From IMG/VR virus record IMGVR_UViG_3300042465_005589, positions 186,001 to 250,000 of that record: a stretch of DNA of 64,000 bases, one strand, 5' to 3'. The notes below the pieces were generated by a model. It was not told where the DNA came from and ran no database searches. It was given only the letters and a program-made list of their open reading frames with translations. Positions 1 through 64,000 of this stretch are shown here, in pieces (positions within the stretch are counted from its first letter, which is position 1; the number at the start of each line of letters is the position of its first letter). Both the position numbers and the translations under genes were made by a program.

Positions 1-356
1 CCAATAGTACCACTAAAACCAGGATTAACACCCATTACTTTTTTAGCCTCTTCATAGTTTTGTCTCCATAAGTCGGATTTATTAGTAAGTAATACATTCC
101 AATTTACTTTATAAGTGGAACCATCACCACAATCAATATATAAATCAGTCAAAGACCAACCTTTAAGGGTTGCGAATTCTTTTCTATTTTGTTTTAATAT
201 TGAAACGTAATCACCAACTCGGGTTAGAATCAGTTTATCACCAACCTTCCAATTTTTACATTTTTTCTTTCTATAGTTATCTTTACCTGAACCGTTAACC
301 CCAATTATCATTAACACTACTAAAATAACCCCCAATATAATCCCTAATACTACCAT
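1..356 (-). CDS. Hypothetical protein with N-terminal membrane anchor (partial, runs off window start)
   Basis: Manual translation from ATG at 356: MVVLGIILGVILVVLMIIGVNGSGKDNYRKKKCKNWKVGD..., open to base 1; preceded by a host-type promoter at 379-409; not in the ORF track. Confidence 0.8.
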   Translation of the reverse strand, partial: MVVLGIILGVILVVLMIIGVNGSGKDNYRKKKCKNWKVGDKLILTRVGDYVSILKQNRKEFATLKGWSLTDLYIDCGDGSTYKVNWNVLLTNKSDLWRQNYEEAKKVMGVNPGFSGTI

Positions 357-378
357 AATTTAAGATTTAAATTCCCGA

Positions 379-409
379 CAAAGATAATACTATTTTTAAT
401 ATAAACAAA
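379..409 (-). promoter_or_regulatory. Bacteroidetes-type housekeeping promoter (-33 TTTG, 19 nt, -7 TATCTTTG)
   Basis: Plus-strand caaagata 379-386 and caaa 406-409; matches the TTTG-N19-21-TAnnTTTG consensus; about 23 nt before ATG 356. Confidence 0.7.
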
Positions 410-443
410 AAAAACCTCAACAAATTTTACTCTGTTGAGGTTT
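406..443 (-). terminator. Intrinsic terminator
   Basis: 11-bp stem aaacctcaaca (412-422) / tgttgaggttt (433-443), followed on the minus strand by a long U tract. Confidence 0.75.
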
Positions 444-486
444 CAATGTGTCCAACCGTAAGAAAGGGGTTGTTGGCTTATGAGAT
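412..486 (-). ncRNA. Candidate small non-coding RNA
   Basis: TATTTATA late motif at 487-494, then about 75 nt with no ATG, a CCAAC/GTTGG stem and a terminator hairpin. Confidence 0.35.
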
Positions 487-539
487 TATAAATATATCGT
501 AAAATTAAAAAAGTTAATCTTTTTTATAATTATATTTAC

Positions 540-576
540 AAAAGTATAACTTTTCATACTTTTCGTGATATTTATA
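540..576 (+). promoter_or_regulatory. Late-type promoter motif TATTTATA with upstream inverted repeat (candidate RHH operator)
   Basis: AAAAGTAT 540-547 / ATACTTTT 556-563 form a perfect inverted repeat; TATTTATA 569-576; ATG at 590. Confidence 0.5.
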
Positions 577-589
577 TATAAAGACAATT

Positions 590-742
590 ATGAAACCAAG
601 AAAAAACGAAGAAGATAAGAAAATTAAATTCGCTATTAGTTTAGACCCAAAACTTTTTAAGAGAATGGATAATGAAATGATAAACAAATCAAGATTGATT
701 GAAAATTTATTAAAAGAGTATTATGGAAAGAAAGATTTGTAA
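590..742 (+). CDS. Ribbon-helix-helix (CopG/MetJ-like) DNA-binding protein, 50 aa
   Basis: Manual translation MKPRKNEEDKKIKFAISLDPKLFKRMDNEMINKSRLIENLLKEYYGKKDL; alternating beta strand KFAISL followed by two helices (NKSRLIENLL); overlaps the start of the next gene. Confidence 0.75.
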   Translation: MKPRKNEEDKKIKFAISLDPKLFKRMDNEMINKSRLIENLLKEYYGKKDL

Positions 743-1397
743 AAAATGTGGTAAAGAAAAAAATGTTTGTGAATTTTATTCTGACAAAACAACCAAAGAC
801 GGTAAAAGAGGTTCTTGCAAACTATGTATGTCTTTATACGACAAAAATTGGAAAATAAATAACCCAAATAAGGTATTAGAATTGTCTCGTAAATATAACT
901 CTGAAAATAAAGAATTAGTAAATATAAAAACGAGAAAATGGCGAGAAAAAAATAAAACTTCAGAAATTATTAGAAATCGTGAGTGGAAAAAACTTAATAA
1001 TGAAAAAATAAAAGAATCAACAAAAAAATGGAGAGAAAAAAATAAAGAAAATATAAAAGAATATAAAAAAAATTATGAAAAATTAAAAATAAAAACAGAT
1101 ATATTATACAAATTAAAAAAAACATTACGAAATACAATATTACGATACCTTAAAAATAAAAGATTTACAACTACCGAAATTATTGGTTGTGATTATGATT
1201 CATTCAAGATTTATTTTGAATCATTATTTACCGAAGGTATGTGTTGGGACAAATTAGGTTCTGAAATCCATATTGACCACATTATTCCATTATCATCAGC
1301 AAAAACAGAAGATGAGTTATATAAATTAAATCATTATACTAATCTTCAACCATTATGGGCGAAAGATAATTTAATAAAAGGTAGTAAATTATTGTAA
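723..1397 (+). CDS. HNH homing endonuclease
   Basis: N-terminal CxxC...CxxC, Lys-rich KWRE repeats, C-terminal HIDHIIPL...NHYTNLQPLWAKDN HNH motif. Confidence 0.85.
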   Translation: MERKICKKCGKEKNVCEFYSDKTTKDGKRGSCKLCMSLYDKNWKINNPNKVLELSRKYNSENKELVNIKTRKWREKNKTSEIIRNREWKKLNNEKIKESTKKWREKNKENIKEYKKNYEKLKIKTDILYKLKKTLRNTILRYLKNKRFTTTEIIGCDYDSFKIYFESLFTEGMCWDKLGSEIHIDHIIPLSSAKTEDELYKLNHYTNLQPLWAKDNLIKGSKLL

Positions 1398-1808
1398 AAT
1401 TCTTTTAATTAAACGACATAGTTGGTCATTTTTGTCCTCAAATGGTAGGTTGTTAATATTGAAGTATGAGCACATAGAATGTTCATCACCATCGATAGCA
1501 TTTTCCAAGTCAGGGTTGATTCTCTCATCCGTCTCCATCATAAACACATACATCAATCCTTTAATCTCAGAACCATCACGATTATATCTTTTAACAAATC
1601 CAACTAAATTTAATTTATTATCTAACGTATAATTTGTTTCTTCTTTGAACTCTCTTTGGACCCCATCCATTGGATGTTCATCGTTTTCCAAATGACCACA
1701 AGGTATACTCCATTGTCCGGGCAAAGTACCTGTAGCATTTCTTTTACAAAGTAATACTTCATCACCACATTTAACAATTACACCGGAATATCGTTTAACT
1801 TCTTTCAT
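1389..1808 (-). CDS. Nudix hydrolase
   Basis: Nudix box G-x5-E-x7-RE-xx-EE (GHLENDEHPMDGVQREFKEET), preceded by LPGQWSIP. Confidence 0.9.
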   Translation of the reverse strand: MKEVKRYSGVIVKCGDEVLLCKRNATGTLPGQWSIPCGHLENDEHPMDGVQREFKEETNYTLDNKLNLVGFVKRYNRDGSEIKGLMYVFMMETDERINPDLENAIDGDEHSMCSYFNINNLPFEDKNDQLCRLIKRILQ

Positions 1809-1837
1809 TTTATATTTTTTTGTGTATTTATAAGTAT

Positions 1838-2185
1838 ATGGAACTAACTATAAACAAAAATAAATTCAAAGTCAAAACTGTTATATCTCCCAAAGACACT
1901 AGTCGTGGTATGATGAATAAAAGATTTGACGATACTTTTAATGGTATGTTATTTATTATGTCAGATGGTCATCACTGTTTTTGGATGAAGAATTGTATAA
2001 TTTCATTGGATATCATTATGATTGAAGACGATATTATAACAAAAATTCACCACAACTGTCCTCCTTGTAAAACCAAAGATTGTAGAAACTATTGTGGTGA
2101 AGGTGATATGATACTTGAACTTCAAGGTGGTACCTGTAAAAAATTAGGGATTAAGTCCGGAGACAAAATCATTCATTACGATTGA
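1838..2185 (+). CDS. DUF192 family protein
   Basis: RGMM...GMLF...FWMKNCIISLDIIMI...ILELQGG..KLGIKSGD; start moved to ATG 1838 (MELTINK), just after TATTTATA 1825-1832. Confidence 0.85.
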   Translation: MELTINKNKFKVKTVISPKDTSRGMMNKRFDDTFNGMLFIMSDGHHCFWMKNCIISLDIIMIEDDIITKIHHNCPPCKTKDCRNYCGEGDMILELQGGTCKKLGIKSGDKIIHYD

Positions 2186-3582
2186 TTTATCTTTTCCTGT
2201 AACAATTTCACAAACTCATTCTGAATCATTTTTGTAAACTTAATATAAGGAGCATCTTCCGATTCTCTATTATACCCACCACTTCCTTTTGGTGGACGAG
2301 TACTTCTACCCATAAAGTTTAATCCTGAGATATTTGTAATACATTTGTGTCCACCACTATTTGCTTGAATGAAATCCCAAGCGTTTACCTTAATATCATC
2401 TAACATTTGTCTATGTTCTTCTGGCAATTCAGAAAATGGTTTTTCCATCATCTCACCAATATGTGTTAGTTTTTCTCTACCATTATCCATAGTTTTGAAA
2501 TCTTTACCATATAACGCAACAAAGTCTTTAAATGTAAATCCTGTTGATTCAGGGTTAAAATCTTTTGAAGATTCCGATATCCACTTAATTGTTGAAAGGG
2601 ATATTTCTCTTTGTTTTAATTGGTCTTCCCATTTTGATAATACTTCTTGAGCAATCTCACCTAAGTTAACACCTTTCAATTGACGTTCACCTTTAAATGG
2701 GTTACAAGACGCTTGAACTAAACCTAAAGGCCAAGCAATTACAATAAAATCAGCGTCAGGATTGTTTTTAAATGGTGTATATCTATCGTATGAACCGGGT
2801 TTAAACATTGAACCACCTCCGTATTGAACAATAACATTACCTAATACCTTAACATTAGGATTTGTTTGCATTGATTTAACGTAATCTTCTTTATTTTTTT
2901 CAAGCTCTTCCGGTTTAGCATATCCCTTTTCAACCATTATTCGTTTAATAGTTTGAAGGATATTTAATAATGATGGCGTACATTCCATAACCAACGTTTC
3001 TAAGAACCCTGGCTTATTTTTAAATGCTAATAATAGTTTGTTTGCAACTAACCCCATTAACATTTTATTTTTCTCTAACGATTTGTCCTTATCCAATTTA
3101 AATAAATAAGAAATTACTTGGTCTACTGAAATTTCATTAACCGCATAATTTGCAGAATCCACTGTTGAAATAAGTAATATATCTGAAGACGGGAATAATT
3201 CTTTTGGAGAAACTACTTGAGATATTGTTTCAACATTTGAACGAGAACTTCTAAATGATGTGGATTTAGTTTCTTCAGCTCCCGCTTGTCTATCGTGGTG
3301 GTCCGTATGAATCACAAACATTGGTTTTCCGTGAGCAAAATCTACCAATACTGGCATAACATCACCGGTTGCGTCATTCTTCTTTACAGCAAACTCTTTA
3401 TCGCCATATTGAATAATATGAGCATCCACCACTTTAATACCGTTGTTCTCAAGATATTGTTTCATAGCAATTGCCGTCGTTACCCCATCCAAATCTTGAT
3501 GAAAATATATTTCAGCTTTGGGGTATCGTTTAGCAAGAGCATTAATATCTCTTAAACCACTTTCTTTTATAAGTTTTTTCAT
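2176..3582 (-). CDS. DHH/DHHA1-family phosphoesterase with putative head-targeting leader
   Basis: HQDLDG, VDFAH, TDHHD and C-terminal SGGH motifs; N-terminus MKKLIKES. Confidence 0.8.
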   Translation of the reverse strand: MKKLIKESGLRDINALAKRYPKAEIYFHQDLDGVTTAIAMKQYLENNGIKVVDAHIIQYGDKEFAVKKNDATGDVMPVLVDFAHGKPMFVIHTDHHDRQAGAEETKSTSFRSSRSNVETISQVVSPKELFPSSDILLISTVDSANYAVNEISVDQVISYLFKLDKDKSLEKNKMLMGLVANKLLLAFKNKPGFLETLVMECTPSLLNILQTIKRIMVEKGYAKPEELEKNKEDYVKSMQTNPNVKVLGNVIVQYGGGSMFKPGSYDRYTPFKNNPDADFIVIAWPLGLVQASCNPFKGERQLKGVNLGEIAQEVLSKWEDQLKQREISLSTIKWISESSKDFNPESTGFTFKDFVALYGKDFKTMDNGREKLTHIGEMMEKPFSELPEEHRQMLDDIKVNAWDFIQANSGGHKCITNISGLNFMGRSTRPPKGSGGYNRESEDAPYIKFTKMIQNEFVKLLQEKINQS

Positions 3583-3583
3583 A

Positions 3584-3937
3584 TTACATTGAAGGTAAAA
3601 TAGTTATTGCTATAACATCTCCACCTTTAAGACCTTTACCTAAATTACAACTTCTATTTGTTGCGATAATCTCATCAACACTCGAAACACCAGGATATTT
3701 TGATGCAATATCACTTAACGTATCACCTGATTTAACTTTATATAGTTTAACATTGTAACCATAAGTTGCTTGAAGTCGTTTTGGGTCACCAAAACAATAT
3801 TTACCCCCCATTTCAGGTTTAATTTTCCCCATTTGAACATCAACACCTTTTTGTTGATTCATTTGTTCATTAACTAATCCGTATTTTGAAAGGATATCGC
3901 CTTTTTCTTCTTCTGAAATTATAAATCTTTTTGCCAT
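3584..3937 (-). CDS. LysM-domain protein with putative head-targeting leader
   Basis: YKVKSGDTLSDIASKY...EIIATN...LKGGDVIAI; N-terminus KRFIISEEEK..DIL..YGLVNEQ; late motif at 3953-3960. Confidence 0.85.
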   Translation of the reverse strand: MAKRFIISEEEKGDILSKYGLVNEQMNQQKGVDVQMGKIKPEMGGKYCFGDPKRLQATYGYNVKLYKVKSGDTLSDIASKYPGVSSVDEIIATNRSCNLGKGLKGGDVIAITILPSM

Positions 3938-3968
3938 AATAAATCTTTTAGTTATAAATATACCGAAA

Positions 3969-3993
3969 ATAAAAAAGAGGTTATAACACCTCT
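3969..3993 (-). terminator. Intrinsic terminator overlapping the methyltransferase stop codon
   Basis: aagaggt / acctctt stem (3975-3993) with a U tract on the minus strand. Confidence 0.6.
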
Positions 3994-4844
3994 TCTTTTA
4001 ATTCTAATTTTGTTTGTTTATGTTCATCAATTAACGATTGGACTCTTTTTCTCGCAATCTCTGTATAGTCCGGAGATAACTCAATCCCAATCCATCGTCT
4101 ATCCAATAACTCAGCAGCAAATGCCGATGTTCCACTTCCCATAAAAGGGTCAAGAACTATATCATTTTTATATGATAATATCTTAATTGCTTTTGATGGA
4201 ATATCCATTGAGAATGTTGCTTTAGTTAACGACCTAGTATCTGCAAAATATTCCCATCTACCAAAAACCAAGTTCATAAACTCTTTCTTATCTTCGTCCT
4301 GATAAACCATTTTATTTTTAGTTTTACCATCTTCTGTAGTTACTTCAGTTGGTGTACCTAACCACTGAGACTCCCCTTTGGTTAATTTCTTATTAGTTTT
4401 CTTGTAAGCTAGAATAATACATTCCTTAGGATTATAGATGTAAGGACAACTTGCGCTCATCCAAGAACCCCAAGCTGTTTGTCTAACTCTATGTGGGCTA
4501 TCTTCTGTAAGGTCAACCATTCCATAAAATTTAAACCCAACCTCTTTCATTTTCATCCAAAACTCTGCGTTGAATAATATTCTACCACCTCTTTCCTGTA
4601 CGTTAATTTCTATAGGAACGTTGATTGCTATCCGACCATCATCTTTTAATACTCTATAAGATTCTGTTAACCACTGCGTTGTAAAATCCCAATATTCATC
4701 CATAGGAATACTATCATTATAAACATCATATTTGATGTTAACTCCGTAGGGTGGTGATGTCACCAATAAATCAATTGAACCTTCCGGGAAAGTTTTCATT
4801 ACCTCAATACAATCTCCATTAATTATCTTTCCTGTTTCTATCAT
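3981..4844 (-). CDS. DNA methyltransferase, N4-cytosine/N6-adenine beta class
   Basis: Catalytic TSPPY near the N-terminus; SAM-binding VLDPFMGSGT near the C-terminus. Confidence 0.92.
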   Translation of the reverse strand: MIETGKIINGDCIEVMKTFPEGSIDLLVTSPPYGVNIKYDVYNDSIPMDEYWDFTTQWLTESYRVLKDDGRIAINVPIEINVQERGGRILFNAEFWMKMKEVGFKFYGMVDLTEDSPHRVRQTAWGSWMSASCPYIYNPKECIILAYKKTNKKLTKGESQWLGTPTEVTTEDGKTKNKMVYQDEDKKEFMNLVFGRWEYFADTRSLTKATFSMDIPSKAIKILSYKNDIVLDPFMGSGTSAFAAELLDRRWIGIELSPDYTEIARKRVQSLIDEHKQTKLELKEEVL

Positions 4845-4848
4845 TTTA

Positions 4849-5154
4849 TTATTTTGCGTGGTATTCCCACTCGTTTTCTTTATTTTTAATTGGTTCTAAA
4901 CTTTGGTCCAAGAAAACCGCATTCTGTTCACCCGCGTATAACCCTAATATATTATAATCATAAAACTCTTCCGCTTCTCCATAAAGCATTAAATCCCTTT
5001 CTTGTAGAATATCTAATATTCTTTGTTTTGAATATAAGATTTTTCTTCCCGGAGAACCAAAGTCCTCAACAATACCTATAATAGCACTTTCTAACCCATC
5101 CAATAGAATCGCACCTTCCGCATATTGGTCAATATCGACAGTCACTTTACTCAT
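4849..5154 (-). CDS. Conserved phage hypothetical protein
   Basis: LDGLESAIIG...YSKQRILDIL...EAEEFYDYNILG pattern; start at 5154 (MSKVTV) overlaps the upstream stop. Confidence 0.7.
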   Translation of the reverse strand: MSKVTVDIDQYAEGAILLDGLESAIIGIVEDFGSPGRKILYSKQRILDILQERDLMLYGEAEEFYDYNILGLYAGEQNAVFLDQSLEPIKNKENEWEYHAK

Positions 5155-5329
5155 CAAGTAAATTAATTTCAGTTGGTATTGAATCCACATCCTCATCAAC
5201 TAATTCCCAATTTTCTTCAAACGTACTCCAAAACGCATCTTCGTCTTCTAAATATTGTTGATACTCGTCATCTGATAACTCATATTCATAAACATAAGTT
5301 GTTGTCTCAATTTTTTCTAATTTCGCCAT
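5147..5329 (-). CDS. Small acidic hypothetical protein
   Basis: 60-aa ORF tiled within the operon, D/E-rich. Confidence 0.65.
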   Translation of the reverse strand: MAKLEKIETTTYVYEYELSDDEYQQYLEDEDAFWSTFEENWELVDEDVDSIPTEINLLDE

Positions 5330-5334
5330 AATTT

Positions 5335-5574
5335 TTATATTTTGTTTTTTTCTAAATTTTCAATTTTACGATTTAAATACCATAAAGCTTTCTTCAAATC
5401 TTGTATTTCTTTATCCGAATCTTTTAATCCCGCTCTTGCAACATACTTTACGACATTGAAGATATAAGCATCGTGGTCAAGACCCCAAGCCTCACATACT
5501 TTAACAACCTCGTATGGGTTATCTTCACCACCATAATGTAATGGATGGTTCACCATTTCTTTATTTTCACTCAT
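5335..5574 (-). CDS. DUF3310 (SaV-like) protein
   Basis: VNHPLHY...NVVKYVARAG.K...QDLKKALWYLNRKI. Confidence 0.85.
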   Translation of the reverse strand: MSENKEMVNHPLHYGGEDNPYEVVKVCEAWGLDHDAYIFNVVKYVARAGLKDSDKEIQDLKKALWYLNRKIENLEKNKI

Positions 5575-5792
5575 AATTTTACTATATAATATTTACCCAA
5601 TTTAAGGGATTTTTTATAACCATTTCTAACAGAGAATAGTGGTTTTGTGGTTACATTAATTCCGAACCCACCATTAAATCTAATTGACCACCCAACAGGT
5701 GAAATACTAAACAATACGGAGTAATTAAAAATTTTAATTATTGTCTGACTACAACCACTACCGATGTAATATGTTTTTTTAGATAGCCACAT
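5571..5792 (-). CDS. Hypothetical protein
   Basis: Operon tiling; ATG 5792 overlaps the upstream stop (ORF track extends the start to 5825). Confidence 0.55.
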   Translation of the reverse strand: MWLSKKTYYIGSGCSQTIIKIFNYSVLFSISPVGWSIRFNGGFGINVTTKPLFSVRNGYKKSLKLGKYYIVKL

Positions 5793-5961
5793 AATACCCT
5801 TCACTAATACCACTTTCTTTAACATATCCTTCAGATATTAAAATATCCAATTGTTTTTTTGTTTCTTCAAGATTCTGTCTAAGAATATATTTTGAAACGT
5901 AACTAATATGAATTGGTCGTCTCAACTTATCCATTAATACTTTAATTTGTTTTTTGTCCAT
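5779..5961 (-). CDS. Hypothetical protein, possible winged-helix fragment
   Basis: Operon tiling; LDILISEGYVKES resembles a wHTH recognition helix and wing. Confidence 0.6.
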   Translation of the reverse strand: MDKKQIKVLMDKLRRPIHISYVSKYILRQNLEETKKQLDILISEGYVKESGISEGYYVAI

Positions 5962-6728
5962 TATGATAATAGTTTTCTTGTTATTTTGACATTTTGATTA
6001 ATATATGATAATATTTTTCTTTTAAAAATTGGAACTAATGTTTCCTTTAACGGAAAGATGTCACTACAAAAAACTTCAAATATTGGATAATCCATTTCGT
6101 TATTTTTTTCGTATGTTTTTGAAAATGTAGAGATAATTTCCGGAATAGTCAAACTACCCTGTTGTCCTTTGAAAATTAATTTTAAAGATGTTTTTGTTTG
6201 ATTTTTGGTCTTATACACCTTTCTTGTGGTATATTGCCATATAAACATTTCTTCAGGTAATTTAAAGTAAAAAAAACCTGATTTATTTTGTAAATTATTT
6301 TTGTTTTTCTTTACAACAACATCAATAGAATCATAAACAATACTCCATATTGATTTTGCAAAATTAAAATAGTCATGTAGTTGTGGTTGACTATTTTTTA
6401 ATATTTTTTGATATTCAATAATTTCCTCATCGTCAAGAACAGGAATATCTTTAACCTTTAAATCAGACAATACTAGTTCATCATCATTTGATGTTAATTT
6501 TTTATCAACATATAAAATTTTGTTTTGCGTTAGTAAGGTTTGTATATTACCCAAGTGTAATGAAAGCTCAATAAACATTGGGTAGACCTCCATCCTTTCA
6601 AGATGTTTGTTCATCTTTTGGAAGTAATCTAATAATACATATTGTTTTTGTTCAGCGTCTAAAATGCCGTCAAATAACCAATCGGTGTCCATTATAAATT
6701 TATTCTTATTTTTCTGTTTCATTTCCAT
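5961..6728 (-). CDS. Hypothetical protein
   Basis: 255-aa ORF abutting its neighbours. Confidence 0.75.
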   Translation of the reverse strand: MEMKQKNKNKFIMDTDWLFDGILDAEQKQYVLLDYFQKMNKHLERMEVYPMFIELSLHLGNIQTLLTQNKILYVDKKLTSNDDELVLSDLKVKDIPVLDDEEIIEYQKILKNSQPQLHDYFNFAKSIWSIVYDSIDVVVKKNKNNLQNKSGFFYFKLPEEMFIWQYTTRKVYKTKNQTKTSLKLIFKGQQGSLTIPEIISTFSKTYEKNNEMDYPIFEVFCSDIFPLKETLVPIFKRKILSYINQNVKITRKLLS

Positions 6729-6776
6729 ATTATATTATTTAAAATATACGGGAAAAGATTGGAAAAAGGAATAGTT

Positions 6777-8147
6777 TTAATTAATTCTCATTACGTAATA
6801 AGTCTCACCGGCAATATCAACACTATCATAATTACCATCATAACTATTCATAAAACCCCAACCTTCGGAATCAACTAATCCCTGAGCTAAAGCTGATTCA
6901 TCAACATATTCTTTAACAGGTAACCCATAATCATTAAGATACCCAATAGGGTCTCTTCTTACGTCTCTAACTAAACTCTCAACCATATTATCAATCATAT
7001 CTTCGGTTGGTTCAGTATCAACTTCAATATTATCTAATTCCTCTTGGAGTGCTTCAATTTGATTATCTAAATCTTCTTCGTAGTCATAATAATTTTCATC
7101 ATCCGAATCTAATTCAAGTTTTTGTTGTTCCAAATCCTCAATTTGAGATTCAAGTTGTTCTATTCTTTCTTCTTGCTCCGAAGTCAATTCATAATCATCA
7201 TCATTAAAATAACTTTCAGGATTCTCCCTCACTTGATATTCATAATCTTCTCTAGCAAATTCAACAATAGCATCTTCATCTAAATAATCATCAATAAAAC
7301 CTTTACTAAACCCATCAACACCAATATCATCAACATAACTTTCAGCATACTCTAATGCAGCTTTATCCATTTCATCGTGGGTTCCCACCGAATATTCCTC
7401 ATCTCTAAACCCATCAACTAAAACTTCGAATGAGGTTAAACCATAATGACTATATTTTGATACTGGATACATATCATATATGTCAGCAACATCCTCTGTT
7501 AATTCACTAATTCTCTCCTCAACATCTTCAATTTTATTTAATATTTCCACATTCTCATCTGGGTCACCATCTCTATGTTCATCATCATAATCCGCATTAA
7601 GTTCTTCTAATTGTTGAGTTAACAAACTTAATTCTTCTTTTTGTTCATCATTCAATACTGTAACTCTACCTTCACCTTCAAGCCATTCTAATAACGCCAT
7701 AGCCTTTAATCCCTCTTCATCATGGTTTTGAAAATTCCATTCATCATCTTCTCTTTTAGAATCCATCTCAGCTTGTTTACCCAAAAGTTCTTGTCTCTCT
7801 CTAATTTTCTCACGAGGAGTGTCCCTATCACTAATATATGATTTAACTCTCATATCACCAAGATTAGATACCTTAGTATTACTAATATTTAATGAACCAT
7901 CAACATAAGCAACATTTCCCAAGTTATCTGTTGGGGTTCCTTCAAGACTTAAATCTCCGGTTATCCATAATGGTTTACCTTCAAATCTTTTCATTTTAGT
8001 TATTGCTTTACCGTGATAACTACCTAACGACATTAATTGCAAATATTCTTCAGGAGATATTTTATAATATTCTTCCTCAACTTGTTCAACAATTTGTTTT
8101 ACAACTTGTAATAATTCTTTATTTGTTAAAATCATTTTCTTATTCAT
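6777..8147 (-). CDS. Highly acidic protein with short LRR-like beta repeats and putative head-targeting leader
   Basis: Leader LLQVVKQIVEQ; ITGDLSLEGTPTDNLGNVAYVDGSLNISNT repeats; long D/E-rich helical body; TATTTAT at 8152-8158. Confidence 0.75.
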   Translation of the reverse strand: MNKKMILTNKELLQVVKQIVEQVEEEYYKISPEEYLQLMSLGSYHGKAITKMKRFEGKPLWITGDLSLEGTPTDNLGNVAYVDGSLNISNTKVSNLGDMRVKSYISDRDTPREKIRERQELLGKQAEMDSKREDDEWNFQNHDEEGLKAMALLEWLEGEGRVTVLNDEQKEELSLLTQQLEELNADYDDEHRDGDPDENVEILNKIEDVEERISELTEDVADIYDMYPVSKYSHYGLTSFEVLVDGFRDEEYSVGTHDEMDKAALEYAESYVDDIGVDGFSKGFIDDYLDEDAIVEFAREDYEYQVRENPESYFNDDDYELTSEQEERIEQLESQIEDLEQQKLELDSDDENYYDYEEDLDNQIEALQEELDNIEVDTEPTEDMIDNMVESLVRDVRRDPIGYLNDYGLPVKEYVDESALAQGLVDSEGWGFMNSYDGNYDSVDIAGETYYVMRIN

Positions 8148-8237
8148 ATTAATAAATACCAGTAATTAAAAATAAATCTTTACAATTAACGTAAAAGGTA
8201 GATATTTATTGTTATAAACGTTTAAATAAAAATTATC

Positions 8238-8396
8238 ATGGGTTGCGGATGTAAAAACAAAGCACAACAAACACAAACGACACAACAATCAAGTCAATCT
8301 CAAACTCTACAGCAGGTTCAGGCTCAAGCACCAAAAACTCAGCCAATACAAGAATCTATTCGTAAAGTTGTTGAGAGATATTATACTAAAAAATAA
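8238..8396 (+). CDS. Small MGCGCK-motif protein, 52 aa
   Basis: Manual translation MGCGCKNKAQQTQTTQQSSQSQTLQQVQAQAPKTQPIQESIRKVVERYYTKK; own late motif (8203-8209) and terminator. Confidence 0.75.
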   Translation: MGCGCKNKAQQTQTTQQSSQSQTLQQVQAQAPKTQPIQESIRKVVERYYTKK

Positions 8397-8416
8397 TATT
8401 ATGTGTTTAAAAAAAT

Positions 8417-8440
8417 AAAGGGATTTTTTGTCCCTTTTTT
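8417..8440 (+). terminator. Intrinsic terminator
   Basis: aaaggga / tcccttt stem followed by a T run. Confidence 0.65.
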
Positions 8441-8489
8441 CATTTATAATTAAATTTAATTTGTATATCCTTTCATATAATTTAAAAAT

Positions 8490-9311
8490 ATGAAATACGT
8501 AAATGAAAATTCAAATAAAGGGATTGTAAACCTATTCGCAGACTTTTTAGTAAAAGAGATAAACAAAACCAATCAATATGATGTTGTTATTGAAGTTACC
8601 GATTGTGGTAAATTTTTCATAGTAAATGGATTAACCAATTCAGATAAAATATTGGATATGGTAATCATTAAAGAGGGATTCTATAAAGAATATCAATCCT
8701 TAATGGAAGAGTTTGGATATAAAAATTTAAATATTATTGATGTTATTATATATAATACTGAATTATCCAAAAAACTTGAATATATTTTTGATTTCCATAA
8801 TTCTTCACGACCAATATATCATTCAGGTATAATCAAAGATTTAATTGATAATCCCCAACCTAAATTTAATTCAATATCGTATAATAACAATAGATTAGAA
8901 TACGAATTAGATTATTCTGAAGATGACACCTCTAATTTAAATTATTACACATACTCACCATTAAATATTTCATCGGAGTTTCCTCACGGATATAGTTTAA
9001 GTATGGGTAGACAAGAGTTATACTATTCAGAATACATCTGTAATCAATTATTTGATGTACTACTAACAGACAAGTTAACTTTTAAATATTCTTCCGTTAA
9101 AGTGGACGATGATAATCAAATTGACATTGTTAGTAATTCAATACATCCGAAAAAAGATATCATATCAATGGTGTTAGATGTTTTTGATTTTGATATGTTG
9201 GTGTTTAATAATAAAATTGAAGATTACGATATAATTGAAGACACCACTTTACCATTTGATAAAAAACCTTGGCTAACAAGAGATAAAATTAAAGACCTTA
9301 TATTATTTTAA
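8490..9311 (+). CDS. Divergent S-adenosylmethionine synthetase (MetK)-like protein, truncated
   Basis: VNLFADFLV...VIEVTD....IVNG.T.S...LD parallels the MetK N-domain (DQISDAIL...ACET...V.GE.TT); FPHGYS parallels MFGYA; only 273 aa. Confidence 0.45.
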   Translation: MKYVNENSNKGIVNLFADFLVKEINKTNQYDVVIEVTDCGKFFIVNGLTNSDKILDMVIIKEGFYKEYQSLMEEFGYKNLNIIDVIIYNTELSKKLEYIFDFHNSSRPIYHSGIIKDLIDNPQPKFNSISYNNNRLEYELDYSEDDTSNLNYYTYSPLNISSEFPHGYSLSMGRQELYYSEYICNQLFDVLLTDKLTFKYSSVKVDDDNQIDIVSNSIHPKKDIISMVLDVFDFDMLVFNNKIEDYDIIEDTTLPFDKKPWLTRDKIKDLILF

Positions 9312-9313
9312 AA

Positions 9314-9342
9314 AGAAAATCCCCAATCAAGGGGATTTTTTT
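9314..9342. terminator. Bidirectional terminator between convergent genes
   Basis: aaaatcccc aatcaa ggggatttt with A/T tracts on both sides. Confidence 0.8.
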
Positions 9343-9625
9343 ATTTTCCAAAATGTTCTTTAATTATGTCAATACCTTCATCAATTTCATTAAAATCTCT
9401 TTCAGGTGCGAATAAATAACTCTTTGGTGATTCATCCGGAGATTCTACAATCATAAATGCCGGTACAAATTCGTTTTCAGTAATTTCAACAAACATATCG
9501 TATTCATCTTTGTGTTCGTTTATATCTCTTATAACAAACCCAATGTCATTTTTAATAAGTTGTTCCTTCATCATATCACAATATGGACAACCTTTCATCG
9601 TGAAAAGAATCAGTAACTTATCCAT
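9341..9625 (-). CDS. Glutaredoxin/thioredoxin-fold protein
   Basis: FTMKGCPYC active site; cis-Pro motif FVPAF. Confidence 0.85.
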   Translation of the reverse strand: MDKLLILFTMKGCPYCDMMKEQLIKNDIGFVIRDINEHKDEYDMFVEITENEFVPAFMIVESPDESPKSYLFAPERDFNEIDEGIDIIKEHFGK

Positions 9626-9941
9626 TGATTAAATTAGTCACTAATTGTTTAATTTGTGATTCCATTTGCATTCCCGGTTGAGAATAAACTTCTTTACCTG
9701 CGGAAAATGATTTAACTGTTGGAATTGCTCTAATACCTAATTGAGCGGCAAATTCTTTATTTTCCTCAACATTCAATGTGAATAATTGAACTTCTGAATT
9801 TTCATTTCTGTATTGTTCGGAAACTTTTTCAAACGCTGGTTTCATAACTTTACAAGGTCCACACCATGGCGCCCAAAAGTCCACTACTAATTTTTCACCA
9901 TTGTTAATTTTTTCCTGTAATAATTCTTGTGTAATTTCCAT
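9618..9941 (-). CDS. trxA: Thioredoxin
   Basis: VVDFWAPWCGPCK...GIRAIPT. Confidence 0.95.
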   Translation of the reverse strand: MEITQELLQEKINNGEKLVVDFWAPWCGPCKVMKPAFEKVSEQYRNENSEVQLFTLNVEENKEFAAQLGIRAIPTVKSFSAGKEVYSQPGMQMESQIKQLVTNLING

Positions 9942-9943
9942 TC

Positions 9944-10264
9944 TTAATCTTTTTTTGTTAATCGTTTTATTTGTAGTAATAAATACTCTACTACGTTTTG
10001 TTTATCCACCTTTGTTAAAATAAATATCTTGGTTTTTGACTTCCGTAAAATTAAAATACCAGTCGCATCATATTCATATAATCTATCTTTATAAACTATC
10101 TCATGTTCATTATTTACAAAATAGTCAAACCATAGTAAAAGTGATTTATTTAATAATTTATCTGTATCTTCATTAGACATATTTGGATACACCTCTACAA
10201 TATTAGGGTAACTCTTAAACCTTTCTTTAAAGGTATCTATACAATTTTGTGGTATTTCTATCAT
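9944..10264 (-). CDS. Hypothetical protein
   Basis: 106-aa ORF tiled within the operon. Confidence 0.7.
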   Translation of the reverse strand: MIEIPQNCIDTFKERFKSYPNIVEVYPNMSNEDTDKLLNKSLLLWFDYFVNNEHEIVYKDRLYEYDATGILILRKSKTKIFILTKVDKQNVVEYLLLQIKRLTKKD

Positions 10265-10265
10265 T

Positions 10266-12020
10266 TTAAAATCCTAAATCGTTCTCATCATTATAGACAG
10301 GAACAAGGTTATAATTATTATACGAATTTAATTTCATAATTGAATCGTTTTCCCAACATAACCCCAATTTAGTTACATCTTTTCCTGTCTTAGTCACCGA
10401 ATATGTTTTCACACTCATAGTACCCCAATCAGAGAACAATTCTTTATTTTTAAACTCACCCTTAATTTGTAAGGTATCAAACAAATCCTCATATTGGTAA
10501 ATTTTATTATCCAATTTGACTAACACTTCATTCCAACTCTCATCTAAACTACGATTGTGTTTACCCAAAGTTTGAACTCTCTCTAAATCAAAAGTATTAT
10601 GTAGTGAAGGTAAAGTTATACGATATTCAATTGACGCTCTCTCTTCCGTTTCACCCTCACCTCGTCTCATAGAGATTAATAAAGAATCCACTCGTCTAAC
10701 ATATGTCTTAACACAATTGGACTGGAATGATGACTCATTGTTGTATCGTTTGGATGTTGTCAATACCTCCGGGAAGTACGGACCATCTTTGGTTAAGATA
10801 ACCTCATTCACCTTATCCACAAACTCTTGGTTGTAAATTCTAGTAAAGTCACCATTGGTATAATGGTTGTATTTCTCCGACCAATCGTAGTGTTCTTGAA
10901 CAAACTCATCGTGAGTTCTTGATGTCCATTTAACTGTCTCCATTTGGTCTAACAAACGATAAAATCTAAAGTGGTCTTCAATCACATTGTAGTTAATCAA
11001 TCCTTTTTGAAATAATTTAAATATCTCAAAAAAATTGGAGAACTCTTTTTTAGTTAATAATCCTTTTCCAATATTATTATGAAATGTACTTTGTTTATTA
11101 TGTTCCAATAATAATTGGACAAACTCATCCGGTTGATTTAAAATAAACTTCTCACCAAATATTGAACAAGCGTTATTAAAATTAAGAACACCCTCAAATG
11201 ATTTAACGTTATGTAATACCCTTTTAACCTTATCCCCCTTTAATCCGTTAACCCTCATTAGAGCATCAATATACTTATAGTCACACTTCACCAAATCTTT
11301 CTTCTTTGGTTGGGGATAGACATTCATAAGTTCAAACCAATTGTTTGGAACTTTGGTTCCTTGAGCATCCAAATATCTTTTGTAGATTCTTTGTTCAGGA
11401 AGTAAGTCGGCATATAATTCAGTTCCGGGAATGGCATTCACAAAGGTTGAGATTACCTGATTAATAATTGTTGGGACATCCACCACTTTTTTATCAACTA
11501 TTGAGTTCAACGAATCTCGTAAATGTCGTCTCATATTATTAATAGGGTCACTATTAAATAAAACTCTTCTAATTTTTTTACGACATTTTGTTTTCAAATG
11601 ATAATTCTGTAATGAACCGGTATATAACGCATTTGTTTTATAGTTGAATGTAATGAACTGACATTTAGTTCTTAATTTAAACCACTTACCCGCAACACGT
11701 CTTGTTTTACTATAATCAAATATCTTAAAAGAAACTTTATCATTCTCTTTAGTCACACAAATAATTACCCTGTTCAAATATAATTGAGTCAGTGGGTTTC
11801 CGTAATGTTCTACGAATTTTTCTTCTGTATCATAATCCGCATTAAAAGTATAGTCACCCCAAGGCGTATAACTTGTATGTCTACCAGAACTTAAACTAGT
11901 TTCTATTGTCCCCCAAAAATCATCCTCAACTTCTTTTTTAAGAGGTCGAATAGGATTGGTATCCAAGTATTCAGATACTTGATACTTCTTTACGGTATAG
12001 TTAAATAATTCTTCTTTCAT
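10266..12020 (-). CDS. PcfJ-like domain protein
   Basis: C-terminal LTTSKRYNNESSFQSNCVKTYV...ASIEY...QTLGKHN resembles PcfJ (E...Q.[HN]CV..Y); start moved to 12020, after the promoter at 12039-12070. Confidence 0.6.
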   Translation of the reverse strand: MKEELFNYTVKKYQVSEYLDTNPIRPLKKEVEDDFWGTIETSLSSGRHTSYTPWGDYTFNADYDTEEKFVEHYGNPLTQLYLNRVIICVTKENDKVSFKIFDYSKTRRVAGKWFKLRTKCQFITFNYKTNALYTGSLQNYHLKTKCRKKIRRVLFNSDPINNMRRHLRDSLNSIVDKKVVDVPTIINQVISTFVNAIPGTELYADLLPEQRIYKRYLDAQGTKVPNNWFELMNVYPQPKKKDLVKCDYKYIDALMRVNGLKGDKVKRVLHNVKSFEGVLNFNNACSIFGEKFILNQPDEFVQLLLEHNKQSTFHNNIGKGLLTKKEFSNFFEIFKLFQKGLINYNVIEDHFRFYRLLDQMETVKWTSRTHDEFVQEHYDWSEKYNHYTNGDFTRIYNQEFVDKVNEVILTKDGPYFPEVLTTSKRYNNESSFQSNCVKTYVRRVDSLLISMRRGEGETEERASIEYRITLPSLHNTFDLERVQTLGKHNRSLDESWNEVLVKLDNKIYQYEDLFDTLQIKGEFKNKELFSDWGTMSVKTYSVTKTGKDVTKLGLCWENDSIMKLNSYNNYNLVPVYNDENDLGF

Positions 12021-12038
12021 CAGGTTTATTTTGAACCA

Positions 12039-12070
12039 CAAAAGTAAGACATTAAATTTAGATATACAAA
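12039..12070 (-). promoter_or_regulatory. Bacteroidetes-type promoter (TTTG-N20-TACTTTTG)
   Basis: caaaagta 12039-12046 and caaa 12067-12070. Confidence 0.7.
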
Positions 12071-12361
12071 TTAATTAAGGGAAAAGTGAGCGAATTTTGT
12101 GTGATAAATTATGGACTTAATCTTATCCATATCAACCTCATCGTTCTGAGATTGTTTAAGAGCCACAACTATAGATATGATTTGTTTTTGAGTTAAGGAA
12201 ACATCCTCACCATTATCAATATTATTTAAAGATTGTTGTTTTACTCTGTCGTAGAAGTCATCCTTCAAAACATCCCCAATTAACTCAAGTAAGTCATTGG
12301 GGTTGTTGTTAAAGAAAGTTATAAATTGATTAATGTAGATTTCAACGTCAACATTTTTCAT
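12071..12361 (-). CDS. Hypothetical protein
   Basis: 96-aa ORF. Confidence 0.7.
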   Translation of the reverse strand: MKNVDVEIYINQFITFFNNNPNDLLELIGDVLKDDFYDRVKQQSLNNIDNGEDVSLTQKQIISIVVALKQSQNDEVDMDKIKSIIYHTKFAHFSLN

Positions 12362-12384
12362 TTGTTTATTTTTAAGTATTAGTA

Positions 12385-13743
12385 TTAGTTAAAATAATAG
12401 AACCCCATTCCTTCATCTGTCAATCGTTCTTTTAATTTCTCAGGAATTTTAACATTCGGATTACTATCCTTTAAATTAATAAATGCCAATTCAGGTAAAG
12501 TCATTAAACATTCGGGCAACGATTCTAATTGTTTGTTATTTGGTAACGCCAAGAAATTTAATAATTTTAAATTACAGATTGAATCAGGAATACTTTTACA
12601 AATCTTCTCTAATTTTAACGCTTCTAAATTTTTAAATCTTCCAATAGATTCCGGAACCACCAACGCAATATCCTCGTTTGATTTATTACTAATTAATAAT
12701 CTTTCAATCGTGTCCGGTAAACTATCAAATAATTCATCAAAACCATATAACGCAATGAATTTACCGGCAGCATTATCAGGGTATGCAATATCCACAACAT
12801 TACCTGAACCACCTTTAACCAATCCTTTCGCAAACTGTGGTTTAAAATATTCTTTAAGTTCTTCACCTTTACCATTTAAAAATTCAACCAAATTAATTTG
12901 TCTGTCTCTCCTATCCATATATTGGTTTGAAGGGAAGTGAAATTGATATCTTTCTTTAGGTAATCCAGTCTTCTTACCAAATTCCGTAGCATTATTAGGT
13001 AAAATAACATATAATGGACCGTCTTTAATATAAGTGTAGAAATAACTACCACCAACGTTTGACGTACACCAATTAGTTTCATCAAACTCATCTCTCGTAT
13101 CGTAGTAACCACCAAAGTAATCAGCCGCAGCGTCACCAATTTTTGTTTTATCCTCTATTTTAACAATAGTCCAATTAGGACCAACGAAATCAATAGTAGA
13201 CCCTTCAAATTTATAAGGGTTTTCTTTAGTAATTCTTTCTTCTTTTGCCGATTTAGAATCTTTAGTTAATTTGAATTCATCAACCGCTAATGATAAAGTT
13301 TGAGGAGTATACTTATTAATGTCTCTTTCACCTACAGGTAATCTACTTTTAAATCTTTCAAATTTTAGTAAATCAACATTTAACTTATCCATATCTTCTA
13401 TGAATAAACGTCGATATTCTTTAGCGTTTTGCTTATATTCCGGAGTACCTACTTCATCTTCTAATTTAGGTTGAATAAAGTTCTTCAACATCCATTGAAC
13501 ATATTTACCAACATGTATTTTACCCATGTCTTCAAAAGTCGCACTTTCTTTATCAAACCCTTGAGGGACAGTTGTTGAAGGGTCCCCAAAGATAATATTC
13601 TTTAATGTTTCAAAATCCATAGCGCCTTTAGGTTTTTCACCAGGTTTTCTTGGTTTGTCAGAAGGTTTCACCAATTTGTCATATAAGACTTGGAAACGTG
13701 ATTGTTCTGTAATTAAAGTTGATAGTGTATTAGTTAGTCTCAT
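12385..13743 (-). CDS. Putative head-packaged protein with WCT-motif domain and C-terminal leucine-rich repeats
   Basis: Leader MRLTNTLSTLITEQ; TNWCTS...YFYTYIKDGPLYVI...RYQFHF; LRRs VPESIGRFKNLEALKL / IPDSICNLKLLNFLAL / LPECLMTLPELAFINL; late motif at 13759-13766. Confidence 0.75.
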   Translation of the reverse strand: MRLTNTLSTLITEQSRFQVLYDKLVKPSDKPRKPGEKPKGAMDFETLKNIIFGDPSTTVPQGFDKESATFEDMGKIHVGKYVQWMLKNFIQPKLEDEVGTPEYKQNAKEYRRLFIEDMDKLNVDLLKFERFKSRLPVGERDINKYTPQTLSLAVDEFKLTKDSKSAKEERITKENPYKFEGSTIDFVGPNWTIVKIEDKTKIGDAAADYFGGYYDTRDEFDETNWCTSNVGGSYFYTYIKDGPLYVILPNNATEFGKKTGLPKERYQFHFPSNQYMDRRDRQINLVEFLNGKGEELKEYFKPQFAKGLVKGGSGNVVDIAYPDNAAGKFIALYGFDELFDSLPDTIERLLISNKSNEDIALVVPESIGRFKNLEALKLEKICKSIPDSICNLKLLNFLALPNNKQLESLPECLMTLPELAFINLKDSNPNVKIPEKLKERLTDEGMGFYYFN

Positions 13744-13818
13744 TTTAATTGTTTTTATTATAAATATTTGTTTTTTCTAAATAATTCGCCAAAACCCATT
13801 TACTTTTGTTCAGCGGGA

Positions 13819-13826
13819 CAAAGATA
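13819..13826 (-). promoter_or_regulatory. Bacteroidetes-type -7 element TATCTTTG
   Basis: caaagata on the plus strand; only TTG at the -33 position. Confidence 0.5.
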
Positions 13827-13849
13827 ACGCTTATTTTTTGATATCCAAT

Positions 13850-14698
13850 TTATTTTCTATAATTCATAATTAGTAATTCTTCCCCCATGTTCTGAACTTT
13901 ACCTTTCTTAGCCGCAGCAGCTTTAGCAAATTCTTTCTTCTCCCAAACATATTGAAGAGGAGGGAACCAAGTATGTAATTGTGGGAAATCATAATACGAT
14001 AATGAGAACTTCCCCTGAATACCTTTTAGACAATCAGCTAATCTCTCGTGGTCTTTACTATCAAAGTCGTGGTTGTTATAATAGTTCTCTGTCTTCCAAT
14101 ATGGGGGGTCAGCGTAAACATAAGTAGATGGTCCATCATACTTTTGAATAACATCTTGAAAGTCTAAATTTTCAACTTTAGTAATCTTTAAGAAATGTTC
14201 CACCCAATCCGGTTTAGATAACTTATCTCTGAAGGTAAGATACTTTGATTTATATTTCCCTTTCAAGTCTATAAATGAACTTGTTTCCGGTTTAGACCCT
14301 GAGAATACCTGAGCTAGTACATAAGCGTATTTAGCTGCAACCTGATAATCGTAAGCCTCTACCCTGAAATCTGTTTTAAATATTTCAGCTTGGAAGCTGA
14401 TAAATTGTTCTTTATAGATGTCCGGTGTTGGGAACTCATCTCTTTGTTGACACGGAATTGAGTTAACAACCTCTAACAATCTCTCAGGATTCTGAAGACA
14501 TTGAAATAAATTATAATTAAGTGGATTGAAGTCGTTATATACAACTTCTTTTAAGTTTGGGTATTTGGTTAGGTCCATATTAAAGAACACCCAAAACATA
14601 CCTGAAAATGGTTCCACGTATGTTTCAATGTCTTGAGGTATGAATGGAACAATCCACTTACCTATTTTTGATTTTCCCCCGATGTATGATAATGCCAT
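13850..14698 (-). CDS. dam: DNA adenine methyltransferase (D12/Dam class)
   Basis: SYIGGKSK, YVEPFSG, YNDFN, YADPPY. Confidence 0.92.
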   Translation of the reverse strand: MALSYIGGKSKIGKWIVPFIPQDIETYVEPFSGMFWVFFNMDLTKYPNLKEVVYNDFNPLNYNLFQCLQNPERLLEVVNSIPCQQRDEFPTPDIYKEQFISFQAEIFKTDFRVEAYDYQVAAKYAYVLAQVFSGSKPETSSFIDLKGKYKSKYLTFRDKLSKPDWVEHFLKITKVENLDFQDVIQKYDGPSTYVYADPPYWKTENYYNNHDFDSKDHERLADCLKGIQGKFSLSYYDFPQLHTWFPPLQYVWEKKEFAKAAAAKKGKVQNMGEELLIMNYRK

Positions 14699-14790
14699 AA
14701 TTTTCTTTTTTTAAAGTATAAGAAATAAAAAGTGAAAAAGCAAGTTTCTCTTTCATTTTTTTTCACTATACTTATTTAAAATATATTATT

Positions 14791-14994
14791 ATGGAAACAA
14801 TCGAAGGACAAATTATTGAGGAAAAGGATATTATTTACGCCACTCCTGAACAACCTAAAAAAGAATGTAAATCTTGCAAACGTAAAACATTATCAAAAAC
14901 ACATTGGACGATGGTAATATCATCAGTTTATTTATTATTCGCATCAATATACGGGACTATTAAATTAGTTGAGAAAATAATAAGTCTTTTTTAA
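14791..14994 (+). CDS. Small membrane protein with CxxC
   Basis: KECKSC followed by one hydrophobic helix. Confidence 0.65.
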
Positions 14995-15908
14995 TTACGT
15001 TTAAATTTAACGTGTAACTTAACAAATAAGTCACCCGTATTATGAAACCCTTTAGATTTTACTCTAAGGGGTTTTTCTGTATCAAACTCTTCAGGTAATT
15101 TTATTGACATAACACCTTTAGGATGTTTCAAGTCTAATTTTTCATTTTTTAATGTATTCAAATCAAAATAAGCATTATAAATTAAATCATCCCCCGATTT
15201 TTCAAAATTATCTTCAGGAGCAACTTTAACTCTAATTACCAAATTACCATACACACCATTAACATAATCACCTTTACCCTGTAATTTTAAAAATTGACCC
15301 TCATCAATTCCATGTGGGAGTTTAATTGTAACTGTTTCAGTTTTAGTTGATGTTGTTTCACCATTACATGAACCACACACAGTTTTATATGAGAATCCTT
15401 TTCCACCACATGAATTACACGTTTGTCTTATAAGTTGGACAAATAATCCGGAACCCACTCTTTGAGTTATAAACCCTTCTCCACCACACGAAGTACAATT
15501 TATTCTTTCACCACCATTACCATTACATGGTTCACACTTATGTTTTCTATTATATGTAAAAGTTTTTTCCGAACCGTTATACGATTCTATAACACCTATT
15601 TTAACTTCAATAACCTTATCAGGTGCCGACCTTCTTCTTTGTTGGTGAAAATGATTCTGAAACATATCCTCAAAAGGATTAAATCCTCCACCACCCATAT
15701 TAGAAAATGGATTATTTTTTTGACTATCATATTGTCTTCGTTTATTATCATCACCTATCGTATCATAAGCTTCCGATATTTTTTTAAATGTCTCTTCATT
15801 ACCCCCTTTATCAGGATGGTGTTCAATCGCTAATTTACGATATGCCTTTTTAATCTCATCTTGAGTTGCGTTTTCATTTACACCTAGTGTTTGATAAAAA
15901 TTCTCCAT
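14991..15908 (-). CDS. dnaJ: DnaJ co-chaperone
   Basis: J domain with HPD, G/F-rich linker, four CxxCxGxG zinc-finger motifs, C-terminal domain. Confidence 0.95.
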
Positions 15909-15963
15909 ACTTATTTACTTATATTTAATATAAAACTAACTTATTTATTATTATATATCCAAC

Positions 15964-16605
15964 ATGAACTATCAGATAGTATTATTCAAAAATAAAACAA
16001 AAAAGAAAATAATCAATAAATTTAAGACTCATAAAAGGGCAAATAATTATTTTGAATCTCTAATAAATGTTAGCGATTCAGTAATTTTTGATAGGAAGTA
16101 CGAAAATGGTATTGAATGTAGTTATGAAATAGCATTAATTGAAAAAACTTCGGGAACTTTTCTTCCAATTTTTTTAAAAGATGAATTTGGTAGAAAAATT
16201 AAAGTGAGTTTGGATGATGATGATTTTACTATTTTAAAAATAATGAAATATCGAATTGAGGAATCATTTTTAGATTATTCAAAAAATAAAAAAATTACTT
16301 TAAATGAATTATTAAAAACTTATCTAAAACAAGATGGTCTTAAATTAATATCCAAATTGAACAATAAAATAATTATTCAAAATGATGATAAATTTAAATT
16401 ATTCACCTTTAAAAATAATGACGATGGTATAAGGTTTATAGATAATTTATCCAGTCATTTTATAAACGAAAAAAGATACGACTGTATGTTTGTTAAAGAT
16501 TATACAACATCACAAAGAAAATACCTGTATGATTTATTAGTTGAAAATGGGTTTTCTAAGAATTATTTGATTCGACATTCGACGACTCATCCAATAAAAA
16601 CATAA
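15964..16605 (+). CDS. Hypothetical protein
   Basis: 213-aa ORF; TATTTAT at 15942-15948. Confidence 0.75.
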   Translation: MNYQIVLFKNKTKKKIINKFKTHKRANNYFESLINVSDSVIFDRKYENGIECSYEIALIEKTSGTFLPIFLKDEFGRKIKVSLDDDDFTILKIMKYRIEESFLDYSKNKKITLNELLKTYLKQDGLKLISKLNNKIIIQNDDKFKLFTFKNNDDGIRFIDNLSSHFINEKRYDCMFVKDYTTSQRKYLYDLLVENGFSKNYLIRHSTTHPIKT

Positions 16606-16807
16606 ATTCATTACCCGATATCTCTATTTTAAATTGTTTGTGTAAACGGTCAATTTCTCTAAAATTTTCTTGAACTTTTTTAAACTCAACTTCTTTTAAT
16701 TCAAAAGCTATTGCCATTTTCCCATTAGGGAATAATTCATCAGCAGCATCTGCAATCATTGCTAATTTTTCAATTATCCCATCAATACTTTTTTGATTCT
16801 CTGCCAT
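16556..16807 (-). CDS. Hypothetical protein
   Basis: Operon tiling. Confidence 0.65.
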   Translation of the reverse strand: MAENQKSIDGIIEKLAMIADAADELFPNGKMAIAFELKEVEFKKVQENFREIDRLHKQFKIEISGNEFMFLLDESSNVESNNS

Positions 16808-16968
16808 AACGTTAATTTCTTAGGTGGTTTTGGAAGAATATCTTCCCTTTTTAATTTTTTAATATTTTCAATTAATTTTGATTTTTCTTGGTCAAGGACA
16901 ATTTTATCCTTTGTTAACTCATTCTGTAACCACTCGAGTTGTTGTAAGCTCTTCTTCATTATCTTCAA
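16774..16968 (-). CDS. Small coiled-coil protein
   Basis: Operon tiling; C-terminal KLTLWQRIKKVL amphipathic helix. Confidence 0.6.
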   Translation of the reverse strand: MKIMKKSLQQLEWLQNELTKDKIVLDQEKSKLIENIKKLKREDILPKPPKKLTLWQRIKKVLMG

Positions 16969-17356
16969 GTTTTAATTTAGTTAATTGTTTAGTCTTTAAA
17001 TCAAATTTTAAATTTTGTAAACTTTCTAAATTTTGTTTTTCAAAAATACTTTTTAATTCATCAACTTTGTTTTGAAACAATTTATCTTTTTCTTCTCTCT
17101 CAAGATTATACTTAATAATATTTTGTAAATTTTCTGTCACTTGTTCAATATCGTTTTCATTTATTTCAGCAACAAATGAAAAAGTACGATTACCAGGAAC
17201 CTTATTCTCCTGTTCCATTACTTTGTCTTCTTGGACATATTTTTTAGGTAGTTTCCACGATATCGGAAAACTAATATCAAACGATAAATATTTTTCAATC
17301 TTTCTTACTGATTGAATATAGGGTAATAACTCCGAAAATTCTTTATACAAACTCAT
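16919..17356 (-). CDS. Hypothetical coiled-coil protein
   Basis: 145-aa ORF. Confidence 0.7.
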   Translation of the reverse strand: MSLYKEFSELLPYIQSVRKIEKYLSFDISFPISWKLPKKYVQEDKVMEQENKVPGNRTFSFVAEINENDIEQVTENLQNIIKYNLEREEKDKLFQNKVDELKSIFEKQNLESLQNLKFDLKTKQLTKLKLEDNEEELTTTRVVTE

Positions 17357-17358
17357 AA

Positions 17359-17547
17359 TTAATTTTTAATAATATAGGTTAAACAATACGATATTGCCAA
17401 TCCAAGATAAATAAGTTCCCCTTTATTCCATAAGAATCTCTTTGGTGGGTTTGAGAACAGGGAACTTACCAATCTAGCAACTGTTCTAAAAACAGTTAAA
17501 ACTGAAAAGATAAATACAAATAAAAAAATTGTATCAATACTATCCAT
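17359..17547 (-). CDS. Small two-helix membrane protein
   Basis: Two hydrophobic segments. Confidence 0.65.
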   Translation of the reverse strand: MDSIDTIFLFVFIFSVLTVFRTVARLVSSLFSNPPKRFLWNKGELIYLGLAISYCLTYIIKN

Positions 17548-17723
17548 TACTCGTCTTTTTTTCTTTCAGATAAAATCTCTTTTCTCAAGACATCTAATAA
17601 TTTTTTCAAATCTTGTGCAGATTTTCGTGCTCTTGTTCCTGCACTTTTATTACCTCCAAAAAATTTTGAAGTATCGACTGATAACTCTTCGGTTAAAGAT
17701 TTAATTTGTTCTAATGTTTCCAT
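17547..17723 (-). CDS. Histone H1-like protein Hc1 family, 58 aa
   Basis: Manual translation METLEQIKSLTEELSVDTSKFFGGNKSAGTRARKSAQDLKKLLDVLRKEILSERKKDE; signature GNKSAGTRARK; missed by the ORF track. Confidence 0.85.
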   Translation of the reverse strand: METLEQIKSLTEELSVDTSKFFGGNKSAGTRARKSAQDLKKLLDVLRKEILSERKKDE

Positions 17724-17805
17724 TTCAAATTGTGTTAATTAATTTATTTTTAATACTTATAAAGTAATTTTTTTAATCGTATAGTAAACACTATAAAGGA
17801 TTTTT

Positions 17806-18273
17806 TTATTTTTTAAGATTTTTATCTAATGTTTTATAAATGGTTAAAATCATATCTAAATCTGATTTTGTAAAAGATTTCTTCATATTAAATAAATCTG
17901 TAAAAAAACTACTTATTGAATTTTTTATTTTATTTTCTATTTGATTATAAAATATTTCATCAAAAAATGATTGGAAGTAATCAAAATGTTCCCCTTTTTT
18001 GTGAAAAACAATATTTTCTTTTTGGAAGTTGTTAATAATTTTTATCCAACACCATTCAAAGTGTTTTTCATTATCATCATCTGTTAGCCTGATTTTAGTT
18101 TCCGTAGATACATTATCTTGACCTAAGTAGGTCTCATGTATTAAAATATATAATGTATGGCAAAAATCAGAATACAACTCCAATTTTTCAGAAGTTATAT
18201 TATTCATTTTAAACCAAATATCTATATCTTCCGGTTTTAAAGGTTTTGTTATGTAGTTAAAAAAATTCTCCAT
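17806..18273 (-). CDS. Hypothetical protein
   Basis: 155-aa ORF; start codon lies inside a hairpin. Confidence 0.75.
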   Translation of the reverse strand: MENFFNYITKPLKPEDIDIWFKMNNITSEKLELYSDFCHTLYILIHETYLGQDNVSTETKIRLTDDDNEKHFEWCWIKIINNFQKENIVFHKKGEHFDYFQSFFDEIFYNQIENKIKNSISSFFTDLFNMKKSFTKSDLDMILTIYKTLDKNLKK

Positions 18274-18292
18274 AGATGTTGTCTATGGAGAA
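18259..18292 (-). terminator. Terminator-like hairpin containing the downstream start codon
   Basis: Perfect 11-bp stem ttctccataga / tctatggagaa, 5-nt loop, followed by 7 U on the minus strand. Confidence 0.7.
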
Positions 18293-18320
18293 ATTATAAT
18301 TGAATTTATGTATTTGTAAA

Positions 18321-19685
18321 TTATTGAGTTTTTTGATTGTAACCAATTAATGATTTCATTCTTTCAAACTCTTCATTAATTTGTTTCGCTTTTTTAGGTT
18401 CAGTAGATTCTAATTTAGTCATAATATCGCTAGCTTTACTACCACCATCCTTATCATTAACCACAGGTTGTGGCGATTTATTATACGCCATTCTTTTAAG
18501 TTTTGCTAACATATTATCTTTTCTAATCTTATTACGTTTTTTGTTAACATCTGATTCTCCTGTATTCGCCCAATCAGGGTTATTACCTGTTTTGGAAGAA
18601 CCTTCAATATTATTTGTCACCCATTCCTCATTTGGATGGATTTCATCATAGTCTAAATTTTCTAAAGCCGCCGCAGTAAAATTATCAATATAATCTTCAA
18701 CAGCCTCTGATGGGACATACGCCTTTTTATCCATTTTAGCTAATTCACCATTTCCTTTTGGGAAAAATTTTGGATTTGTATTATATTCTCCTTTAGAACC
18801 ATCCTTTAAATAATCTTTCATTTTTTGAGCAACCGCCTTAAGACTATCTTCATTTTCTTTCCCATCTTTTTTATGGATTTGTTCATATTTGTTATATCCC
18901 GGAGTATTACCTATTATTTTTGAGTTGGTTTTTTCCGCTGGGTCTTTAACGTTTTTAGATTTTTGTTCTATTATAATTTTTTCAATTAAATTAACCATTT
19001 CACTTTCACTCATTCTAACAGAATTACTTTCTTCCATCCCATGTTTTGTAGAAATTTTATTTACTTTTTTAATAGATTTGTCAGATTTTGAATTTTTAAG
19101 TTTAACACCTCTACCAACTAAAACATCTTTACGAGTAACTTTACCATCACCGGTTAAATCAGGGAATTTTTTACCTTCCTTAGTTTCAAATTTTTTACCA
19201 TCAACCTCAAAATCTTTATCACCTGTTTTTCTAGCTTGAGATAATGCACCGGTAAAAGCATTTCCTTCATCTGTTTCAGATTTTTTACTTTGTCTTCTTT
19301 GACGACCTTTTAAAGATTCATTCATCGAATCACCACAAAATTGTTTTGTTCTATCATCATCCGGACCAAATTTATCCATATGGTATTTACAAGACTCTTC
19401 ATTCTCCACATTTGTTTCTGTTTCAATATCTTCTTCTTCTTGAACATAATCAAATTCATCTTTATTATTAATGTCTTCAACATCATAAATCCCTTCATCC
19501 ATCATTTTACTACCACATTCGGTACATTCCCCCTCATACATGTTACCACCACATTCACAAACTTCAGAATCTTCTTTGATTGATGTTTTAATTTTAGAAA
19601 CTAAAGTTTCGGCTTTCTCCCCTAAATTTTCTTTTAAAACTTTAGAAATCATTTTCTCTAAATAAGTTATATTTAATTTTTTCAT
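18321..19685 (-). CDS. Putative prohead core / internal head protein
   Basis: Several (L/I)-x-E motifs (ISKVLKE, IEKIIIEQ, QINEE), CECGG..GECTECG, EF-hand/dockerin-like DLTGDGKVTRKD; late motif at 19700-19707. Confidence 0.6.
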   Translation of the reverse strand: MKKLNITYLEKMISKVLKENLGEKAETLVSKIKTSIKEDSEVCECGGNMYEGECTECGSKMMDEGIYDVEDINNKDEFDYVQEEEDIETETNVENEESCKYHMDKFGPDDDRTKQFCGDSMNESLKGRQRRQSKKSETDEGNAFTGALSQARKTGDKDFEVDGKKFETKEGKKFPDLTGDGKVTRKDVLVGRGVKLKNSKSDKSIKKVNKISTKHGMEESNSVRMSESEMVNLIEKIIIEQKSKNVKDPAEKTNSKIIGNTPGYNKYEQIHKKDGKENEDSLKAVAQKMKDYLKDGSKGEYNTNPKFFPKGNGELAKMDKKAYVPSEAVEDYIDNFTAAALENLDYDEIHPNEEWVTNNIEGSSKTGNNPDWANTGESDVNKKRNKIRKDNMLAKLKRMAYNKSPQPVVNDKDGGSKASDIMTKLESTEPKKAKQINEEFERMKSLIGYNQKTQ

Positions 19686-19722
19686 TGTTGTTTTTTTATT
19701 ATAAATATATTAGTTTTTTACT

Positions 19723-20496
19723 TTATTTGTTTGATTTTAATTTTTCATACTCATATGAAATTATTGACTTGATAACATTTTCACTAATATTATGTCTTTC
19801 ACTAATATTTTTGATTGCTTTCTTAACTGTTTCATTCTCATATATTTTAAGAGCCTTAATATCACCTTGATTACAATATGGAAATTTTTTACATTTTTTC
19901 TTAACCTGAACAAATTTACCACCGGGTATTTGTGGTTTAGATTTACCTCTCCAATCTTTTTTACTTGTTGATTTTGCCCAAGCCGCTGTTGTCGAATATT
20001 GTCCCGATGAACCTGACCCTGTCGCCTCTGTAGCCTCAACTTTTTTAATCTCATCACCTGACTCTTCAACATTTTCTTTTACACAATTAGGAACCATTTT
20101 ACCATTTTTCTTTTTCATACCCTTTTGCTCATAATTGTTCCAACAATCTTCTTCCATTTCTTTTTTGGTTGTTGAAAATAATGGACCAACAAACCCTCCA
20201 GCAGAACTAGCCCCCTGTTCTTTAGTTTCTTCTTTCTCACCCATTATAGGTAGTGACGATGTCAATTTACCAATAGGTTTTTTAAGTTTAACATTACTAA
20301 CTATTTTATCCTTCATACCTTTTTTAATTGATTTTTTTACTATATCAGTTTTTTTATGTTTTTCTTCACCCAATGATTTTTTAAAATCATTAACTGCCAT
20401 CATACCTTCAACACCCTGACTAAAAACACCTACATTACTCATTTCATCCTCTATTTTGTTTTCTAAATCTGAAGACATATTTTCTTTAATTTTCAT
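19723..20496 (-). CDS. Putative internal head protein
   Basis: Charged low-complexity sequence with CWNNYEQKGMKKKNGKMVPNCV and CKKFPYCNQG motifs. Confidence 0.6.
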   Translation of the reverse strand: MKIKENMSSDLENKIEDEMSNVGVFSQGVEGMMAVNDFKKSLGEEKHKKTDIVKKSIKKGMKDKIVSNVKLKKPIGKLTSSLPIMGEKEETKEQGASSAGGFVGPLFSTTKKEMEEDCWNNYEQKGMKKKNGKMVPNCVKENVEESGDEIKKVEATEATGSGSSGQYSTTAAWAKSTSKKDWRGKSKPQIPGGKFVQVKKKCKKFPYCNQGDIKALKIYENETVKKAIKNISERHNISENVIKSIISYEYEKLKSNK

Positions 20497-20503
20497 AATT
20501 AAA

Positions 20504-20908
20504 TTATTTTAATAATAAAAGATAGGTTGAAGTTATGATTCCAACGTAAGTACCAACTTTCCAAAAAAAATTTTTTGTTCTTTGTTCTTTAAGTTCCTTA
20601 CGTAAATTGTTAGATAACTCATCTGAGGTTTTTAATTGTTCATCTTTTTTACCCATCATAAAATTATTATTTTTATCTTTATCTTCAAGCGATAAGATAT
20701 GACCATCTTTTTCTTTTTCTCTTTCTTCAGTTTTAATTAATTTTTCCTGAGTTAATTTTAACTCAAGTATACAACCATCACCTTTAATAATATCTTTTAT
20801 AGCCAATTTTGCAATTGGTGTACTAATTCGTACTTTTGTTGTATCTGTCTGTGAAAAACTGCTCAAGCTCGTTAGCAGTAAGAGTGTCAACACTATTAAC
20901 TTTTTCAT
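20504..20908 (-). CDS. Exported coiled-coil membrane protein (spanin-like candidate)
   Basis: Signal peptide MKKLIVLTLLLLTSLSSFSQ, coiled coil, C-terminal hydrophobic helix; overlaps the upstream gene. Confidence 0.6.
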   Translation of the reverse strand: MKKLIVLTLLLLTSLSSFSQTDTTKVRISTPIAKLAIKDIIKGDGCILELKLTQEKLIKTEEREKEKDGHILSLEDKDKNNNFMMGKKDEQLKTSDELSNNLRKELKEQRTKNFFWKVGTYVGIITSTYLLLLK

Positions 20909-21182
20909 TTGTTTGTTTTTTAATTATGGTTATATTATTATCTATGTGATTAATATCTTTAGTTATACTAATAACATTTTGTTTAATAGAATCAATTTTA
21001 ATATCAATAGTTTTATTAACTTTTTTTGACGAATCAATTTCTGTTTGAAGAGATTCTATTTTTTCTTTATAAGATTTAACATCAGTTTTAACATTATTGG
21101 TGGTAAAGATATTCCATCCCGCTAATACAATCACTATTATTAATAATATATTTTGAGTATTATTACCTACAACATCTTTCAT
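20823..21182 (-). CDS. N-terminal TM plus coiled-coil protein (i-spanin-like candidate)
   Basis: ILLIIVIVLAGWNIF followed by a heptad-rich region. Confidence 0.6.
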   Translation of the reverse strand: MKDVVGNNTQNILLIIVIVLAGWNIFTTNNVKTDVKSYKEKIESLQTEIDSSKKVNKTIDIKIDSIKQNVISITKDINHIDNNITIIKKQTNEKVNSVDTLTANELEQFFTDRYNKSTN

Positions 21183-21784
21183 TATTCAGGGGTATTACTT
21201 GTTTGTTTTCTTGATGCTAAAACTTTAGACCATTTTGATTTAAATTTTTCATAAAAAACTTTTAATTTATTAATCATTTCTAAAAACTCATCATCAGTTT
21301 TCAACATTTCTCCATTAATGTATACACCATTTTCCTCTCCAATAGTAAAAAAGAAATCTAAATCAAAATCAATTATTCTACCAGACCATTCAACATTGTT
21401 TGGATATAAATTTAATTTATTAAAATCTACTAAATCCGAAACTTCTTCCACAAACTCATTCATTGTTTCTTGGAAAGCAATTTTCTCATCAGTGGTCAAA
21501 TCTAAATCACTGTTCTCTTTACCATGTAAAACAATAATACCACCAACAACTCTATATCCTTGAGATTTATCCTCAGGTGTGTTAGTATCGTCTTCGATTT
21601 TATCTTCAACGTCTTTAGCAATGTTTGTTTTTTTAATAATATTATCGTCTGTTAAATCAACTTGTTCATTGATAATACCATGTTTTTCTCTAATACGATT
21701 GATATCTTCATTAATCGTACTATTTGACAACATCTTTCTAGACGCCTCCATTAATCTTTTTATTTCATCATGTGAATTGCTCAT
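21182..21784 (-). CDS. Putative internal head protein
   Basis: STINEDINRIREKHGIINEQ leader motifs; acidic body. Confidence 0.6.
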   Translation of the reverse strand: MSNSHDEIKRLMEASRKMLSNSTINEDINRIREKHGIINEQVDLTDDNIIKKTNIAKDVEDKIEDDTNTPEDKSQGYRVVGGIIVLHGKENSDLDLTTDEKIAFQETMNEFVEEVSDLVDFNKLNLYPNNVEWSGRIIDFDLDFFFTIGEENGVYINGEMLKTDDEFLEMINKLKVFYEKFKSKWSKVLASRKQTSNTPE

Positions 21785-22367
21785 ATTCTATTTTTTTTAA
21801 AAATTCTTCAAAATTAAATGCCGGACTAACATCAGTATAATCAGTATCAAAATTACTTTTACTAACTATTCCGTCATATTTTTCAATACCATTTATTTTT
21901 GTGTTGTGTCCAATTATTTGGGATTTAATATTCATTTCTTTTAATAATTTACTACATAATATTGAAGTTTTTTCAACTTGAACTGTAGTATATGGTTGCC
22001 AAAAATAATAGTCTCTCCATTTTTTTTCATACACATCACCTTTATAAATATCACCAATCCAGTTAACGTAATGATTAGTTAGTGGTTCTTTTTCTAACCA
22101 CCCTAAATTTTCCAAGCAAACAATTATAGAATTTCTATTTATGTTTGGCGATATAAAATAATTTGAATGTTCATTATTACCTAATAATTGGAGTATTCTA
22201 CCATCTCGAGTAATGATATAATTAGGTATTCTTTTAAATTTTCCATTAAATCTAAGTTTTAATGATTGTAAATAATCCCCAACATTTCTTGAGGAATGTG
22301 TGAGGATTATTTGATTTTTTTTCTTTTGTTTTCCACTTGGTTTAAAACCATTAATTATGTCTATCAT
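21768..22367 (-). CDS. N-acetylmuramoyl-L-alanine amidase (Amidase_2), probable endolysin
   Basis: IILTH, NYIITRDGRILQL, NSIIVCLE, IIGH, DVSP. Confidence 0.8.
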   Translation of the reverse strand: MIDIINGFKPSGKQKKKNQIILTHSSRNVGDYLQSLKLRFNGKFKRIPNYIITRDGRILQLLGNNEHSNYFISPNINRNSIIVCLENLGWLEKEPLTNHYVNWIGDIYKGDVYEKKWRDYYFWQPYTTVQVEKTSILCSKLLKEMNIKSQIIGHNTKINGIEKYDGIVSKSNFDTDYTDVSPAFNFEEFLKKIEYEQFT

Positions 22368-22385
22368 AACCTAACACTTTAAGTT

Positions 22386-23213
22386 TTATTTTATATAACT
22401 TAATCTATTTGGACGTGGTGGTTCGTGTATATCCATTCCCGGACTAACAAAATAGTCATTCTTTTCCGGTTCAATCATTTCAGGTAAATCAGAAATTTTT
22501 GTAGACTCAACAGATTGGGATTGATATACCGGCACTTCAATTATTTTTTCAACAATTTTTTCAACTTCAACCGGTACTTCAATTATTTTTTCAACAATTT
22601 TTTCAACTTCAACTATTTTTTCAACAATTTTTTCAACTTCAACAATTACTTCTTCAATTACCGGAACCTCAACAATTATTTCTTTGATAACTTCTTTTTC
22701 CACAATTATTTCTTTAACAACCTCTTTAACCTCACCAGTACTTGATTTTCCATCATCATACTTAGTAAAAAAGTGTAGAGATGTTAGTGAGATAACCGGA
22801 AGTAATCCACCCTCTAAGAATGCTAACCACCTTTTCATTGATATAACGTCATTTGGTTTTGAACCTAACATTTCCCACACTGGTCCGGTTAGTTCCATCC
22901 ACGATTTGAATAATTCCCCATTAGCATCAATTTGTTTATATGAATAGAAAATATTACCAATCATTTGGATGAAGGTAATTATCCCAAACATAAACCAAAC
23001 CCCACCTTTGATTTTGTTGGTTGCAGCAACTAATGCCGTCATAGCGCCTATCTCAATGGCTATAGATAAATAGATAGCCCAACTAATCGGATTAGCCAAG
23101 TTATACCAAGATACAACGTGGGATATCGATATTCCAGCAACCAATATAATTGGTACTAAAAACATTGCTCTATTTGGATGTTCCTTAATGGATGCCCATA
23201 ATGTCTTAATCAT
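22386..23213 (-). CDS. Multi-pass membrane protein with VEKIVE repeat tail (holin/antiholin-like candidate)
   Basis: About 4 hydrophobic helices, then (V/I)EK(I/V)(V/I)E(V)P repeats. Confidence 0.7.
   Translation of the reverse strand: MIKTLWASIKEHPNRAMFLVPIILVAGISISHVVSWYNLANPISWAIYLSIAIEIGAMTALVAATNKIKGGVWFMFGIITFIQMIGNIFYSYKQIDANGELFKSWMELTGPVWEMLGSKPNDVISMKRWLAFLEGGLLPVISLTSLHFFTKYDDGKSSTGEVKEVVKEIIVEKEVIKEIIVEVPVIEEVIVEVEKIVEKIVEVEKIVEKIIEVPVEVEKIVEKIIEVPVYQSQSVESTKISDLPEMIEPEKNDYFVSPGMDIHEPPRPNRLSYIK
22528..22735. repeat. Coding tandem repeat (VEKIVE / EKIIEVP)
   Basis: 42-bp unit starting at 22528, repeated at 22570 with one mismatch, plus degenerate copies. Confidence 0.9.
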
Positions 23214-23478
23214 TTGATATTTTACTTATTTCTTGGTCAATTTGAGTTTGTCTTGTTACATCTAATATTTTTCTATCAGATGCTTGAATAGCTCTTTTCT
23301 CAGATTTAAGACCTTCAATCTTTATTTCTCTACGAAGTTTTACAGATAATGAATCAACACTATCGTTAACGTCTTGGACTTTAGAATTTGTACTACAAGT
23401 TTTGAAGAATGTTATTACCACTAGGAAAAACATTATTCTAATACCCCAAGTATCAATAAAATTTAAAATTGGTTTCAT
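23206..23478 (-). CDS. Small TM plus coiled-coil protein
   Basis: IRIMFFLVVITFFKTCS followed by charged helices. Confidence 0.7.
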   Translation of the reverse strand: MKPILNFIDTWGIRIMFFLVVITFFKTCSTNSKVQDVNDSVDSLSVKLRREIKIEGLKSEKRAIQASDRKILDVTRQTQIDQEISKISND

Positions 23479-23507
23479 AATTTTTGTTTTAGTTTTATCA
23501 TAAAGGT

Positions 23508-23539
23508 AAAAAACCTTCTATTATAATAAATAGAAGGTT
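23508..23539 (-). terminator. Terminator after the sigma gene, overlapping a late motif
   Basis: aaccttctatt / aatagaaggtt stem, U tract on the minus strand; contains TATTTAT at 23526-23532. Confidence 0.7.
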
Positions 23540-23548
23540 CTGAAATTT

Positions 23549-24349
23549 TTACATATATTCATATAACACTGAACTATCATTCCTTAATTTTCGTAAGGCT
23601 TTCTCTTTAATTTGTCTAACTCGTTCCTTAGTTAGATTAAAATCACCTCCAATATCTTCAAGAGTTCTTGGTGTTCCTGTTAAACCAAAATAATCCTCAA
23701 CAATTACTTTTTCACGGTCATCTAAAACATTTAATAATGTAATTAGTTTAGCCTTTAATTGGTCCTTACTGTTGAAAGCCTCATCAGGCATATCAGCACC
23801 CTCATTTTTAATTATATCAATAAGGGTATCACCATCTTCATTGATGTTCATATCTAAATCAATCATTGATGGGAGATTTTGAAACTTATCTTCTAATTTA
23901 CCACCATTAGACTCAATTTCTTTTTTTGCTCTATGTAAATCTTGAACTACATTAACAGGTAGTCTGATTGTACGAGCATTGTCATTTAATGATTGAAGAA
24001 TTGATTGTTTAACCCACCACACCGCATAAGATATAAATCTAAGATTCTTTGACCAATCAAAATTATTAATTGCTTTCATCAAACCTAAATTTCCTTCAGC
24101 GATTAAATCAGGAAAATCTAACCCTTGATTTTGATACTGTTTTGCCACAGTAATAACAAATCTTAAATTACCTTCAAGTAATTCTTTATTAATCGCTTTG
24201 GTTTCATTTTCTGTAAGTGTCCCTGAAGATATCATTTTAGATAATTCACGTTCCCTCTCAGGGGTCATTACTTTAATCTTACGTATATCTTTTAGATATA
24301 ATTGAATCTCTTCTTGATTAATCGGAATACCCGAGTTTTTCTCTTTCAT
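23549..24349 (-). CDS. rpoD: RNA polymerase sigma-70 factor, Bacteroidetes RpoD-like (no region 1.1)
   Basis: YLKDIRK, NLRFVITVAKQYQNQGL, EGNLGLMKA, FISYAVWWVKQSI, IRLPVN, TLEDIG..FNLTKERVRQI. Confidence 0.95.
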   Translation of the reverse strand: MKEKNSGIPINQEEIQLYLKDIRKIKVMTPERERELSKMISSGTLTENETKAINKELLEGNLRFVITVAKQYQNQGLDFPDLIAEGNLGLMKAINNFDWSKNLRFISYAVWWVKQSILQSLNDNARTIRLPVNVVQDLHRAKKEIESNGGKLEDKFQNLPSMIDLDMNINEDGDTLIDIIKNEGADMPDEAFNSKDQLKAKLITLLNVLDDREKVIVEDYFGLTGTPRTLEDIGGDFNLTKERVRQIKEKALRKLRNDSSVLYEYM

Positions 24350-24350
24350 A

Positions 24351-24926
24351 TTAATTTGCGTATTTGTTTAATTGTATTAATTCTTTTTCTGTTAGCGAAT
24401 TTAAACCTTTTTCTTTAATCTTTTCTAATAAATAATCTAAAGATGGACTACGTTGTTTATTTTTAATTTCGTCAATGTCAGACCACTCATCTTCATCATA
24501 GTCAAAGTCAAAGTCTTCAATGTTTAACATAAAACTTTCTTTGATTTGGTCTTGTATCATTTTTCGTACCTCAAATTCACTTTTATCTGAAAGTTTTGAA
24601 TTATCTGACATAAAGTCACTAATACCATCGTTAAAAAGGTGTTCTGATATTTTTTTAGGTAGACCATATGACAAATTGTCAGATGTGTAAGGTAATAATA
24701 CGTACATAATATCACCAACACCTAAAATCATATCAACATAGTCTTTCACGTCCTGATAGGAATCCAATGTTGAGATTGTGAACACAGATGATTCTGGTCC
24801 AAAATAAAAATTAAGATTTGGTGTGTCTGAAATAACACATAATTCTTCTGCGATTTGTTCTGTAAATTCTTTTGGGTTGTCATTCTTAGCGAAGACAAAT
24901 AAAATGTATTTGGTTAAACCATCCAT
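24351..24926 (-). CDS. Hypothetical protein with DUF6576-like C-terminal helix pair
   Basis: C-terminal LDYLLEKIKEKGLNSLTEKE resembles the tail of Bacteroidetes rhomboid proteins. Confidence 0.65.
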   Translation of the reverse strand: MDGLTKYILFVFAKNDNPKEFTEQIAEELCVISDTPNLNFYFGPESSVFTISTLDSYQDVKDYVDMILGVGDIMYVLLPYTSDNLSYGLPKKISEHLFNDGISDFMSDNSKLSDKSEFEVRKMIQDQIKESFMLNIEDFDFDYDEDEWSDIDEIKNKQRSPSLDYLLEKIKEKGLNSLTEKELIQLNKYAN

Positions 24927-24957
24927 ACGTTATACGTTTAAGTTATATATTATGTTA

Positions 24958-24988
24958 CAAAGATACGATAAAAATTATGTTTCCCAAA
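24958..24988 (-). promoter_or_regulatory. Bacteroidetes-type promoter (TTTG-N19-TATCTTTG) driving the sigma operon
   Basis: caaagata 24958-24965 and caaa 24985-24988. Confidence 0.72.
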
Positions 24989-24991
24989 CTT

Positions 24992-27358
24992 TTATTGGGA
25001 AACATAACTAATATTTTCTTCTTTTCTAATTCTCACTACATTATCCGCCCAATTTGTTACTAATGGGTTGTGGGTAATAACGAATATCTTCTCAAAGTAT
25101 TCTTTAATTTTAGAGAAAAACTCCGATACCATCTCCAAGTTGTCATTGGATATTTTTCCGAAGACCTCATCGAATACAACCACATTCGCTCTTGGCAATG
25201 AACATATCTTACTTAACACGGCTCTCAATGCTAGTGAAGCGATACTTCGTTCATATCCGGACCCGGATGCCATCGGTTTCTCAACCTGAGTGTTGTTATC
25301 AATCATAAGGAAGTCAACTTCATTCTTATCATTAATCTTAACTTCTAATCTAAAGTGGCAACTATCCTCTAACAATCTTTGAAGTTCACTATTAATAAGT
25401 GGCATCATCGTTTTCATAATAAGTTTGGTCACACCGTTCTTACCAAAGATTTCCAAATAGATTTTATAGATTCTTTCTCTCTCAGCTTCCTCAGCAATTT
25501 TTCTAATTGTTTCCAAGTTAGAAGTTATCTTGGTGGTTAAATTAGTCATTGTAAACTTATTATTTGAGATACTAGTTTCAATAGTTTTCTTCTCACCCTC
25601 AAGTTCATCAATTCTAATTCCCGCTTTAATCAACAATCCATCTGTCTTATTGTTTTCAATAATTTTGTCCTGAACTTCAGAGTATCTTTCCAATTTGGTT
25701 TTCAACGCATCAATCATCAATTGAAATCGTTCAACACTTAATTCATATTTCTCTTTGATAAGTTTGTTTTTCTCATACTCATCAAATTCCTTTTTAAGAT
25801 TAACAAAACCTTCTTCTCTGCCGGTTAACTCACGCATTAACCCCAATAATTCCTCTTTGTGCGTGATAAGTCCGGCAAGTTCTCCAATTTTAGCGTTAGT
25901 AATTGCAGCATTCATCAGTTCAATACCACAGTGCTCACATTTGATTCCACCATCAACCGAACTCTTCAGTTCTTCAATACTTTTAATCTTCGCATTGTTC
26001 TCCGCTTGTTTGGTAATCAAATCTTTAATCTCTTGTTTTACCTCATCGTGTTTATCCTCGTGGTAAAATTCAGATGGTTCAACAACCTTAACACCATCTC
26101 TATCTGAAATAGCTTTAGCTTTCTGTAAGTCCAACCCATTAATTTCCTCTTGGACTTTGTCCGGTGATACTAGTGTTAAATCTCTATCAATATTATGTTT
26201 GGAGTTTAATAACCCATCACGATATTCCTGACCCTTAAGGATTCTTGTTTTAGCATCTTCCAACTGAATATCTAATGTAAGATTAGTTTCTGTTAGGGTA
26301 TCAATTGTTTCTTGACTAGTTTGATTATCCGTTTTAAGTTCTTCAGAGTTATAGATGTTTGACAACATTCCTTTGGAGAAGTCACTATAAATTTCTTTGG
26401 CAGCTTCTTCCTTACGTTTAAGGAAATCCAACCCCATAAATCTTGAAAGAACTTGACCCCTCGCCGTAGGTTTGGCATCAATTAGTTCTTCCAAGTTGGT
26501 GGCAGTTGTTAGGATGGTCATTAAGAAGTCCTCTTTGGTCCCGATAGACGTTTTGATAAACGCCTCGGTCTCTCTTCGTTGTTCTCCGGTGAAGTTTTGT
26601 AAACTACCATCAGACAATCTTTTATAGAAGTCCAACTCGGTCTTAACCGTCCATTCGCCTTTTTTTGATAACTTTCTTTCAATATTTCTCAATATGATAT
26701 ACTCCTCACCATCAATTGTAATCTCACCTTTCACGGCAACTTTGTTTCTCTCTGTAAACCTGTTGAATATCTCCTCCGCTTTTGATGTCTTGGTTGTTTC
26801 ATTAAAGAATAAGAACATAAGTAAATCTACAGTAAGAACTGTCTTACCCCCAAAGTTAGGCGGGTTTGACTCCACAACCGTAATCCCATCACACTTCTCA
26901 AAATCTATCTTCTGATTCTCACCATACGATAGGAAGTTTGAGAACTCGATGTTCTTAATGTACCATCTCTTAAACGGAGTGGCATCGGTTTGGTCCTGTA
27001 ACAATTTGTTATCCACAATACTATTAAGTTGGTAGATATCATCGTAGTGTTCCATATTCCCTTTTGACTCCAAGAATGAACGAACTAACTCTAATTGATA
27101 GTTCTCATCCAAAATGTTAAATGATATGTCTACGGTATGTGTGGTGTCGTCAGCAACCTTTGTCTTCGTGATTACGTTGACGTTGGTTGTGTTATACTTC
27201 TTTTGAAAGTAATGACGAACACTCTTTATTTTTTCTTGTGTAAAATTCTCAGCATAATCCTCCCATACAACCTGTAGGTAAGGATTATCCAAGTTTACAA
27301 TATCTAAATCTTCCATTATTGTGTAATTAAATTGTGGTGGGGGATTAAATAAATCCAT
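24992..27358 (-). CDS. sbcC: SbcC/Rad50/gp46-like recombination ATPase with about 130-aa N-terminal extension
   Basis: IEFSNFLSYG, NFGGKT P-loop, coiled coils around zinc hook CEHC, ASGSGYE signature, VVFDEVFG Walker B, ITH. Confidence 0.93.
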   Translation of the reverse strand: MDLFNPPPQFNYTIMEDLDIVNLDNPYLQVVWEDYAENFTQEKIKSVRHYFQKKYNTTNVNVITKTKVADDTTHTVDISFNILDENYQLELVRSFLESKGNMEHYDDIYQLNSIVDNKLLQDQTDATPFKRWYIKNIEFSNFLSYGENQKIDFEKCDGITVVESNPPNFGGKTVLTVDLLMFLFFNETTKTSKAEEIFNRFTERNKVAVKGEITIDGEEYIILRNIERKLSKKGEWTVKTELDFYKRLSDGSLQNFTGEQRRETEAFIKTSIGTKEDFLMTILTTATNLEELIDAKPTARGQVLSRFMGLDFLKRKEEAAKEIYSDFSKGMLSNIYNSEELKTDNQTSQETIDTLTETNLTLDIQLEDAKTRILKGQEYRDGLLNSKHNIDRDLTLVSPDKVQEEINGLDLQKAKAISDRDGVKVVEPSEFYHEDKHDEVKQEIKDLITKQAENNAKIKSIEELKSSVDGGIKCEHCGIELMNAAITNAKIGELAGLITHKEELLGLMRELTGREEGFVNLKKEFDEYEKNKLIKEKYELSVERFQLMIDALKTKLERYSEVQDKIIENNKTDGLLIKAGIRIDELEGEKKTIETSISNNKFTMTNLTTKITSNLETIRKIAEEAERERIYKIYLEIFGKNGVTKLIMKTMMPLINSELQRLLEDSCHFRLEVKINDKNEVDFLMIDNNTQVEKPMASGSGYERSIASLALRAVLSKICSLPRANVVVFDEVFGKISNDNLEMVSEFFSKIKEYFEKIFVITHNPLVTNWADNVVRIRKEENISYVSQ

Positions 27359-27359
27359 T

Positions 27360-27536
27360 TTATTTTTTGTCTAAATCATTCCCGAATAAATCGTGATAAA
27401 ATGTTGGTGTTCTCATAATTACCGGTTCAGCATTGGGCTCAATGTCTTTATATTTATCAAAGATTTCTTTTCGTTTCTTGTTTAAGACCCTCATTTGATT
27501 AATCACCTCAATATATTCTTCATTTAACTTCTCCAT
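27360..27536 (-). CDS. Small hypothetical protein, 58 aa
   Basis: Manual translation MEKLNEEYIEVINQMRVLNKKRKEIFDKY...; exactly fills the gap between its neighbours. Confidence 0.6.
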   Translation of the reverse strand: MEKLNEEYIEVINQMRVLNKKRKEIFDKYKDIEPNAEPVIMRTPTFYHDLFGNDLDKK

Positions 27537-27541
27537 TTGTT

Positions 27542-28054
27542 TTAGTTCAGTTCTTCTACGTCTTCTTGAATGACTTCACCACCGTCTCTTCTTTCTTGAG
27601 CCTCCAATACAGTATCTAAATTCCAACCATCATACGCAGTAAGTTTCTCACAACCTCTACCCATCCAATAGAACTCAGACATCCACTCTTCCCATTTGGA
27701 ATCAACCAACTTAATAAAGTTCTCGTCATTACCTCTATCTCGGTATCGTTGGATAAATTCCTCTTTTCTATTGTCATCCGGATAAACTAAATAAAAGAAA
27801 AGACAATTATCTAATAATGCGTCTCTAACTTCTTTATGTGATGACACAAAAATGTATTTATATTTACCTATACAATTTTTAATATGGGTAATGTAGTTCT
27901 GTGGAAACTCAGGATTTCTTACCTTTTCTCCATTCTCATTAACAACCCAACTGAAATTACTTGAATCCGAATCCAATGTAGTCCCTGTGTTGTTTTTATG
28001 ATACGTTGTTTTTCCAACACCAGGAAACGCAGATACTATCTTAGTTCTCAACAT
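27542..28054 (-). CDS. P-loop NTPase, nucleotide kinase-like
   Basis: IVSAFPGVGKTT, LDSDSSNF, IFVSSH. Confidence 0.8.
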   Translation of the reverse strand: MLRTKIVSAFPGVGKTTYHKNNTGTTLDSDSSNFSWVVNENGEKVRNPEFPQNYITHIKNCIGKYKYIFVSSHKEVRDALLDNCLFFYLVYPDDNRKEEFIQRYRDRGNDENFIKLVDSKWEEWMSEFYWMGRGCEKLTAYDGWNLDTVLEAQERRDGGEVIQEDVEELN

Positions 28055-28298
28055 CAGGAGTTATTACTTCAGCATCTGTTACATTAACCTCATTAACGTC
28101 ACCAAGAACCTCAGTATTTAATTCAGTTGTTTCACCATTTTCATTTTGGTATTGAGCTTTCAACTCTTCCATTTGTTTCTCAAACATTTCAGTATACTCT
28201 GCTTGAGCTTTCTTTCTTAATCCATTAAGGTTTTGATTTCTTAATGTAACTCTTTTTTTGTGAGCTTTTGCTCCACCACGTAATTTTGACTTTGGCAT
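28041..28298 (-). CDS. Hypothetical protein, basic N-terminus and acidic C-terminus
   Basis: Operon tiling. Confidence 0.7.
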   Translation of the reverse strand: MPKSKLRGGAKAHKKRVTLRNQNLNGLRKKAQAEYTEMFEKQMEELKAQYQNENGETTELNTEVLGDVNEVNVTDAEVITPDVEN

Positions 28299-28310
28299 AA
28301 TTGTTTTTAT

Positions 28311-28943
28311 TTAATTGTTATTTCTAATTTCATTTATTTGTTCTTCAGTAATATCCGGAGCATTTCTTAATTGTTCTAACATTTCATTAGTCATACCAAA
28401 ACCCTGACGAATAGTATTCATAACATTCATTTCATCATTAATTTCTATTCGGATTTCATCTAAAGTCATTCCCGGTTCATTCTCAATTTTTTCTTTAATC
28501 TCATTAGTCAATCTGTCAATAATGTCTTGACCCAAATTTTTATCTCTATCCGATGTTGGCTTACCATTAACATTTGTTTCATCTTCATCATCCTCATTTT
28601 TATAATAATCCAACCAATCCGGTCTCTCTTCAATTTTAATACTTTCAACCTTCTCAATCATTTTTTGAACTTCAGTTTTAGAACCTATTAACATTTTAGA
28701 CATCTGAACTTTTCGTTCAATATTTCTAAACCTATTATAATAATCTTGAGTGTTAGCTTTATGAAAATTTATATCTGTATCATTATCTTCCAAATAATTT
28801 ATAATACTTATAATTTCATCACTATCATCAGTAATACCCATATCATTTATTAACTGAAAAAAGTCATCACACTTAATAATCTTTCTTGTCTCTGTTTTAT
28901 TTTGTAAAAACTTAATAACAAAATCACCTAATTTAGTTTCCAT
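28311..28943 (-). CDS. Hypothetical protein; N-terminus resembles sigma-70 region 1.1
   Basis: QLINDMGI and DSDEIISIINYLED segments. Confidence 0.7.
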   Translation of the reverse strand: METKLGDFVIKFLQNKTETRKIIKCDDFFQLINDMGITDDSDEIISIINYLEDNDTDINFHKANTQDYYNRFRNIERKVQMSKMLIGSKTEVQKMIEKVESIKIEERPDWLDYYKNEDDEDETNVNGKPTSDRDKNLGQDIIDRLTNEIKEKIENEPGMTLDEIRIEINDEMNVMNTIRQGFGMTNEMLEQLRNAPDITEEQINEIRNNN

Positions 28944-28946
28944 ATT

Positions 28947-29297
28947 TTAATTTTTTGATGGTTTATTTTCTTCAAACCATTCAATTATTGCATTGATTGC
29001 CCATACCGCTCCAGATGATAGAATTCCATCAAAGAACCAACTAATCCATATTGGTGTACCAAACAATACAAATGTTGGTGAAAATACGGTTAATGATAAA
29101 AACCAACCTCCGTGAAAACTAAAACACATCGGACAAGTTATTATACCCGAGATAAAGTTAGCAATACCATTAAATGGTAATAATTTATTATTTCCCCATT
29201 TTTGGAAGAAATCTCTGAATCCCTGAAAGATTGACCCGTAAACCATAATATTCATAAGCCCGTAGCTTAAGATGAACCAAGTTAAAATGTTAATCAT
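28947..29297 (-). CDS. DUF1360-like membrane protein
   Basis: Three hydrophobic helices with ITCPMCFSFH. Confidence 0.7.
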   Translation of the reverse strand: MINILTWFILSYGLMNIMVYGSIFQGFRDFFQKWGNNKLLPFNGIANFISGIITCPMCFSFHGGWFLSLTVFSPTFVLFGTPIWISWFFDGILSSGAVWAINAIIEWFEENKPSKN

Positions 29298-29298
29298 A

Positions 29299-29907
29299 TT
29301 ACATCATTTCGTTTAAGTTAGAACCTTTCATAAAAATAGCCCCTTGACTAACTTTAACAGATTCCAATTGTTTATTTATTTTTTCAAGGTCTTCAATCCT
29401 TGTGTTCTTTAAAGATAGTTCTTTTCTAAGTTTCTGTAAAGTTTCTTGAAGAAGTAATGTCTTATCATTTGATTTTTCTATCTCAACAATCTTCTCGACT
29501 TCAATTATTCTCTCAATAATTATTGGTTCAGGTTTGTCACAAATGTTGTCTAAATTTGTGACAGGGATTTCCACCCTCACTTCTTTGATAACTTCTTTAT
29601 CAACATATTTAATAACCTCAACTTCTCGGATTATTTCTTTAATTACCTCAATCTCTTTGATAACTTCAACCGGAACTTCAACCCGTATTTCACGGATTAC
29701 TTCAATTTCTACCTGTTTTTCACCAACAATACCCGTTTTTCCCAAATCATCACCAAGTAACCCATATTTCGTAATGTTAAACCCTTCGGTATAACATTTG
29801 GTTATGAACTTGTCCACATCCTCAATATTATTTAATTTACAATACTCGTTGACGCTACTTAATTGACTAGCCGTTAGTTTTATTTGTGACACGTTCTTTG
29901 TTTTCAT
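29299..29907 (-). CDS. Protein with VEVIKE / VEVPV repeats and a coiled coil
   Basis: IEVIREIRVEVPVEVIKEIEVIKE repeats at about 29545-29720. Confidence 0.75.
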   Translation of the reverse strand: MKTKNVSQIKLTASQLSSVNEYCKLNNIEDVDKFITKCYTEGFNITKYGLLGDDLGKTGIVGEKQVEIEVIREIRVEVPVEVIKEIEVIKEIIREVEVIKYVDKEVIKEVRVEIPVTNLDNICDKPEPIIIERIIEVEKIVEIEKSNDKTLLLQETLQKLRKELSLKNTRIEDLEKINKQLESVKVSQGAIFMKGSNLNEMM

Positions 29908-30124
29908 TATACGTTATCCATTGGTCAACTTTGGAACAATCGTGACTATCAATACCACATTTCTTTAACTTCTTTTTAAGTTTTTTTAATTGTTTAATAG
30001 TCAATTTATCCACCCAAACCGTAATATGTCCGTGTTGCGGTTTTCCCAATAATCTATCTCTTTTAATCTGATTCTCCATTTCATCCCACTCTTCGTTGGT
30101 GTATTTGTCACTAAGATTTCCCAT
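29867..30124 (-). CDS. Hypothetical protein
   Basis: Operon tiling. Confidence 0.6.
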   Translation of the reverse strand: MGNLSDKYTNEEWDEMENQIKRDRLLGKPQHGHITVWVDKLTIKQLKKLKKKLKKCGIDSHDCSKVDQWITYNENKERVTNKTNG

Positions 30125-30899
30125 AATTAATTAATTTTTCAGTTCCATTAATTATATCATCAAATGATTTCATCTTAAATGATAAGAAAGGTTTTGGATT
30201 ATCTAAATCAACAAATGAATATTCATCAGATTCTAAATTGTAAATTCCAAATCCGTGTTTGGTTATTGTCTCCCCATAGTTCTGTTGGATTGTTGAACCC
30301 ACCATATATGCTTTCTTTCCTCCCGGAATGTTAAAGATTTGTCTTTTGTGAATATCACCACATAATACCAAGTCACAACCATCAAACTTATCAGTTTCAA
30401 ATCCGGTTTCAAACTTATATCCGATATCGGTTGTTAATCCCTGAACTGGTCCGTGGAACAATCCAATCTTTAATCTACCCGTTTTTTCAATCTCAGGCGG
30501 AATGTTATGGTCAAGTAATGAATACACCACCCAATCAACATTATCATCCTCGTATTCACCTCTATTCTTCAAATAAACGATGTTGTCGTCCTTTAACGAA
30601 TCAATTACCGGTGTAAGAGCGTCCAATCTTGATGAATTACTCTCCAAAAAATCATGGTTTCCAATTATAACAATAGTTTTGGCAATCTGAGAACACTCCG
30701 TAAGAATCCAAGCAACGAACTCAATAAGTTCAGGTGTCATTTGGTTCTTGGAATGAACTAGGTCTCCCGAAAACACGATTCTACAAGGTTTAATATCTCT
30801 AAATTGTTCCAACATATCATTCAAAATTAACCTATAAAGGTCGTGGTCTTTGAATAATCTTATATGTAAGTCACTGAAGTGGACTATTTTTTTAATCAT
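30111..30899 (-). CDS. sbcD: SbcD/Mre11/gp47-like metallophosphoesterase nuclease
   Basis: SDLH, GDLVH, GNHD, FHG, GDIH motifs; start moved to 30899 (MIKKIVH). Confidence 0.92.
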   Translation of the reverse strand: MIKKIVHFSDLHIRLFKDHDLYRLILNDMLEQFRDIKPCRIVFSGDLVHSKNQMTPELIEFVAWILTECSQIAKTIVIIGNHDFLESNSSRLDALTPVIDSLKDDNIVYLKNRGEYEDDNVDWVVYSLLDHNIPPEIEKTGRLKIGLFHGPVQGLTTDIGYKFETGFETDKFDGCDLVLCGDIHKRQIFNIPGGKKAYMVGSTIQQNYGETITKHGFGIYNLESDEYSFVDLDNPKPFLSFKMKSFDDIINGTEKLINYGKS

Positions 30900-30909
30900 A
30901 TTTTTTTTA

Positions 30910-31131
30910 TTAGTGAGTCCCATTTGTTAATGAAATTCCGTGTTTAATACCTGAAATAAAATCTTGAGTTTCATCTTCAGTCATATTCTTATATTTATAT
31001 CCAACTATAATTCCAATCTCATTACCACAGTCACTCAAGTCACCGGTATAGTTCATTCTCCCAACATTTTCTTTTAATGAGTTGGCAATCCAATTTAAAT
31101 CATTTGTATCAAAAGTTCTTTCAGTAATCAT
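30910..31131 (-). CDS. Hypothetical protein
   Basis: Operon tiling. Confidence 0.65.
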   Translation of the reverse strand: MITERTFDTNDLNWIANSLKENVGRMNYTGDLSDCGNEIGIIVGYKYKNMTEDETQDFISGIKHGISLTNGTH

Positions 31132-31346
31132 TACTTATCAAATAATTTAAATTCCTCATTTACGTGACTACAATCATCACATCTGTAAGTCGGAAAAGGT
31201 ACAATAGTGTCTTCTTGACTTCCCGTTAACAACTTGTTAACTTTTTTTATCATCGTAACTTCTTTGAAATAGATACTATCGCACTGCTCACATACTAATG
31301 TAGGTTGTTTCTTTAAATCAATCTTTGGTTGTAATAAATCGTCCAT
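31131..31346 (-). CDS. Zinc-ribbon protein
   Basis: CEQC...CDDC. Confidence 0.75.
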   Translation of the reverse strand: MDDLLQPKIDLKKQPTLVCEQCDSIYFKEVTMIKKVNKLLTGSQEDTIVPFPTYRCDDCSHVNEEFKLFDK

Positions 31347-31374
31347 ATTCTTTTTTTATAAATTTAGTTTATTT

Positions 31375-32238
31375 TTATTTCTTTGTCAAATACTTTGACA
31401 TATCCATTTCCAAGATAGTGTCTTGAACTGTCTTTGGTATTCTAAATTCTTCAAATGTTCCATTATCTTTAACAAGAACAATAATACATCCATATACTTT
31501 AATGTTTTCGTATTTAGACCCTTTCAACATCTTTAATAATAGCTTACAATAAAATGGTAATTGTGTTGAATAATGTCCAAGAGCGGTATCGTCTAACTTT
31601 TCAAAAGGATATTTCATTTTTTTGGTAAAATAACTCGCCTCAAAGTTTTTTGGTTTATTAGTTTTATAATCAGTACATATTATGCCAATCTCAGTTTTAT
31701 CTTTATTCTCAATTAACCACATTTTATCCGGAGCTCCGGTATAACCATACTCATCATCACCAAGAATTAACTCGGTATCTAATAACAACGCACCACGCTC
31801 TTTCATAGTTTCTAAAAAGTTAGTTCCGGCAGATACCATAGAATCACTACGTAATATCTGCTCAAAATTACACTCAAATTCAGGTTGTCTAACCTCCTTA
31901 TCCAACTCAAACATCTCTAAAGATTTTTTCTCCAATAAAAAGTGAGTTCTACTTCCCACATTTATTGAATAGTCTGCCGCGGCTTTCCATTCATCTAATA
32001 ATTGTTGTTGAACATCGGGGTCACCATTTGCCTTTTTTAATGATATCCCTTCAGAATCAAATTCTGTGTAAAATAATTTCATCACTTTACTCACCGAAGG
32101 CCAATCACTTTTTAATTCACCTTTGGCGTTTTTCATCGTGTAGGTATGTGTGTCCTCCACAAATGTAAGTTCAAGTTCTTGTCGTCTTTTTTCTAAAATA
32201 TCTAATATTTCAGTTGCAACATTTTTTAATTTATTCAT
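31375..32238 (-). CDS. PD-(D/E)XK exonuclease (Cas4/RecB-like phage family)
   Basis: PSVSKV, GSRTH, GAPDK, TDYKT, HYSTQLPFY. Confidence 0.85.
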   Translation of the reverse strand: MNKLKNVATEILDILEKRRQELELTFVEDTHTYTMKNAKGELKSDWPSVSKVMKLFYTEFDSEGISLKKANGDPDVQQQLLDEWKAAADYSINVGSRTHFLLEKKSLEMFELDKEVRQPEFECNFEQILRSDSMVSAGTNFLETMKERGALLLDTELILGDDEYGYTGAPDKMWLIENKDKTEIGIICTDYKTNKPKNFEASYFTKKMKYPFEKLDDTALGHYSTQLPFYCKLLLKMLKGSKYENIKVYGCIIVLVKDNGTFEEFRIPKTVQDTILEMDMSKYLTKK

Positions 32239-33138
32239 TTATTTCATTGTATAAAAGTAATCACTGATATCACCCCTTAAATCGGCAACATCGGCATCAC
32301 CCGTTAATTTTATTATTTTAACCTTACCATATAATCTCCCACCATTTAAGTTGTGGAATAGTTTTACACCATCGTTCCAAGCATCACTATCCAAACAAAT
32401 AATTATATTCCCATTTGCTTTCTCGTATAATGTATTAAGTAATAACTCTGACATATGTTTTCCCAACATAGAAATACTATTAGGTAGGAAGATTGCATCA
32501 AACGCTCCCTCACAAAGATGAATGTCCTCATTCCAATTGATTGTACTTTCAAAGAATATTATTTCATCCTTTGAAGCTTCGGGGTTTTTATATTTGGCAC
32601 GACTATTTGGGTCCCAACTTCGGGCTATGAAATAATTTAATTTATTTTTACTATCGTAAGATGGGATTATTATCCTTCCCGAAAACGCTCCTTTATCACA
32701 GAACCCAATACCATATTTTTCAATAATATTATCAGTAATCCCACGTTGAGTTAAATAATTATAAGCTTGACGACGAACAGGGTAAACTAAACTGCTGTCC
32801 TTGAATAGGGTAAACCCATCTGGCAGTTTTAATATATCTTTTCGTTTCTCTTTTGGTTTATGTTGTTCAGGTTGAAGTAGGTTATATATTTTTTTCTGTT
32901 TCTTATTACCAAAATTATCTATAAGTTTTCCCAAAGGTCCTTTGGTGTTATTCTCATCACCACAACTCCAACACTTGTAAACGTGTTCAAAGTAGTTTAC
33001 CTCAAGGTTTCCTTTGTGTTGTTCTTCATCGCATATTGGACAATCAAAAGATATTTGACCTTTTGATTCATAGTGAAGTTTTTCATCTCCCAATATATCG
33101 TGTAGTATTTCTAGTAAAATTTCGGCATCATCTGACAT
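32239..33138 (-). CDS. dnaG: DNA primase (zinc finger plus Toprim)
   Basis: CPIC...CWSC, RIIIP, KYKNP, LCEGAFDA, CLDSDA; start moved to 33138 (MSDDAE), directly after the -7 element. Confidence 0.9.
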   Translation of the reverse strand: MSDDAEILLEILHDILGDEKLHYESKGQISFDCPICDEEQHKGNLEVNYFEHVYKCWSCGDENNTKGPLGKLIDNFGNKKQKKIYNLLQPEQHKPKEKRKDILKLPDGFTLFKDSSLVYPVRRQAYNYLTQRGITDNIIEKYGIGFCDKGAFSGRIIIPSYDSKNKLNYFIARSWDPNSRAKYKNPEASKDEIIFFESTINWNEDIHLCEGAFDAIFLPNSISMLGKHMSELLLNTLYEKANGNIIICLDSDAWNDGVKLFHNLNGGRLYGKVKIIKLTGDADVADLRGDISDYFYTMK

Positions 33139-33142
33139 ATAG

Positions 33143-33173
33143 CAAAGATAAGAAAAAATAATATAACAGTCAA
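33143..33173 (-). promoter_or_regulatory. Bacteroidetes-type promoter heading the replication operon
   Basis: caaagata 33143-33150, caa 33171-33173; implies an almost leaderless mRNA. Confidence 0.6.
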
Positions 33174-33199
33174 TCTTCACAAGTTTTTCATTCCTATTA

Positions 33200-33206
33200 T
33201 ATTTAT
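33200..33206 (+). promoter_or_regulatory. Late motif TATTTAT heading the rightward structural block
   Basis: The same motif precedes many structural genes. Confidence 0.6.
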
Positions 33207-33223
33207 TGAGATAACCTAGAGAA

Positions 33224-33439
33224 ATGAGCACACAAATAACTATAAGTAATATTACCGGAGTATCTCCTTTTAAAGTGTATCTATGTGATAACCCTATTAC
33301 TTTATCAATATATATAGACACAATTTCAACGTTTCCATATAATGTGGTTATACCTCCTATTTGGAGTACGTTGACATCATTTAATATAAAAGTTATAGAT
33401 AATAATAATTGTGAATCAATTTTAAATTTAACATTATAA
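33224..33439 (+). CDS. Small beta-rich structural protein (paralogue of 36568-36873)
   Basis: ITISNITG.SPF.VYLCD...IKVIDNNNCE. Confidence 0.75.
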   Translation: MSTQITISNITGVSPFKVYLCDNPITLSIYIDTISTFPYNVVIPPIWSTLTSFNIKVIDNNNCESILNLTL

Positions 33440-33440
33440 T

Positions 33441-34343
33441 ATGCCTTGTAGTTCTACATATTGCCTTTCAAACACTGGTTACCCAACATTCGACGATGTA
33501 TACTTTAGTGCCGGAACACATAATTCTCAACTATATTGGACCGGTCAAACTAATAGTTTATTTATCTATTATAATACCGGGTCAACCCAATGGTGTTTAT
33601 CAACCGTTTTAGATGGAGTTTGTTTATTATCAGGTCAATCACCTTGTTTTAACCCATGTCCGGATTTAGACGATGTTTATTTCTCTAGCGGAACATGTCC
33701 CACTCCGACCCCAACCCCAACAGCATATTGTTCTAGTTTAAATTTTTCAGCAATTTTTGATTGTGATGTTGACACACCAACTCCCACACCTACACCCACA
33801 TCCACTCCAACCTCAACGCCAACTCCAACCCCTACCAACCCATGTAATGTTGTTATAAGTGCAACAATTCAAAATATCCCAAATACTCCCACACCAACAC
33901 CAACATTAACACCTACACCTACTCCACCTGTTGCTCGTACTTGTACTTTTGAGGGAGCGGTAACTTTCAACACAATAGATGATAGTATTGTATGTCCGTA
34001 TAGTTATCAATTCCAAAGTTGTTATAATGGTATGATGTATTACACAACAAATCAAATTGTAACTCCAGGTAATATTCCAATTGAAAAGTTTCACGTTTAT
34101 CAAGCCAATGTTAATGGAATTGTTATGTGTGTTGGATATATTGGAGTTAATAATAACACTATTGGTAAAGACGATATTACACTATTATTAGGACCATACG
34201 GATTTTTAGATGATGGTGATTGTATATTATGTTCTCAATCAATAGTCCCTACACCAACACCAACACCGACACCAACAGAAACCATACTCCCATCAGAATG
34301 TACTGACTGTGGAATGGAAGGTTACTTATATAATAAAACTTAA
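33441..34343 (+). CDS. Cys-rich tail-associated protein with four Pro-Thr tracts
   Basis: PTPTPTPT linkers separating Cys-containing modules. Confidence 0.8.
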   Translation: MPCSSTYCLSNTGYPTFDDVYFSAGTHNSQLYWTGQTNSLFIYYNTGSTQWCLSTVLDGVCLLSGQSPCFNPCPDLDDVYFSSGTCPTPTPTPTAYCSSLNFSAIFDCDVDTPTPTPTPTSTPTSTPTPTPTNPCNVVISATIQNIPNTPTPTPTLTPTPTPPVARTCTFEGAVTFNTIDDSIVCPYSYQFQSCYNGMMYYTTNQIVTPGNIPIEKFHVYQANVNGIVMCVGYIGVNNNTIGKDDITLLLGPYGFLDDGDCILCSQSIVPTPTPTPTPTETILPSECTDCGMEGYLYNKT

Positions 34344-34353
34344 AAATTAAAAT

Positions 34354-36564
34354 ATGCCATTTTCAGCATCAACTTGTTTAACAAATTCAGGAACTGTCGC
34401 TTTAGGAGGGACATTTAACATATATTCAAATGTTGATGGATATACCACTCCTTTCCAAACTAACGTAAGTTATACTAGTTTATTTGGTCCGTTATGCCCA
34501 TATGTTATGGGTAATGTACCTAATGGGACTAATACAATTAGAATTATTGATATCACAACCACATGTTGTGCAACTATTGAATTACTATCTAATGATTTAT
34601 GTACAACTTGCGATTTATCATTTGATTCATATCAAACTAATAATGTTGGGATAATTGTTGCCGGAGAATTAACAGGTAGTTGTGAAAATGACATCACCGA
34701 TTATAGAATATTTTGGTATGGTCCAAATTCGTCAACTAATCTTGCATTTACATCAGGTTATGGAAGCTCCTTTGTACCATACAATTTAACACATCCATTA
34801 GTAGGAATTAACTCACCAATGGTTGAAGCCGGAACATATATTCCAGTTATTGATAAGGTAAAACTAAATGGTCTTAATTATTCTCAAACAGGTGGAACAG
34901 GTTATATTCAAGCAGAATTAGAATGTTTTAACGCGACAACAGTTAATGTCCAACCTTTTACTTGTGATAATGGAACAGTACCGTTACCGAACGATTATAC
35001 TCATAGGGTTAATTTTTCTGCAGCAGCCGCAGGTACCACTCCATTAACATTACAATCAACTTTTGATTTAGACATTACAACTAATTATTTTTCGTGGAAA
35101 TTTAAAGGGGATGCAATTCCGGATTTTCTTAAAATAACATTCTATGGTTCAGATTATTCCGACCCAATTATTTTAGAATATTGGGAAATTGGGGGAAACA
35201 TTTCAATTTCCAATGCGGAGTATTTGACATTTCCAAAATCCGCTAGCACCACAGATTATTTTTCAAAAGTAACCTCATTAACCTCATTATCAAGAAATGT
35301 TGGCGATTATCTAATTTTAGAAGTAATTCCAAACCAATTTAACTCACAAACAAATTGGGATTTTTATTTTACTTGTATGAATAGTTTTGATTGTGATTTA
35401 TGTTTATATGATTATTTAAATACACCATATAAAATAAAATCATCATCTATTACAGGTATTACGGGTTCGTGTTCTTCAATTGAGGTCAAATTTGATGTAT
35501 CCGGATGTACCGAAAGTTCAATAATAAATAGCGATATTTACAAATATCAAAAAACAGACGCAAATCCACTCTCAACAACAAGTTTTAATACTAATACATA
35601 TACAGATGATATCACGGGATTAAGAAATAGAACAACAGGTAGTTTGGATTGGGACGCAACATCCTGCAGTATGCTTTTTGGTATAAATGTTCCTCCAATT
35701 TGTTCACCTATACCTAACACAAACATAATATCTTTTAAAAAAGAAAATACCGGACCATCAGGACAAGGTGTAATTAAAATGGAATTTAGTAGTTTAAGTG
35801 ATTTAGTTGATTATAAATCGTCTTATGATTTGACATTACCTTATTCAGGAACACCATTTAATTCTGCCGACCCAAATTATTATAGATATTTTCAATTATT
35901 TATACCAAAAAACTTAACTCCAAATACTAATTGTGGTGATGGAACGTCTCTTTTAACGTATTATTTACATTATTCTAGTATAGTAACAACAGGAACTACC
36001 GGAGGAAATTATACTTTAAACATAACAATGCCAACAATATCTGACGATATCGCACCGTTTGACCCTTGTGACATAAATTGTCAATTAAATATTAATAGTG
36101 TTGTAACAACAGTTAATAATTCTTCAACAGGTGCAACAAATGTTGAGGATTTTACTTCTAACACCGGTTCTAAATACGTTGTACCTTTTGGAGTAACAAA
36201 ATATTTTGTTGAGTTTCCTCCTGTCACTAACAGTGCTAGTACTATTCAAGGAGTATATTATCTTAACAATTATCTTAATGCAACAGTACCTTTTTCAGGT
36301 AGTAGTTCTCCCTATACTCGAATACCTTCGTTATCCGCAGTAACTTGTAATAATTTCACATCTATTGGGGTATCATATACCCAAGTACAATTTGTATACA
36401 TATATAATTATAAAGTTGAATTGACCGACCAAAATAATTTTAAGTCTTTTAGAATTTTAGCAACACCTATAGTTAACGGAGCACCTAGTGGTATATTCAG
36501 TGATATCGTCGCAACGGTGGTTAATGGTTCATTAACGTACGCAAACCCATCATATACTTTTTAA
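34354..36564 (+). CDS. Large tail-associated structural protein
   Basis: 736 aa, S/T/N-rich, beta-type, many Cys; located in the tail cluster. Confidence 0.75.
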   Translation: MPFSASTCLTNSGTVALGGTFNIYSNVDGYTTPFQTNVSYTSLFGPLCPYVMGNVPNGTNTIRIIDITTTCCATIELLSNDLCTTCDLSFDSYQTNNVGIIVAGELTGSCENDITDYRIFWYGPNSSTNLAFTSGYGSSFVPYNLTHPLVGINSPMVEAGTYIPVIDKVKLNGLNYSQTGGTGYIQAELECFNATTVNVQPFTCDNGTVPLPNDYTHRVNFSAAAAGTTPLTLQSTFDLDITTNYFSWKFKGDAIPDFLKITFYGSDYSDPIILEYWEIGGNISISNAEYLTFPKSASTTDYFSKVTSLTSLSRNVGDYLILEVIPNQFNSQTNWDFYFTCMNSFDCDLCLYDYLNTPYKIKSSSITGITGSCSSIEVKFDVSGCTESSIINSDIYKYQKTDANPLSTTSFNTNTYTDDITGLRNRTTGSLDWDATSCSMLFGINVPPICSPIPNTNIISFKKENTGPSGQGVIKMEFSSLSDLVDYKSSYDLTLPYSGTPFNSADPNYYRYFQLFIPKNLTPNTNCGDGTSLLTYYLHYSSIVTTGTTGGNYTLNITMPTISDDIAPFDPCDINCQLNINSVVTTVNNSSTGATNVEDFTSNTGSKYVVPFGVTKYFVEFPPVTNSASTIQGVYYLNNYLNATVPFSGSSSPYTRIPSLSAVTCNNFTSIGVSYTQVQFVYIYNYKVELTDQNNFKSFRILATPIVNGAPSGIFSDIVATVVNGSLTYANPSYTF

Positions 36565-36567
36565 GAT

Positions 36568-36873
36568 ATGACAGCTATTAACATACAGTCAATCACAGGT
36601 TCAAATTTTCCATATACAATTTACGCTTGTGATGTCTATGGAAATCAATGTGCGTTAATCGCCACAATCGTAACATCTGTACCCCCTGACAATATTATTG
36701 TATTACCATCTCAATTTAATAGTGTAGCCGCTGTCGGTATTAAAGTTATTTATGGAGATGGTTGTGAAAGATTTGAAGTTGTACTTTGTAACTTATTACC
36801 TCCGGTACCAAAACAATTCCAAGATTATCAATATTTTGAATTTATGGATTTTGATATATACGATTTCCAATAA
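36568..36873 (+). CDS. Small structural protein (paralogue of 33224-33439)
   Basis: INIQSITG..FPYTIYACD...IKVIYGDGCE; C-terminal KQFQDYQYFEFMDFDIYDFQ. Confidence 0.75.
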   Translation: MTAINIQSITGSNFPYTIYACDVYGNQCALIATIVTSVPPDNIIVLPSQFNSVAAVGIKVIYGDGCERFEVVLCNLLPPVPKQFQDYQYFEFMDFDIYDFQ

Positions 36874-36904
36874 CAAACTATTTATATTATAAAACAAAAA
36901 ACCA

Positions 36905-39900
36905 ATGAGATTAACAGATAGAAATTTTCCACCTTACATATCACCAGACGCATTAGTTCACATTGTATTAACAGGTGATACGACAGATAGCCCTCAAGGT
37001 TCATCCTTTAAAGCTACGATTGGTTCATTAGATAATGCCGTAATCATAACAGGAACCGGAATTAATTCGTCAGTTAGAAAATCAGTAGGGAATATTGCAT
37101 CAGGCAATTATTCAGCTGTTTTAGGTGGACAAAATAATTCAGGGACAACATACTTTTCAACCGTAGTTGGGGGATTTTGTAATATATCATCAGGTTACAA
37201 CTCATTTATTGGTGGCGGTAAATACAATACCTCTTCTGATTATATTTCAACAATTGGTGGTGGTAAATGTAACATTGCCTCTGGTAATACATCAACAATT
37301 GGGGGTGGTAGTGGTAATTTTTCTTCTTATTGTCGTTCAACAGTTGGGGGAGGCTCATATAACACCGCTTCCGGTAAAGCATCAGTAGTTAGTGGTGGTC
37401 AATCTAACACTTCTTCCGGTTTTTATTCAACAATTGGTGGTGGTAGTGTTAACACAGCGAGTAGTATATCATCAACAGTTGGTGGGGGGCAATATAATAT
37501 TGCTTGTGGTCAATTTTCTACAATTGGAGGAGGGGGAGGTTCATATTCATTAATTAGTAATAAAGCGTACGGTATTGGTTCTACAGTCGCAGGTGGGATG
37601 AGTAATCAGTCATTAGGTAATTATAGTACAATTGCCGGAGGTGCTAGTAATTTTAGTCTTTCCGGTACATCTACAATTGGAGGAGGGAGTAACAACTGTT
37701 CTACAAATTGTGGTTCCACAATTGGAGGGGGTGGTTTTAATACAAGTTCAGGATGTTACTCAACAATTGGTGGTGGAAATAGTAATTTATCAAACGGTAA
37801 TTGTTCAACAGTTAGTGGTGGTCATTTTAACAAAATATGTCAATCTCAAAATTATAATAATAATTATTTTTGTTTAGGCGATGTTATTGGGGGAGGAAAT
37901 TGTAACACCATAAATACAAATACTTATGTTGGTTATACTTGCACCGGTGGTAACACAATTGGTGGTGGTTACACAAATATTATAACACCATACCTTAACT
38001 TTAACACGATTGGTGGTGGTCAAAAAAATAAATCTTACGGTAATAGTTCAACAATTGCCGGTGGACAGGAAAATATAACTTCCTTTGGTTGTTCAACAAT
38101 TGGTGGGGGAATTTTAAATGTTGCAACAGGAAATACATCAACTATTGCGGGTGGTTGTGGAAACCAAGCAATAAATAGTTTCTCAACAATTGGTGGTGGT
38201 ACAAATAATATATCATGTTTTCAATCATTTGTTGGTGGAGGTAGATGTAATAAATCTTTAGGTAGTTATTCCACAATATCAGGAGGTCAAAATAATTGTA
38301 ATGTTCTCAGCCATTCTGTTATTGGTGGAGGATTTAATAATAAAATAACTTGTACATATTCAACAATTGCTGGTGGTAGAAATAATTGTGTATGCGGAAC
38401 AGATTCTTCAATAGTTGGTGGTTCCGGTAATAGCATCAATAGTAATGTATTGAATCCATTTAGGTCAGTAATTGCCGGTGGTGTGAATAATAAATTATGT
38501 CAATCATACGGGTTTATTGGAGGTGGTAGAGGCAATCAAATATCAGGTACAACTGGTATTGGTGAAGATTCTGTTATTGTCGGTGGATTCTATAATAAAA
38601 CATATGGTGTTAGAGCAGCAATCTTAGGGGGAGCACTTAACTGTTTAGGTTCAAACACTTATGGTAGTGGTCTTGTAAGTGGTAATAATAATAGAATTTC
38701 TGTACCATTTGGTATAATTGGTGGAGGACAAGTTAATGTAATATGTGGTGACCACTCAATTATTGGTGGTGGTGCGTTAAACTTTATTGGTAATTCATCA
38801 GTAACAAACTCATATTACGCAAATAATTGTTCAATAACTTTATATGGTAATCAGACATCGTCATTTAATGTTAACGACCTTTTACTAACATGGGATTTTA
38901 GTTGTTCAAGAAATGTTGTTATAACTGCATCTACGTATTCGGGCGGATATACTTATTTGGATGTTAGTGGGTCAACAATATTTGTAAATCCATTCACATC
39001 GTCCGCTCCAATAATTAGAAATTTAACAGATAGTTTACCAGGATTCCAAAATAGTTTTATTGGTGGTGGTTACGCAAATACCGTATCCGGAATTACAGGG
39101 TTTATAGGTGGAGGAGGTTATAATAAAGTCTCAGGAAATGGAGGAGTTATTGGTGGTGGTCGTTGTAATATATCAAGTGGTAATCAATCATCGATAACCG
39201 GAGGATATGATAACAAATCTATTGGGTGTCAATCATCAATCGTTGGTGGTGGTCGTAATTGCTCTATTGGACATTGTTCCTTTATTGGAGCTGGTTCATT
39301 CAACACCACATGTAATTATCATTCAACACTTACCGGTGGTAAGTGCAATATATCATCAGGTAATTATTCATTTATTGGTGGTGGTTCTGGAAATACCGTT
39401 TCCGGTGGTGTGTCATTTATTGGTGGGGGTCAATTTAATAGCGTACAAGGAATTAAATCAACAATTGGTGGAGGATGTAATAATATAATCTTTACATCCG
39501 GTTCAACTATAGGTGGTGGTATTACTAACACAATTTGGTCGCCTAATTCAACAATTACCGGTGGTCTTTCAAATATTATTTGTGCTGCCGCTAGTGATTC
39601 CTTTATCGGTGGTGGTGGTTGTAACATTGCATATAGTGGTAACTCAACAATTAGCGGAGGTTTTCAGAACAAAACATGTAATTGGGTTGCAACAATTGGT
39701 GGAGGTTTTAAAAACACTGCGTCAGGTGGTTGTTCAACAATTGGAGGTGGTTATAATAACTGCTCAATTGGTGCTTGTTCATTTGTTGGGGGAGGTAGTC
39801 AACACAGTGTCGCAGGGTGTGGTTCATCAATAGTTGGTGGTTCACTTAATATAATTTCGGGGAACTGTTCAACAATTGGCGGAGGAAATGGAAATATAAT

Positions 39901-40795
39901 TTGCAGCAACATGTCAACAATTGGTGGTGGTTGTCAAAATACAACTTGTGTAAGGTTTTCATTTATAGGAGGTGGTTATAAAAACTGTATAATTTGTCAA
40001 ACAGCGTATGGATACTCAACAATTGTAGGTGGATGGACAAATAGAACTCACGGTGAATCTAACTTTATTGGTGGTGGTCAATTCAACTGCATTGGAACAC
40101 CTGCGTTATCAGGTTCATCATTCTTATCTGTAATTGTTGGTGGAAATACAAATGGTGTATGTGATACAGCTTCTTTTATTGGTGGTGGTGATGGAAATGT
40201 CGTATTTAGCGGTTCTTCGGCAATAGTTGGTGGAGCCAGTAATATTTCATGTGCTGAACATTCTTTTATTGGAGGTGGGTGTGCAAACACTGTCACAGGT
40301 TGTTATTCATCAATTCTTGGTGGAGCCTATGGATGTGCACCTCGTTTTGGACAAAGGTCATTTGCTTCAGGTACTTGGGCTGGCGCTGGTTCAAGAGGTG
40401 CGTCACAACAAATTGATTTAGTAGGTAGAAATAAAACAACAAGTGGAAGTGCTGTCAACATATTTTTAGATGGGGCAAGTCAACGTATATCCGTAATTGC
40501 AGGAACTGCAATGTTTGTTACAATAAATATTGGTGGTATTAAATCAGATGGTTCTGCAGGAGCTCACTATATAAGAAAAGTCGCAATTAAAAATGTAGGT
40601 GGTGCAACTTCTTTAATTGGTGCGAGTCCGGTATCAGTTATTGGAACTGATGTGGAAGATAACGCATCTTATGACGTTGCAATTAGTGCTGACAATACTA
40701 ACGATGCTTTAGATATACAAGTCACAGGAGCTGTTGGTGAAACTTTAAGATGGACTGTCCATATTGAAGGTGTAGAAATAGTTTACGGAATATAA
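36905..40795 (+). CDS. Gly/Cys-rich repetitive tail fibre (beta-solenoid adhesin-like)
   Basis: 15-aa repeat STIGGGxxNxASGxx over about 1000 aa; globular C-terminal domain; late motif at 36879-36886. Confidence 0.8.
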   Translation: MRLTDRNFPPYISPDALVHIVLTGDTTDSPQGSSFKATIGSLDNAVIITGTGINSSVRKSVGNIASGNYSAVLGGQNNSGTTYFSTVVGGFCNISSGYNSFIGGGKYNTSSDYISTIGGGKCNIASGNTSTIGGGSGNFSSYCRSTVGGGSYNTASGKASVVSGGQSNTSSGFYSTIGGGSVNTASSISSTVGGGQYNIACGQFSTIGGGGGSYSLISNKAYGIGSTVAGGMSNQSLGNYSTIAGGASNFSLSGTSTIGGGSNNCSTNCGSTIGGGGFNTSSGCYSTIGGGNSNLSNGNCSTVSGGHFNKICQSQNYNNNYFCLGDVIGGGNCNTINTNTYVGYTCTGGNTIGGGYTNIITPYLNFNTIGGGQKNKSYGNSSTIAGGQENITSFGCSTIGGGILNVATGNTSTIAGGCGNQAINSFSTIGGGTNNISCFQSFVGGGRCNKSLGSYSTISGGQNNCNVLSHSVIGGGFNNKITCTYSTIAGGRNNCVCGTDSSIVGGSGNSINSNVLNPFRSVIAGGVNNKLCQSYGFIGGGRGNQISGTTGIGEDSVIVGGFYNKTYGVRAAILGGALNCLGSNTYGSGLVSGNNNRISVPFGIIGGGQVNVICGDHSIIGGGALNFIGNSSVTNSYYANNCSITLYGNQTSSFNVNDLLLTWDFSCSRNVVITASTYSGGYTYLDVSGSTIFVNPFTSSAPIIRNLTDSLPGFQNSFIGGGYANTVSGITGFIGGGGYNKVSGNGGVIGGGRCNISSGNQSSITGGYDNKSIGCQSSIVGGGRNCSIGHCSFIGAGSFNTTCNYHSTLTGGKCNISSGNYSFIGGGSGNTVSGGVSFIGGGQFNSVQGIKSTIGGGCNNIIFTSGSTIGGGITNTIWSPNSTITGGLSNIICAAASDSFIGGGGCNIAYSGNSTISGGFQNKTCNWVATIGGGFKNTASGGCSTIGGGYNNCSIGACSFVGGGSQHSVAGCGSSIVGGSLNIISGNCSTIGGGNGNIICSNMSTIGGGCQNTTCVRFSFIGGGYKNCIICQTAYGYSTIVGGWTNRTHGESNFIGGGQFNCIGTPALSGSSFLSVIVGGNTNGVCDTASFIGGGDGNVVFSGSSAIVGGASNISCAEHSFIGGGCANTVTGCYSSILGGAYGCAPRFGQRSFASGTWAGAGSRGASQQIDLVGRNKTTSGSAVNIFLDGASQRISVIAGTAMFVTINIGGIKSDGSAGAHYIRKVAIKNVGGATSLIGASPVSVIGTDVEDNASYDVAISADNTNDALDIQVTGAVGETLRWTVHIEGVEIVYGI
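37080..40370. repeat. Degenerate 45-nt coding repeat array
   Basis: Recurrent tcaacaattggtggtgg core; about 65-70 units estimated from length; non-repeat insert at about 38790-39040. Confidence 0.9.
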
Positions 40796-40797
40796 AA

Positions 40798-40968
40798 TTA
40801 TTCCGTTTTTTTACCTAAACCCTCATATATCCTTAAAAGTTTTAAAGATTCATTGTAGTTTTTTTCTAATCTATCTAATTCTTTTTCGTTGACACCTTTT
40901 TCACATGCGTCCTCGTAAATTTTTTTAGATTCAGTTACCAAATTCGATATTGTTCTAATCAGTTTCAT
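40798..40968 (-). CDS. Small protein with putative head-targeting leader, 56 aa
   Basis: Manual translation MKLIRTISNLVTESKKIYEDACEKG...; TATTTATA at 40973-40980; missed by the ORF track. Confidence 0.7.
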   Translation of the reverse strand: MKLIRTISNLVTESKKIYEDACEKGVNEKELDRLEKNYNESLKLLRIYEGLGKKTE

Positions 40969-41046
40969 ATTATATAAATATCATCATCTTTACCATTTAT
41001 TACATTTGATTGTCATTTATATTTAATTAAAAACGTTTTATATAAT

Positions 41047-42027
41047 ATGATTTTTGTTACAGCACAACCTGATGTACCTTATTTCCATTGGCAAATAATG
41101 GTGTATATACACAACTTTATTGAACATGGTGTTCCTCCAAATCAAATCCACGTATTACTTGGAATAATAAATGAAGATGGTAAACCAACTGAAGAATCTT
41201 TAAAATTAAAAGATTCCGGAGTTAACGTACATTATTATATCGATAATAGACCTCAAAAACATTACATCCCAACAGTTAAACCCTTTTTAATTTCAAAATG
41301 GTTAAAAGATTTTCCTGAACATGGTAAATGTTTCTTCTTACATGACTCTGACATTATATTCAGAAAATTACCAAATTTTGATAGTTTATTAAATGATGAT
41401 ATTACATATTTATCCGACACAATAGGATATATTGGTTATAGATATATTATGGATTGTTGTGAACGTTATGAAAATGCTCACCCAACATCAGGTAAAGGTC
41501 AATTATTAGAAGAAATGACCGATGTTGTTGGCGTTTCAGTTGAGTGTATTGAATGTAATCAAGAAAATTCGGGAGGTGGTCAATACTTAATTAAAAACAC
41601 CGATTGGTTATTATGGGAAAAAATATACGCAGATTGCGTTCCACTGTATGACCAAATGTTAGACTATCAAAAAAGATTTCCAATTAGTCCAGGCGAAATT
41701 CAATTTTGGACCGCCGAGATGTGGTCACTATTATGGAATTTGTGGTTACATGGAATTGAGACAAAAATAACCCCTGAATTTGATTTTTCATGGGCAACAG
41801 ATTCAATAAAAATATATGAAGATAAACCTATTCTTCACATGGCAGGAGTAACAGATAATCAAAAACAAGATAAATTTTATAAAGGAGATTTTATTAATCT
41901 TAACCCATTAGACAAATTAAAAGAGAATATTAATTTTTTCGATTATGTCAGTTCTCAGAGTTCAACAAAAAAATATGTAGAAGTTATGAAATCTTTGGTG
42001 AAAAAACAAATAAAGGATTATTTATAG
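41047..42027 (+). CDS. GT-A glycosyltransferase resembling plant peptide O-glycosyltransferases SGT1 (GT96) / HPAT (GT95)
   Basis: YFHWQ, KPFLISKWL, LHDSDIIFR (DxD), GGGQYL, WTAEMW and ILHM occur in the same order as the motifs I recall for SGT1/HPAT. Confidence 0.7.
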   Translation: MIFVTAQPDVPYFHWQIMVYIHNFIEHGVPPNQIHVLLGIINEDGKPTEESLKLKDSGVNVHYYIDNRPQKHYIPTVKPFLISKWLKDFPEHGKCFFLHDSDIIFRKLPNFDSLLNDDITYLSDTIGYIGYRYIMDCCERYENAHPTSGKGQLLEEMTDVVGVSVECIECNQENSGGGQYLIKNTDWLLWEKIYADCVPLYDQMLDYQKRFPISPGEIQFWTAEMWSLLWNLWLHGIETKITPEFDFSWATDSIKIYEDKPILHMAGVTDNQKQDKFYKGDFINLNPLDKLKENINFFDYVSSQSSTKKYVEVMKSLVKKQIKDYL

Positions 42028-42047
42028 TATAACAGAAACAAATTATA

Positions 42048-44291
42048 ATGATATATTATTTTCAAACATGTTGTGTCAAATTTAACGAATCCGACAATTA
42101 TTTCGGAGTAAATGACATTACATTAATATTACCTATTTTAGGGGAAGTTTATTCTATTGAAACCCTTTCATTTAGTGGGTGCGCTTATTTAATATCAGGA
42201 CCAATCCCATCAGGGTCGTTAATTTACGCAGGGAATAAAACTATCTCAACATTATATAACGATTGTCAAGATTGTTTGGATAACGCTTATGGTTGTTTTC
42301 CTCCTCCTCCTCCACAGCCAGCAATTAGTTATATTCAATCCAATGAATGTGATGTAATTACATTATTTCCAATGACTGTTGAATGTGATGTTATTAATCC
42401 TTCAACTGCAGGTAGTCGTGATGGTAGAGCATCTATATCTATAACAGGAGGAACACCTCCATATACAGTTACTTGGGGTGATGGTAGTATTTCACCTGCT
42501 ATCATGGATTTACAATCGGGTTCATATCCAGCAACTATTGTTGATTATTATGGTGATTTTACCGCCAATACAATATGCGTATTAACAGGACCAACCGCAA
42601 CACCAACACCTACATTAACCAAAACCCCAACACTAACACCAACACCAACACTAACGGTTACACCAACATTAACTAGAACTCCAACACTAACACCTACATT
42701 AACTACAACACCTACGGTTACACCTACATTAACACCTACATTAACATCAGGAATACCACCAACACCAACAATTACCCAAACTATAACACCTACATTGACT
42801 ATAACACCTACATTAACCAAAACACCAACACCTACCCCAACACCAACAATAACAATAACACCAGAAGTACCATCATACAACGAAACATTCACAATGATTG
42901 CAAGAAGTTTGAATAGTTTTGCCCCTGTTAGTGGTTTTGAATTTAGAATTGACGCATCACTGCCATTTAGAATTGTTTGGGGTGATGGTAATACAGATAA
43001 TTACCCTTCAGGTATTAATTATATATCACACATATATTCAACACCTTATACTGGAAATATATTAATTCAAACATCAAATTTAACATCTATAACCCAAATT
43101 ATACCTAAAAATGTTAACCCTCAAATAAATGAGAATAGTGTTAGATATTTAGAAATTGAAACTTCTCAATTAAATCTTTTAGATGGGTTAGTTGGAATGG
43201 GTGACGGTAATGGACTAAATTATTTTTTATCAGGTGATATAAGTTTATTACCGACAACATTATTATCATTAATTTCACGGTGGTCTAATTGTTCAGGTAA
43301 TATTGCAAATTTACCACCTAATATACAATATTTTCATATTAATTTGTTCTTTAATAATTATCCAAACCAATTAAATACTATTTCAGGAAATGTTTCTAAT
43401 TTACCAACAACATTAAAAACTATTATTTTAGGTGGTATAAATACCATAACAGGTAATATAAATAATATTCCTTGCCCATCACTTGAAAAAATTATGATTG
43501 CTGGTTCAAACACTATTACCGGTGATATATCATTAATGTCGACACCTAATTTAGATACCATAAATATATATGGTAATAACACAATATTTGGTGATTTAGG
43601 CGGATTATCAAATAGTGTTATGGATATAAGATTGGCTGGTGGAAATACTGTTACTGGTGATATATCAACATTACCAACAAGTTTATCACACATTTATGTT
43701 GAAGGTACTAATACTCTTTATGGTAATATTAACACATTAAACTATTCAATATTATCAACTTTACAAATTTATGGAAATAATAATATTACTGGTAATATTA
43801 GTTCATTAAATTTAAAACTAGGAGCGATTTTTGAGTTAAAGGGTAACAATACATTAACTGGTAATATTGGTAGTATAGGTAGTACTTATAACTATAACCA
43901 ACTAGCTATATACGGTAACAACACAATTTATGGTAATATTCAAGATTTACCTTCTAATTCAAAAAATGTTAGAATACAAGGTAATAACGTCATTTCAGGT
44001 GATTTATCATTAGTTCATTTAAATATCCAATATTTATATATATACGGTAACAACACAATATCAGTATTCTCAAATAGTACAAGAATTTTTACAGATTTAA
44101 GAATAATTGAAATAGTGGGAAGCGGCTTTAATAGTACTAATGTTGATAAATTATTAACAAGTTATGCTAATTCAACTTGGGTTAGTAGTAAATTATTAAA
44201 AATAAAAGGCACATCATCACCTAAATACACAAACACTTCATCATACAACACACTTCAAACAACAAAAGGAGTGGGAATAACAATATCATAA
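42048..44291 (+). CDS. Modular tail appendage protein: Cys domain, SprB repeat, Pro-Thr linker, PKD-like domain, LRR solenoid
   Basis: DGRASISITGGTPPYTVTWGDG; about 90-aa TPT tract; IVWGDG..HIY; repeats IYGNNTITGNISSL; late motif at 42019-42026. Confidence 0.8.
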   Translation: MIYYFQTCCVKFNESDNYFGVNDITLILPILGEVYSIETLSFSGCAYLISGPIPSGSLIYAGNKTISTLYNDCQDCLDNAYGCFPPPPPQPAISYIQSNECDVITLFPMTVECDVINPSTAGSRDGRASISITGGTPPYTVTWGDGSISPAIMDLQSGSYPATIVDYYGDFTANTICVLTGPTATPTPTLTKTPTLTPTPTLTVTPTLTRTPTLTPTLTTTPTVTPTLTPTLTSGIPPTPTITQTITPTLTITPTLTKTPTPTPTPTITITPEVPSYNETFTMIARSLNSFAPVSGFEFRIDASLPFRIVWGDGNTDNYPSGINYISHIYSTPYTGNILIQTSNLTSITQIIPKNVNPQINENSVRYLEIETSQLNLLDGLVGMGDGNGLNYFLSGDISLLPTTLLSLISRWSNCSGNIANLPPNIQYFHINLFFNNYPNQLNTISGNVSNLPTTLKTIILGGINTITGNINNIPCPSLEKIMIAGSNTITGDISLMSTPNLDTINIYGNNTIFGDLGGLSNSVMDIRLAGGNTVTGDISTLPTSLSHIYVEGTNTLYGNINTLNYSILSTLQIYGNNNITGNISSLNLKLGAIFELKGNNTLTGNIGSIGSTYNYNQLAIYGNNTIYGNIQDLPSNSKNVRIQGNNVISGDLSLVHLNIQYLYIYGNNTISVFSNSTRIFTDLRIIEIVGSGFNSTNVDKLLTSYANSTWVSSKLLKIKGTSSPKYTNTSSYNTLQTTKGVGITIS

Positions 44292-44292
44292 A

Positions 44293-45318
44293 ATGGAATA
44301 TAATTTTTGTCTAAATATTAGTATTAATAACTTACAAATTCATTTTAACCCAAATGGATTAGATGTTAATGGATATAATCAATGGGTATCTGATGATTAC
44401 ACATATTCAATTAATTGGGACACCTCATTAAGTAGATGGAAATTGAATGGTGGTAATCTAACTTATTTGGTGTTTTCTTCTTTACCATCTTCTGTACCCC
44501 CTCTTAACTCTTGGTATGTATTAGGTGCTAACGGAACTGTTTATGCTAACGAAGGTGTTTGTAATCCATTAGGTATTAATTCATTAACCTATAGTGTTAA
44601 TCAACCAATATGTTCATGTGATGGTAATTTAATGGTAACTGTTTCAGGTGGTTACCCACCATATCAATATTCAATTGATAATGGTGTTACGTATTATAAT
44701 TCACCAATGTTTAGTCAATTATGTTCAGGAATTTATAGCGTTAAAGTTATTGATGTAAGTGGAAACACTAATAGTGATAATGTAACATTAAATGAACCTA
44801 CACCACCAACAGTTTATAGTGTAAAATTAACAACAACATCAACAAATCCGGTTAATAATAATACAACGTTGACTAATCAATATACAACAACGGTTAGTGT
44901 ATCACCTGAATTACCAAGTGGTACTGTAATCAATTTTAACATATCACACAATAACAAATTTTACTATTCTCCAAGTGGTATAACTGCAAGTTTGGTTACT
45001 AGTAGTGCCTTATATAAAAATGATAATTTAATACTAACCACATCAAACGGTACTGTAACATCAGATGCAAATTTTAATACAATTCAAGGATGTCAAAACT
45101 TAATAAAGTATTTAGATTTCTATACCGAAACTTGGAACTCATTAACCTTTACAAATTCAGATTCAATTGTTATTAACACGGTTACAACAATAACTAACAA
45201 TGGACCATTAACACCTTGTACGTATACATTAAGTGAGGACTTATATAATATATACAACGCAACTATAAGTGGTTGTGGATGTTGTGTAGTAGAAATTATT
45301 AACGTTAATCAAAAATAA
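44293..45318 (+). CDS. Tail-associated protein with an SprB-like repeat
   Basis: CSCDGNLMVTVSGGYPPYQYSIDNG...LCSGIYSVKVID; C-terminal CGCC. Confidence 0.78.
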   Translation: MEYNFCLNISINNLQIHFNPNGLDVNGYNQWVSDDYTYSINWDTSLSRWKLNGGNLTYLVFSSLPSSVPPLNSWYVLGANGTVYANEGVCNPLGINSLTYSVNQPICSCDGNLMVTVSGGYPPYQYSIDNGVTYYNSPMFSQLCSGIYSVKVIDVSGNTNSDNVTLNEPTPPTVYSVKLTTTSTNPVNNNTTLTNQYTTTVSVSPELPSGTVINFNISHNNKFYYSPSGITASLVTSSALYKNDNLILTTSNGTVTSDANFNTIQGCQNLIKYLDFYTETWNSLTFTNSDSIVINTVTTITNNGPLTPCTYTLSEDLYNIYNATISGCGCCVVEIINVNQK

Positions 45319-45343
45319 AAAAAAATAAGAATATTTATATCAC

Positions 45344-47809
45344 ATGGGATACATATTAAAAAATACACAAGGTTTACTTAGTACAAGACTAACTGATACC
45401 GGAAGACAAAAATTATCACAGGGTAGTTTTAATATCTCTTATTTTCAAGTAGGAGATAGTGAGGTTTCTTACAATACATTAACAGGAACGTCATACAACC
45501 AATTTACCACAAAAATTCTTGAACCAGCCTTTAACGCTCAAAATTCGACAGGAGCACCTGAATATAACAAACAAAACGTTAAATACCCATACTATATTGA
45601 TGGAATAACAGGTAACACTTATGGAATCCCATACATGGCGTCTATCCCTCAATCGGTATATAATAGAGCCGCAATGAGAGGATTTTTCACCGGAGACACA
45701 ACCGCAACAACTTTCACATGGAGCGCATTAACAAATAGCCAATATACAATTAATTCTAACTATCTCGTAGATATGTCTACATTAACGGGTGGTAGTGTTA
45801 TTCAATTAGTATATTCAGGGTGTAATTCAAATATTGTAAGATTACCATCTATTGGTGACTTTGTTACAATATATTATGATGGTCAAGGAGAATACAATTG
45901 TTATTGTGAACCAGGATTAACACCTACCCCAACCTATACCCCAACATCAACTTACCAAGTCACTAATACACCAACACCAACTCCAACACCAACATATACA
46001 GGATGTGAAACACCAACTCCAACACCAACCCCAACAATAAGTTGTTCTACAACACCTGTACCTACCCCAACACCACCAAATTGTGAGATGTCAATGAGTA
46101 GTTGTTATTCAATCTTAACTTATAAAATTGTAGATATTTGTAACGGTAACTATACATTAGATAGACCTACACCTGATTTTTCAAACTTTTCAAGTGGATG
46201 TTTTGCCAGAGTATTAGTATATCCGCCAAACATGACAACATTATATGACAGTATCACACCTAACTCACATTGGAATCAAAATGTTATTAATTTTGAATCT
46301 TTATGTAGTACAGATGAATCAGATGTTAAAATTTGGAATATGAACATTCCCTGGTCTGAAGACCCTGCCGGTTTATATAATTCAACATATAAAGGTTATC
46401 CTTACTTTGGTTCGGCGTCTTATATGGGTAGTAAAGAATACTTTGGATATATGTCCGATAGTGGTCAAACAGATACTGGAGTTGTTTATTACTATAACTC
46501 ATTTGACGAGACAGTAGTTGTTCAACCTAGTGAACAAAAATCTATAGCAATTATTCATTATACTAATCAAGCGATTGATTTCTTTTATGGTGAAAAATTC
46601 GCCTTTGAACCTTACGACCCGGCAAACCCTTCTGATACAACAGGAGAAGCCCGCAATTTTAGATTACACTTGCCGTGGTTAATGTGGCATAAAAATCCAA
46701 ATTGTTGTAAAGGTCAAACATTTTGGGTTGACCCACCAGGATTTGATGAATATCTATTATTCCAACCATATTACATTGAGTCAACTAAAAATAGTGATAT
46801 GAATACTCCCGGTATTAGATATTACCAACTATGGGACACTAATGCGAATGATAATGGATTACCAAGTAGAATCGGTAAAGTATTCCCTGATTCACAAATT
46901 ATTGTAATTGATGATGAAGAAATTATTGCCGCTATGTCTTACAAGTCAAATCGTAATTGGACATTACCGGCACCTAAGGTTTCATTAACAACACCAAATA
47001 CTTGTGTGGTTGAAAATAATCAACCTGTTGTAAAAGGTATTTTAAGTGCTAACACTGAATATATGTACGTTACTTACAGATTTAGTAATACCGATATTTT
47101 TACAAATTCATTACACTGTAATTATTATACTAAAATTCAAGGACCTAACATTGATTGTGGTTCAGTTGCGTCACAAAACGTTTCCATTAGATTTGGTGCG
47201 GAATTCCCTTGTTTAAATCAACCTGTTGTTATCCCAACAACTACAACAACAACTACAACAACCACAACATTATGTCCATCATGTGATATAATAACAGGGT
47301 TCTACGCAGACACATTACAAATTATTTGTCAAAAAGTTATTGGTACAAGTAGACCTGACCCAGCTGAATGGAAAATTATTGATTTTACCTCACAGATAAG
47401 CGCAACAACAATTAATGGATATCTAACCGTAGATAGTTTAACAGGAACCACATTTACAATCACTGAAGAAAACTACGCAGCCGCTGACGATTATGATTTA
47501 AACGATTTTATTCCATTAGTACCTAACGGAACAACAACACCTTCATTAAATTTTGGAGATGAATATTATTTCTATGGTTCATTAGAAACCGATATCCAAG
47601 CAACCATTTATGAAATGAAATATAAAATAAATCTTGGACAAGCCGAGTTTCAATCAACCTCAAACCCTACATGGACTAAGGGGACAAATTCATATATTAC
47701 AGAAATTGGTCTTTACGATTCTGATATGAACCTTATGATTGTATCAAAGCTACAATCCCCTGTATTAAGACAAGGTATTCAACAGTTTTTAGTTAAATTT
47801 GATTTCTAA
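45344..47809 (+). CDS. Tail-collar / baseplate fibre-attachment protein with Pro-Thr and poly-Thr inserts
   Basis: N-terminal LTDTGRQKL..GSFNISYFQVGDSEVSY; C-terminal YITEIGLYD..MIVSKLQSP; late motif at 45332-45339. Confidence 0.7.
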   Translation: MGYILKNTQGLLSTRLTDTGRQKLSQGSFNISYFQVGDSEVSYNTLTGTSYNQFTTKILEPAFNAQNSTGAPEYNKQNVKYPYYIDGITGNTYGIPYMASIPQSVYNRAAMRGFFTGDTTATTFTWSALTNSQYTINSNYLVDMSTLTGGSVIQLVYSGCNSNIVRLPSIGDFVTIYYDGQGEYNCYCEPGLTPTPTYTPTSTYQVTNTPTPTPTPTYTGCETPTPTPTPTISCSTTPVPTPTPPNCEMSMSSCYSILTYKIVDICNGNYTLDRPTPDFSNFSSGCFARVLVYPPNMTTLYDSITPNSHWNQNVINFESLCSTDESDVKIWNMNIPWSEDPAGLYNSTYKGYPYFGSASYMGSKEYFGYMSDSGQTDTGVVYYYNSFDETVVVQPSEQKSIAIIHYTNQAIDFFYGEKFAFEPYDPANPSDTTGEARNFRLHLPWLMWHKNPNCCKGQTFWVDPPGFDEYLLFQPYYIESTKNSDMNTPGIRYYQLWDTNANDNGLPSRIGKVFPDSQIIVIDDEEIIAAMSYKSNRNWTLPAPKVSLTTPNTCVVENNQPVVKGILSANTEYMYVTYRFSNTDIFTNSLHCNYYTKIQGPNIDCGSVASQNVSIRFGAEFPCLNQPVVIPTTTTTTTTTTTLCPSCDIITGFYADTLQIICQKVIGTSRPDPAEWKIIDFTSQISATTINGYLTVDSLTGTTFTITEENYAAADDYDLNDFIPLVPNGTTTPSLNFGDEYYFYGSLETDIQATIYEMKYKINLGQAEFQSTSNPTWTKGTNSYITEIGLYDSDMNLMIVSKLQSPVLRQGIQQFLVKFDF

Positions 47810-47815
47810 TAAAAT

Positions 47816-48415
47816 ATGAAAAAAACACTTAAAGAAAGTCCTAAAGTATTAGGACTTGATGTTTCAACTAAAACTATTGGTTGGGCATTATTTGATATAC
47901 AAAGTAGAGAATTACTCGAATTAACACATATATCTCCCGTACCAAAACCAAAAGAAGAAAACAAAATAAAAGAGTTACTTCTAAAAGGAGAAATTTTCAG
48001 AAGTAAACTTTTAGAATACAAAGATATGGGTATCACTAAAGTAATTATCGAGGAACCTTTATTAAACTCAAACAATGTTTATACAGTTCAAACGTTATTA
48101 AGATTCAACACTTTAATTACAAAAGAAATATATGACGTTTTAGGTGTAGTACCTGATTTCATATCAACATACAATTCTCGTAAGTTCGCCTTTCCGGAAT
48201 TAACTCAATTAAATGATAAAGGTAAATACGTACTATTTGGAGGTCTTCCTAAAGACATTGATAAGAAAATGATTATATGGGACCTAATTGCAAAAAGAGA
48301 ACCTCAAATCACTTGGTTATACACAAGAAACAATACCCTTAAAAAAGAAAACTTTGACCAAACAGATGCTTATTGTTGTGTTATAGGTCATATGAAACAA
48401 GAAAAAATATGGTAA
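47816..48415 (+). CDS. ruvC: RuvC-like Holliday junction resolvase
   Basis: VLGLDVSTKTIGWA, VIIEEP, DQTDA. Confidence 0.85.
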   Translation: MKKTLKESPKVLGLDVSTKTIGWALFDIQSRELLELTHISPVPKPKEENKIKELLLKGEIFRSKLLEYKDMGITKVIIEEPLLNSNNVYTVQTLLRFNTLITKEIYDVLGVVPDFISTYNSRKFAFPELTQLNDKGKYVLFGGLPKDIDKKMIIWDLIAKREPQITWLYTRNNTLKKENFDQTDAYCCVIGHMKQEKIW

Positions 48416-48449
48416 AATAAAAAACCCCTCTTAACGGAGGGGTTTTTTA
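48416..48449. terminator. Bidirectional terminator between the convergent blocks
   Basis: aaaacccctc ttaacg gaggggtttt. Confidence 0.85.
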
Positions 48450-51400
48450 TTATTGACATACTCCTGAATTTACATGAATTTCTAATGTTGATGTTGCTGC
48501 AACAGTAACATTATAAAATTGAACTTGATAATAACCGGGAGTTGTAATTGGGGCGATTTCACTCGCATAAAGTGAAGCATCCACATATAATAAAACACAT
48601 TGTGAGTTTGCCACACTAGATAAGAGTGTCACAGTTAAATTTTGATTAACTAACCCTAATTGAGCACCCAATAAAGGATTTGACACAGTTACTGGGAAAC
48701 TATATGAACTATCATATAGATAAAACGTCTGTGGTTGGATATTTGTAACTTGAGATTCTTCTTTTTGAATACTAACAAGGAAATTTCTTGGTTTTTCAAT
48801 ATTAATATCACTCTCACATTCTAGACAACAATCTTCAGATGAATAAATTGTATTACTAATTGTTGTGAAATAATTAGTATTATAAATCTGAACATTTAAT
48901 TGAGGTGGTAATGTTGGTTCTCCATTATAAATATTTTTTAATTTCCAACACGATACATCACCTCTAACGTCAGTAGAACTAAATCCATCACCAATTAATA
49001 AATTAGGTAATACTAATATAGGTTGTAATATATAATATGGCTCACCATCCTCTCCAAGAATACACGATGCGTATAAATACCACAATGGTAATGGTGTTGG
49101 TGTAACCGTTGGTGTAACAGTTATTGTTGGCGTAACAGTTATTGTTGGTGTAACAGTTGGGGTTGATGTAGGGGTTGGTGTTAATGTTAATGTTGGAGTT
49201 ATAGTTGGCGTTACAGTTATTGTTGGTGTTGGAGGTAATCCAGGTGTCCACGTCGGGGTTAATGTTGGTGTAACAGTTAATGTTGGTGTCACAGTTAATG
49301 TTGGAGTTATAGTTAAAGTTGGTGTTATAGTTATTGTTGGTGTTGGTGTAGGAGCTAAACCACAATATTGACATGAGATATTATACTCAATAAACACATT
49401 AACATTAACATCTGTTGCTACCAAATATTGTTCTTCACATTTTGCAATTATTTGAATCCCATTATTTAATGGGTCAATATTAACTTGAGCAACTTGGTCA
49501 AAACTTTCTAATAAAGCAACTAAAGCGTTAAAATATTCTTCATCAGTTGGATAATGGTTTAAAGCATAACTTGTATAAAATTCTGAAGTTTCTGTTACAC
49601 TACCAATAGTTGCAACAATATTAAAGATTGCTTGATTAAGTAAACAATTAGTATAACCGGAAGTTAAATCATAATAACCCTCATTTAACATTTCTTTTGG
49701 ACCTTTTTTAACTAATTCGTTAATATTTTCAAAATCACTATTACAAATATTAAACGTTTGAAATGATGATATTGAATCAAATCCATCAATTATCACTTGT
49801 CTAATTTTAACACATCCATCACTATCTGTCACTTGTAAACTATAAGTTCCAGCACTTAAGCTATTTAAATAATACCCTGTCTGCCCATTTACATTATTAC
49901 TCCATAATAAAGTAAAAGGTGGTGCACCATTTGTAATATATGCAGATACCGTACCATCATTACCATTATTGGCATCAGTACTAGATAATAAAAAATCAAC
50001 ATTTTCAGAGGTATCAATTACAAAATTAATAATTTGTGCACAACCCGGAACCGCATCATCAATTTCTGCTGCGTACACACCTGAAAATAAATTATTAAAT
50101 GTCGTTGCACTAGTTTGAATTATTTGTAATTCACTACCAATATTAACGGTATAAGGTGGTGTACCACCTGAAATACTAATCTCCACTGAACCATTTTGTA
50201 AATCACAAGTTGTACCTGTTGTACTCGCACTTAAAGTAAAAGGTGACGTAGATACTATTGTATATGAATTAGTATATACACAAGCACCATTATCAGATAT
50301 TGTTAAATCGTAAGTATCAGCCGCCAAATTAGTAAATTGCCAAACAGAAGAATTAGTTACTTGTGTTTGAGTGTCTCCATTTGAATTTACTAGTGTATAT
50401 GTGTAAGGAGATTGACCACCTAATAGAGTCATTTTTATTTTTCCATTATTTCCACAATCCGCATTAATTGTGTCAATAGTAATAATTGAAAACCCATTTG
50501 GCGTTAAGACCGATATTGACCCAACAACAGAACATAAAGCAGCATCAGTCACTTTTATAGAAAATAATCCTGAACCAATATTTTGAAAAGTTTGTGAAGA
50601 ACTAAATGAAACATTAATTTGACCTGTAGACGCAGAATAATAATATGGTCCTGTCCCTCCTGATATAGTTACCGTAACTTCACCATCAGATGAAAAACAA
50701 GACGGTGGTACGCTCGTTAAAATTGCCGCAACACCTAATGCCGGTACCAACCCTACTGTCGCACTTTGAGATAACGTACAATTAGTACTATCGGTTATAG
50801 TTACACTATACGTACCATTTGTTAACCCTGTAATAAAGTCAGTTGTTTCGTTATTTGACCATAAATAAGTAAACGGTGGGTTACCTGTTAAACCCGTCAC
50901 ATATATTTTACCAGATTCAACGCTATTACACCCCGAATCTTCAACAACATAAAAACCCCAAGTAAGAGATGATGACGATTTTATAATAATAGTTTCTGAC
51001 ATTCCTGTACAACCTCCACCATCATCGGCAACAACATAATAAATACCTGGCGATAACGCCGGTGGGGTTGTGAATGTATTATAACCCGTTGTAGCAGATG
51101 TTACAAACCCTGTTAATGTATTATATAAATAAAAATCAGCAGAACCATAGAAACTACTTGTTTGAGCCGTCAACGCCCCATTATTAAAACTACAGGTAGT
51201 ATTTTGTTGACCTATAATACTTACACATGTACCACTAGAAATATTAACATTTACCGGTAAGACATTTTGAGATGGTGATGAACAAGAATCGATAACATTA
51301 AAGGTATATGTACCCGCAGATAATGTTGTTGCGGTATATCCTGTCACACCAGAACCTAACGCTATTGTCCCTAAAGCGGGACTTATCCATTGTATAGTAT

Positions 51401-51500
51401 AATCCGGAGCAGTACCGTAGATATCTACACTAAAAACCCCTGAGTTTGTATTTGAACAATCTCCCGTTATACTTAAATTTACACTTAAACTACAAGCCAT
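48450..51500 (-). CDS. SprB-repeat tail protein with Pro-Thr linker and Cys-rich C-terminal domain
   Basis: Roughly eight C...G.I.V...GG..PY.Y.WS....L.AGTY...VTD units; TPT tract at about 49085-49350. Confidence 0.82.
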   Translation of the reverse strand: MACSLSVNLSITGDCSNTNSGVFSVDIYGTAPDYTIQWISPALGTIALGSGVTGYTATTLSAGTYTFNVIDSCSSPSQNVLPVNVNISSGTCVSIIGQQNTTCSFNNGALTAQTSSFYGSADFYLYNTLTGFVTSATTGYNTFTTPPALSPGIYYVVADDGGGCTGMSETIIIKSSSSLTWGFYVVEDSGCNSVESGKIYVTGLTGNPPFTYLWSNNETTDFITGLTNGTYSVTITDSTNCTLSQSATVGLVPALGVAAILTSVPPSCFSSDGEVTVTISGGTGPYYYSASTGQINVSFSSSQTFQNIGSGLFSIKVTDAALCSVVGSISVLTPNGFSIITIDTINADCGNNGKIKMTLLGGQSPYTYTLVNSNGDTQTQVTNSSVWQFTNLAADTYDLTISDNGACVYTNSYTIVSTSPFTLSASTTGTTCDLQNGSVEISISGGTPPYTVNIGSELQIIQTSATTFNNLFSGVYAAEIDDAVPGCAQIINFVIDTSENVDFLLSSTDANNGNDGTVSAYITNGAPPFTLLWSNNVNGQTGYYLNSLSAGTYSLQVTDSDGCVKIRQVIIDGFDSISSFQTFNICNSDFENINELVKKGPKEMLNEGYYDLTSGYTNCLLNQAIFNIVATIGSVTETSEFYTSYALNHYPTDEEYFNALVALLESFDQVAQVNIDPLNNGIQIIAKCEEQYLVATDVNVNVFIEYNISCQYCGLAPTPTPTITITPTLTITPTLTVTPTLTVTPTLTPTWTPGLPPTPTITVTPTITPTLTLTPTPTSTPTVTPTITVTPTITVTPTVTPTPLPLWYLYASCILGEDGEPYYILQPILVLPNLLIGDGFSSTDVRGDVSCWKLKNIYNGEPTLPPQLNVQIYNTNYFTTISNTIYSSEDCCLECESDINIEKPRNFLVSIQKEESQVTNIQPQTFYLYDSSYSFPVTVSNPLLGAQLGLVNQNLTVTLLSSVANSQCVLLYVDASLYASEIAPITTPGYYQVQFYNVTVAATSTLEIHVNSGVCQ

Positions 51501-54500
51501 TAATTACATAAAATTTCAAAATTTATTCCAACATTCAATTTAAAATTGATTCCCGAATCATTTACAGAACAAATTGAACTATAAACCATAACATTAGTAT
51601 CATTTAAAATATACTCAAAACCATACAAATCTAAACCATTTAAAGCGGGTATCAACGCCTCGTTCCATTGTTCTGTTGTTGGTGAACTCAAACCTGTATT
51701 AAGATAACCAATACCACTAAAAAATTCATATTGAACAATGTTAACATCATCAAGACTTAACACTACATACCAAGTACTAATTAAAGTATTTTGTAAACAA
51801 TCATTTAATTCATAACCTTGTGATGTTAAATAATTCCCTAACAAATAACCTAACACTGATTCAAATGATTGTAATTGTGGGTTACTTTGCCATGGATAAA
51901 TAGAACATTGAACTGATTGAACATAACAATCATAAGTGAAAAGATTACTAGTCATTGAACATGGGTTACATGGTACCGGAATTAATTGACAACCTTCTTG
52001 TCTTCTCCAAACAAATTTTTGTCTGTGAAATATTGAATTCTCATATTTAACACCTGTATTCCAAATAGTACTTGCTGGAATCATTTGTTCCACAAGTCTT
52101 ACCCAATAATCACCCATTCCGTCAACATATTCAATCATTTTACTATAATTGAAACTACCGTCAGGTACCCCCGCTAATTTCTGAGCATCTAAATATTTCC
52201 AATAAATCGACTGAAGAGTTGGATATCCCATAGTCTTACCATCAGTTGAAAATTGTCTATTTCTAACATTAATCATGTTTTTCCAAAATGTTTGAGCAAA
52301 CTCAAAAAATGTTTTACGTTTTGGTTGTGGATTTATTTCAGTCCAATCCACACCACCTCTCATCGGATAATTTGATATTGGATTTGGGTCACAATAAGTT
52401 GGTTGAACATAATTTAAACCCTCATTAGGGATTGGGAAATTATATTCTCTTGACATAACCCACACATCATAGGATAAACCTTGAGCCGGGTTTAAAAATA
52501 AATCGGTGTTTTTGGCATTAAGTACTAACGCATCGTTTGTTGTGTAATATCTCGCATTGTACCCCCCATCTAAATTTGAACGTAACCCAACTTCGGTATC
52601 AACCCAACTTTTATTATTATCAATAGTTTGTGTTAAGTTATACCCTAAATTCATAAAAGGGAACTGAGCAAACCTATCAAAATATTCTTGACCATAAGTA
52701 TATGGTGTCAAAACTGTTTGGTAATTAGGATTTGCACCTGTAAACACACTATTAGTATAACTGACTTCTTCCGGTGCTCGATGTTTTGGTGTCTGTTCAA
52801 ACCATCCACTACCTTTTTCAAAAAAATAATCATCAGTATTAACAGGGGCTTTAGGGAACCCTAAATCATCCATCGGATATTCATCTTTAGTTATGTTCAC
52901 ATCTTGAATTACTGTTGTCGTAGTAAATCCTGTATACGTATCTTGTCTAAACTTATATGTGTTACCAGCCTCTAATGTCGGTAATTCTTGAACATAAGTA
53001 CCACCTGATATTTGAGCAAATTGACTATTAAATTGATTAACATTAATTCTTTGGTCAGCCAAATAAATATACTCGTTAAATTCAACTAAAGCATCGGGAG
53101 CACCAATTAAAGCCATTAAAGTCTCTATTGATTTTCTAGTCCCCTTTGATTTAAACAAATAAGCCGAGTTTAATATTAAATTTCTATAGTATTGATAATT
53201 TAATTCATCAGGAGTAGTAGCGTCTGAAACACCAGGGTATTGAGATTTATCAGTATTTGTTTGACCAAAAACTGAACTTAAAAAATCATCGGTAGATACC
53301 GGAGACATATTTGTTTGCCAACCTAATGTTTGAGATAAATTTTTAAGTAACTGAGATGGTATATCATCACCCGGATTATAATGAACCGAATTCATAAACG
53401 CCAACGCACTTATAAATTTATTAGTTTCGTCAAAACTTCTACCATAAATTTGTAGAACTTTTTCCATTTTTTGACCTAACGTATCAAATTCTTGGAATGC
53501 CCCCGTAACTAAAAATCTTGAAATAATATTTGTTTTATAACCATCTAGTGATACACCAATATCATTTAATTGAATTAGATAATTAGTGAAAGCCTTTGTT
53601 ACAATATCTAAATTCCAAGACCCATTTAATGGAAATGTAATAAACTCTTGTGAAGAAAAATAGGTCCCGTCATCAGCCTCTCTCGGGACATTAAAACTTG
53701 CCGTATACTTTGGTGTAACATTCCTATTTAATAAGAAATTCTCAACTTCATCTAAATCTTCATTAAAAACTCTATTAACTTGATAATCATTTGGTCGAAT
53801 AACTAAATCATCAAACGTAAATGTTTGATTTGGAAAAGGGTCACCACTAACAGTAACATTTAAAGTTCCTGATGTAATAGACGTTGTTGGAATAATTGCC
53901 GTTACATCATAACCAATACCTTTATAGTATAAACTATAATAAGCATACTGAACTGTCATATCTCTAAGCGCCGATACTTGAATCTCTTTTAATGCAAGAT
54001 TTCTAGTTGAATTAATTGTAAAATCAATCGCAAATGGGTTTCTTAATCTAGAAACATCTAAATCAAAACTAGTTATATTATCAATTTGATTATAACTAAT
54101 ATTCGTTGCCGTCTCACCCTTAACATAATTTTCCCCCATTATCGTCGCCTCAAGAGCCGCAGGGAATTTGGATATAATTGTTTCAACAGAAGTTGAAAGT
54201 CTTTTAACTAATGAACCATATTGAGTAAAATTTGTAATTTGACTCAAATCAAAATTAGGGTAAACTTTAAAGTTATTTTCAAAAATTGCTCTTGATTGGA
54301 AAGTACTTTCTAAACCTAATCCTTCTAAACTAATTGGTTCCGAAAATGTTCCGGTATTAAAAGTTCTATTAGTCTTTTCATTAAAAGATGTCGCAAATTC
54401 AAAATTACCCTGTGTTAAACCACCCCCCGTAACTAGTTGGAAACCAACTAAGTCATCAGAGAATGAACTTGCACCGGAAGCACCTTGTGGTGGACATGTA

Positions 54501-54517
54501 AATTTTTGTAACGCCAT
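51500..54517 (-). CDS. Baseplate wedge-like structural protein
   Basis: YLFKSKGTRKSIETLMALIG resembles the baseplate wedge (P2 gpI / T4 gp7) motif. Confidence 0.65.
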   Translation of the reverse strand: MALQKFTCPPQGASGASSFSDDLVGFQLVTGGGLTQGNFEFATSFNEKTNRTFNTGTFSEPISLEGLGLESTFQSRAIFENNFKVYPNFDLSQITNFTQYGSLVKRLSTSVETIISKFPAALEATIMGENYVKGETATNISYNQIDNITSFDLDVSRLRNPFAIDFTINSTRNLALKEIQVSALRDMTVQYAYYSLYYKGIGYDVTAIIPTTSITSGTLNVTVSGDPFPNQTFTFDDLVIRPNDYQVNRVFNEDLDEVENFLLNRNVTPKYTASFNVPREADDGTYFSSQEFITFPLNGSWNLDIVTKAFTNYLIQLNDIGVSLDGYKTNIISRFLVTGAFQEFDTLGQKMEKVLQIYGRSFDETNKFISALAFMNSVHYNPGDDIPSQLLKNLSQTLGWQTNMSPVSTDDFLSSVFGQTNTDKSQYPGVSDATTPDELNYQYYRNLILNSAYLFKSKGTRKSIETLMALIGAPDALVEFNEYIYLADQRINVNQFNSQFAQISGGTYVQELPTLEAGNTYKFRQDTYTGFTTTTVIQDVNITKDEYPMDDLGFPKAPVNTDDYFFEKGSGWFEQTPKHRAPEEVSYTNSVFTGANPNYQTVLTPYTYGQEYFDRFAQFPFMNLGYNLTQTIDNNKSWVDTEVGLRSNLDGGYNARYYTTNDALVLNAKNTDLFLNPAQGLSYDVWVMSREYNFPIPNEGLNYVQPTYCDPNPISNYPMRGGVDWTEINPQPKRKTFFEFAQTFWKNMINVRNRQFSTDGKTMGYPTLQSIYWKYLDAQKLAGVPDGSFNYSKMIEYVDGMGDYWVRLVEQMIPASTIWNTGVKYENSIFHRQKFVWRRQEGCQLIPVPCNPCSMTSNLFTYDCYVQSVQCSIYPWQSNPQLQSFESVLGYLLGNYLTSQGYELNDCLQNTLISTWYVVLSLDDVNIVQYEFFSGIGYLNTGLSSPTTEQWNEALIPALNGLDLYGFEYILNDTNVMVYSSICSVNDSGINFKLNVGINFEILCN

Positions 54518-55431
54518 TATTCAGTTATGTTTGTAAAGTTTTTACTAAAATCAATATTATCTCCTCTATTTTGTCTAACTTCGTATAACAATGTATTAAA
54601 TTGGTCTCTAATTTCGTATAGATTATATTGTTGGTAAATGTTGTTATTTGTATCATAAATCGTGTAAATACCATCATCCATAGATTTAGTCTGATTACCA
54701 TAAAGAGCAATAGCCAATGTTGAGAAATCTTGGTCTGCAATCTCGATATCAAGAGTGATAGGATTAAAGAAGGTATTAGACATTATAATATTTTGATTTG
54801 GCTGTCCAATATATGGTGTCGCATTTGGTTTGTTTGTCGGAGATGACGACGGAGAAACTGTACAAAAGATTATATTTGTATTATTGTCTGTATATCTATA
54901 TCTTATTGCTTTTTGTGATGTATTTGTCAAATTTTGAACAACTGGTTCACAAAAGAATGATGATGTAACAATTCTAAAGAAATTAGGTATTTTTGTTCCA
55001 TCAGAGTTTAAATACTCAATTCTAAAACCAACTAAACCTTGATTAACAAATTTATTTCTAAATTGACTTGGGACATCGTTCAAATCAATTATAATTCCTT
55101 TTACGTTAGGTAATGATGATAACACACCACAATCTAAAATACTCGTTCTAATCTCCGCTGGTCTAATATATAAGGTGTAGATACCCAATTGGTTAAATTG
55201 TTCTGCAGGCAGTCTTAAATTGTATAACCCACCTAATATTTCTACATTAGGGTTTGGACTTGAACTCGTTTGTTGATTATTAAAATAAGGTCTTAATATT
55301 GATACAGCATCTAATTTTGTTAATACAAAATTATCTGTTTCATCTCTTGATGGTGTATAATTAAGAATGATGTCCACATCTTCTGGTGATACATCTGCGG
55401 GTCTTATTGTACCATAGGTGCCAGTACTCAT
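54517..55431 (-). CDS. Structural protein (baseplate region)
   Basis: 304-aa ORF translationally coupled within the tail operon. Confidence 0.7.
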   Translation of the reverse strand: MSTGTYGTIRPADVSPEDVDIILNYTPSRDETDNFVLTKLDAVSILRPYFNNQQTSSSPNPNVEILGGLYNLRLPAEQFNQLGIYTLYIRPAEIRTSILDCGVLSSLPNVKGIIIDLNDVPSQFRNKFVNQGLVGFRIEYLNSDGTKIPNFFRIVTSSFFCEPVVQNLTNTSQKAIRYRYTDNNTNIIFCTVSPSSSPTNKPNATPYIGQPNQNIIMSNTFFNPITLDIEIADQDFSTLAIALYGNQTKSMDDGIYTIYDTNNNIYQQYNLYEIRDQFNTLLYEVRQNRGDNIDFSKNFTNITE

Positions 55432-56210
55432 ATAATTTCTTTTTTTATAATTTTATTTTTTCTTTTATCAACAACAATAATTTCAACAGGTAAAACATTT
55501 TCATTGACCCATTTTATTTTCATTAATTGATTAGTTTCTATTAGATTAGTAAAACGACTTTTTTCAACACCAATTAAAATATTATAAGTGTAATCAGATT
55601 TAATTTCTATTAATTTATTACCATATGAAAAATCAGGATAATAAACACCATAAGGTGTTATAATAGGTTCACAATTTTTGGGATATAAAATATTTTCATT
55701 GATTAATTTTTCAATGTAAAATTTTTCATAAGTACCCTGACATTTAATACCGTCAACATTAAAAATTTTACAAACACCACCGGTTTGTTTTCTATTACCA
55801 CTTTTACTCAATTTTTGTTGAGCAATTTTCATATTATTTTTAGTTTTTTGAGGTAATTTTTTACCTTTTCTATATTCAGAATTGGCTTCACTTTTACTTC
55901 TTCTATAATTAACTGTCCCAAGATATTTATTAATAAATGATTCTGTAAGATTTAGAGTATCACCAATTTCTTTACAATTTTTTTTCTCAATTATATATAA
56001 ATTTTTAATTATTTTTTTTTGTTCATTAGTTAATATAATTTTTTTTCCATTACTATAACCTTTTTTCAATAACCCTTCCTGCTTTAATATCTTAATAATA
56101 GGTGTTTTACTAACATCAAAAATTTTCCCAATGTGTGAGCAACTTAAACTATTAGAATAAAATTCTTTAATTTTTCCAATATCTTTTAATGTAAAAACAA
56201 TTTGTTTCAT
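55428..56210 (-). CDS. Putative homing endonuclease (HTH repeats plus PD-(D/E)XK)
   Basis: Two HTH-like segments, Lys-rich linker, QGTYE...YYPDF...LIEIKS; start at 56210. Confidence 0.75.
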   Translation of the reverse strand: MKQIVFTLKDIGKIKEFYSNSLSCSHIGKIFDVSKTPIIKILKQEGLLKKGYSNGKKIILTNEQKKIIKNLYIIEKKNCKEIGDTLNLTESFINKYLGTVNYRRSKSEANSEYRKGKKLPQKTKNNMKIAQQKLSKSGNRKQTGGVCKIFNVDGIKCQGTYEKFYIEKLINENILYPKNCEPIITPYGVYYPDFSYGNKLIEIKSDYTYNILIGVEKSRFTNLIETNQLMKIKWVNENVLPVEIIVVDKRKNKIIKKEII

Positions 56211-56235
56211 ATTGATAAATATCAATTTTATATTT

Positions 56236-57459
56236 TTAATCTACTTTTATTATATTAAAAAACTTATACCCATATTTTTCAAGGTCTCCCAAATTATCAA
56301 CTTCACCTAATCGTTCCATCGATTCTAATCCAGAAACTTTCCCCCGTTCAATGAACACATTAGATTGAACTTCTGGCTCATCAATTACATTTAATAATGC
56401 TTCATTTTTTACAATTGGTTCACATACCGTATCTATTGGTGTAACACCACTAACAACAAATAGAGTCGTACCATCATTATAATCATAATAATCAACACCA
56501 TTAATTGTATATCCGGTATATAATTGATTACCATTTGCACTTCCGCCCCAATATGTACCGACAACACCTGTCGTACCTGTCACTTGGACACCTATTTTAT
56601 AATTACCATTATCTAAAGTAGATTTATTACCATAAACCTTTAAATCAGACACCGATGATTGTGTATATCCTGTTACAACTAATGGGACAGTTAAATAAGG
56701 GTTAACACCACTTTGATATGTTTGACAACTAGCATCTCCACTATAAATAAAATCATAACAAACTGAAGTTGCCGACCAATTACCACCCATAGGTGTAAAA
56801 CAAGTCCTTCCTTTTGGGTCTAATATTGTCACATTAGTAAATGGTACATATATTGTTTTCTTCACCACATTGGAACCCCACGGACTCATGCCTGACATAC
56901 TAATAGTAAACCCACTAGAAGGACTTGGCGGATAAGTATGTGAATAAAAACTAGGACTAGTAGAAGTTATTATTTGTTTTGGGGAACCATCACCCCAATC
57001 AATTTCATAATTTGAAAATGATAAGTATTTTTTAAATTCAACGTCCGAAGTATTATAAAAATTATAAGTATATGGGTCGATTGTATTGGCTGAGAACAAA
57101 AAGTTAGTCATAACCTCTTGTTGTAATACCATTCCATCAAAAACTGAATAATATCCAACATCTACCGTATTTTCAGTAATTAATATTGGAATCGTTAAAC
57201 CTGTTAATAATGATGTACCAGGTTTGAGTGTTGCTTTTGAAATATTAGAAGTGTTTGTTCCTCCTGTTAATATTTGAGTCATTGACGAATATACATAAGC
57301 ATTCCCATCAATATATTTGGTTACCTCACGAGTATAGATATCACAACAAAATGGTATTTTTTGTTCTTCAAGATACGGGTCTCCGATATAACTAATTTTA
57401 AAAACATCACCATTAATTACTTCAGGAGATATTCTTATACGATATGTGTTTGCACTCAT
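56236..57459 (-). CDS. Structural protein with a PKD-like domain
   Basis: YEIDWGDGSP...YSHTY. Confidence 0.7.
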   Translation of the reverse strand: MSANTYRIRISPEVINGDVFKISYIGDPYLEEQKIPFCCDIYTREVTKYIDGNAYVYSSMTQILTGGTNTSNISKATLKPGTSLLTGLTIPILITENTVDVGYYSVFDGMVLQQEVMTNFLFSANTIDPYTYNFYNTSDVEFKKYLSFSNYEIDWGDGSPKQIITSTSPSFYSHTYPPSPSSGFTISMSGMSPWGSNVVKKTIYVPFTNVTILDPKGRTCFTPMGGNWSATSVCYDFIYSGDASCQTYQSGVNPYLTVPLVVTGYTQSSVSDLKVYGNKSTLDNGNYKIGVQVTGTTGVVGTYWGGSANGNQLYTGYTINGVDYYDYNDGTTLFVVSGVTPIDTVCEPIVKNEALLNVIDEPEVQSNVFIERGKVSGLESMERLGEVDNLGDLEKYGYKFFNIIKVD

Positions 57460-58259
57460 TATGGATTAATATATTCATACCATTTTATGGAACTTGCCGT
57501 TCCAGCTCTAACATTTAAATCATCTAAAATCTCATACGTTTTATTAACGTAATCCAAATTTACTTTATAATAAAAATACTTCGACTCAAAATTAAAAACA
57601 CTTGGAATCAATGGAGATGATTGCGGTACTTTCATCATTTTAACATAAACACCTAATCTTCCATCAAAAAATTTTGCACTCATGTAAAAAGTTGTTAAAT
57701 TGTAAAATTTAACATTTTTTAACCAATAAATGAAAAACCCTTCTTTATCCCCAACAAAATCTAATTTATACGATGGCTTTTTAATTAAAACATCAGGTAT
57801 ATATGGAGATAAATTAGCCAATTCCGTAAACCCCTGTTGAACCGGTATAATTATTGTGAAATAATTGGTTTGAGATTTACCATCCATCGTATCATAAAAA
57901 TCTAATTTGAAAAACGATTTGGTAAAAGGTTTTTCAAAATAGTAAATTTCAGTTTTAGTAAAACCTTCCGGTAAATAACTAGTCACCCAATCATTATTAG
58001 TCGCCGTTGTTACATTAGTAGGATTACCACTATAAAAATGAAAATCATATTTAACGTCAGTTTTTGTATCATTATCATATGGTGCGTGTGAAAACCTCAG
58101 TAATTCAAAATCTTCAGCAACACCTATTATCTCCTTTATGACATCCTCTTCATAAAGTTCAATACTATCTTCTTGACCATACATATCCCATTTAAGTTCA
58201 ATCGGTAAAAGAATGTACTGTTCATCATTTGGGATTACAAATCTAAATTTATTACTCAC
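57459..58259 (-). CDS. Structural protein (tail operon)
   Basis: Aromatic-rich 266-aa ORF coupled to its neighbours. Confidence 0.7.
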   Translation of the reverse strand: MSNKFRFVIPNDEQYILLPIELKWDMYGQEDSIELYEEDVIKEIIGVAEDFELLRFSHAPYDNDTKTDVKYDFHFYSGNPTNVTTATNNDWVTSYLPEGFTKTEIYYFEKPFTKSFFKLDFYDTMDGKSQTNYFTIIIPVQQGFTELANLSPYIPDVLIKKPSYKLDFVGDKEGFFIYWLKNVKFYNLTTFYMSAKFFDGRLGVYVKMMKVPQSSPLIPSVFNFESKYFYYKVNLDYVNKTYEILDDLNVRAGTASSIKWYEYINP

Positions 58260-60075
58260 AATCGTCTATTATTGGTTCTGCGGTTATGTTTTGTTCACTA
58301 TAATTAGTTCCTTCCGGTATTATTCTAAAAATAATTGTCTCATTTGGATAATGAACACCATTTAAAAATGGATAATTAACTCCAACATTATCCGAATCTA
58401 TATAACCATAACTATATAAATCTTTCCACAAGAAGGCATCTTTACTTGACGAGAAATACGAATAATTCGGAACATCAACAACATTTTTCTTATTACCTTC
58501 TTCAACATACGGAGAAAAAGACCTAATAGTTAAACCTTGATGAGGTTGATAATAATAACCATAAGGATTACCTGATGACATATTAAGTCCCGCAGGTTTT
58601 GGTGTTCCTATATTAAACACTTGTGGATTATATGTGATTTTATGGTACAATTTTGAAATAACTCTTTCAGTTTGTTCAAAATTATTCCATTCACAATAAT
58701 CACCGTCTAACGTATCACCTTCTTTTAATGGTAAAACATATGTAAAATTAATTTTTTGACCAGCTGGCGATAACAAAACCCCCAATGGTGTTTGATAAGT
58801 ACCTAAAGGAAAATTAGTGTTTGATTTTGAGTTATTATCACCCCACCAAACAGATGGTAGTTTAGTTACAGGGTCTAAAGGTAAATTAAACTCATAACCT
58901 TGTTTTAAACCATAATACCCTAATCCAGCACCTTTTGGTCTTCCAAGAGTTAATCCGAAATAACCTTTCCAAATAGTTGTAAAAAATAACTCTGTAATTG
59001 GTCGTTGTAAATTGTCTAATAATGGATTTATTTTAATATCTTTACTAAAAGATAATGTGTAATTTTGTGAACCTTCCTTTATTGAAACTCTCGAAATTCT
59101 GTTAGGTGTATAACCACTACTTTCATATTTTTTCTTAATACCAAAAATATTTTGGTCAAATCCCGCGTTAACTAAAACCGCATCATCAACATTAGTTAAA
59201 ATCTTATGTTTTCTAACATAATACATTGATGTAGTATCATTAGGATTATCTGAATTAATAACTCTTTTAAACGTACCCTCAACACCATCATCAAATGTTG
59301 TACCTGTAAATCCAACATTAAAAATATTAAAAATATATAAATCACTACCCGCAAACCCATCGCCTAATGAATATACTGTAAAAGTGTCATTATTATTGTA
59401 TGAAAAATTTAACTTAACCGATTCACCCGCAGTTAAACCATGTTTAACCGGACATCTAAATGCCACAATATTTTGTCCATTATTTTCATCGTTTTCAATG
59501 ATAAATGGTATACCGGACGATGCCACCCAAGTTAAAGTTTCAGTTGTTTTTTTCTCAATTGCCTCTAATTGTTGGTTATAATCATTTTCAAAAGGATAAC
59601 TTATAAAATGATTCCAATTATATGTTGAAGCACTTTTGCTTACAAAATTAACATGACTATAACCACTAACATCCAAAACAGTATAACCCGAAACATTGTA
59701 ATCACTTCTAATAAAATCAAATTCATGATATTGGGGGAATCCTGTCCACGCAATCTTTGGGTCTATGGGACAATTTGCCTTTGCCGCTGCCACCTCATTT
59801 ACATAATACAAATTATTTTCTAACGGAACATAATTTGTAAATCCGGTGTACGAATTATTAAATAACACGGAAAATTTACATGTAGGTCTAAATATATCAG
59901 ATTTTTGTCTTTCATCATCAAACACTTGTTCTAAATTCACATCAATATTCCTATCAAACTCAACATTTTGTTGCGCTGTTTGTACTAAAGGTACATTAAA
60001 CATCAGATTAGTATCCGGAGCCGACTTATACCTTAATGAACCTAAAATTACTCTTGTATCTATTCTATTACCCAT
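58252..60075 (-). CDS. Structural protein (tail operon)
   Basis: 607-aa ORF coupled to its neighbours. Confidence 0.7.
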   Translation of the reverse strand: MGNRIDTRVILGSLRYKSAPDTNLMFNVPLVQTAQQNVEFDRNIDVNLEQVFDDERQKSDIFRPTCKFSVLFNNSYTGFTNYVPLENNLYYVNEVAAAKANCPIDPKIAWTGFPQYHEFDFIRSDYNVSGYTVLDVSGYSHVNFVSKSASTYNWNHFISYPFENDYNQQLEAIEKKTTETLTWVASSGIPFIIENDENNGQNIVAFRCPVKHGLTAGESVKLNFSYNNNDTFTVYSLGDGFAGSDLYIFNIFNVGFTGTTFDDGVEGTFKRVINSDNPNDTTSMYYVRKHKILTNVDDAVLVNAGFDQNIFGIKKKYESSGYTPNRISRVSIKEGSQNYTLSFSKDIKINPLLDNLQRPITELFFTTIWKGYFGLTLGRPKGAGLGYYGLKQGYEFNLPLDPVTKLPSVWWGDNNSKSNTNFPLGTYQTPLGVLLSPAGQKINFTYVLPLKEGDTLDGDYCEWNNFEQTERVISKLYHKITYNPQVFNIGTPKPAGLNMSSGNPYGYYYQPHQGLTIRSFSPYVEEGNKKNVVDVPNYSYFSSSKDAFLWKDLYSYGYIDSDNVGVNYPFLNGVHYPNETIIFRIIPEGTNYSEQNITAEPIIDDCE

Positions 60076-60077
60076 AA

Positions 60078-63000
60078 TTAATTAACAAATGTTGTTGTAT
60101 CAATCCATTTAGTTGTAAACCTATCAAACGCAGACGCACCTTTCTTTAAACCAAAGTAAAAATGAAACGGAGCCCCAACAGTTACTGAGTCTGGTTCCGG
60201 ATTATTTTTATCCCAATTTGAAATATTTTCATCTATTTGACCGAGATTGTTAACCGCGAATATATAACCTTTATAATAATTAGTTTCAGATGAATTATTT
60301 GCCGTACCTCTAAAATATCTTGATGTTGTTTCTATTCTATCCATTGATTGATATTTTAACGAAAGAAAACTACCATCACCATTAATTGGGTCTGTATTCC
60401 AACCATTATCTTCTTTTCCAAATATTGACGGTTTACTTGACAATTCTTCAATTCTCCATTGATAGAATGGAACTGTTTGACTAAACGCATCAAAATAACT
60501 AAACCCACAAGGCGAATTGGCTGGTACAGTATTATCAACAATCGTTCTTTTTGGTGTAATAAAATCTCTAGTTTGAGTATCCGAACTAAAGAAAATCCCT
60601 ATAACCGCACTATCCGAAGCAAATCCATTCCAATAAACAGGATTTTGTTGAGGAAATGGATTATCAGGATAATTTAAAGATTCAAAAGGAGATACCCCAA
60701 GTTCTGAATTGATTGAAATCAATTGAGAATAATCACCATCAACTTTGTATTTAACACGACTAAAATATGCCGTAATATTAGACCCTACTAAAAATTGTAA
60801 CATTTGGTCAATAAAACTTTTATTTATTAATCGACTAATAATCAATAAATTTAATATTTCTGTCACATTACCATACGTAGTTGTCGATAATTTATTTGCA
60901 ACATACCCATCGTATGCGTCCGACATAACTAATTCTTGTAAATAAGCACTTCTTGGTCCTAAATCAATTAAAGTTGTTGGAGTTAATAAATAATTAAAAT
61001 TATCTCCTTGAGCATTACTAAAACTAGAAGATGATGGTCTATCTTTACCAATAAAAATACCTGTAGAATCTTTATATGGACTACATCTATAATAAAAATT
61101 ATTAGTTGGGTGTAACACTAACGTATCTGTACAAAATTCACTATTTGGAACATTTGGTTGGTTCCCAAATGGGCTACCATACGTAACGTCATTATGGAAG
61201 GAATACGCGTATAAAGTACCATTTATCCAATTATTTGCAAATATATGTGACCAAACATTTCTACACGCACCAAGATTAATACTACTTCTAGATATCCACT
61301 CAGTTAATAAACCAAAATCTCGAAGTAATGAAACAAAAACTGTTGTTACAACAATATAACAACCTCCTTGAAAGATTGTTTCTCCATTATATTCTTCACA
61401 CCCACCATGATTTATTACAATATTACCATTACCATCATCCCCATAACACTCTAATGGTACAGACCCACTACAAGTAAATGAATCAATAACACTATTTGTG
61501 AAATTTTGAGTATCCCCCGTTAAATCTTGGGATGCTCCTCCCCCACCTGTAGATGCCGCACTAACAGCTGTATCAATACCCACTAAACCTTCATCAGGAA
61601 TATCATACATCATAAAAGATGAATTATGTTGTAACGAAAATCCATTACAACAAGTTTGTTCAACAGTAGTTGAGGTCGGTAATCTATCCGACCTCATAAC
61701 CATTCTATTATTATCGTTTGACGTTAATATATAAGTTAAAGTATTTCCTGTTGTATCATATATTGGTGCAAAATAATTACCTGTCCAATCATAACTATAA
61801 TTTGTTGGTAGACCAACAGTTAATCTCATATACGCCAACGACCCACCTTCAACTATTTCTCCAACATAATAACCTCTATTTGTATTAGTATCTGAACCAT
61901 TACCATTACTTACAGGGTTATAAGATGTACATTCTGGCGAGCTAGGATAAGGATATATATTCACCGTTACAGGAGCATTCCATTCCTTTGTAAAATCATT
62001 TTGACCAATAACGTTTAAACCATATACACTACTTGCTTGAGCACCATAAGAAACTGGTAATGGGTCTTCAAGACCATTCGGAGGTGGAGGACAACTTGGT
62101 TTATAAGTTAACGCATTGTTATCTAATTTAGAATAATAACTAAATAATGGTGATGTAAATGATGAAAATGAAGGGGTGTCCGCTGTAAAATCAAACGTAT
62201 CGAAATATAATTTTTCCCCAGAATATGAATCTGTCGCTAAATTATTTGGTAAATTATTTTCATCGTGACTTACATTCTTAAATTTACCCTGAATTGGATA
62301 ATTCATTTTATAATTCCCTTCAATAATTAATGATGGGTCACTTCCTAAATTTTTACCAAATAAAATATTTAAATCGTATCTAATTTTTACTCTCGGTACA
62401 TTAGGGTCAACACCTCTATTTAAGATTAAAACACATTGTTGGTCAGGGTCTTTTAAATAATTTATTGGTTTTTTTAATATCGGAAAATCTTGACTACCAT
62501 CTTTAGTGTAATCACCAACCCAACAACCCGGAGTTATTTGACCTCCACCTGCCCATCTTTGAAGAAACATTTCATTAAATAAAAATCGTTCATTAAGAGA
62601 ATTAGGTATTGATGTCCCACATTGACCACTAAATTCAGAATAAGTCATACCTGTTATAACTTGGAAATACTCCAAATCCATCGGGAATTTATAATAATTA
62701 TTATAACCATTTGTTGTACCAGTAAATTCCGTTGAACCTGTTAACATAACATTATAATTAATCTGTACAGGTGTCCCCGCGAGATTAGGGTTAGCATAAT
62801 AGAAAGAAACCTGAGTCATTCCTGTTGATGTAAATCCACTAATCGCTTGATTACCATAAGAATTTGTTACACCACTAAATAAATTAATATCTTTGGTTAA
62901 TGTAGGATTTTGGAATGAAATCATTTGACCAACACTTAAACTACTTAAACTATTTTTATCACATAAAATGACTATAGTGTTATCATAATGAAAATTAGTA

Positions 63001-64000
63001 GTTTGAGTTGGTGGATTATTATCTGGGTCAAATGTCACTTTTATTCTATTAACACCACCTCCCGGATTTACGCCAGGTGAGTTATCAAAATATTTCGCTT
63101 TTGTATTAAATAAATTTATTCTTTCCGCCAAAGTTAAATTAGATGAAAATATATAATCATTTTCTTGACTACCATTAAGTTCATAAACTATTTCCTGTAC
63201 TTTGGGAATACCAACACTATTATCGCTATCACCAGCAGGTATTTTACCTGAATATATTGATGTAACAGCATTTTTTATATAAGATTCTACTGAATTACCT
63301 GGAATTTTATATAAAGGACTACTAACACCTAACAAAACTAAAGATGACGATAACGCATTATCCGGTTTAGGGTCAAGATATATATACGGACAAGGAAATT
63401 CCTCAGTTGAATCACCTGAAATATCTGAAACGGAAGCCGTGGCATCTTCACTCACAGTACCTTCAGTACTTGGTGTTTGACCAACAGAACAATCGCATAA
63501 ATCACAATCCGGATAAGTCAACATAGGCAATGAAATACCTTTTAAATCCATCTTCCATAATTCCTTTAATATAATAACAAAAGCCGCAATAAGTAATATA
63601 TAAAGAATAATTTGAAGAAGATACCCAACAATTAAACCTAACGCATATGGTACCGTTCCAACAACTAAAATTGCCGTATTAATTATTTGTACAGTATAAT
63701 AAAGTATTAACGCAGGTATCACTAATATTCTAAGCAACATTATTGTAAAATATAATAAGTGCATAGTTATTAATAATCCATACAGTACGGGTCTAAATAC
63801 CATCATTAAAAATGAGTATAAAATATAAATTATATCAAATCTCATATTGGAATCGTTTGTTGGAAATTTGTTGTTTTCACTATTACAACTATCATCTAAT
63901 ATATTTTTAATCCCAATAAATCTATCAGGTGTTATACCTTTTCTAAATTTATCAACTAACTGAGATACCGTATAAACTTTATTGTATTGCATTACATAAA
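60078..64000 (-). CDS. Very large tail/baseplate protein with a long hydrophobic segment (partial, 5' end beyond window)
   Basis: Frame stays open upstream of ATG 63992 to the window edge; about 90-aa hydrophobic stretch followed by CDLCDC. Confidence 0.75.
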   Translation of the reverse strand, partial: YVMQYNKVYTVSQLVDKFRKGITPDRFIGIKNILDDSCNSENNKFPTNDSNMRFDIIYILYSFLMMVFRPVLYGLLITMHLLYFTIMLLRILVIPALILYYTVQIINTAILVVGTVPYALGLIVGYLLQIILYILLIAAFVIILKELWKMDLKGISLPMLTYPDCDLCDCSVGQTPSTEGTVSEDATASVSDISGDSTEEFPCPYIYLDPKPDNALSSSLVLLGVSSPLYKIPGNSVESYIKNAVTSIYSGKIPAGDSDNSVGIPKVQEIVYELNGSQENDYIFSSNLTLAERINLFNTKAKYFDNSPGVNPGGGVNRIKVTFDPDNNPPTQTTNFHYDNTIVILCDKNSLSSLSVGQMISFQNPTLTKDINLFSGVTNSYGNQAISGFTSTGMTQVSFYYANPNLAGTPVQINYNVMLTGSTEFTGTTNGYNNYYKFPMDLEYFQVITGMTYSEFSGQCGTSIPNSLNERFLFNEMFLQRWAGGGQITPGCWVGDYTKDGSQDFPILKKPINYLKDPDQQCVLILNRGVDPNVPRVKIRYDLNILFGKNLGSDPSLIIEGNYKMNYPIQGKFKNVSHDENNLPNNLATDSYSGEKLYFDTFDFTADTPSFSSFTSPLFSYYSKLDNNALTYKPSCPPPPNGLEDPLPVSYGAQASSVYGLNVIGQNDFTKEWNAPVTVNIYPYPSSPECTSYNPVSNGNGSDTNTNRGYYVGEIVEGGSLAYMRLTVGLPTNYSYDWTGNYFAPIYDTTGNTLTYILTSNDNNRMVMRSDRLPTSTTVEQTCCNGFSLQHNSSFMMYDIPDEGLVGIDTAVSAASTGGGGASQDLTGDTQNFTNSVIDSFTCSGSVPLECYGDDGNGNIVINHGGCEEYNGETIFQGGCYIVVTTVFVSLLRDFGLLTEWISRSSINLGACRNVWSHIFANNWINGTLYAYSFHNDVTYGSPFGNQPNVPNSEFCTDTLVLHPTNNFYYRCSPYKDSTGIFIGKDRPSSSSFSNAQGDNFNYLLTPTTLIDLGPRSAYLQELVMSDAYDGYVANKLSTTTYGNVTEILNLLIISRLINKSFIDQMLQFLVGSNITAYFSRVKYKVDGDYSQLISINSELGVSPFESLNYPDNPFPQQNPVYWNGFASDSAVIGIFFSSDTQTRDFITPKRTIVDNTVPANSPCGFSYFDAFSQTVPFYQWRIEELSSKPSIFGKEDNGWNTDPINGDGSFLSLKYQSMDRIETTSRYFRGTANNSSETNYYKGYIFAVNNLGQIDENISNWDKNNPEPDSVTVGAPFHFYFGLKKGASAFDRFTTKWIDTTTFVN

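What the first reader, a model, noticed from the sequence alone, without database searches (positions are those of the whole stretch)
41047..42027. Plant SGT1/HPAT-like peptide O-glycosyltransferase inside the tail operon: candidate virion O-glycosylation system
Seen: a 326-aa DxD enzyme lies between the long fibre gene and the Pro-Thr/LRR appendage gene, with four Pro-Thr-linker proteins within about 8 kb. Recalled knowledge: its ordered motifs YFHWQ / KPFLISKWL / LHDSD / GGGQYL / WTAEMW / ILHM parallel plant and algal peptidyl-serine galactosyltransferase SGT1 (Y.DWQ / NKP...HWL / LDAD / GG / W.SEMY / IHY) and hydroxyproline arabinosyltransferase HPAT, which glycosylate Pro-rich extensins. 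The host's general O-glycosylation is periplasmic and so would not reach assembling virions. Inference: the phage glycosylates Thr (or hydroxyproline, if a prolyl hydroxylase lies elsewhere) in its own tail linkers, giving an extensin-like coat for rigidity, protease resistance or adhesion. A TACATTTG element at 41001-41008 hints that the enzyme is made before its substrates.
Basis: partly seen in the sequence, partly recalled or inferred. Interest (0 to 1): 0.9.

Follow-up and report, generated by a model that had tools for sequence, protein, structure and literature searches.

The report
Phage enzyme that sugar-coats threonine tracts
This huge-phage gene encodes a soluble sugar-transferring enzyme from a large, unnamed viral family whose gene almost always sits beside virus-particle proteins carrying threonine-rich tails or linkers, so many phages probably coat their particles with sugars; no experiment has tested this.

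Summary
The ORF at 41047-42027 (+, 326 aa) is real and intact, and all six quoted motifs are present. They fall on invariant columns of a 40-sequence alignment. A confident AlphaFold model (pLDDT 94.6) has a GT-A glycosyltransferase fold. Its nearest solved structures are the retaining families GT24 (UGGT), GT8 and GT6.

No Pfam, NCBIfam or PADLOC model matches. Only phrog_4417 ("unknown function") does. The family has 964 clusters at 50% identity.

The key result is comparative. In unrelated phages and prophages the gene lies next to virion proteins that end in poly-threonine tails: major capsid, major tail and small tail-annotated proteins.
- 48 of 50 informative species loci show this.
- Among close homologues of one tail protein, 12 of 12 loci with the enzyme have the tail and 0 of 14 without it do, with at least 4 independent switches.
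- A capsid family shows the same split: 68 loci have both, 5 have neither, and none is discordant.

In the window the flanking appendage proteins carry long Thr-Pro tracts and a T11 run.

Virion threonine O-glycosylation is therefore well supported by inference. The plant SGT1/HPAT homology could not be tested, the hydroxyproline variant is unlikely, and the TACATTTG timing hint is chance.

The parts
41047..42027 (+). 326-aa soluble GT-A-fold glycosyltransferase-like enzyme. It belongs to an unnamed phage family (phrog_4417).
   Evidence: ORF and translation. phrog_4417 E 5e-69. AlphaFold pLDDT 94.6. Foldseek top hits are GT24/GT8/GT6 glycosyltransferases at probability 1.0. No membrane segment (highest 19-residue hydropathy mean 0.68).
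41344..41352 (+). Codons of the DxD motif (D100-S-D102), the presumed metal and nucleotide-sugar binding site.
   Evidence: D100 and D102 are invariant in 40 sequences. The motif directly follows strand E95-98 of the model, as in GT-A enzymes.
41566..41583 (+). NSGGGQ, a glycine-rich loop between the DxD motif and the WTAEMW helix.
   Evidence: G177 and Q179 are invariant and G176 is nearly invariant.
41707..41724 (+). WTAEMW motif containing the invariant E224, a candidate catalytic or acceptor-side residue.
   Evidence: W221, T222, A223, E224 and M225 are invariant. The motif starts helix 220-234 of the model.
41830..41847 (+). ILHMAG with the invariant H264, a candidate C-terminal metal-binding histidine.
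   Evidence: H264, A266 and G267 are invariant. The motif lies on strand E262-264. Its geometry could not be checked because no model coordinates were available.
42048..44291 (+). 747-aa appendage protein directly downstream of the enzyme gene. It is the most likely acceptor in the window.
   Evidence: Weak LRR_4 hit. T/P-rich tract. The gene at this position is hypervariable among relatives, and most versions carry T/P-rich stretches.
42585..42848 (+). About 90 residues of (T-P/L/K/V-T) repeats (residues 180-267) within the 747-aa protein; the proposed glycosylated linker.
   Evidence: Tract. Thr codons are mixed (ACA/ACT/ACC/ACG), so this is not a DNA microsatellite.
45344..47809 (+). 821-aa protein with Cys-flanked PT linkers and a poly-Thr run; a likely acceptor.
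   Evidence: Tracts. Both tract positions are conserved in 19 orthologues at about 65-95% identity while their length varies.
45911..46078 (+). PT linkers (residues 190-245) of the 821-aa protein.
47237..47269 (+). T11 poly-threonine run (residues 632-642). This is the same kind of tract that accompanies the enzyme in Firmicutes phages.
33441..34343 (+). 300-aa protein with four (PT)n tracts (residues 81-279); a possible acceptor.
   Evidence: It is conserved in the closest relatives.
48450..51500 (-). 1016-aa SprB-repeat protein with TPT-type tracts (residues 716-803, nt 49092-49355); a possible acceptor.
   Evidence: SprB repeat E 7.7e-15. Tracts.
36905..40795 (+). 1296-aa fibrous protein upstream of the enzyme gene, resembling a UspA1-type trimeric adhesin. 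It has no Thr tract.
   Evidence: PDB 3pr7 E 2.1e-19 and 3ntn E 8.7e-6. No tract.
44293..45318 (+). 341-aa protein with weak SprB-repeat and Hoc-like Ig signals and a short PTPPT.
   Evidence: All hits are below the curated cut-offs.
40785..40806 (+). Terminator-like hairpin followed by a T-run, just after the 1296-aa ORF. It separates that gene from the enzyme gene.
40800..40967 (-). Conserved 56-aa ORF divergent from the enzyme gene. It fills the apparent 250-nt gap.
   Evidence: Translation. It is 60-100% identical at the same position in more than 30 related loci.
40994..41025 (+). Bipartite promoter-like element CATTTATTA-N14-TATATTTA, ending 22 nt before the ATG.
   Evidence: Unique in the window, with 0 expected. 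Both halves recur upstream of the gene in several relatives of about 70% identity, whereas TACATTTG itself does not.

Best explanation
What it is: the gene encodes a soluble, cytoplasmic, metal-dependent (DxD) glycosyltransferase with a GT-A fold. It belongs to a large, uncharacterised virus-borne family.

How it most likely works: late in infection it takes a host nucleotide-sugar and O-glycosylates threonine hydroxyls in unstructured Thr-rich tracts of the phage's own virion proteins.
- In small Firmicutes phages these tracts are C-terminal poly-Thr tails on the major capsid protein, the major tail-tube protein and a small tail-annotated (possibly decoration) protein.
- In this huge phage they are the Thr-Pro/Thr-Leu linkers and the T11 run in the adhesin-like appendage proteins that flank the gene. 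The first candidate is ORF 42048-44291, then 45344-47809, 33441-34343 and 48450-51500(-).
- The result would be a mucin-like sugar brush on exposed parts of the particle.

Shown: the fold, the conserved catalytic-type motifs, the lack of a membrane segment, fusions of this domain to other glycosyltransferases, and near-perfect covariation of the gene with Thr tracts.

Inferred: that sugar is actually transferred, that Thr is the acceptor, that the mechanism is retaining (giving an alpha linkage, by analogy with the GT24/GT8/GT6 neighbours), which sugar is used, and what the coat does (stability, protease or immune shielding, adhesion).
For: Fold and active-site motifs:
- AlphaFold model pLDDT 94.6, pTM 0.92.
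- 259 PDB matches at E<=0.001. The top 50 listed are all glycosyltransferases, nearly all GT-A: UGGT GT24 catalytic domain (E 2.5e-7), WbbM, LARGE1, XXYLT1, LgtC, glycogenin and the ABO transferases.
- Viral models annotated as GT8-like follow two family members in BFVD.
- Invariant D100xD102, G-loop, E224 and H264 occur in the canonical GT-A order.

Domain fusions: family members of 500-790 aa join this domain to GT2, Glyco_transf_7C, GT25-like (below the curated cut-off), methyltransferase-like (also below cut-off) or radical-SAM/SPASM domains. This is typical of multi-step glycan builders.

Gene position: the gene lies directly after the major tail protein in phiFL1A, phiCTP1 and 1706, and one small ORF after it in SA2. 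It lies directly after the capsid gene in bIL285 and one gene (PLE3_8) after it in PLE3; in VPE25 it follows unannotated proteins upstream of the tail genes. In phage 1706 the neighbours are annotated 'structural protein' but this gene is 'unknown'.

Thr tracts beside the gene: those neighbours end in poly-Thr, for example ten to twenty T/S residues at the C-terminus.
- Nearly all of 80 Enterococcus/Lactobacillus-type loci show it; the few without a listed tail lacked a motif match or upstream sequence.
- 48 of 50 informative loci from distinct bacterial species show it, 44 of them in the ORF immediately upstream by the script's rule (two more have it about 0.55 kb upstream), and nearly always at the extreme C-terminus.
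- Five diverse metagenomic representatives show it.

Natural contrasts:
- Homologues of one tail protein: 12 of 12 with the enzyme gene have tails on both capsid and tail proteins. In the 14 without it, 0 have tails and 0 of 267 ORFs have poly-T.
- The trait pair switches at least 4 times on the tail-protein tree.
- A capsid family gives 68 loci with both, 5 with neither and 0 discordant.

The window itself: T-rich tracts are confined to the genes around the enzyme, are positionally conserved in orthologues and use mixed Thr codons.
Against: - No biochemical or proteomic evidence of glycosylation exists for any member. The papers reachable here say nothing about this family.
- In the window's own clade every relative has both the enzyme and the tracts, so there is no internal contrast.
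- Pro-Thr linkers are common in Bacteroidota-type surface proteins whether or not they are glycosylated. The window's acceptors are therefore assigned by analogy and adjacency.
- TM-scores to known glycosyltransferases are only 0.4-0.5, and no sequence model of any CAZy family matches.
- Two of 50 species loci show no tract in the sequence available.
- Active-site geometry could not be measured because no model coordinates were available.
Confidence: 0.7

Rival explanations
1. The enzyme does glycosylate virion proteins, but in this huge phage its acceptors are poly-Thr tails on capsid or tail proteins encoded outside the window. The neighbouring Pro-Thr tracts would then be ordinary flexible linkers.
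For: In the small phages the acceptors appear to be major capsid and tail proteins. No such genes were recognised in the window. PT linkers are widespread in surface proteins of Bacteroidota (established knowledge).
Against: Across the family the tract-bearing gene is nearly always adjacent to the enzyme gene. Here the adjacent gene has a 90-residue Thr-rich tract. ORF 45344-47809 carries a pure T11 run that is positionally conserved.
Confidence: 0.12
2. The enzyme modifies the same Thr tracts but transfers something other than a simple sugar from a nucleotide-activated donor, for example a sugar-phosphate. Alternatively it primes a longer polymer.
For: The GT-A-like superfamily includes enzymes with other donor chemistries. 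Some relatives are fused to radical-SAM/SPASM domains and one sits next to an APS-kinase gene, which hints at elaborate modifications.
Against: The nearest structures are all Leloir glycosyltransferases. The commonest fusions are to GT2, GT7C and (below cut-off) GT25-like domains.
Confidence: 0.08
3. The enzyme alters host envelope glycans (LPS, teichoic acid or capsule) to block superinfection, as many prophage glycosyltransferases do.
For: Many family members lie in prophages. WbbM (O-antigen) and LgtC (lipo-oligosaccharide) are among the structural neighbours.
Against: The gene sits inside structural-gene blocks, not near integrase or lysogeny genes. It occurs in the virulent phage 1706, in the ~86-kb phage VPE25 and in Herelleviridae. 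It has no membrane segment. Host-envelope modification gives no reason for lock-step gain and loss with Thr tails.
Confidence: 0.05
4. One reading: a homologue of plant SGT1/HPAT that glycosylates Ser or hydroxyproline in an extensin-like manner, with a prolyl hydroxylase encoded elsewhere.
For: GT95 is predicted to be GT-A-like and is said to be related to GT96 (PMC8476585, PMC8012813). One family member lies on a giant-virus-like contig, a possible route between phages and eukaryotes.
Against: No Pfam or other profile hit appears even at E up to 10. [quoted passage not shown] The protein is soluble, unlike the plant enzymes. Most partner tracts contain no proline at all. No 2OG oxygenase was seen among the 16 neighbouring ORFs scanned against Pfam.
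Confidence: 0.04
5. A DNA- or nucleotide-modifying glycosyltransferase that protects the phage genome from restriction.
For: Phage glycosyltransferases often do this (PMC12619734 summarises the field).
Against: Where genes are annotated, the gene lies among virion structural genes rather than base-modification genes, except in Iacchus, where recombinase and sigma-factor genes lie upstream. This role would not explain covariation with Thr tails.
Confidence: 0.02

Closest known systems
Mycobacteriophage virion glycosylation (Che8 and relatives; Freeman et al. 2023, as summarised in PMC12619734 and PMC11256854)
   Same: Phage-encoded cytoplasmic glycosyltransferases decorate the phage's own particle. 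The glycans sit at the C-termini of capsid and tail-tube subunits. These are the same two proteins that carry the poly-Thr tails here.
   Different: It is a different enzyme family: no Mycobacterium phage is among the 77 tblastn hits in 50,697 records. The mycobacteriophage genes lie near the 3' end of the genome rather than inside the structural block (PMC11256854). The acceptor here is a homopolymeric Thr or Thr-Pro tract. The host range here is far wider: Bacillota, Bacteroidota-type huge phages, a Saccharimonadales MAG and a giant-virus-like contig.
Retaining GT-A glycosyltransferases GT24 (UGGT), GT8 (LgtC, glycogenin, XXYLT1, LARGE1 domain) and GT6 (ABO)
   Same: These are the best structural matches (probability 1.0, E 1e-7 to 1e-5). 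They share the DxD motif after a beta-strand and an H-x-x-G-type histidine near the C-terminus.
   Different: TM-scores are only 0.4-0.5 and identity 9-15%. No Pfam GT8 or GT24 model matches. Most of those enzymes act on glycans, not directly on peptide threonine.
Mucin-type O-glycosylation by polypeptide GalNAc-transferases (GT27)
   Same: A GT-A, DxD, retaining enzyme adds sugar to dense Thr/Pro-rich unstructured tracts and produces a hydrated brush. This is the closest functional analogy.
   Different: That pathway is eukaryotic, operates in the Golgi lumen, and uses a membrane-anchored enzyme with a lectin domain. No sequence relationship was shown here.
Plant and algal SGT1 (GT96) and HPAT (GT95), the extensin glycosyltransferases
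   Same: They are peptide O-glycosyltransferases acting on Pro-rich structural proteins.
   Different: They are membrane-anchored ER/Golgi enzymes whose acceptors are Ser or hydroxyproline. Homology could not be tested with the tools at hand, and no profile hit was found.
Cytoplasmic glycosylation of serine-rich repeat adhesins in Gram-positive bacteria (GtfA/B plus GT8-type extenders; established knowledge)
   Same: Long Ser/Thr-rich low-complexity tracts of a surface fibre are glycosylated in the cytoplasm, and further glycosyltransferases extend the glycan.
   Different: The initiating enzyme there is a GT-B (GT4) protein. The substrates are bacterial adhesins exported by an accessory Sec system, not virion proteins.
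Virus-encoded glycosylation in giant viruses (chloroviruses and mimiviruses; PMC4691112)
   Same: The virus brings its own cytoplasmic glycosyltransferases to decorate capsid or fibril proteins. One member of this family lies on a giant-virus-like contig.
   Different: The characterised giant-virus enzymes belong to other families, and the linkage types differ.

Membership tests
GT-A fold nucleotide-sugar glycosyltransferases (superfamily) | Single Rossmann-like alpha/beta/alpha domain with a central sheet, recognisable by structure comparison. | tested here: met
   Model pLDDT 94.6. 259 PDB matches at E<=0.001; the top 50 listed are glycosyltransferases, nearly all GT-A, at probability 1.0.
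GT-A fold nucleotide-sugar glycosyltransferases (superfamily) | DxD motif at the end of a core beta-strand. | tested here: met
   D100 and D102 are invariant in 40 sequences and follow strand 95-98.
GT-A fold nucleotide-sugar glycosyltransferases (superfamily) | Metal-binding geometry (DxD plus C-terminal His) and sugar-transfer activity. | not testable with these tools
CAZy GT8 / GT24 (sequence families) | Significant match to the family's sequence profile (Pfam Glyco_transf_8 or the UGGT catalytic domain). | tested here: not met
   No such hit for any of 40 members even at E up to 10. The PDB profile search found only a chance hit. The resemblance is structural only.
CAZy GT95 / GT96 (HPAT / SGT1) | Sequence or structural homology to HPAT or SGT1. 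| not testable with these tools
No seed sequence, solved structure or AlphaFold DB library was available. Pfam gave nothing.
CAZy GT95 / GT96 (HPAT / SGT1) | Membrane-anchored enzyme of the secretory pathway. | tested here: not met
   The highest 19-residue hydropathy mean is 0.68, and the protein starts directly with the first beta-strand.
CAZy GT95 / GT96 (HPAT / SGT1) | Acceptor is Ser or hydroxyproline in Ser-Hyp motifs. | tested here: not met
   The partner tracts across the family are poly-Thr, often with no Pro or Ser. This is inferred from genomic association, not from chemistry.
Phage virion glycosylation systems (mycobacteriophage type) | A phage-encoded glycosyltransferase plus acceptor sites at the C-termini of capsid and tail-tube subunits. 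| tested here: inconclusive
   The genomic signature is met in the small-phage members of the family. Glycans were not observed. In the window the tracts are internal linkers of appendage proteins.
Phage virion glycosylation systems (mycobacteriophage type) | Homology to the mycobacteriophage glycosyltransferases. | tested here: not met
   No Mycobacterium phage record is among the 77 tblastn matches at E<=1e-3.
PHROG phrog_4417 | Full-length profile match. | tested here: met
   E 5.2e-69, residues 1-317 on profile positions 1-291 of 293, annotated 'unknown function'.

The most novel reading that the evidence does not exclude
This is the founding example of a new family of polypeptide threonine O-glycosyltransferases carried by viruses. 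It is spread across phages of Bacillota, Bacteroidota-type huge phages, a candidate-phyla-radiation (Saccharimonadales) genome bin and at least one giant-virus-like genome. The enzyme and a poly-Thr or Thr-Pro acceptor tract move together as a two-part module that gives capsids, tail tubes and fibres a mucin-like sugar coat. Many well-used laboratory and therapeutic-candidate phages, such as Enterococcus VPE25-like and Staphylococcus 6ec-like phages, would then be glycosylated without anyone having noticed. A deeper link to the eukaryotic extensin or mucin peptide glycosyltransferases stays open.
Probability: 0.6. Interest if true: 0.85.

Novelty: new variant of a known kind. Interest (0 to 1): 0.8.

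Why it matters
Phages have generally been regarded as unglycosylated; the recent mycobacteriophage case was treated as an exception (PMC11256854). If this family does what the genomics implies, sugar-coated virions are common, including in phages of Enterococcus, Staphylococcus, Lactococcus and Lactobacillus that are used in dairy research and phage-therapy work.

A glycan brush on capsid and tail would bear on several open questions:
- antibody recognition and clearance of the particle;
- stability and protease resistance;
- adherence to mucus;
- possibly recognition of capsid and tail proteins by bacterial defence sensors.

The enzyme-plus-tail module is small and appears portable, so the idea is directly testable in laboratory strains. 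It could also become a tool for site-directed O-glycosylation of proteins in bacterial cytoplasm. In addition, the family would get a function: it has 964 clusters at 50% identity, and every named record seen calls it hypothetical or gives it an uninformative label.

Tried and rejected
Sequence-profile routes to a named family all failed:
- Pfam on the protein and on all 40 alignment members.
- NCBIfam and PADLOC.
- PDB by single sequence and by profile; the profile search gave only a chance hit to a 94-aa toxin chain at E 0.68.

Testing the SGT1/HPAT link:
- No seed sequence could be fetched.
- The word-indexed protein search cannot reach that far, so the third search was not spent.
- The tail of the 964-hit list is not shown, and no AlphaFold DB library was available.
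- The step is left for others.

Other dead ends:
- Megablast of the 12-kb neighbourhood against isolated phages found nothing.
- The TACATTTG and TANNTTTG promoter idea gave chance-level counts, and the motif is not conserved beyond close relatives.
- Ten full-text searches found no paper on this family or on poly-Thr tails of phage capsid or tail proteins. The Freeman 2023 paper itself is not held and was cited second-hand.
- A within-clade contrast for the huge phages was not possible. All 80 loci returned for the window clade are close relatives and carry the gene, and most also carry Pro-Thr tracts.
- Active-site distances could not be measured because the model file is not exposed.
- The second structure job was not used. 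Modelling the variable downstream protein from a shallow alignment seemed unlikely to add anything.
Full report
**1. The observation**

The window has about 30% G+C. It is identical over the fetched 21-kb locus to part of a 318-kb IMG/VR viral contig, so it comes from a huge phage.

ORF 41047-42027 (+) is an intact 326-aa reading frame. In a 40-sequence alignment that spans 30-95% identity they coincide with invariant or nearly invariant columns: F13, W15, K78, P79, D100, D102, G176, G177, Q179, W221-M225 and H264.

The gene is flanked by two large ORFs:
- Upstream is a 1296-aa ORF that resembles the trimeric adhesin UspA1.
- Downstream is a 747-aa ORF with a weak LRR signal.

Four ORFs within about 9.5 kb carry Pro-Thr tracts.

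**2. What the protein is**

No Pfam, NCBIfam or PADLOC model matches it, and no PDB sequence does either. The only profile hit is phrog_4417, annotated "unknown function".

With the 40-sequence alignment, AlphaFold gives a very confident model (pLDDT 94.6, pTM 0.92). Foldseek places it among glycosyltransferases of the GT-A fold. The best solved matches are:
- the UGGT catalytic domain (GT24);
- WbbM, LARGE1 and XXYLT1;
- LgtC and glycogenin (GT8);
- the ABO transferases (GT6).

All have probability 1.0, E-values of 1e-7 to 1e-5 and TM-scores of 0.4-0.5.

The invariant residues lie in the canonical GT-A order: DxD after a beta-strand, a glycine loop, a conserved acidic residue at the start of a helix, and a C-terminal histidine on a strand. 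The order itself is established knowledge of GT-A enzymes. There is no hydrophobic segment, so the enzyme is soluble.

**3. Size and spread of the family**

A profile search of 1.84 billion representative proteins finds 964 clusters at 50% identity, 570 of them at E<=1e-30. Many members are 500-790 aa long. Those fuse this domain to GT2, Glyco_transf_7C, GT25-like, methyltransferase-like or radical-SAM/SPASM domains; the GT25 and methyltransferase matches fall below Pfam's curated cut-offs. That pattern is expected for one step in a glycan-building pathway.

Among 50,697 isolated phage genomes, 77 carry the gene. They are phages of Lactobacillus, Enterococcus, Staphylococcus, Lactococcus, Clostridium, Arcanobacterium and Chryseobacterium. 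None is a Mycobacterium phage. Every record calls the gene hypothetical or gives it an uninformative label.

**4. The decisive evidence: association with threonine tracts**

*Gene position.* In unrelated siphophages the gene sits inside the structural-gene block.
- It lies directly after the major tail protein in phiFL1A, phiCTP1 and 1706, and one small ORF after it in Staphylococcus SA2.
- It lies directly after the capsid gene in bIL285 and one gene after it in PLE3. In VPE25 it follows unannotated proteins upstream of the tail genes.
- These contexts come, with protein identities confirmed.
- In phage 1706 the neighbouring genes are annotated as structural proteins but this one is not.

*Tails on the neighbours.* Translating those neighbours shows that they end in runs of ten to twenty threonines. 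Where the adjacent gene lacks such a tail, the tail protein of the same module has one.

*How general the pattern is.*
- Nearly all of 80 Enterococcus/Lactobacillus-type viral loci show it; the few without a listed tail lacked a motif match or upstream sequence.
- Five diverse metagenomic representatives show it.
- 48 of 50 informative loci from different bacterial species show it. Typically the capsid protein, a protein of about 110 aa and the tail protein all carry C-terminal poly-Thr tails, and the enzyme gene follows.

*Natural contrasts.*
- Among close homologues of the phiFL1A tail protein, the 12 loci with the enzyme gene all have poly-Thr tails on both capsid and tail proteins.
- The 14 loci without the enzyme gene have none, and 0 of their 267 ORFs has a poly-Thr tract. 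Fisher's test gives p = 1e-7, though the loci are not independent.
- On a tree of the tail-protein cores the paired trait changes state at least four times, including between well-supported sister sequences.
- A capsid family gives 68 loci with both features, 5 with neither and none discordant. Four further loci are cut off by contig ends and are uninformative.

The enzyme and the Thr tail are therefore gained and lost together.

**5. The window itself**

Here the tracts are not C-terminal tails. They are internal linkers in large adhesin-like proteins:
- about 90 residues of TPTLT-type repeats in the gene directly downstream;
- Cys-flanked PT linkers and a T11 run in ORF 45344-47809;
- PT tracts in ORFs 33441-34343 and 48450-51500(-).

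In 19 orthologues of the 821-aa protein both tract positions are conserved while their lengths vary. Thr codons are mixed, so selection acts on the protein and this is not DNA slippage. The gene downstream of the enzyme is hypervariable among relatives, and most versions carry T/P-rich stretches.

All relatives in this clade have both features. The window's acceptors are therefore assigned by analogy with the rest of the family and by adjacency.

**6. Mechanism proposed**

A soluble DxD enzyme made in the infected cytoplasm uses a host nucleotide-sugar to O-glycosylate threonines in exposed, unstructured tracts of virion proteins. This gives a mucin-like brush. Fused or neighbouring enzymes extend the glycan in some lineages.

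The fold, the motifs, the fusions and the covariation are shown. The transfer itself, Thr as the acceptor, a retaining mechanism (suggested only by the nearest structural families), the sugar and the benefit to the phage are all inferred.

Thr is the only residue common to all partner tracts.

**7.

*Plant SGT1/HPAT homology.* This could not be tested.
- No seed sequence or structure was reachable, and no profile hit appeared.
- The literature says GT95 and GT96 are related (PMC8012813). [quoted passage not shown]
- The plant enzymes are membrane-anchored; this one is not.

*TACATTTG.* The motif is at chance level and is not conserved beyond the closest relatives.

*What the upstream "gap" really contains.*
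- a terminator-like hairpin;
- a conserved 56-aa ORF on the other strand;
- a bipartite promoter-like element that is conserved in some relatives.

None of this gives any evidence about timing.

*'Tail operon'.* The label is only partly backed. The neighbours look like fibres or adhesins, but no canonical tail gene was recognised. The genes upstream on the other strand are replication and repair genes.

**8. Comparison with what is known**

The closest known system is mycobacteriophage virion glycosylation. There, phage glycosyltransferases put glycans on the C-termini of capsid and tail-tube subunits (Freeman et al. 2023, as cited in PMC12619734 and PMC11256854).

The logic and the target proteins are the same. 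The enzyme family, the gene location, the homopolymeric Thr acceptor and the breadth of hosts all differ.

No paper reachable here describes this family or the poly-Thr tails.

**9. Verdict**

I rate this a new variant of a known kind, with high interest. All functional claims are inferences from comparative genomics.

Noticed in passing
window 40800-40967 (-): The apparent 250-nt gap upstream of the enzyme gene holds a 56-aa ORF on the opposite strand. It is conserved at 60-100% identity at the same position in more than 30 related loci. Its function is unknown, and it is too short for the default ORF list.
   Followed up: partly
window 40994-41025 (+): The bipartite element CATTTATTA-N14-TATATTTA is unique in the window. 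Both halves recur upstream of the enzyme gene in several relatives of about 70% identity. Another clade has AATTCACTTT-N~17-(T)ATAATTTT at the same place. It may be a phage promoter shared with the divergent small ORF.
   Followed up: partly
window 36905-40795 (+): The 1296-aa ORF matches the head and stalk of the Moraxella trimeric autotransporter adhesin UspA1 (3pr7 E 2e-19; 3ntn E 9e-6). The phage may therefore carry a trimeric adhesin-like fibre.
   Followed up: no
L201:5135-7513 (protein P0280): A 792-aa family member lies on a contig with RING-finger, XRN exonuclease, PARG and M24 peptidase genes. That gene content looks like a giant virus of eukaryotes. The protein has a Q/P-rich N-terminus and its own poly-Thr run.
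   Followed up: no
L200:2659-4635 (protein P0313) and L200:4671-5144: One family member is fused to a radical-SAM/SPASM domain. It is followed by an APS-kinase gene and preceded by two proteins consisting largely of poly-Thr. This hints at further modification, perhaps sulfation, of the glycan or tract.
   Followed up: no
L089:5117-5930 (Staphylococcus phage SA2): The major tail protein ends in T8-P. An overlapping ORF in another frame encodes about 55 more residues that are mostly threonine. This looks like a programmed frameshift that makes a longer Thr-tailed form.
   Followed up: no
phage records GQ478084.1 (phiFL2A) and GQ478083.1 (phiFL1C), hits H44-H46: In these two Enterococcus phages the enzyme gene matches in two pieces and is annotated as two genes. 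It may be frameshifted or mis-sequenced. They are potentially natural knock-outs to compare with phiFL1A.
   Followed up: no
L004, L009, L010 (about 11002-11559): In some relatives of 93-94% identity the gene downstream of the enzyme is only 186 aa instead of about 750 aa, with the same N-terminus. The gene at this position is hypervariable across the clade, as receptor-binding proteins often are.
   Followed up: no
L283 (CAYGYN010000024.1): A 5.3-kb contig binned as 'Candidatus Woesearchaeota archaeon' encodes a protein 62% identical to the window enzyme. It is more likely a mis-binned phage contig than an archaeal gene.
   Followed up: no
window 24992-33321 (-): The genes upstream on the opposite strand are replication and repair functions: SbcC-like, SbcD-like, exonuclease and primase. 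The appendage/enzyme cluster therefore starts abruptly at about 33.4 kb.
   Followed up: partly

What the first reader, a model, noticed from the sequence alone, without database searches (positions are those of the whole stretch)
42381..51470. Tail proteins built from SprB gliding-adhesin repeats
SprB-type units (C..DG.I.V...GG.PPY.Y.W...L.AG.Y.V.V.D) appear once in 42048-44291, once in 44293-45318 and roughly eight times in 48450-51500. SprB is the T9SS-secreted motility adhesin of gliding Bacteroidetes. The phage seems to have co-opted host adhesin stalk modules as fibre shafts, perhaps to mimic or engage the gliding machinery or to bind the same surfaces as the host.
Basis: partly seen in the sequence, partly recalled or inferred. 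Interest (0 to 1): 0.65.

Follow-up and report, generated by a model that had tools for sequence, protein, structure and literature searches.

The report
Phage tail fibres with SprB-type domains
A 318-kb lake-water jumbo phage that probably infects Bacteroidota carries three genes next to its baseplate genes whose products contain the same Ig-like repeat module as the giant secreted adhesins (SprB type) of that phylum; this is a host-flavoured version of the well-known use of Ig-like domains on phage particles, and nothing shows that it mimics the gliding machinery.

Summary
The repeats are real. The product of 48450-51500 (minus strand, 1016 aa) starts with seven, not eight, tandem units of about 80 aa. 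It passes Pfam's SprB model (54.7 bits, cut-off 28). Single units sit in 42048-44291 and 44293-45318; both are borderline with Pfam but clear with a full-length unit profile. That profile, built from the phage units alone, retrieves giant Bacteroidota proteins with 30-88 units and type IX secretion sorting domains. T5 pb10, a generic phage Ig domain, fails the SprB model. So the relationship is specific.

The genes end a gp25-like/gp6-like baseplate operon, which supports a tail location by synteny only. The phage proteins have no signal peptide and no sorting domain. Their nearest 120 relatives share one phage-type architecture, identities to bacterial units are low, and no close bacterial homologue was found. 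This is old domain sharing, not a recent capture of SprB.

The array and a middle domain are conserved. The part beyond a Pro/Thr linker is swapped among relatives, and these proteins evolve faster than their neighbours. The best reading is modular receptor-binding fibres. This is a new member of a known kind, of moderate interest.

The parts
48450..51500 (-). P0003, 1016 aa: SprB-type array protein and last gene of the baseplate-wedge gene train
   Evidence: ORF; Pfam SprB 54.7 bits; orthologues on phage contigs with the same neighbours
49782..51500 (-). Seven tandem SprB-type Ig-like units (residues 1-573: u1 1-90, u2 91-177, u3 178-252, u4 253-334, u5 335-418, u6 419-498, u7 499-573)
   Evidence: Unit profile scores 67-90 bits per unit. 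The AlphaFold2 model of u4-u5 has pLDDT 90.3 and shows two seven-stranded beta sandwiches. All Cys are conserved in at least 98% of 118 orthologues.
49365..49781 (-). Conserved middle domain (residues 574-712), always found with the array
   Evidence: Present in all full-length orthologues at 36-92% identity. Modelled with low to middling confidence. IMG/VR matches end at about residue 715.
49101..49364 (-). Pro/Thr-rich linker (residues 713-800)
   Evidence: Translation; 6/12/18-nt DNA periodicity; pLDDT below 50; many contig ends and loose ends fall here in lake runs
48450..49100 (-). Variable beta-rich C-terminal domain (residues 801-1016), the candidate receptor-binding tip
   Evidence: pLDDT 80-94. 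Identity is 44-82% where the array is 83-90%. In other relatives it is absent or replaced by unrelated modules, in at least 20 classes. No clear structural match.
42048..44291 (+). P0001, 747 aa: N-terminal Cys-rich domain, one SprB-type unit, Pro/Thr linker, LRR-like C-terminal half
42360..42593 (+). Single SprB-type unit of P0001 (residues 105-182)
   Evidence: 73 bits with the unit profile; 26.3 bits with Pfam SprB, below the cut-off; 42% identical over 71 aa to a bacterial unit, E 7e-13; conserved at 58-94% in relatives with other architectures
42594..42842 (+). Pro/Thr linker of P0001. Its DNA forms an inverted repeat with the P0003 linker.
   Evidence: Arms 42590-42863 and 49252-49357 are 74-94% complementary
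43230..44120 (+). LRR-like repeats of about 23 aa in P0001 (approximate limits)
   Evidence: Pfam LRR_4 18 bits, below the cut-off, at residues 477-522; DNA repeat family D3; read directly from the translation
44293..45318 (+). P0002, 341 aa, with one SprB-type unit at residues 93-170 (DNA 44569-44802)
   Evidence: 89 bits with the unit profile; Pfam SprB 24.0 and 28.7 bits; 48% identical over 62 aa to a bacterial unit
45344..47809 (+). P0004, 821 aa, same cassette: Pro/Thr linker (about 45911-46084) but no SprB unit
   Evidence: it travels with P0001 and P0002 in all relatives
41047..42027 (+). 326-aa ORF, first gene of the cassette (phrog_4417, function unknown)
   Evidence: conserved at 93-94% in relatives where the P0003 core is 67-69%
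47816..48415 (+). 199-aa ORF, last gene of the cassette
   Evidence: Weak phrog_159 (RuvC-like) match, E 9.6e-5; 97% conserved in the 68% group
51500..54517 (-). P0005, 1005 aa, immediately upstream of P0003 with overlapping stop and start; no family match
   Evidence: only a weak Atlas lead to a baseplate-wedge cluster; 90-92% conserved in the 68% group
54517..64000 (-). Upstream part of the same gene train (304, [HNH 265], 407, 266, 607 and 1762 aa; the last runs off the window). It continues to the gp6-like and gp25-like baseplate wedge genes 2.4-4.7 kb beyond the window end.
   Evidence: ORF map. Baseplate_J 36.9 bits at genome 252647-253177. phrog_219 and phrog_261/43 'baseplate wedge subunit'. 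Sheath-like match of 30.5 bits (cut-off 31.4) at genome 282 kb.

Best explanation
P0003, P0001 and P0002 are most likely baseplate-associated fibre or adhesin proteins of a freshwater jumbo myophage that infects Bacteroidota.

In P0003, seven disulfide-stabilised SprB-type Ig-like beta sandwiches form a beads-on-a-string shaft. At an assumed ~4 nm per Ig-like domain (not measured here), the shaft would be about 25-30 nm long if extended. A conserved 140-aa domain follows, then a flexible Pro/Thr linker and an exchangeable C-terminal domain that would recognise the host surface. P0001 and P0002 use one such unit as a spacer between a conserved N-terminal part and other C-terminal modules; in P0001 that module is LRR-like.

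The Ig module belongs to the same family as the repeats of giant T9SS-secreted adhesins of Bacteroidota, such as SprB, and resembles in fold the Ig-like repeats of GhpA. It has been inherited within this phage lineage for a long time.

Shown: family membership of the module, the fold, gene position, the mosaic C-termini and fast divergence. Inferred: presence in the virion, attachment to the baseplate, the disulfides and receptor binding.
For: Module identity:
- Pfam SprB matches.
- The reciprocal profile search finds 85,409 proteins. The top ones are giants with 30-88 units and T9SS sorting domains. Relatives of one such giant lie in Bacteroidota genomes.
- The T5 pb10 control fails SprB.

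Fold:
- Two 7-stranded sandwiches, pLDDT 90.
- The best Foldseek matches are the Aureispira GhpA grappling hook, whose stem is made of Ig-like repeats with intramolecular disulfides.
- All 19 Cys of the P0003 core are conserved in at least 98% of 118 orthologues.

Tail context:
- P0003 is the last gene of a train that starts with gp25-like and gp6-like wedge genes.
- The same order is seen in 40 related phage loci.

Receptor-binding hallmarks:
- The core of residues 1-712 is conserved. The tail after the linker is absent in 27 of 120 relatives and falls into at least 20 unrelated classes in the rest.
- Tail modules are shared between the P0003 and P0001 families at 73-79% identity.
- The P0003 core is 67-69% identical where neighbours are 87-99%.
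- Identical and ~86%-identical alleles coexist in single lake samples.

Host:
- No Shine-Dalgarno motifs (4 of 220 ORFs) and A-rich leaders.
- A bS21 gene, as in the freshwater Bacteroidetes phages of 10.1101/2021.10.11.463225.
- The window sequence is held by 24 lake-water runs.
Against: - There is no direct evidence that any of these proteins is in the virion.
- No family or fold match links them or their immediate neighbours to known fibre proteins.
- No trimerisation motif or fibre chaperone was found. Ig arrays are usually monomeric, more like decoration proteins.
- The best sequence matches of the unit profile among solved structures are a capsid decoration protein (T5 pb10) and a neck whisker protein.
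- 27 of 120 orthologues end right after the middle domain, so a C-terminal 'tip' is not obligatory.
- The C-terminal domain has no recognisable binding fold.
Confidence: 0.6

Rival explanations
1. These are accessory decoration or whisker proteins of the Hoc/pb10 type. In this reading they are dispensable Ig-like adhesins on the capsid, neck or tail. They would bind polysaccharide, mucus-like particles or host exopolymer weakly, raising the encounter rate rather than determining host specificity.
For: - Among solved structures, the unit profile's best sequence matches are T5 decoration protein pb10 (34 bits) and a neck whisker protein gp24 (32 bits).
- P0002 has a weak PHROG 'Hoc-like head decoration' match.
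- Ig arrays are typical of such proteins.
- 27 of 120 orthologues consist of the array plus middle domain only.
Against: - The gene sits at the end of the baseplate-wedge train, not with head genes.
- There is no pb10_N-like or Hoc-like capsid-binding domain.
- The swapped C-terminal modules and the markedly faster divergence than neighbours fit a specificity determinant better.
Confidence: 0.25
2. The phage SprB-type domains would specifically engage or mimic the gliding apparatus. One route would be lateral homotypic association with host SprB-type filaments, using the moving adhesin as receptor and conveyor.
For: - SprB and RemA are thought to act as phage receptors in Flavobacterium johnsoniae, and phage resistance maps to gliding and T9SS genes (PMC9804748; 10.1101/2020.10.02.323337).
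- The Ig-like repeats of GhpA associate laterally into a heptameric stem.
- The phage units belong to the same family as the bacterial repeats.
Against: - There is no specific similarity to any one bacterial protein. Mean identity to bacterial units is 28%, and the best is 58% over 59 aa.
- No close bacterial homologue was found.
- The array is the conserved part and the C-terminus the variable one. This points to the C-terminus, not the Ig array, as the recognition element.
- The host is unknown, and so is whether it glides.
Confidence: 0.07
3. These are host-derived secreted adhesin genes (morons). In this reading they would be expressed on the infected cell surface to alter adhesion or motility, or to exclude other phages, and would not be virion parts.
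For: The domain repertoire (SprB-type Ig, Pro/Thr linkers, LRR-like repeats, and Fib_succ_major in relatives) resembles that of Bacteroidota surface proteins.
Against: - No signal peptide is visible at any of the three N-termini (read directly).
- No C-terminal CHU_C or Por_Secre_tail domain is present. The Por_Secre_tail hits in orthologues fall inside the Ig units.
- The genes are embedded in, and co-oriented with, the baseplate operon in 40 loci.
Confidence: 0.04
4. The repeats are generic Ig or PKD domains with no particular relationship to SprB.
For: - Structure alone cannot tell the unit from FN3 or Ig tandems (Z about 10 to many of them).
- T5 pb10 shares the GG.PY.Y.W / G.Y.V.V.D motif and scores 34 bits with the phage unit profile, close to the bacterial median of 42 bits.
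Against: - P0003 matches SprB alone among Ig-type Pfam families, with no Ig_2, Ig_3, I-set or PKD hit at E < 0.1. pb10 passes those three Ig models and fails SprB.
- The phage profile covers the full 74-aa bacterial unit, including the paired Cys, in 6,639 units of 150 giants.
Confidence: 0.04

Closest known systems
SprB repeat family (Pfam PF13573), as in giant T9SS-secreted adhesins of Bacteroidota such as SprB of Flavobacterium johnsoniae
   Same: - The same ~74-aa Ig-like module with the C..DG / GG.PY.Y.W / G.Y.V.V.D..C signature and paired cysteines, in tandem arrangement.
- The profile match works in both directions.
   Different: - The phage proteins are 341-1016 aa with 1-7 units, against thousands of residues and 30-88 units.
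- They have no signal peptide and no T9SS sorting domain.
- The gene context is a phage baseplate.
- Units are divergent, 24-33% mean identity to bacterial units.
GhpA grappling-hook protein of Aureispira (PDB 9flw, 9flp and others; 10.1101/2024.01.29.577165)
   Same: - Best Foldseek matches of the modelled units (E 1.7e-6 to 7e-5, 15-21% identity).
- Its stem is built of Ig-like repeats with intramolecular disulfides. It is a T9SS substrate of Bacteroidota that its authors compare with SprB.
   Different: - GhpA has 5,898 aa and 52 repeats, is heptameric, secreted and anchored in the outer membrane.
- The oligomeric state of the phage proteins is unknown.
- Fold similarity to FN3 and Ig tandems is equally high by Z-score.
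Ig-like domains on phage structural proteins (T4 Hoc, T5 pb10, lambda J, major tail proteins)
   Same: - Ig-like beta-sandwich modules are displayed on virion proteins.
- pb10 and a neck whisker protein are detectably similar in sequence, and lambda J in fold.
- The accessory adhesion role is discussed widely (for example PMC9271167 and PMC13370021).
   Different: - Those domains belong to the I-set, Ig_2, Ig_3, Big_2 or FN3 families; pb10 fails the SprB model.
- Here seven units make up most of a protein that also carries exchangeable C-terminal modules and sits in the baseplate operon.
Modular receptor-binding tail fibres with a conserved N-terminus and exchangeable C-terminus (general phage principle, from established knowledge)
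   Same: - Conserved core and mosaic C-terminal part.
- Modules are shared between two fibre gene families.
- Fastest-evolving genes of the locus.
   Different: - No trimeric beta-helix, coiled-coil shaft or chaperone gene was recognised.
- The junction is a Pro/Thr linker of the kind seen in bacterial surface and carbohydrate-active proteins.

Membership tests
Pfam PF13573 SprB repeat (domain family) | Score at or above the curated cut-off of 28 bits | tested here: met
   - P0003: 54.7 bits; single stretches of 40.4 and 31.0 bits.
- P0002: 24.0 bits and 28.7 bits, borderline.
- P0001: 26.3 bits, below the cut-off.
- Orthologues of all three carry precomputed PF13573 hits.
Pfam PF13573 SprB repeat (domain family) | Reciprocity: a profile of the candidate units retrieves accepted SprB-repeat proteins over the whole unit | tested here: met
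   85,409 hits, with the top 150 having 30-88 stretches. Pfam SprB plus CHU_C or Por_Secre_tail in the C-termini that were checked. 6,639 units with a median of 42 bits, of which 2,713 are full length with a median of 74 aa.
Pfam PF13573 SprB repeat (domain family) | Distinct from generic Ig families (I-set, Ig_2, Ig_3, PKD) | tested here: met
   P0003 has no hit to those families at E < 0.1. The control T5 pb10 passes Ig_3, Ig_2 and I-set and fails SprB at 25.5 bits.
SprB protein proper (gliding motility adhesin of Flavobacterium johnsoniae and its orthologues) | C-terminal T9SS sorting domain (type B, CHU_C-like) | tested here: not met
   No CHU_C or Por_Secre_tail in P0001-P0003. The Por_Secre_tail hits in orthologues lie inside the Ig units at residues 350-565.
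SprB protein proper (gliding motility adhesin of Flavobacterium johnsoniae and its orthologues) | N-terminal Sec signal peptide | tested here: not met
   Judged by reading the N-termini only. P0003 starts directly with unit 1, and none of the three shows a charged n-region followed by a hydrophobic h-region. No predictor was available.
SprB protein proper (gliding motility adhesin of Flavobacterium johnsoniae and its orthologues) | Giant size with dozens of repeats (about 6,500 aa, as cited) | tested here: not met
   341-1016 aa with 1-7 units
SprB protein proper (gliding motility adhesin of Flavobacterium johnsoniae and its orthologues) | Bacterial chromosomal context with spr and gld genes; role in gliding | tested here: not met
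   The context is a phage baseplate operon in a 318-kb virus record. A role in gliding cannot be tested here.
Phage tail fibre / receptor-binding protein | Gene within or at the end of the tail or baseplate module | tested here: met
   The train runs gp25-like, gp6-like, 304, 1762, 607, 241-266, 407, (HNH), 304, 1005 and 1016 aa on one strand. The order is conserved in 40 loci.
Phage tail fibre / receptor-binding protein | Conserved virion-proximal part, polymorphic distal part, faster evolution than neighbours | tested here: met
Phage tail fibre / receptor-binding protein | Physical presence in the virion and binding to a host receptor | not testable with these tools
   There is no isolate and no proteome. 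Metagenome runs are held as contigs only.
Phage tail fibre / receptor-binding protein | Sequence or fold homology to a characterised fibre or tip domain | tested here: not met
   No PHROG or Pfam tail-fibre family. No tblastn match in 50,697 phage records apart from one uncultured 642-kb phage. No clear PDB or BFVD match for the C-terminal domain.
Hoc/pb10-type capsid decoration proteins | Ig-like domain(s) joined to a capsid-binding domain homologous to Hoc or pb10_N | tested here: not met
   Ig-like domains are present, but there is no Phage_pb10_N or Hoc family match (compare the control). The 'Hoc-like' PHROG match of P0002 (E 0.009) covers the Ig unit only.

The most novel reading that the evidence does not exclude
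The phage's SprB-type array might be more than a passive shaft. It could dock laterally, Ig domain against Ig domain, onto the host's own SprB-type surface filaments, much as GhpA protomers zip into a stem. The phage would then ride the moving gliding adhesin to the cell surface. A family of abundant freshwater jumbo phages would thereby use homotypic recognition of a host motility adhesin.
Probability: 0.07. Interest if true: 0.8.

Novelty: new member of a known kind. Interest (0 to 1): 0.4.

Why it matters
The finding adds a host-phylum-specific Ig family to the catalogue of Ig-like modules on phage particles. It also gives an independent host clue (Bacteroidota) for an abundant group of uncultured lake jumbo phages.

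It marks a compact cassette of three to four fast-evolving genes as the likely host-range determinants. In this cassette, conserved SprB-type and Pro/Thr scaffolds carry interchangeable C-terminal modules.

This makes host recognition in these phages testable once a host is cultured. It also offers natural examples of short, disulfide-bearing SprB-type arrays that are easier to express and solve than the giant bacterial adhesins.

It does not change the general picture of how phages use Ig-like domains.

Tried and rejected
1. **Bacterial look-alikes.** I first read the 52-58%-identical hits with 'PF18962' as bacterial T9SS proteins, which would have meant recent host-to-phage transfer. I rejected this. 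P0088 sits on a 282-kb phage contig with the same neighbours, and the Por_Secre_tail hits are internal cross-hits on the Ig units.
2. **Close bacterial homologue of P0003.** None was found among the genomes of 185,579 species. The search uses exact peptide patterns and so sees close relatives only.
4. **Programmed inversion between the linker repeats.** An inversion between the inverted Pro/Thr-linker repeats (42590-42863 and 49252-49357) would swap the C-termini of P0001 and P0003.
   - No chimeric proteins appear among close orthologues.
   - No strand-changing joints appear among the best-supported joints in four lake runs.
   - The 6,000-letter limit prevented laying both arms at once, and contigs drop rare variants, so this is weak negative evidence.
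   - What does occur over evolutionary time is exchange of tail modules between the two families and inversion of the whole 326-P0001-P0002-P0004-199 cassette.
5. **C-terminal and middle domains of P0003.** Fold searches gave nothing above background: Foldseek PDB E > 0.001 and VIA-wide Z at most 7.0 to generic adhesin or pilin sandwiches. BFVD and the ESM Atlas returned only uncharacterised or 'SprB repeat' viral proteins.
6. **Neighbours.** No PHROG or Pfam families for P0004, P0005 and most other neighbours. No tblastn match in GenBank phages. Only a weak Atlas feature lead for P0005, and PF23786 is absent.
7. **Not run.** No complex prediction was made, because no specific binding pair is claimed.


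Full report
**What the window is.** The window is bases 186001-250000 of a 318,164-bp IMG/VR virus record that CheckV rates complete. GC content is about 31%. The region below 33.3 kb encodes replication and repair genes: SbcC-like, primase and exonuclease. From 33.4 kb onward there are long ORFs with almost no family matches. Twenty-four lake-water metagenome runs hold the flagged stretch.

**The observation.**
- P0001: 42048-44291 (+), 747 aa.
- P0002: 44293-45318 (+), 341 aa.
- P0003: 48450-51500 (-), 1016 aa.

Pfam's SprB model (PF13573, cut-off 28 bits) scores as follows:

| Protein | hmmscan | Six-frame scan |
|---|---|---|
| P0003 | 54.7 bits, five stretches | best single stretch 40.4 bits |
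| P0002 | 24.0 bits | 28.7 bits |
| P0001 | no hit | 26.3 bits |

The Pfam model covers only 37 residues, so I aligned the whole units and built a profile from them. The profile finds seven tandem units in P0003 (residues 5-573, 67-90 bits each) and one each in P0001 and P0002. It finds nothing else in the 318-kb genome. Units are 15-36% identical to each other.

**Is it SprB-type or a generic Ig domain?** Four tests bear on this.

1. At E < 0.1, P0003 hits SprB and no Ig_2, Ig_3, I-set or PKD model.
2. The profile made only from the nine phage units was run against 1.84 billion representative proteins.
   - It finds 85,409 proteins. The top 150 are giants of 2,510-7,585 aa with 30-88 matched stretches.
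   - Eight of ten C-termini that I checked carry CHU_C or Por_Secre_tail sorting domains, alongside Pfam SprB repeats.
   - A repeat segment of one such giant finds relatives in 80 genome loci. By their titles, 77 are Bacteroidota lineages such as Lewinellaceae, Saprospiraceae, Chitinophagales, Flavobacteriales and Crocinitomicaceae.
3. Single phage units reach 40-58% identity to the best bacterial units. On a fair sample, mean identities are 27.8% phage to bacterial, 23.7% phage to phage and 37.8% bacterial to bacterial. The phage units are divergent members of the bacterial family.
4. The control is the Ig domain of T5 decoration protein pb10. It is the best sequence match of the unit profile among solved structures (34 bits). 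It passes Ig_3, Ig_2 and I-set but fails SprB at 25.5 bits.

The families are plainly related, however. Structure alone cannot separate them: Foldseek ranks the GhpA grappling hook first, while many FN3 and Ig tandems reach Z of about 10.

**Fold.** Units 4-5 were modelled with an alignment of 29 orthologues. The model has pLDDT 90.3 and shows two seven-stranded sandwiches. The GhpA paper describes a stem of 52 Ig-like repeats with intramolecular disulfides and likens GhpA to SprB. All 19 cysteines in residues 1-712 of P0003 are conserved in at least 98% of 118 orthologues whose overall identity is 45-90%. This suggests one disulfide per unit; that is inference.

**Not SprB itself, and not a recent capture.** P0001-P0003 have no CHU_C or Por_Secre_tail domain and, on reading the N-termini, no signal peptide.

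The 120 best relatives of the P0003 array all share the phage-type architecture of seven units followed by the middle domain. Every context I examined is a phage contig with the same neighbours. The 'Por_Secre_tail' annotations on some orthologues are internal cross-hits on Ig units.

A pattern search of the genomes of 185,579 species found no close bacterial homologue. In GenBank phages only one record matches, an uncultured 642-kb phage at 31% identity. BFVD already holds an 'uncultured Caudovirales phage' protein auto-named 'SprB repeat', and the ESM Atlas has several all-viral clusters with PF13573. I found no paper that discusses SprB repeats in phages.

**Tail context.** Just beyond the window end lie a gp25-like gene (phrog_261 and phrog_43) and a gp6/Baseplate_J-like gene (PF04865 36.9 bits; phrog_219). 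They are followed on the same strand by ORFs of 304, 1762, 607, 241-266, 407, 260-265 (HNH-like), 304, 1005 (P0005) and 1016 aa (P0003). A sheath-like match lies at genome position 282 kb, at 30.5 bits against a cut-off of 31.4. P0003 is thus the terminal gene of a baseplate-wedge train, the classical place for fibres. This is evidence from synteny only.

**Signs of a host-interface role.**
- *Conserved core, mosaic tail.* The array and the middle domain (residues 1-712) are the conserved core. IMG/VR matches stop at about residue 715 unless the phage is very close.
- *Variable tail.* After the Pro/Thr linker, the tail is 44-82% identical where the array is 83-90%. Across the 120 relatives it is absent in 27 and falls into at least 20 unrelated classes in the rest.
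- *Shared modules.* Tail modules are shared between the P0003 family and the P0001 family, at 73-79% identity over 81-90 aa. There are also Fib_succ_major-type tails on both scaffolds.
- *Shuffled spacer unit.* The N-terminal domain and unit of P0001 occur fused to LRR-type, P0002-like or P0003-C-like parts in different phages.
- *Fast divergence.* In the relatives whose neighbours are 87-99% identical, the P0003 core is only 67-69%, P0002 73-79% and the P0001 N-terminus 71-77%.
- *Within the array.* Unit 5 varies most. Unit 1 is the best conserved in distant relatives.
- *Coexisting alleles.* In single lake runs, pieces identical to the window coexist with ~86%-identical alleles of the array. 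Many contigs break at the linker.

**C-terminal domain.** The model is confident for residues 804-1016 (pLDDT 80-94) and poor for the middle domain. No convincing match was found in PDB, BFVD or the ESM Atlas.

**Host.** Only 4 of 220 ORFs have GGAG or GAGG upstream, against a background of 4.4%. The leaders are A-rich at -14 to -10 and at -3. From established knowledge this fits Bacteroidota-style translation initiation. The genome also encodes ribosomal protein bS21. Freshwater jumbo myophages of up to 331 kb that carry bS21 have been predicted to infect Bacteroidetes (10.1101/2021.10.11.463225). Membership of that group was not tested.

**Mechanism.** The best-supported reading is a set of modular baseplate-associated fibres or adhesins. 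Disulfide-stabilised SprB-type Ig units and Pro/Thr linkers form the scaffold, and exchangeable C-terminal modules recognise the host (confidence about 0.6).

The gliding-machinery idea has circumstantial background. SprB and RemA are thought to be phage receptors, and phage resistance maps to gliding and T9SS genes. Nothing in this sequence speaks for it, and the variable element is the C-terminus, not the Ig array.

**Limits.**
- No virion data exist for this phage.
- No rooted unit phylogeny was made.
- The signal-peptide judgement was made by eye.

Noticed in passing
window 55428-56225 (-): An HNH-endonuclease-like ORF (phrog_8446, E 1.5e-6) sits inside the baseplate/fibre gene train. It is present only in the 100%-identical loci. 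It is absent from the 90% and 68% relatives. A 50%-identical homologue occupies the same position in L108 and L110. It looks like a mobile homing endonuclease.
   Followed up: partly
window 42590-42863 and 49252-49357; also 45926-46078: The Pro/Thr-linker coding DNA of P0001 and P0003 forms inverted repeats of 33-100 nt that are 74-94% complementary. P0004 carries a direct copy. Recombination here would swap C-terminal modules in frame. No chimeras or strand-changing joints were found, but the test was weak.
   Followed up: partly
window 41047-48415 compared with loci L008 and L097-L133: The whole cassette 326-P0001-P0002-P0004-199 is convergent with P0003 in the 100, 90 and 68% groups and in the 46-49% group. 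It is co-directional in the 50-55% group. The block has therefore inverted at least once in this phage family.
   Followed up: partly
window 47816-48415 (+): The 199-aa ORF at the cassette boundary has a weak RuvC-like resolvase PHROG match (E 9.6e-5, no stretch passing on its own). It is among the most conserved genes of the locus, at 97% in the 68% group.
   Followed up: no
whole genome (G000); ORF starts in the window: Shine-Dalgarno motifs are virtually absent (4 of 220 ORFs, below background). Leaders are A-rich at -14 to -10 and at -3. This pattern is typical of Bacteroidota and their phages.
   Followed up: yes
G000:C1:44411-44560 (+), outside the window: The phage encodes ribosomal protein bS21 (PF01165, 38.9 bits). 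This links it to the freshwater bS21-encoding jumbo phages predicted to infect Bacteroidetes (10.1101/2021.10.11.463225).
   Followed up: partly
window about 43230-44120 (+), P0001 residues about 395-690: About a dozen LRR-like repeats of roughly 23 aa (G-N-N-T-I-x-G-D-I type) form the C-terminal half of P0001. Pfam LRR_4 scores only 18 bits. This module is replaced by others in relatives.
   Followed up: partly
window 50022-51258, runs X11, X16, X20: In single lake samples, contig pieces identical to the window coexist with pieces that differ at about 14% of positions over the SprB array. Examples are 157 of 1108 and 132 of 943 letters. Distinct alleles or strains therefore co-occur.
   Followed up: partly
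window 36905-40795 (+): A 1296-aa ORF with no family match lies in the stretch with the highest GC content (0.36) and a strongly positive GC skew (+0.27), unlike the rest of the window. In relatives it is 1120-1491 aa long and lies next to the cassette.
   Followed up: no
G000:C1:254810-258176 (-), outside the window: The ribonucleotide reductase large and small subunit genes lie directly upstream of the gp25-like baseplate gene on the same strand. Further upstream are a DnaB-like helicase gene and, beyond a 150-aa ORF, an exonuclease gene. The baseplate operon is therefore embedded among nucleotide-metabolism genes.
   Followed up: no
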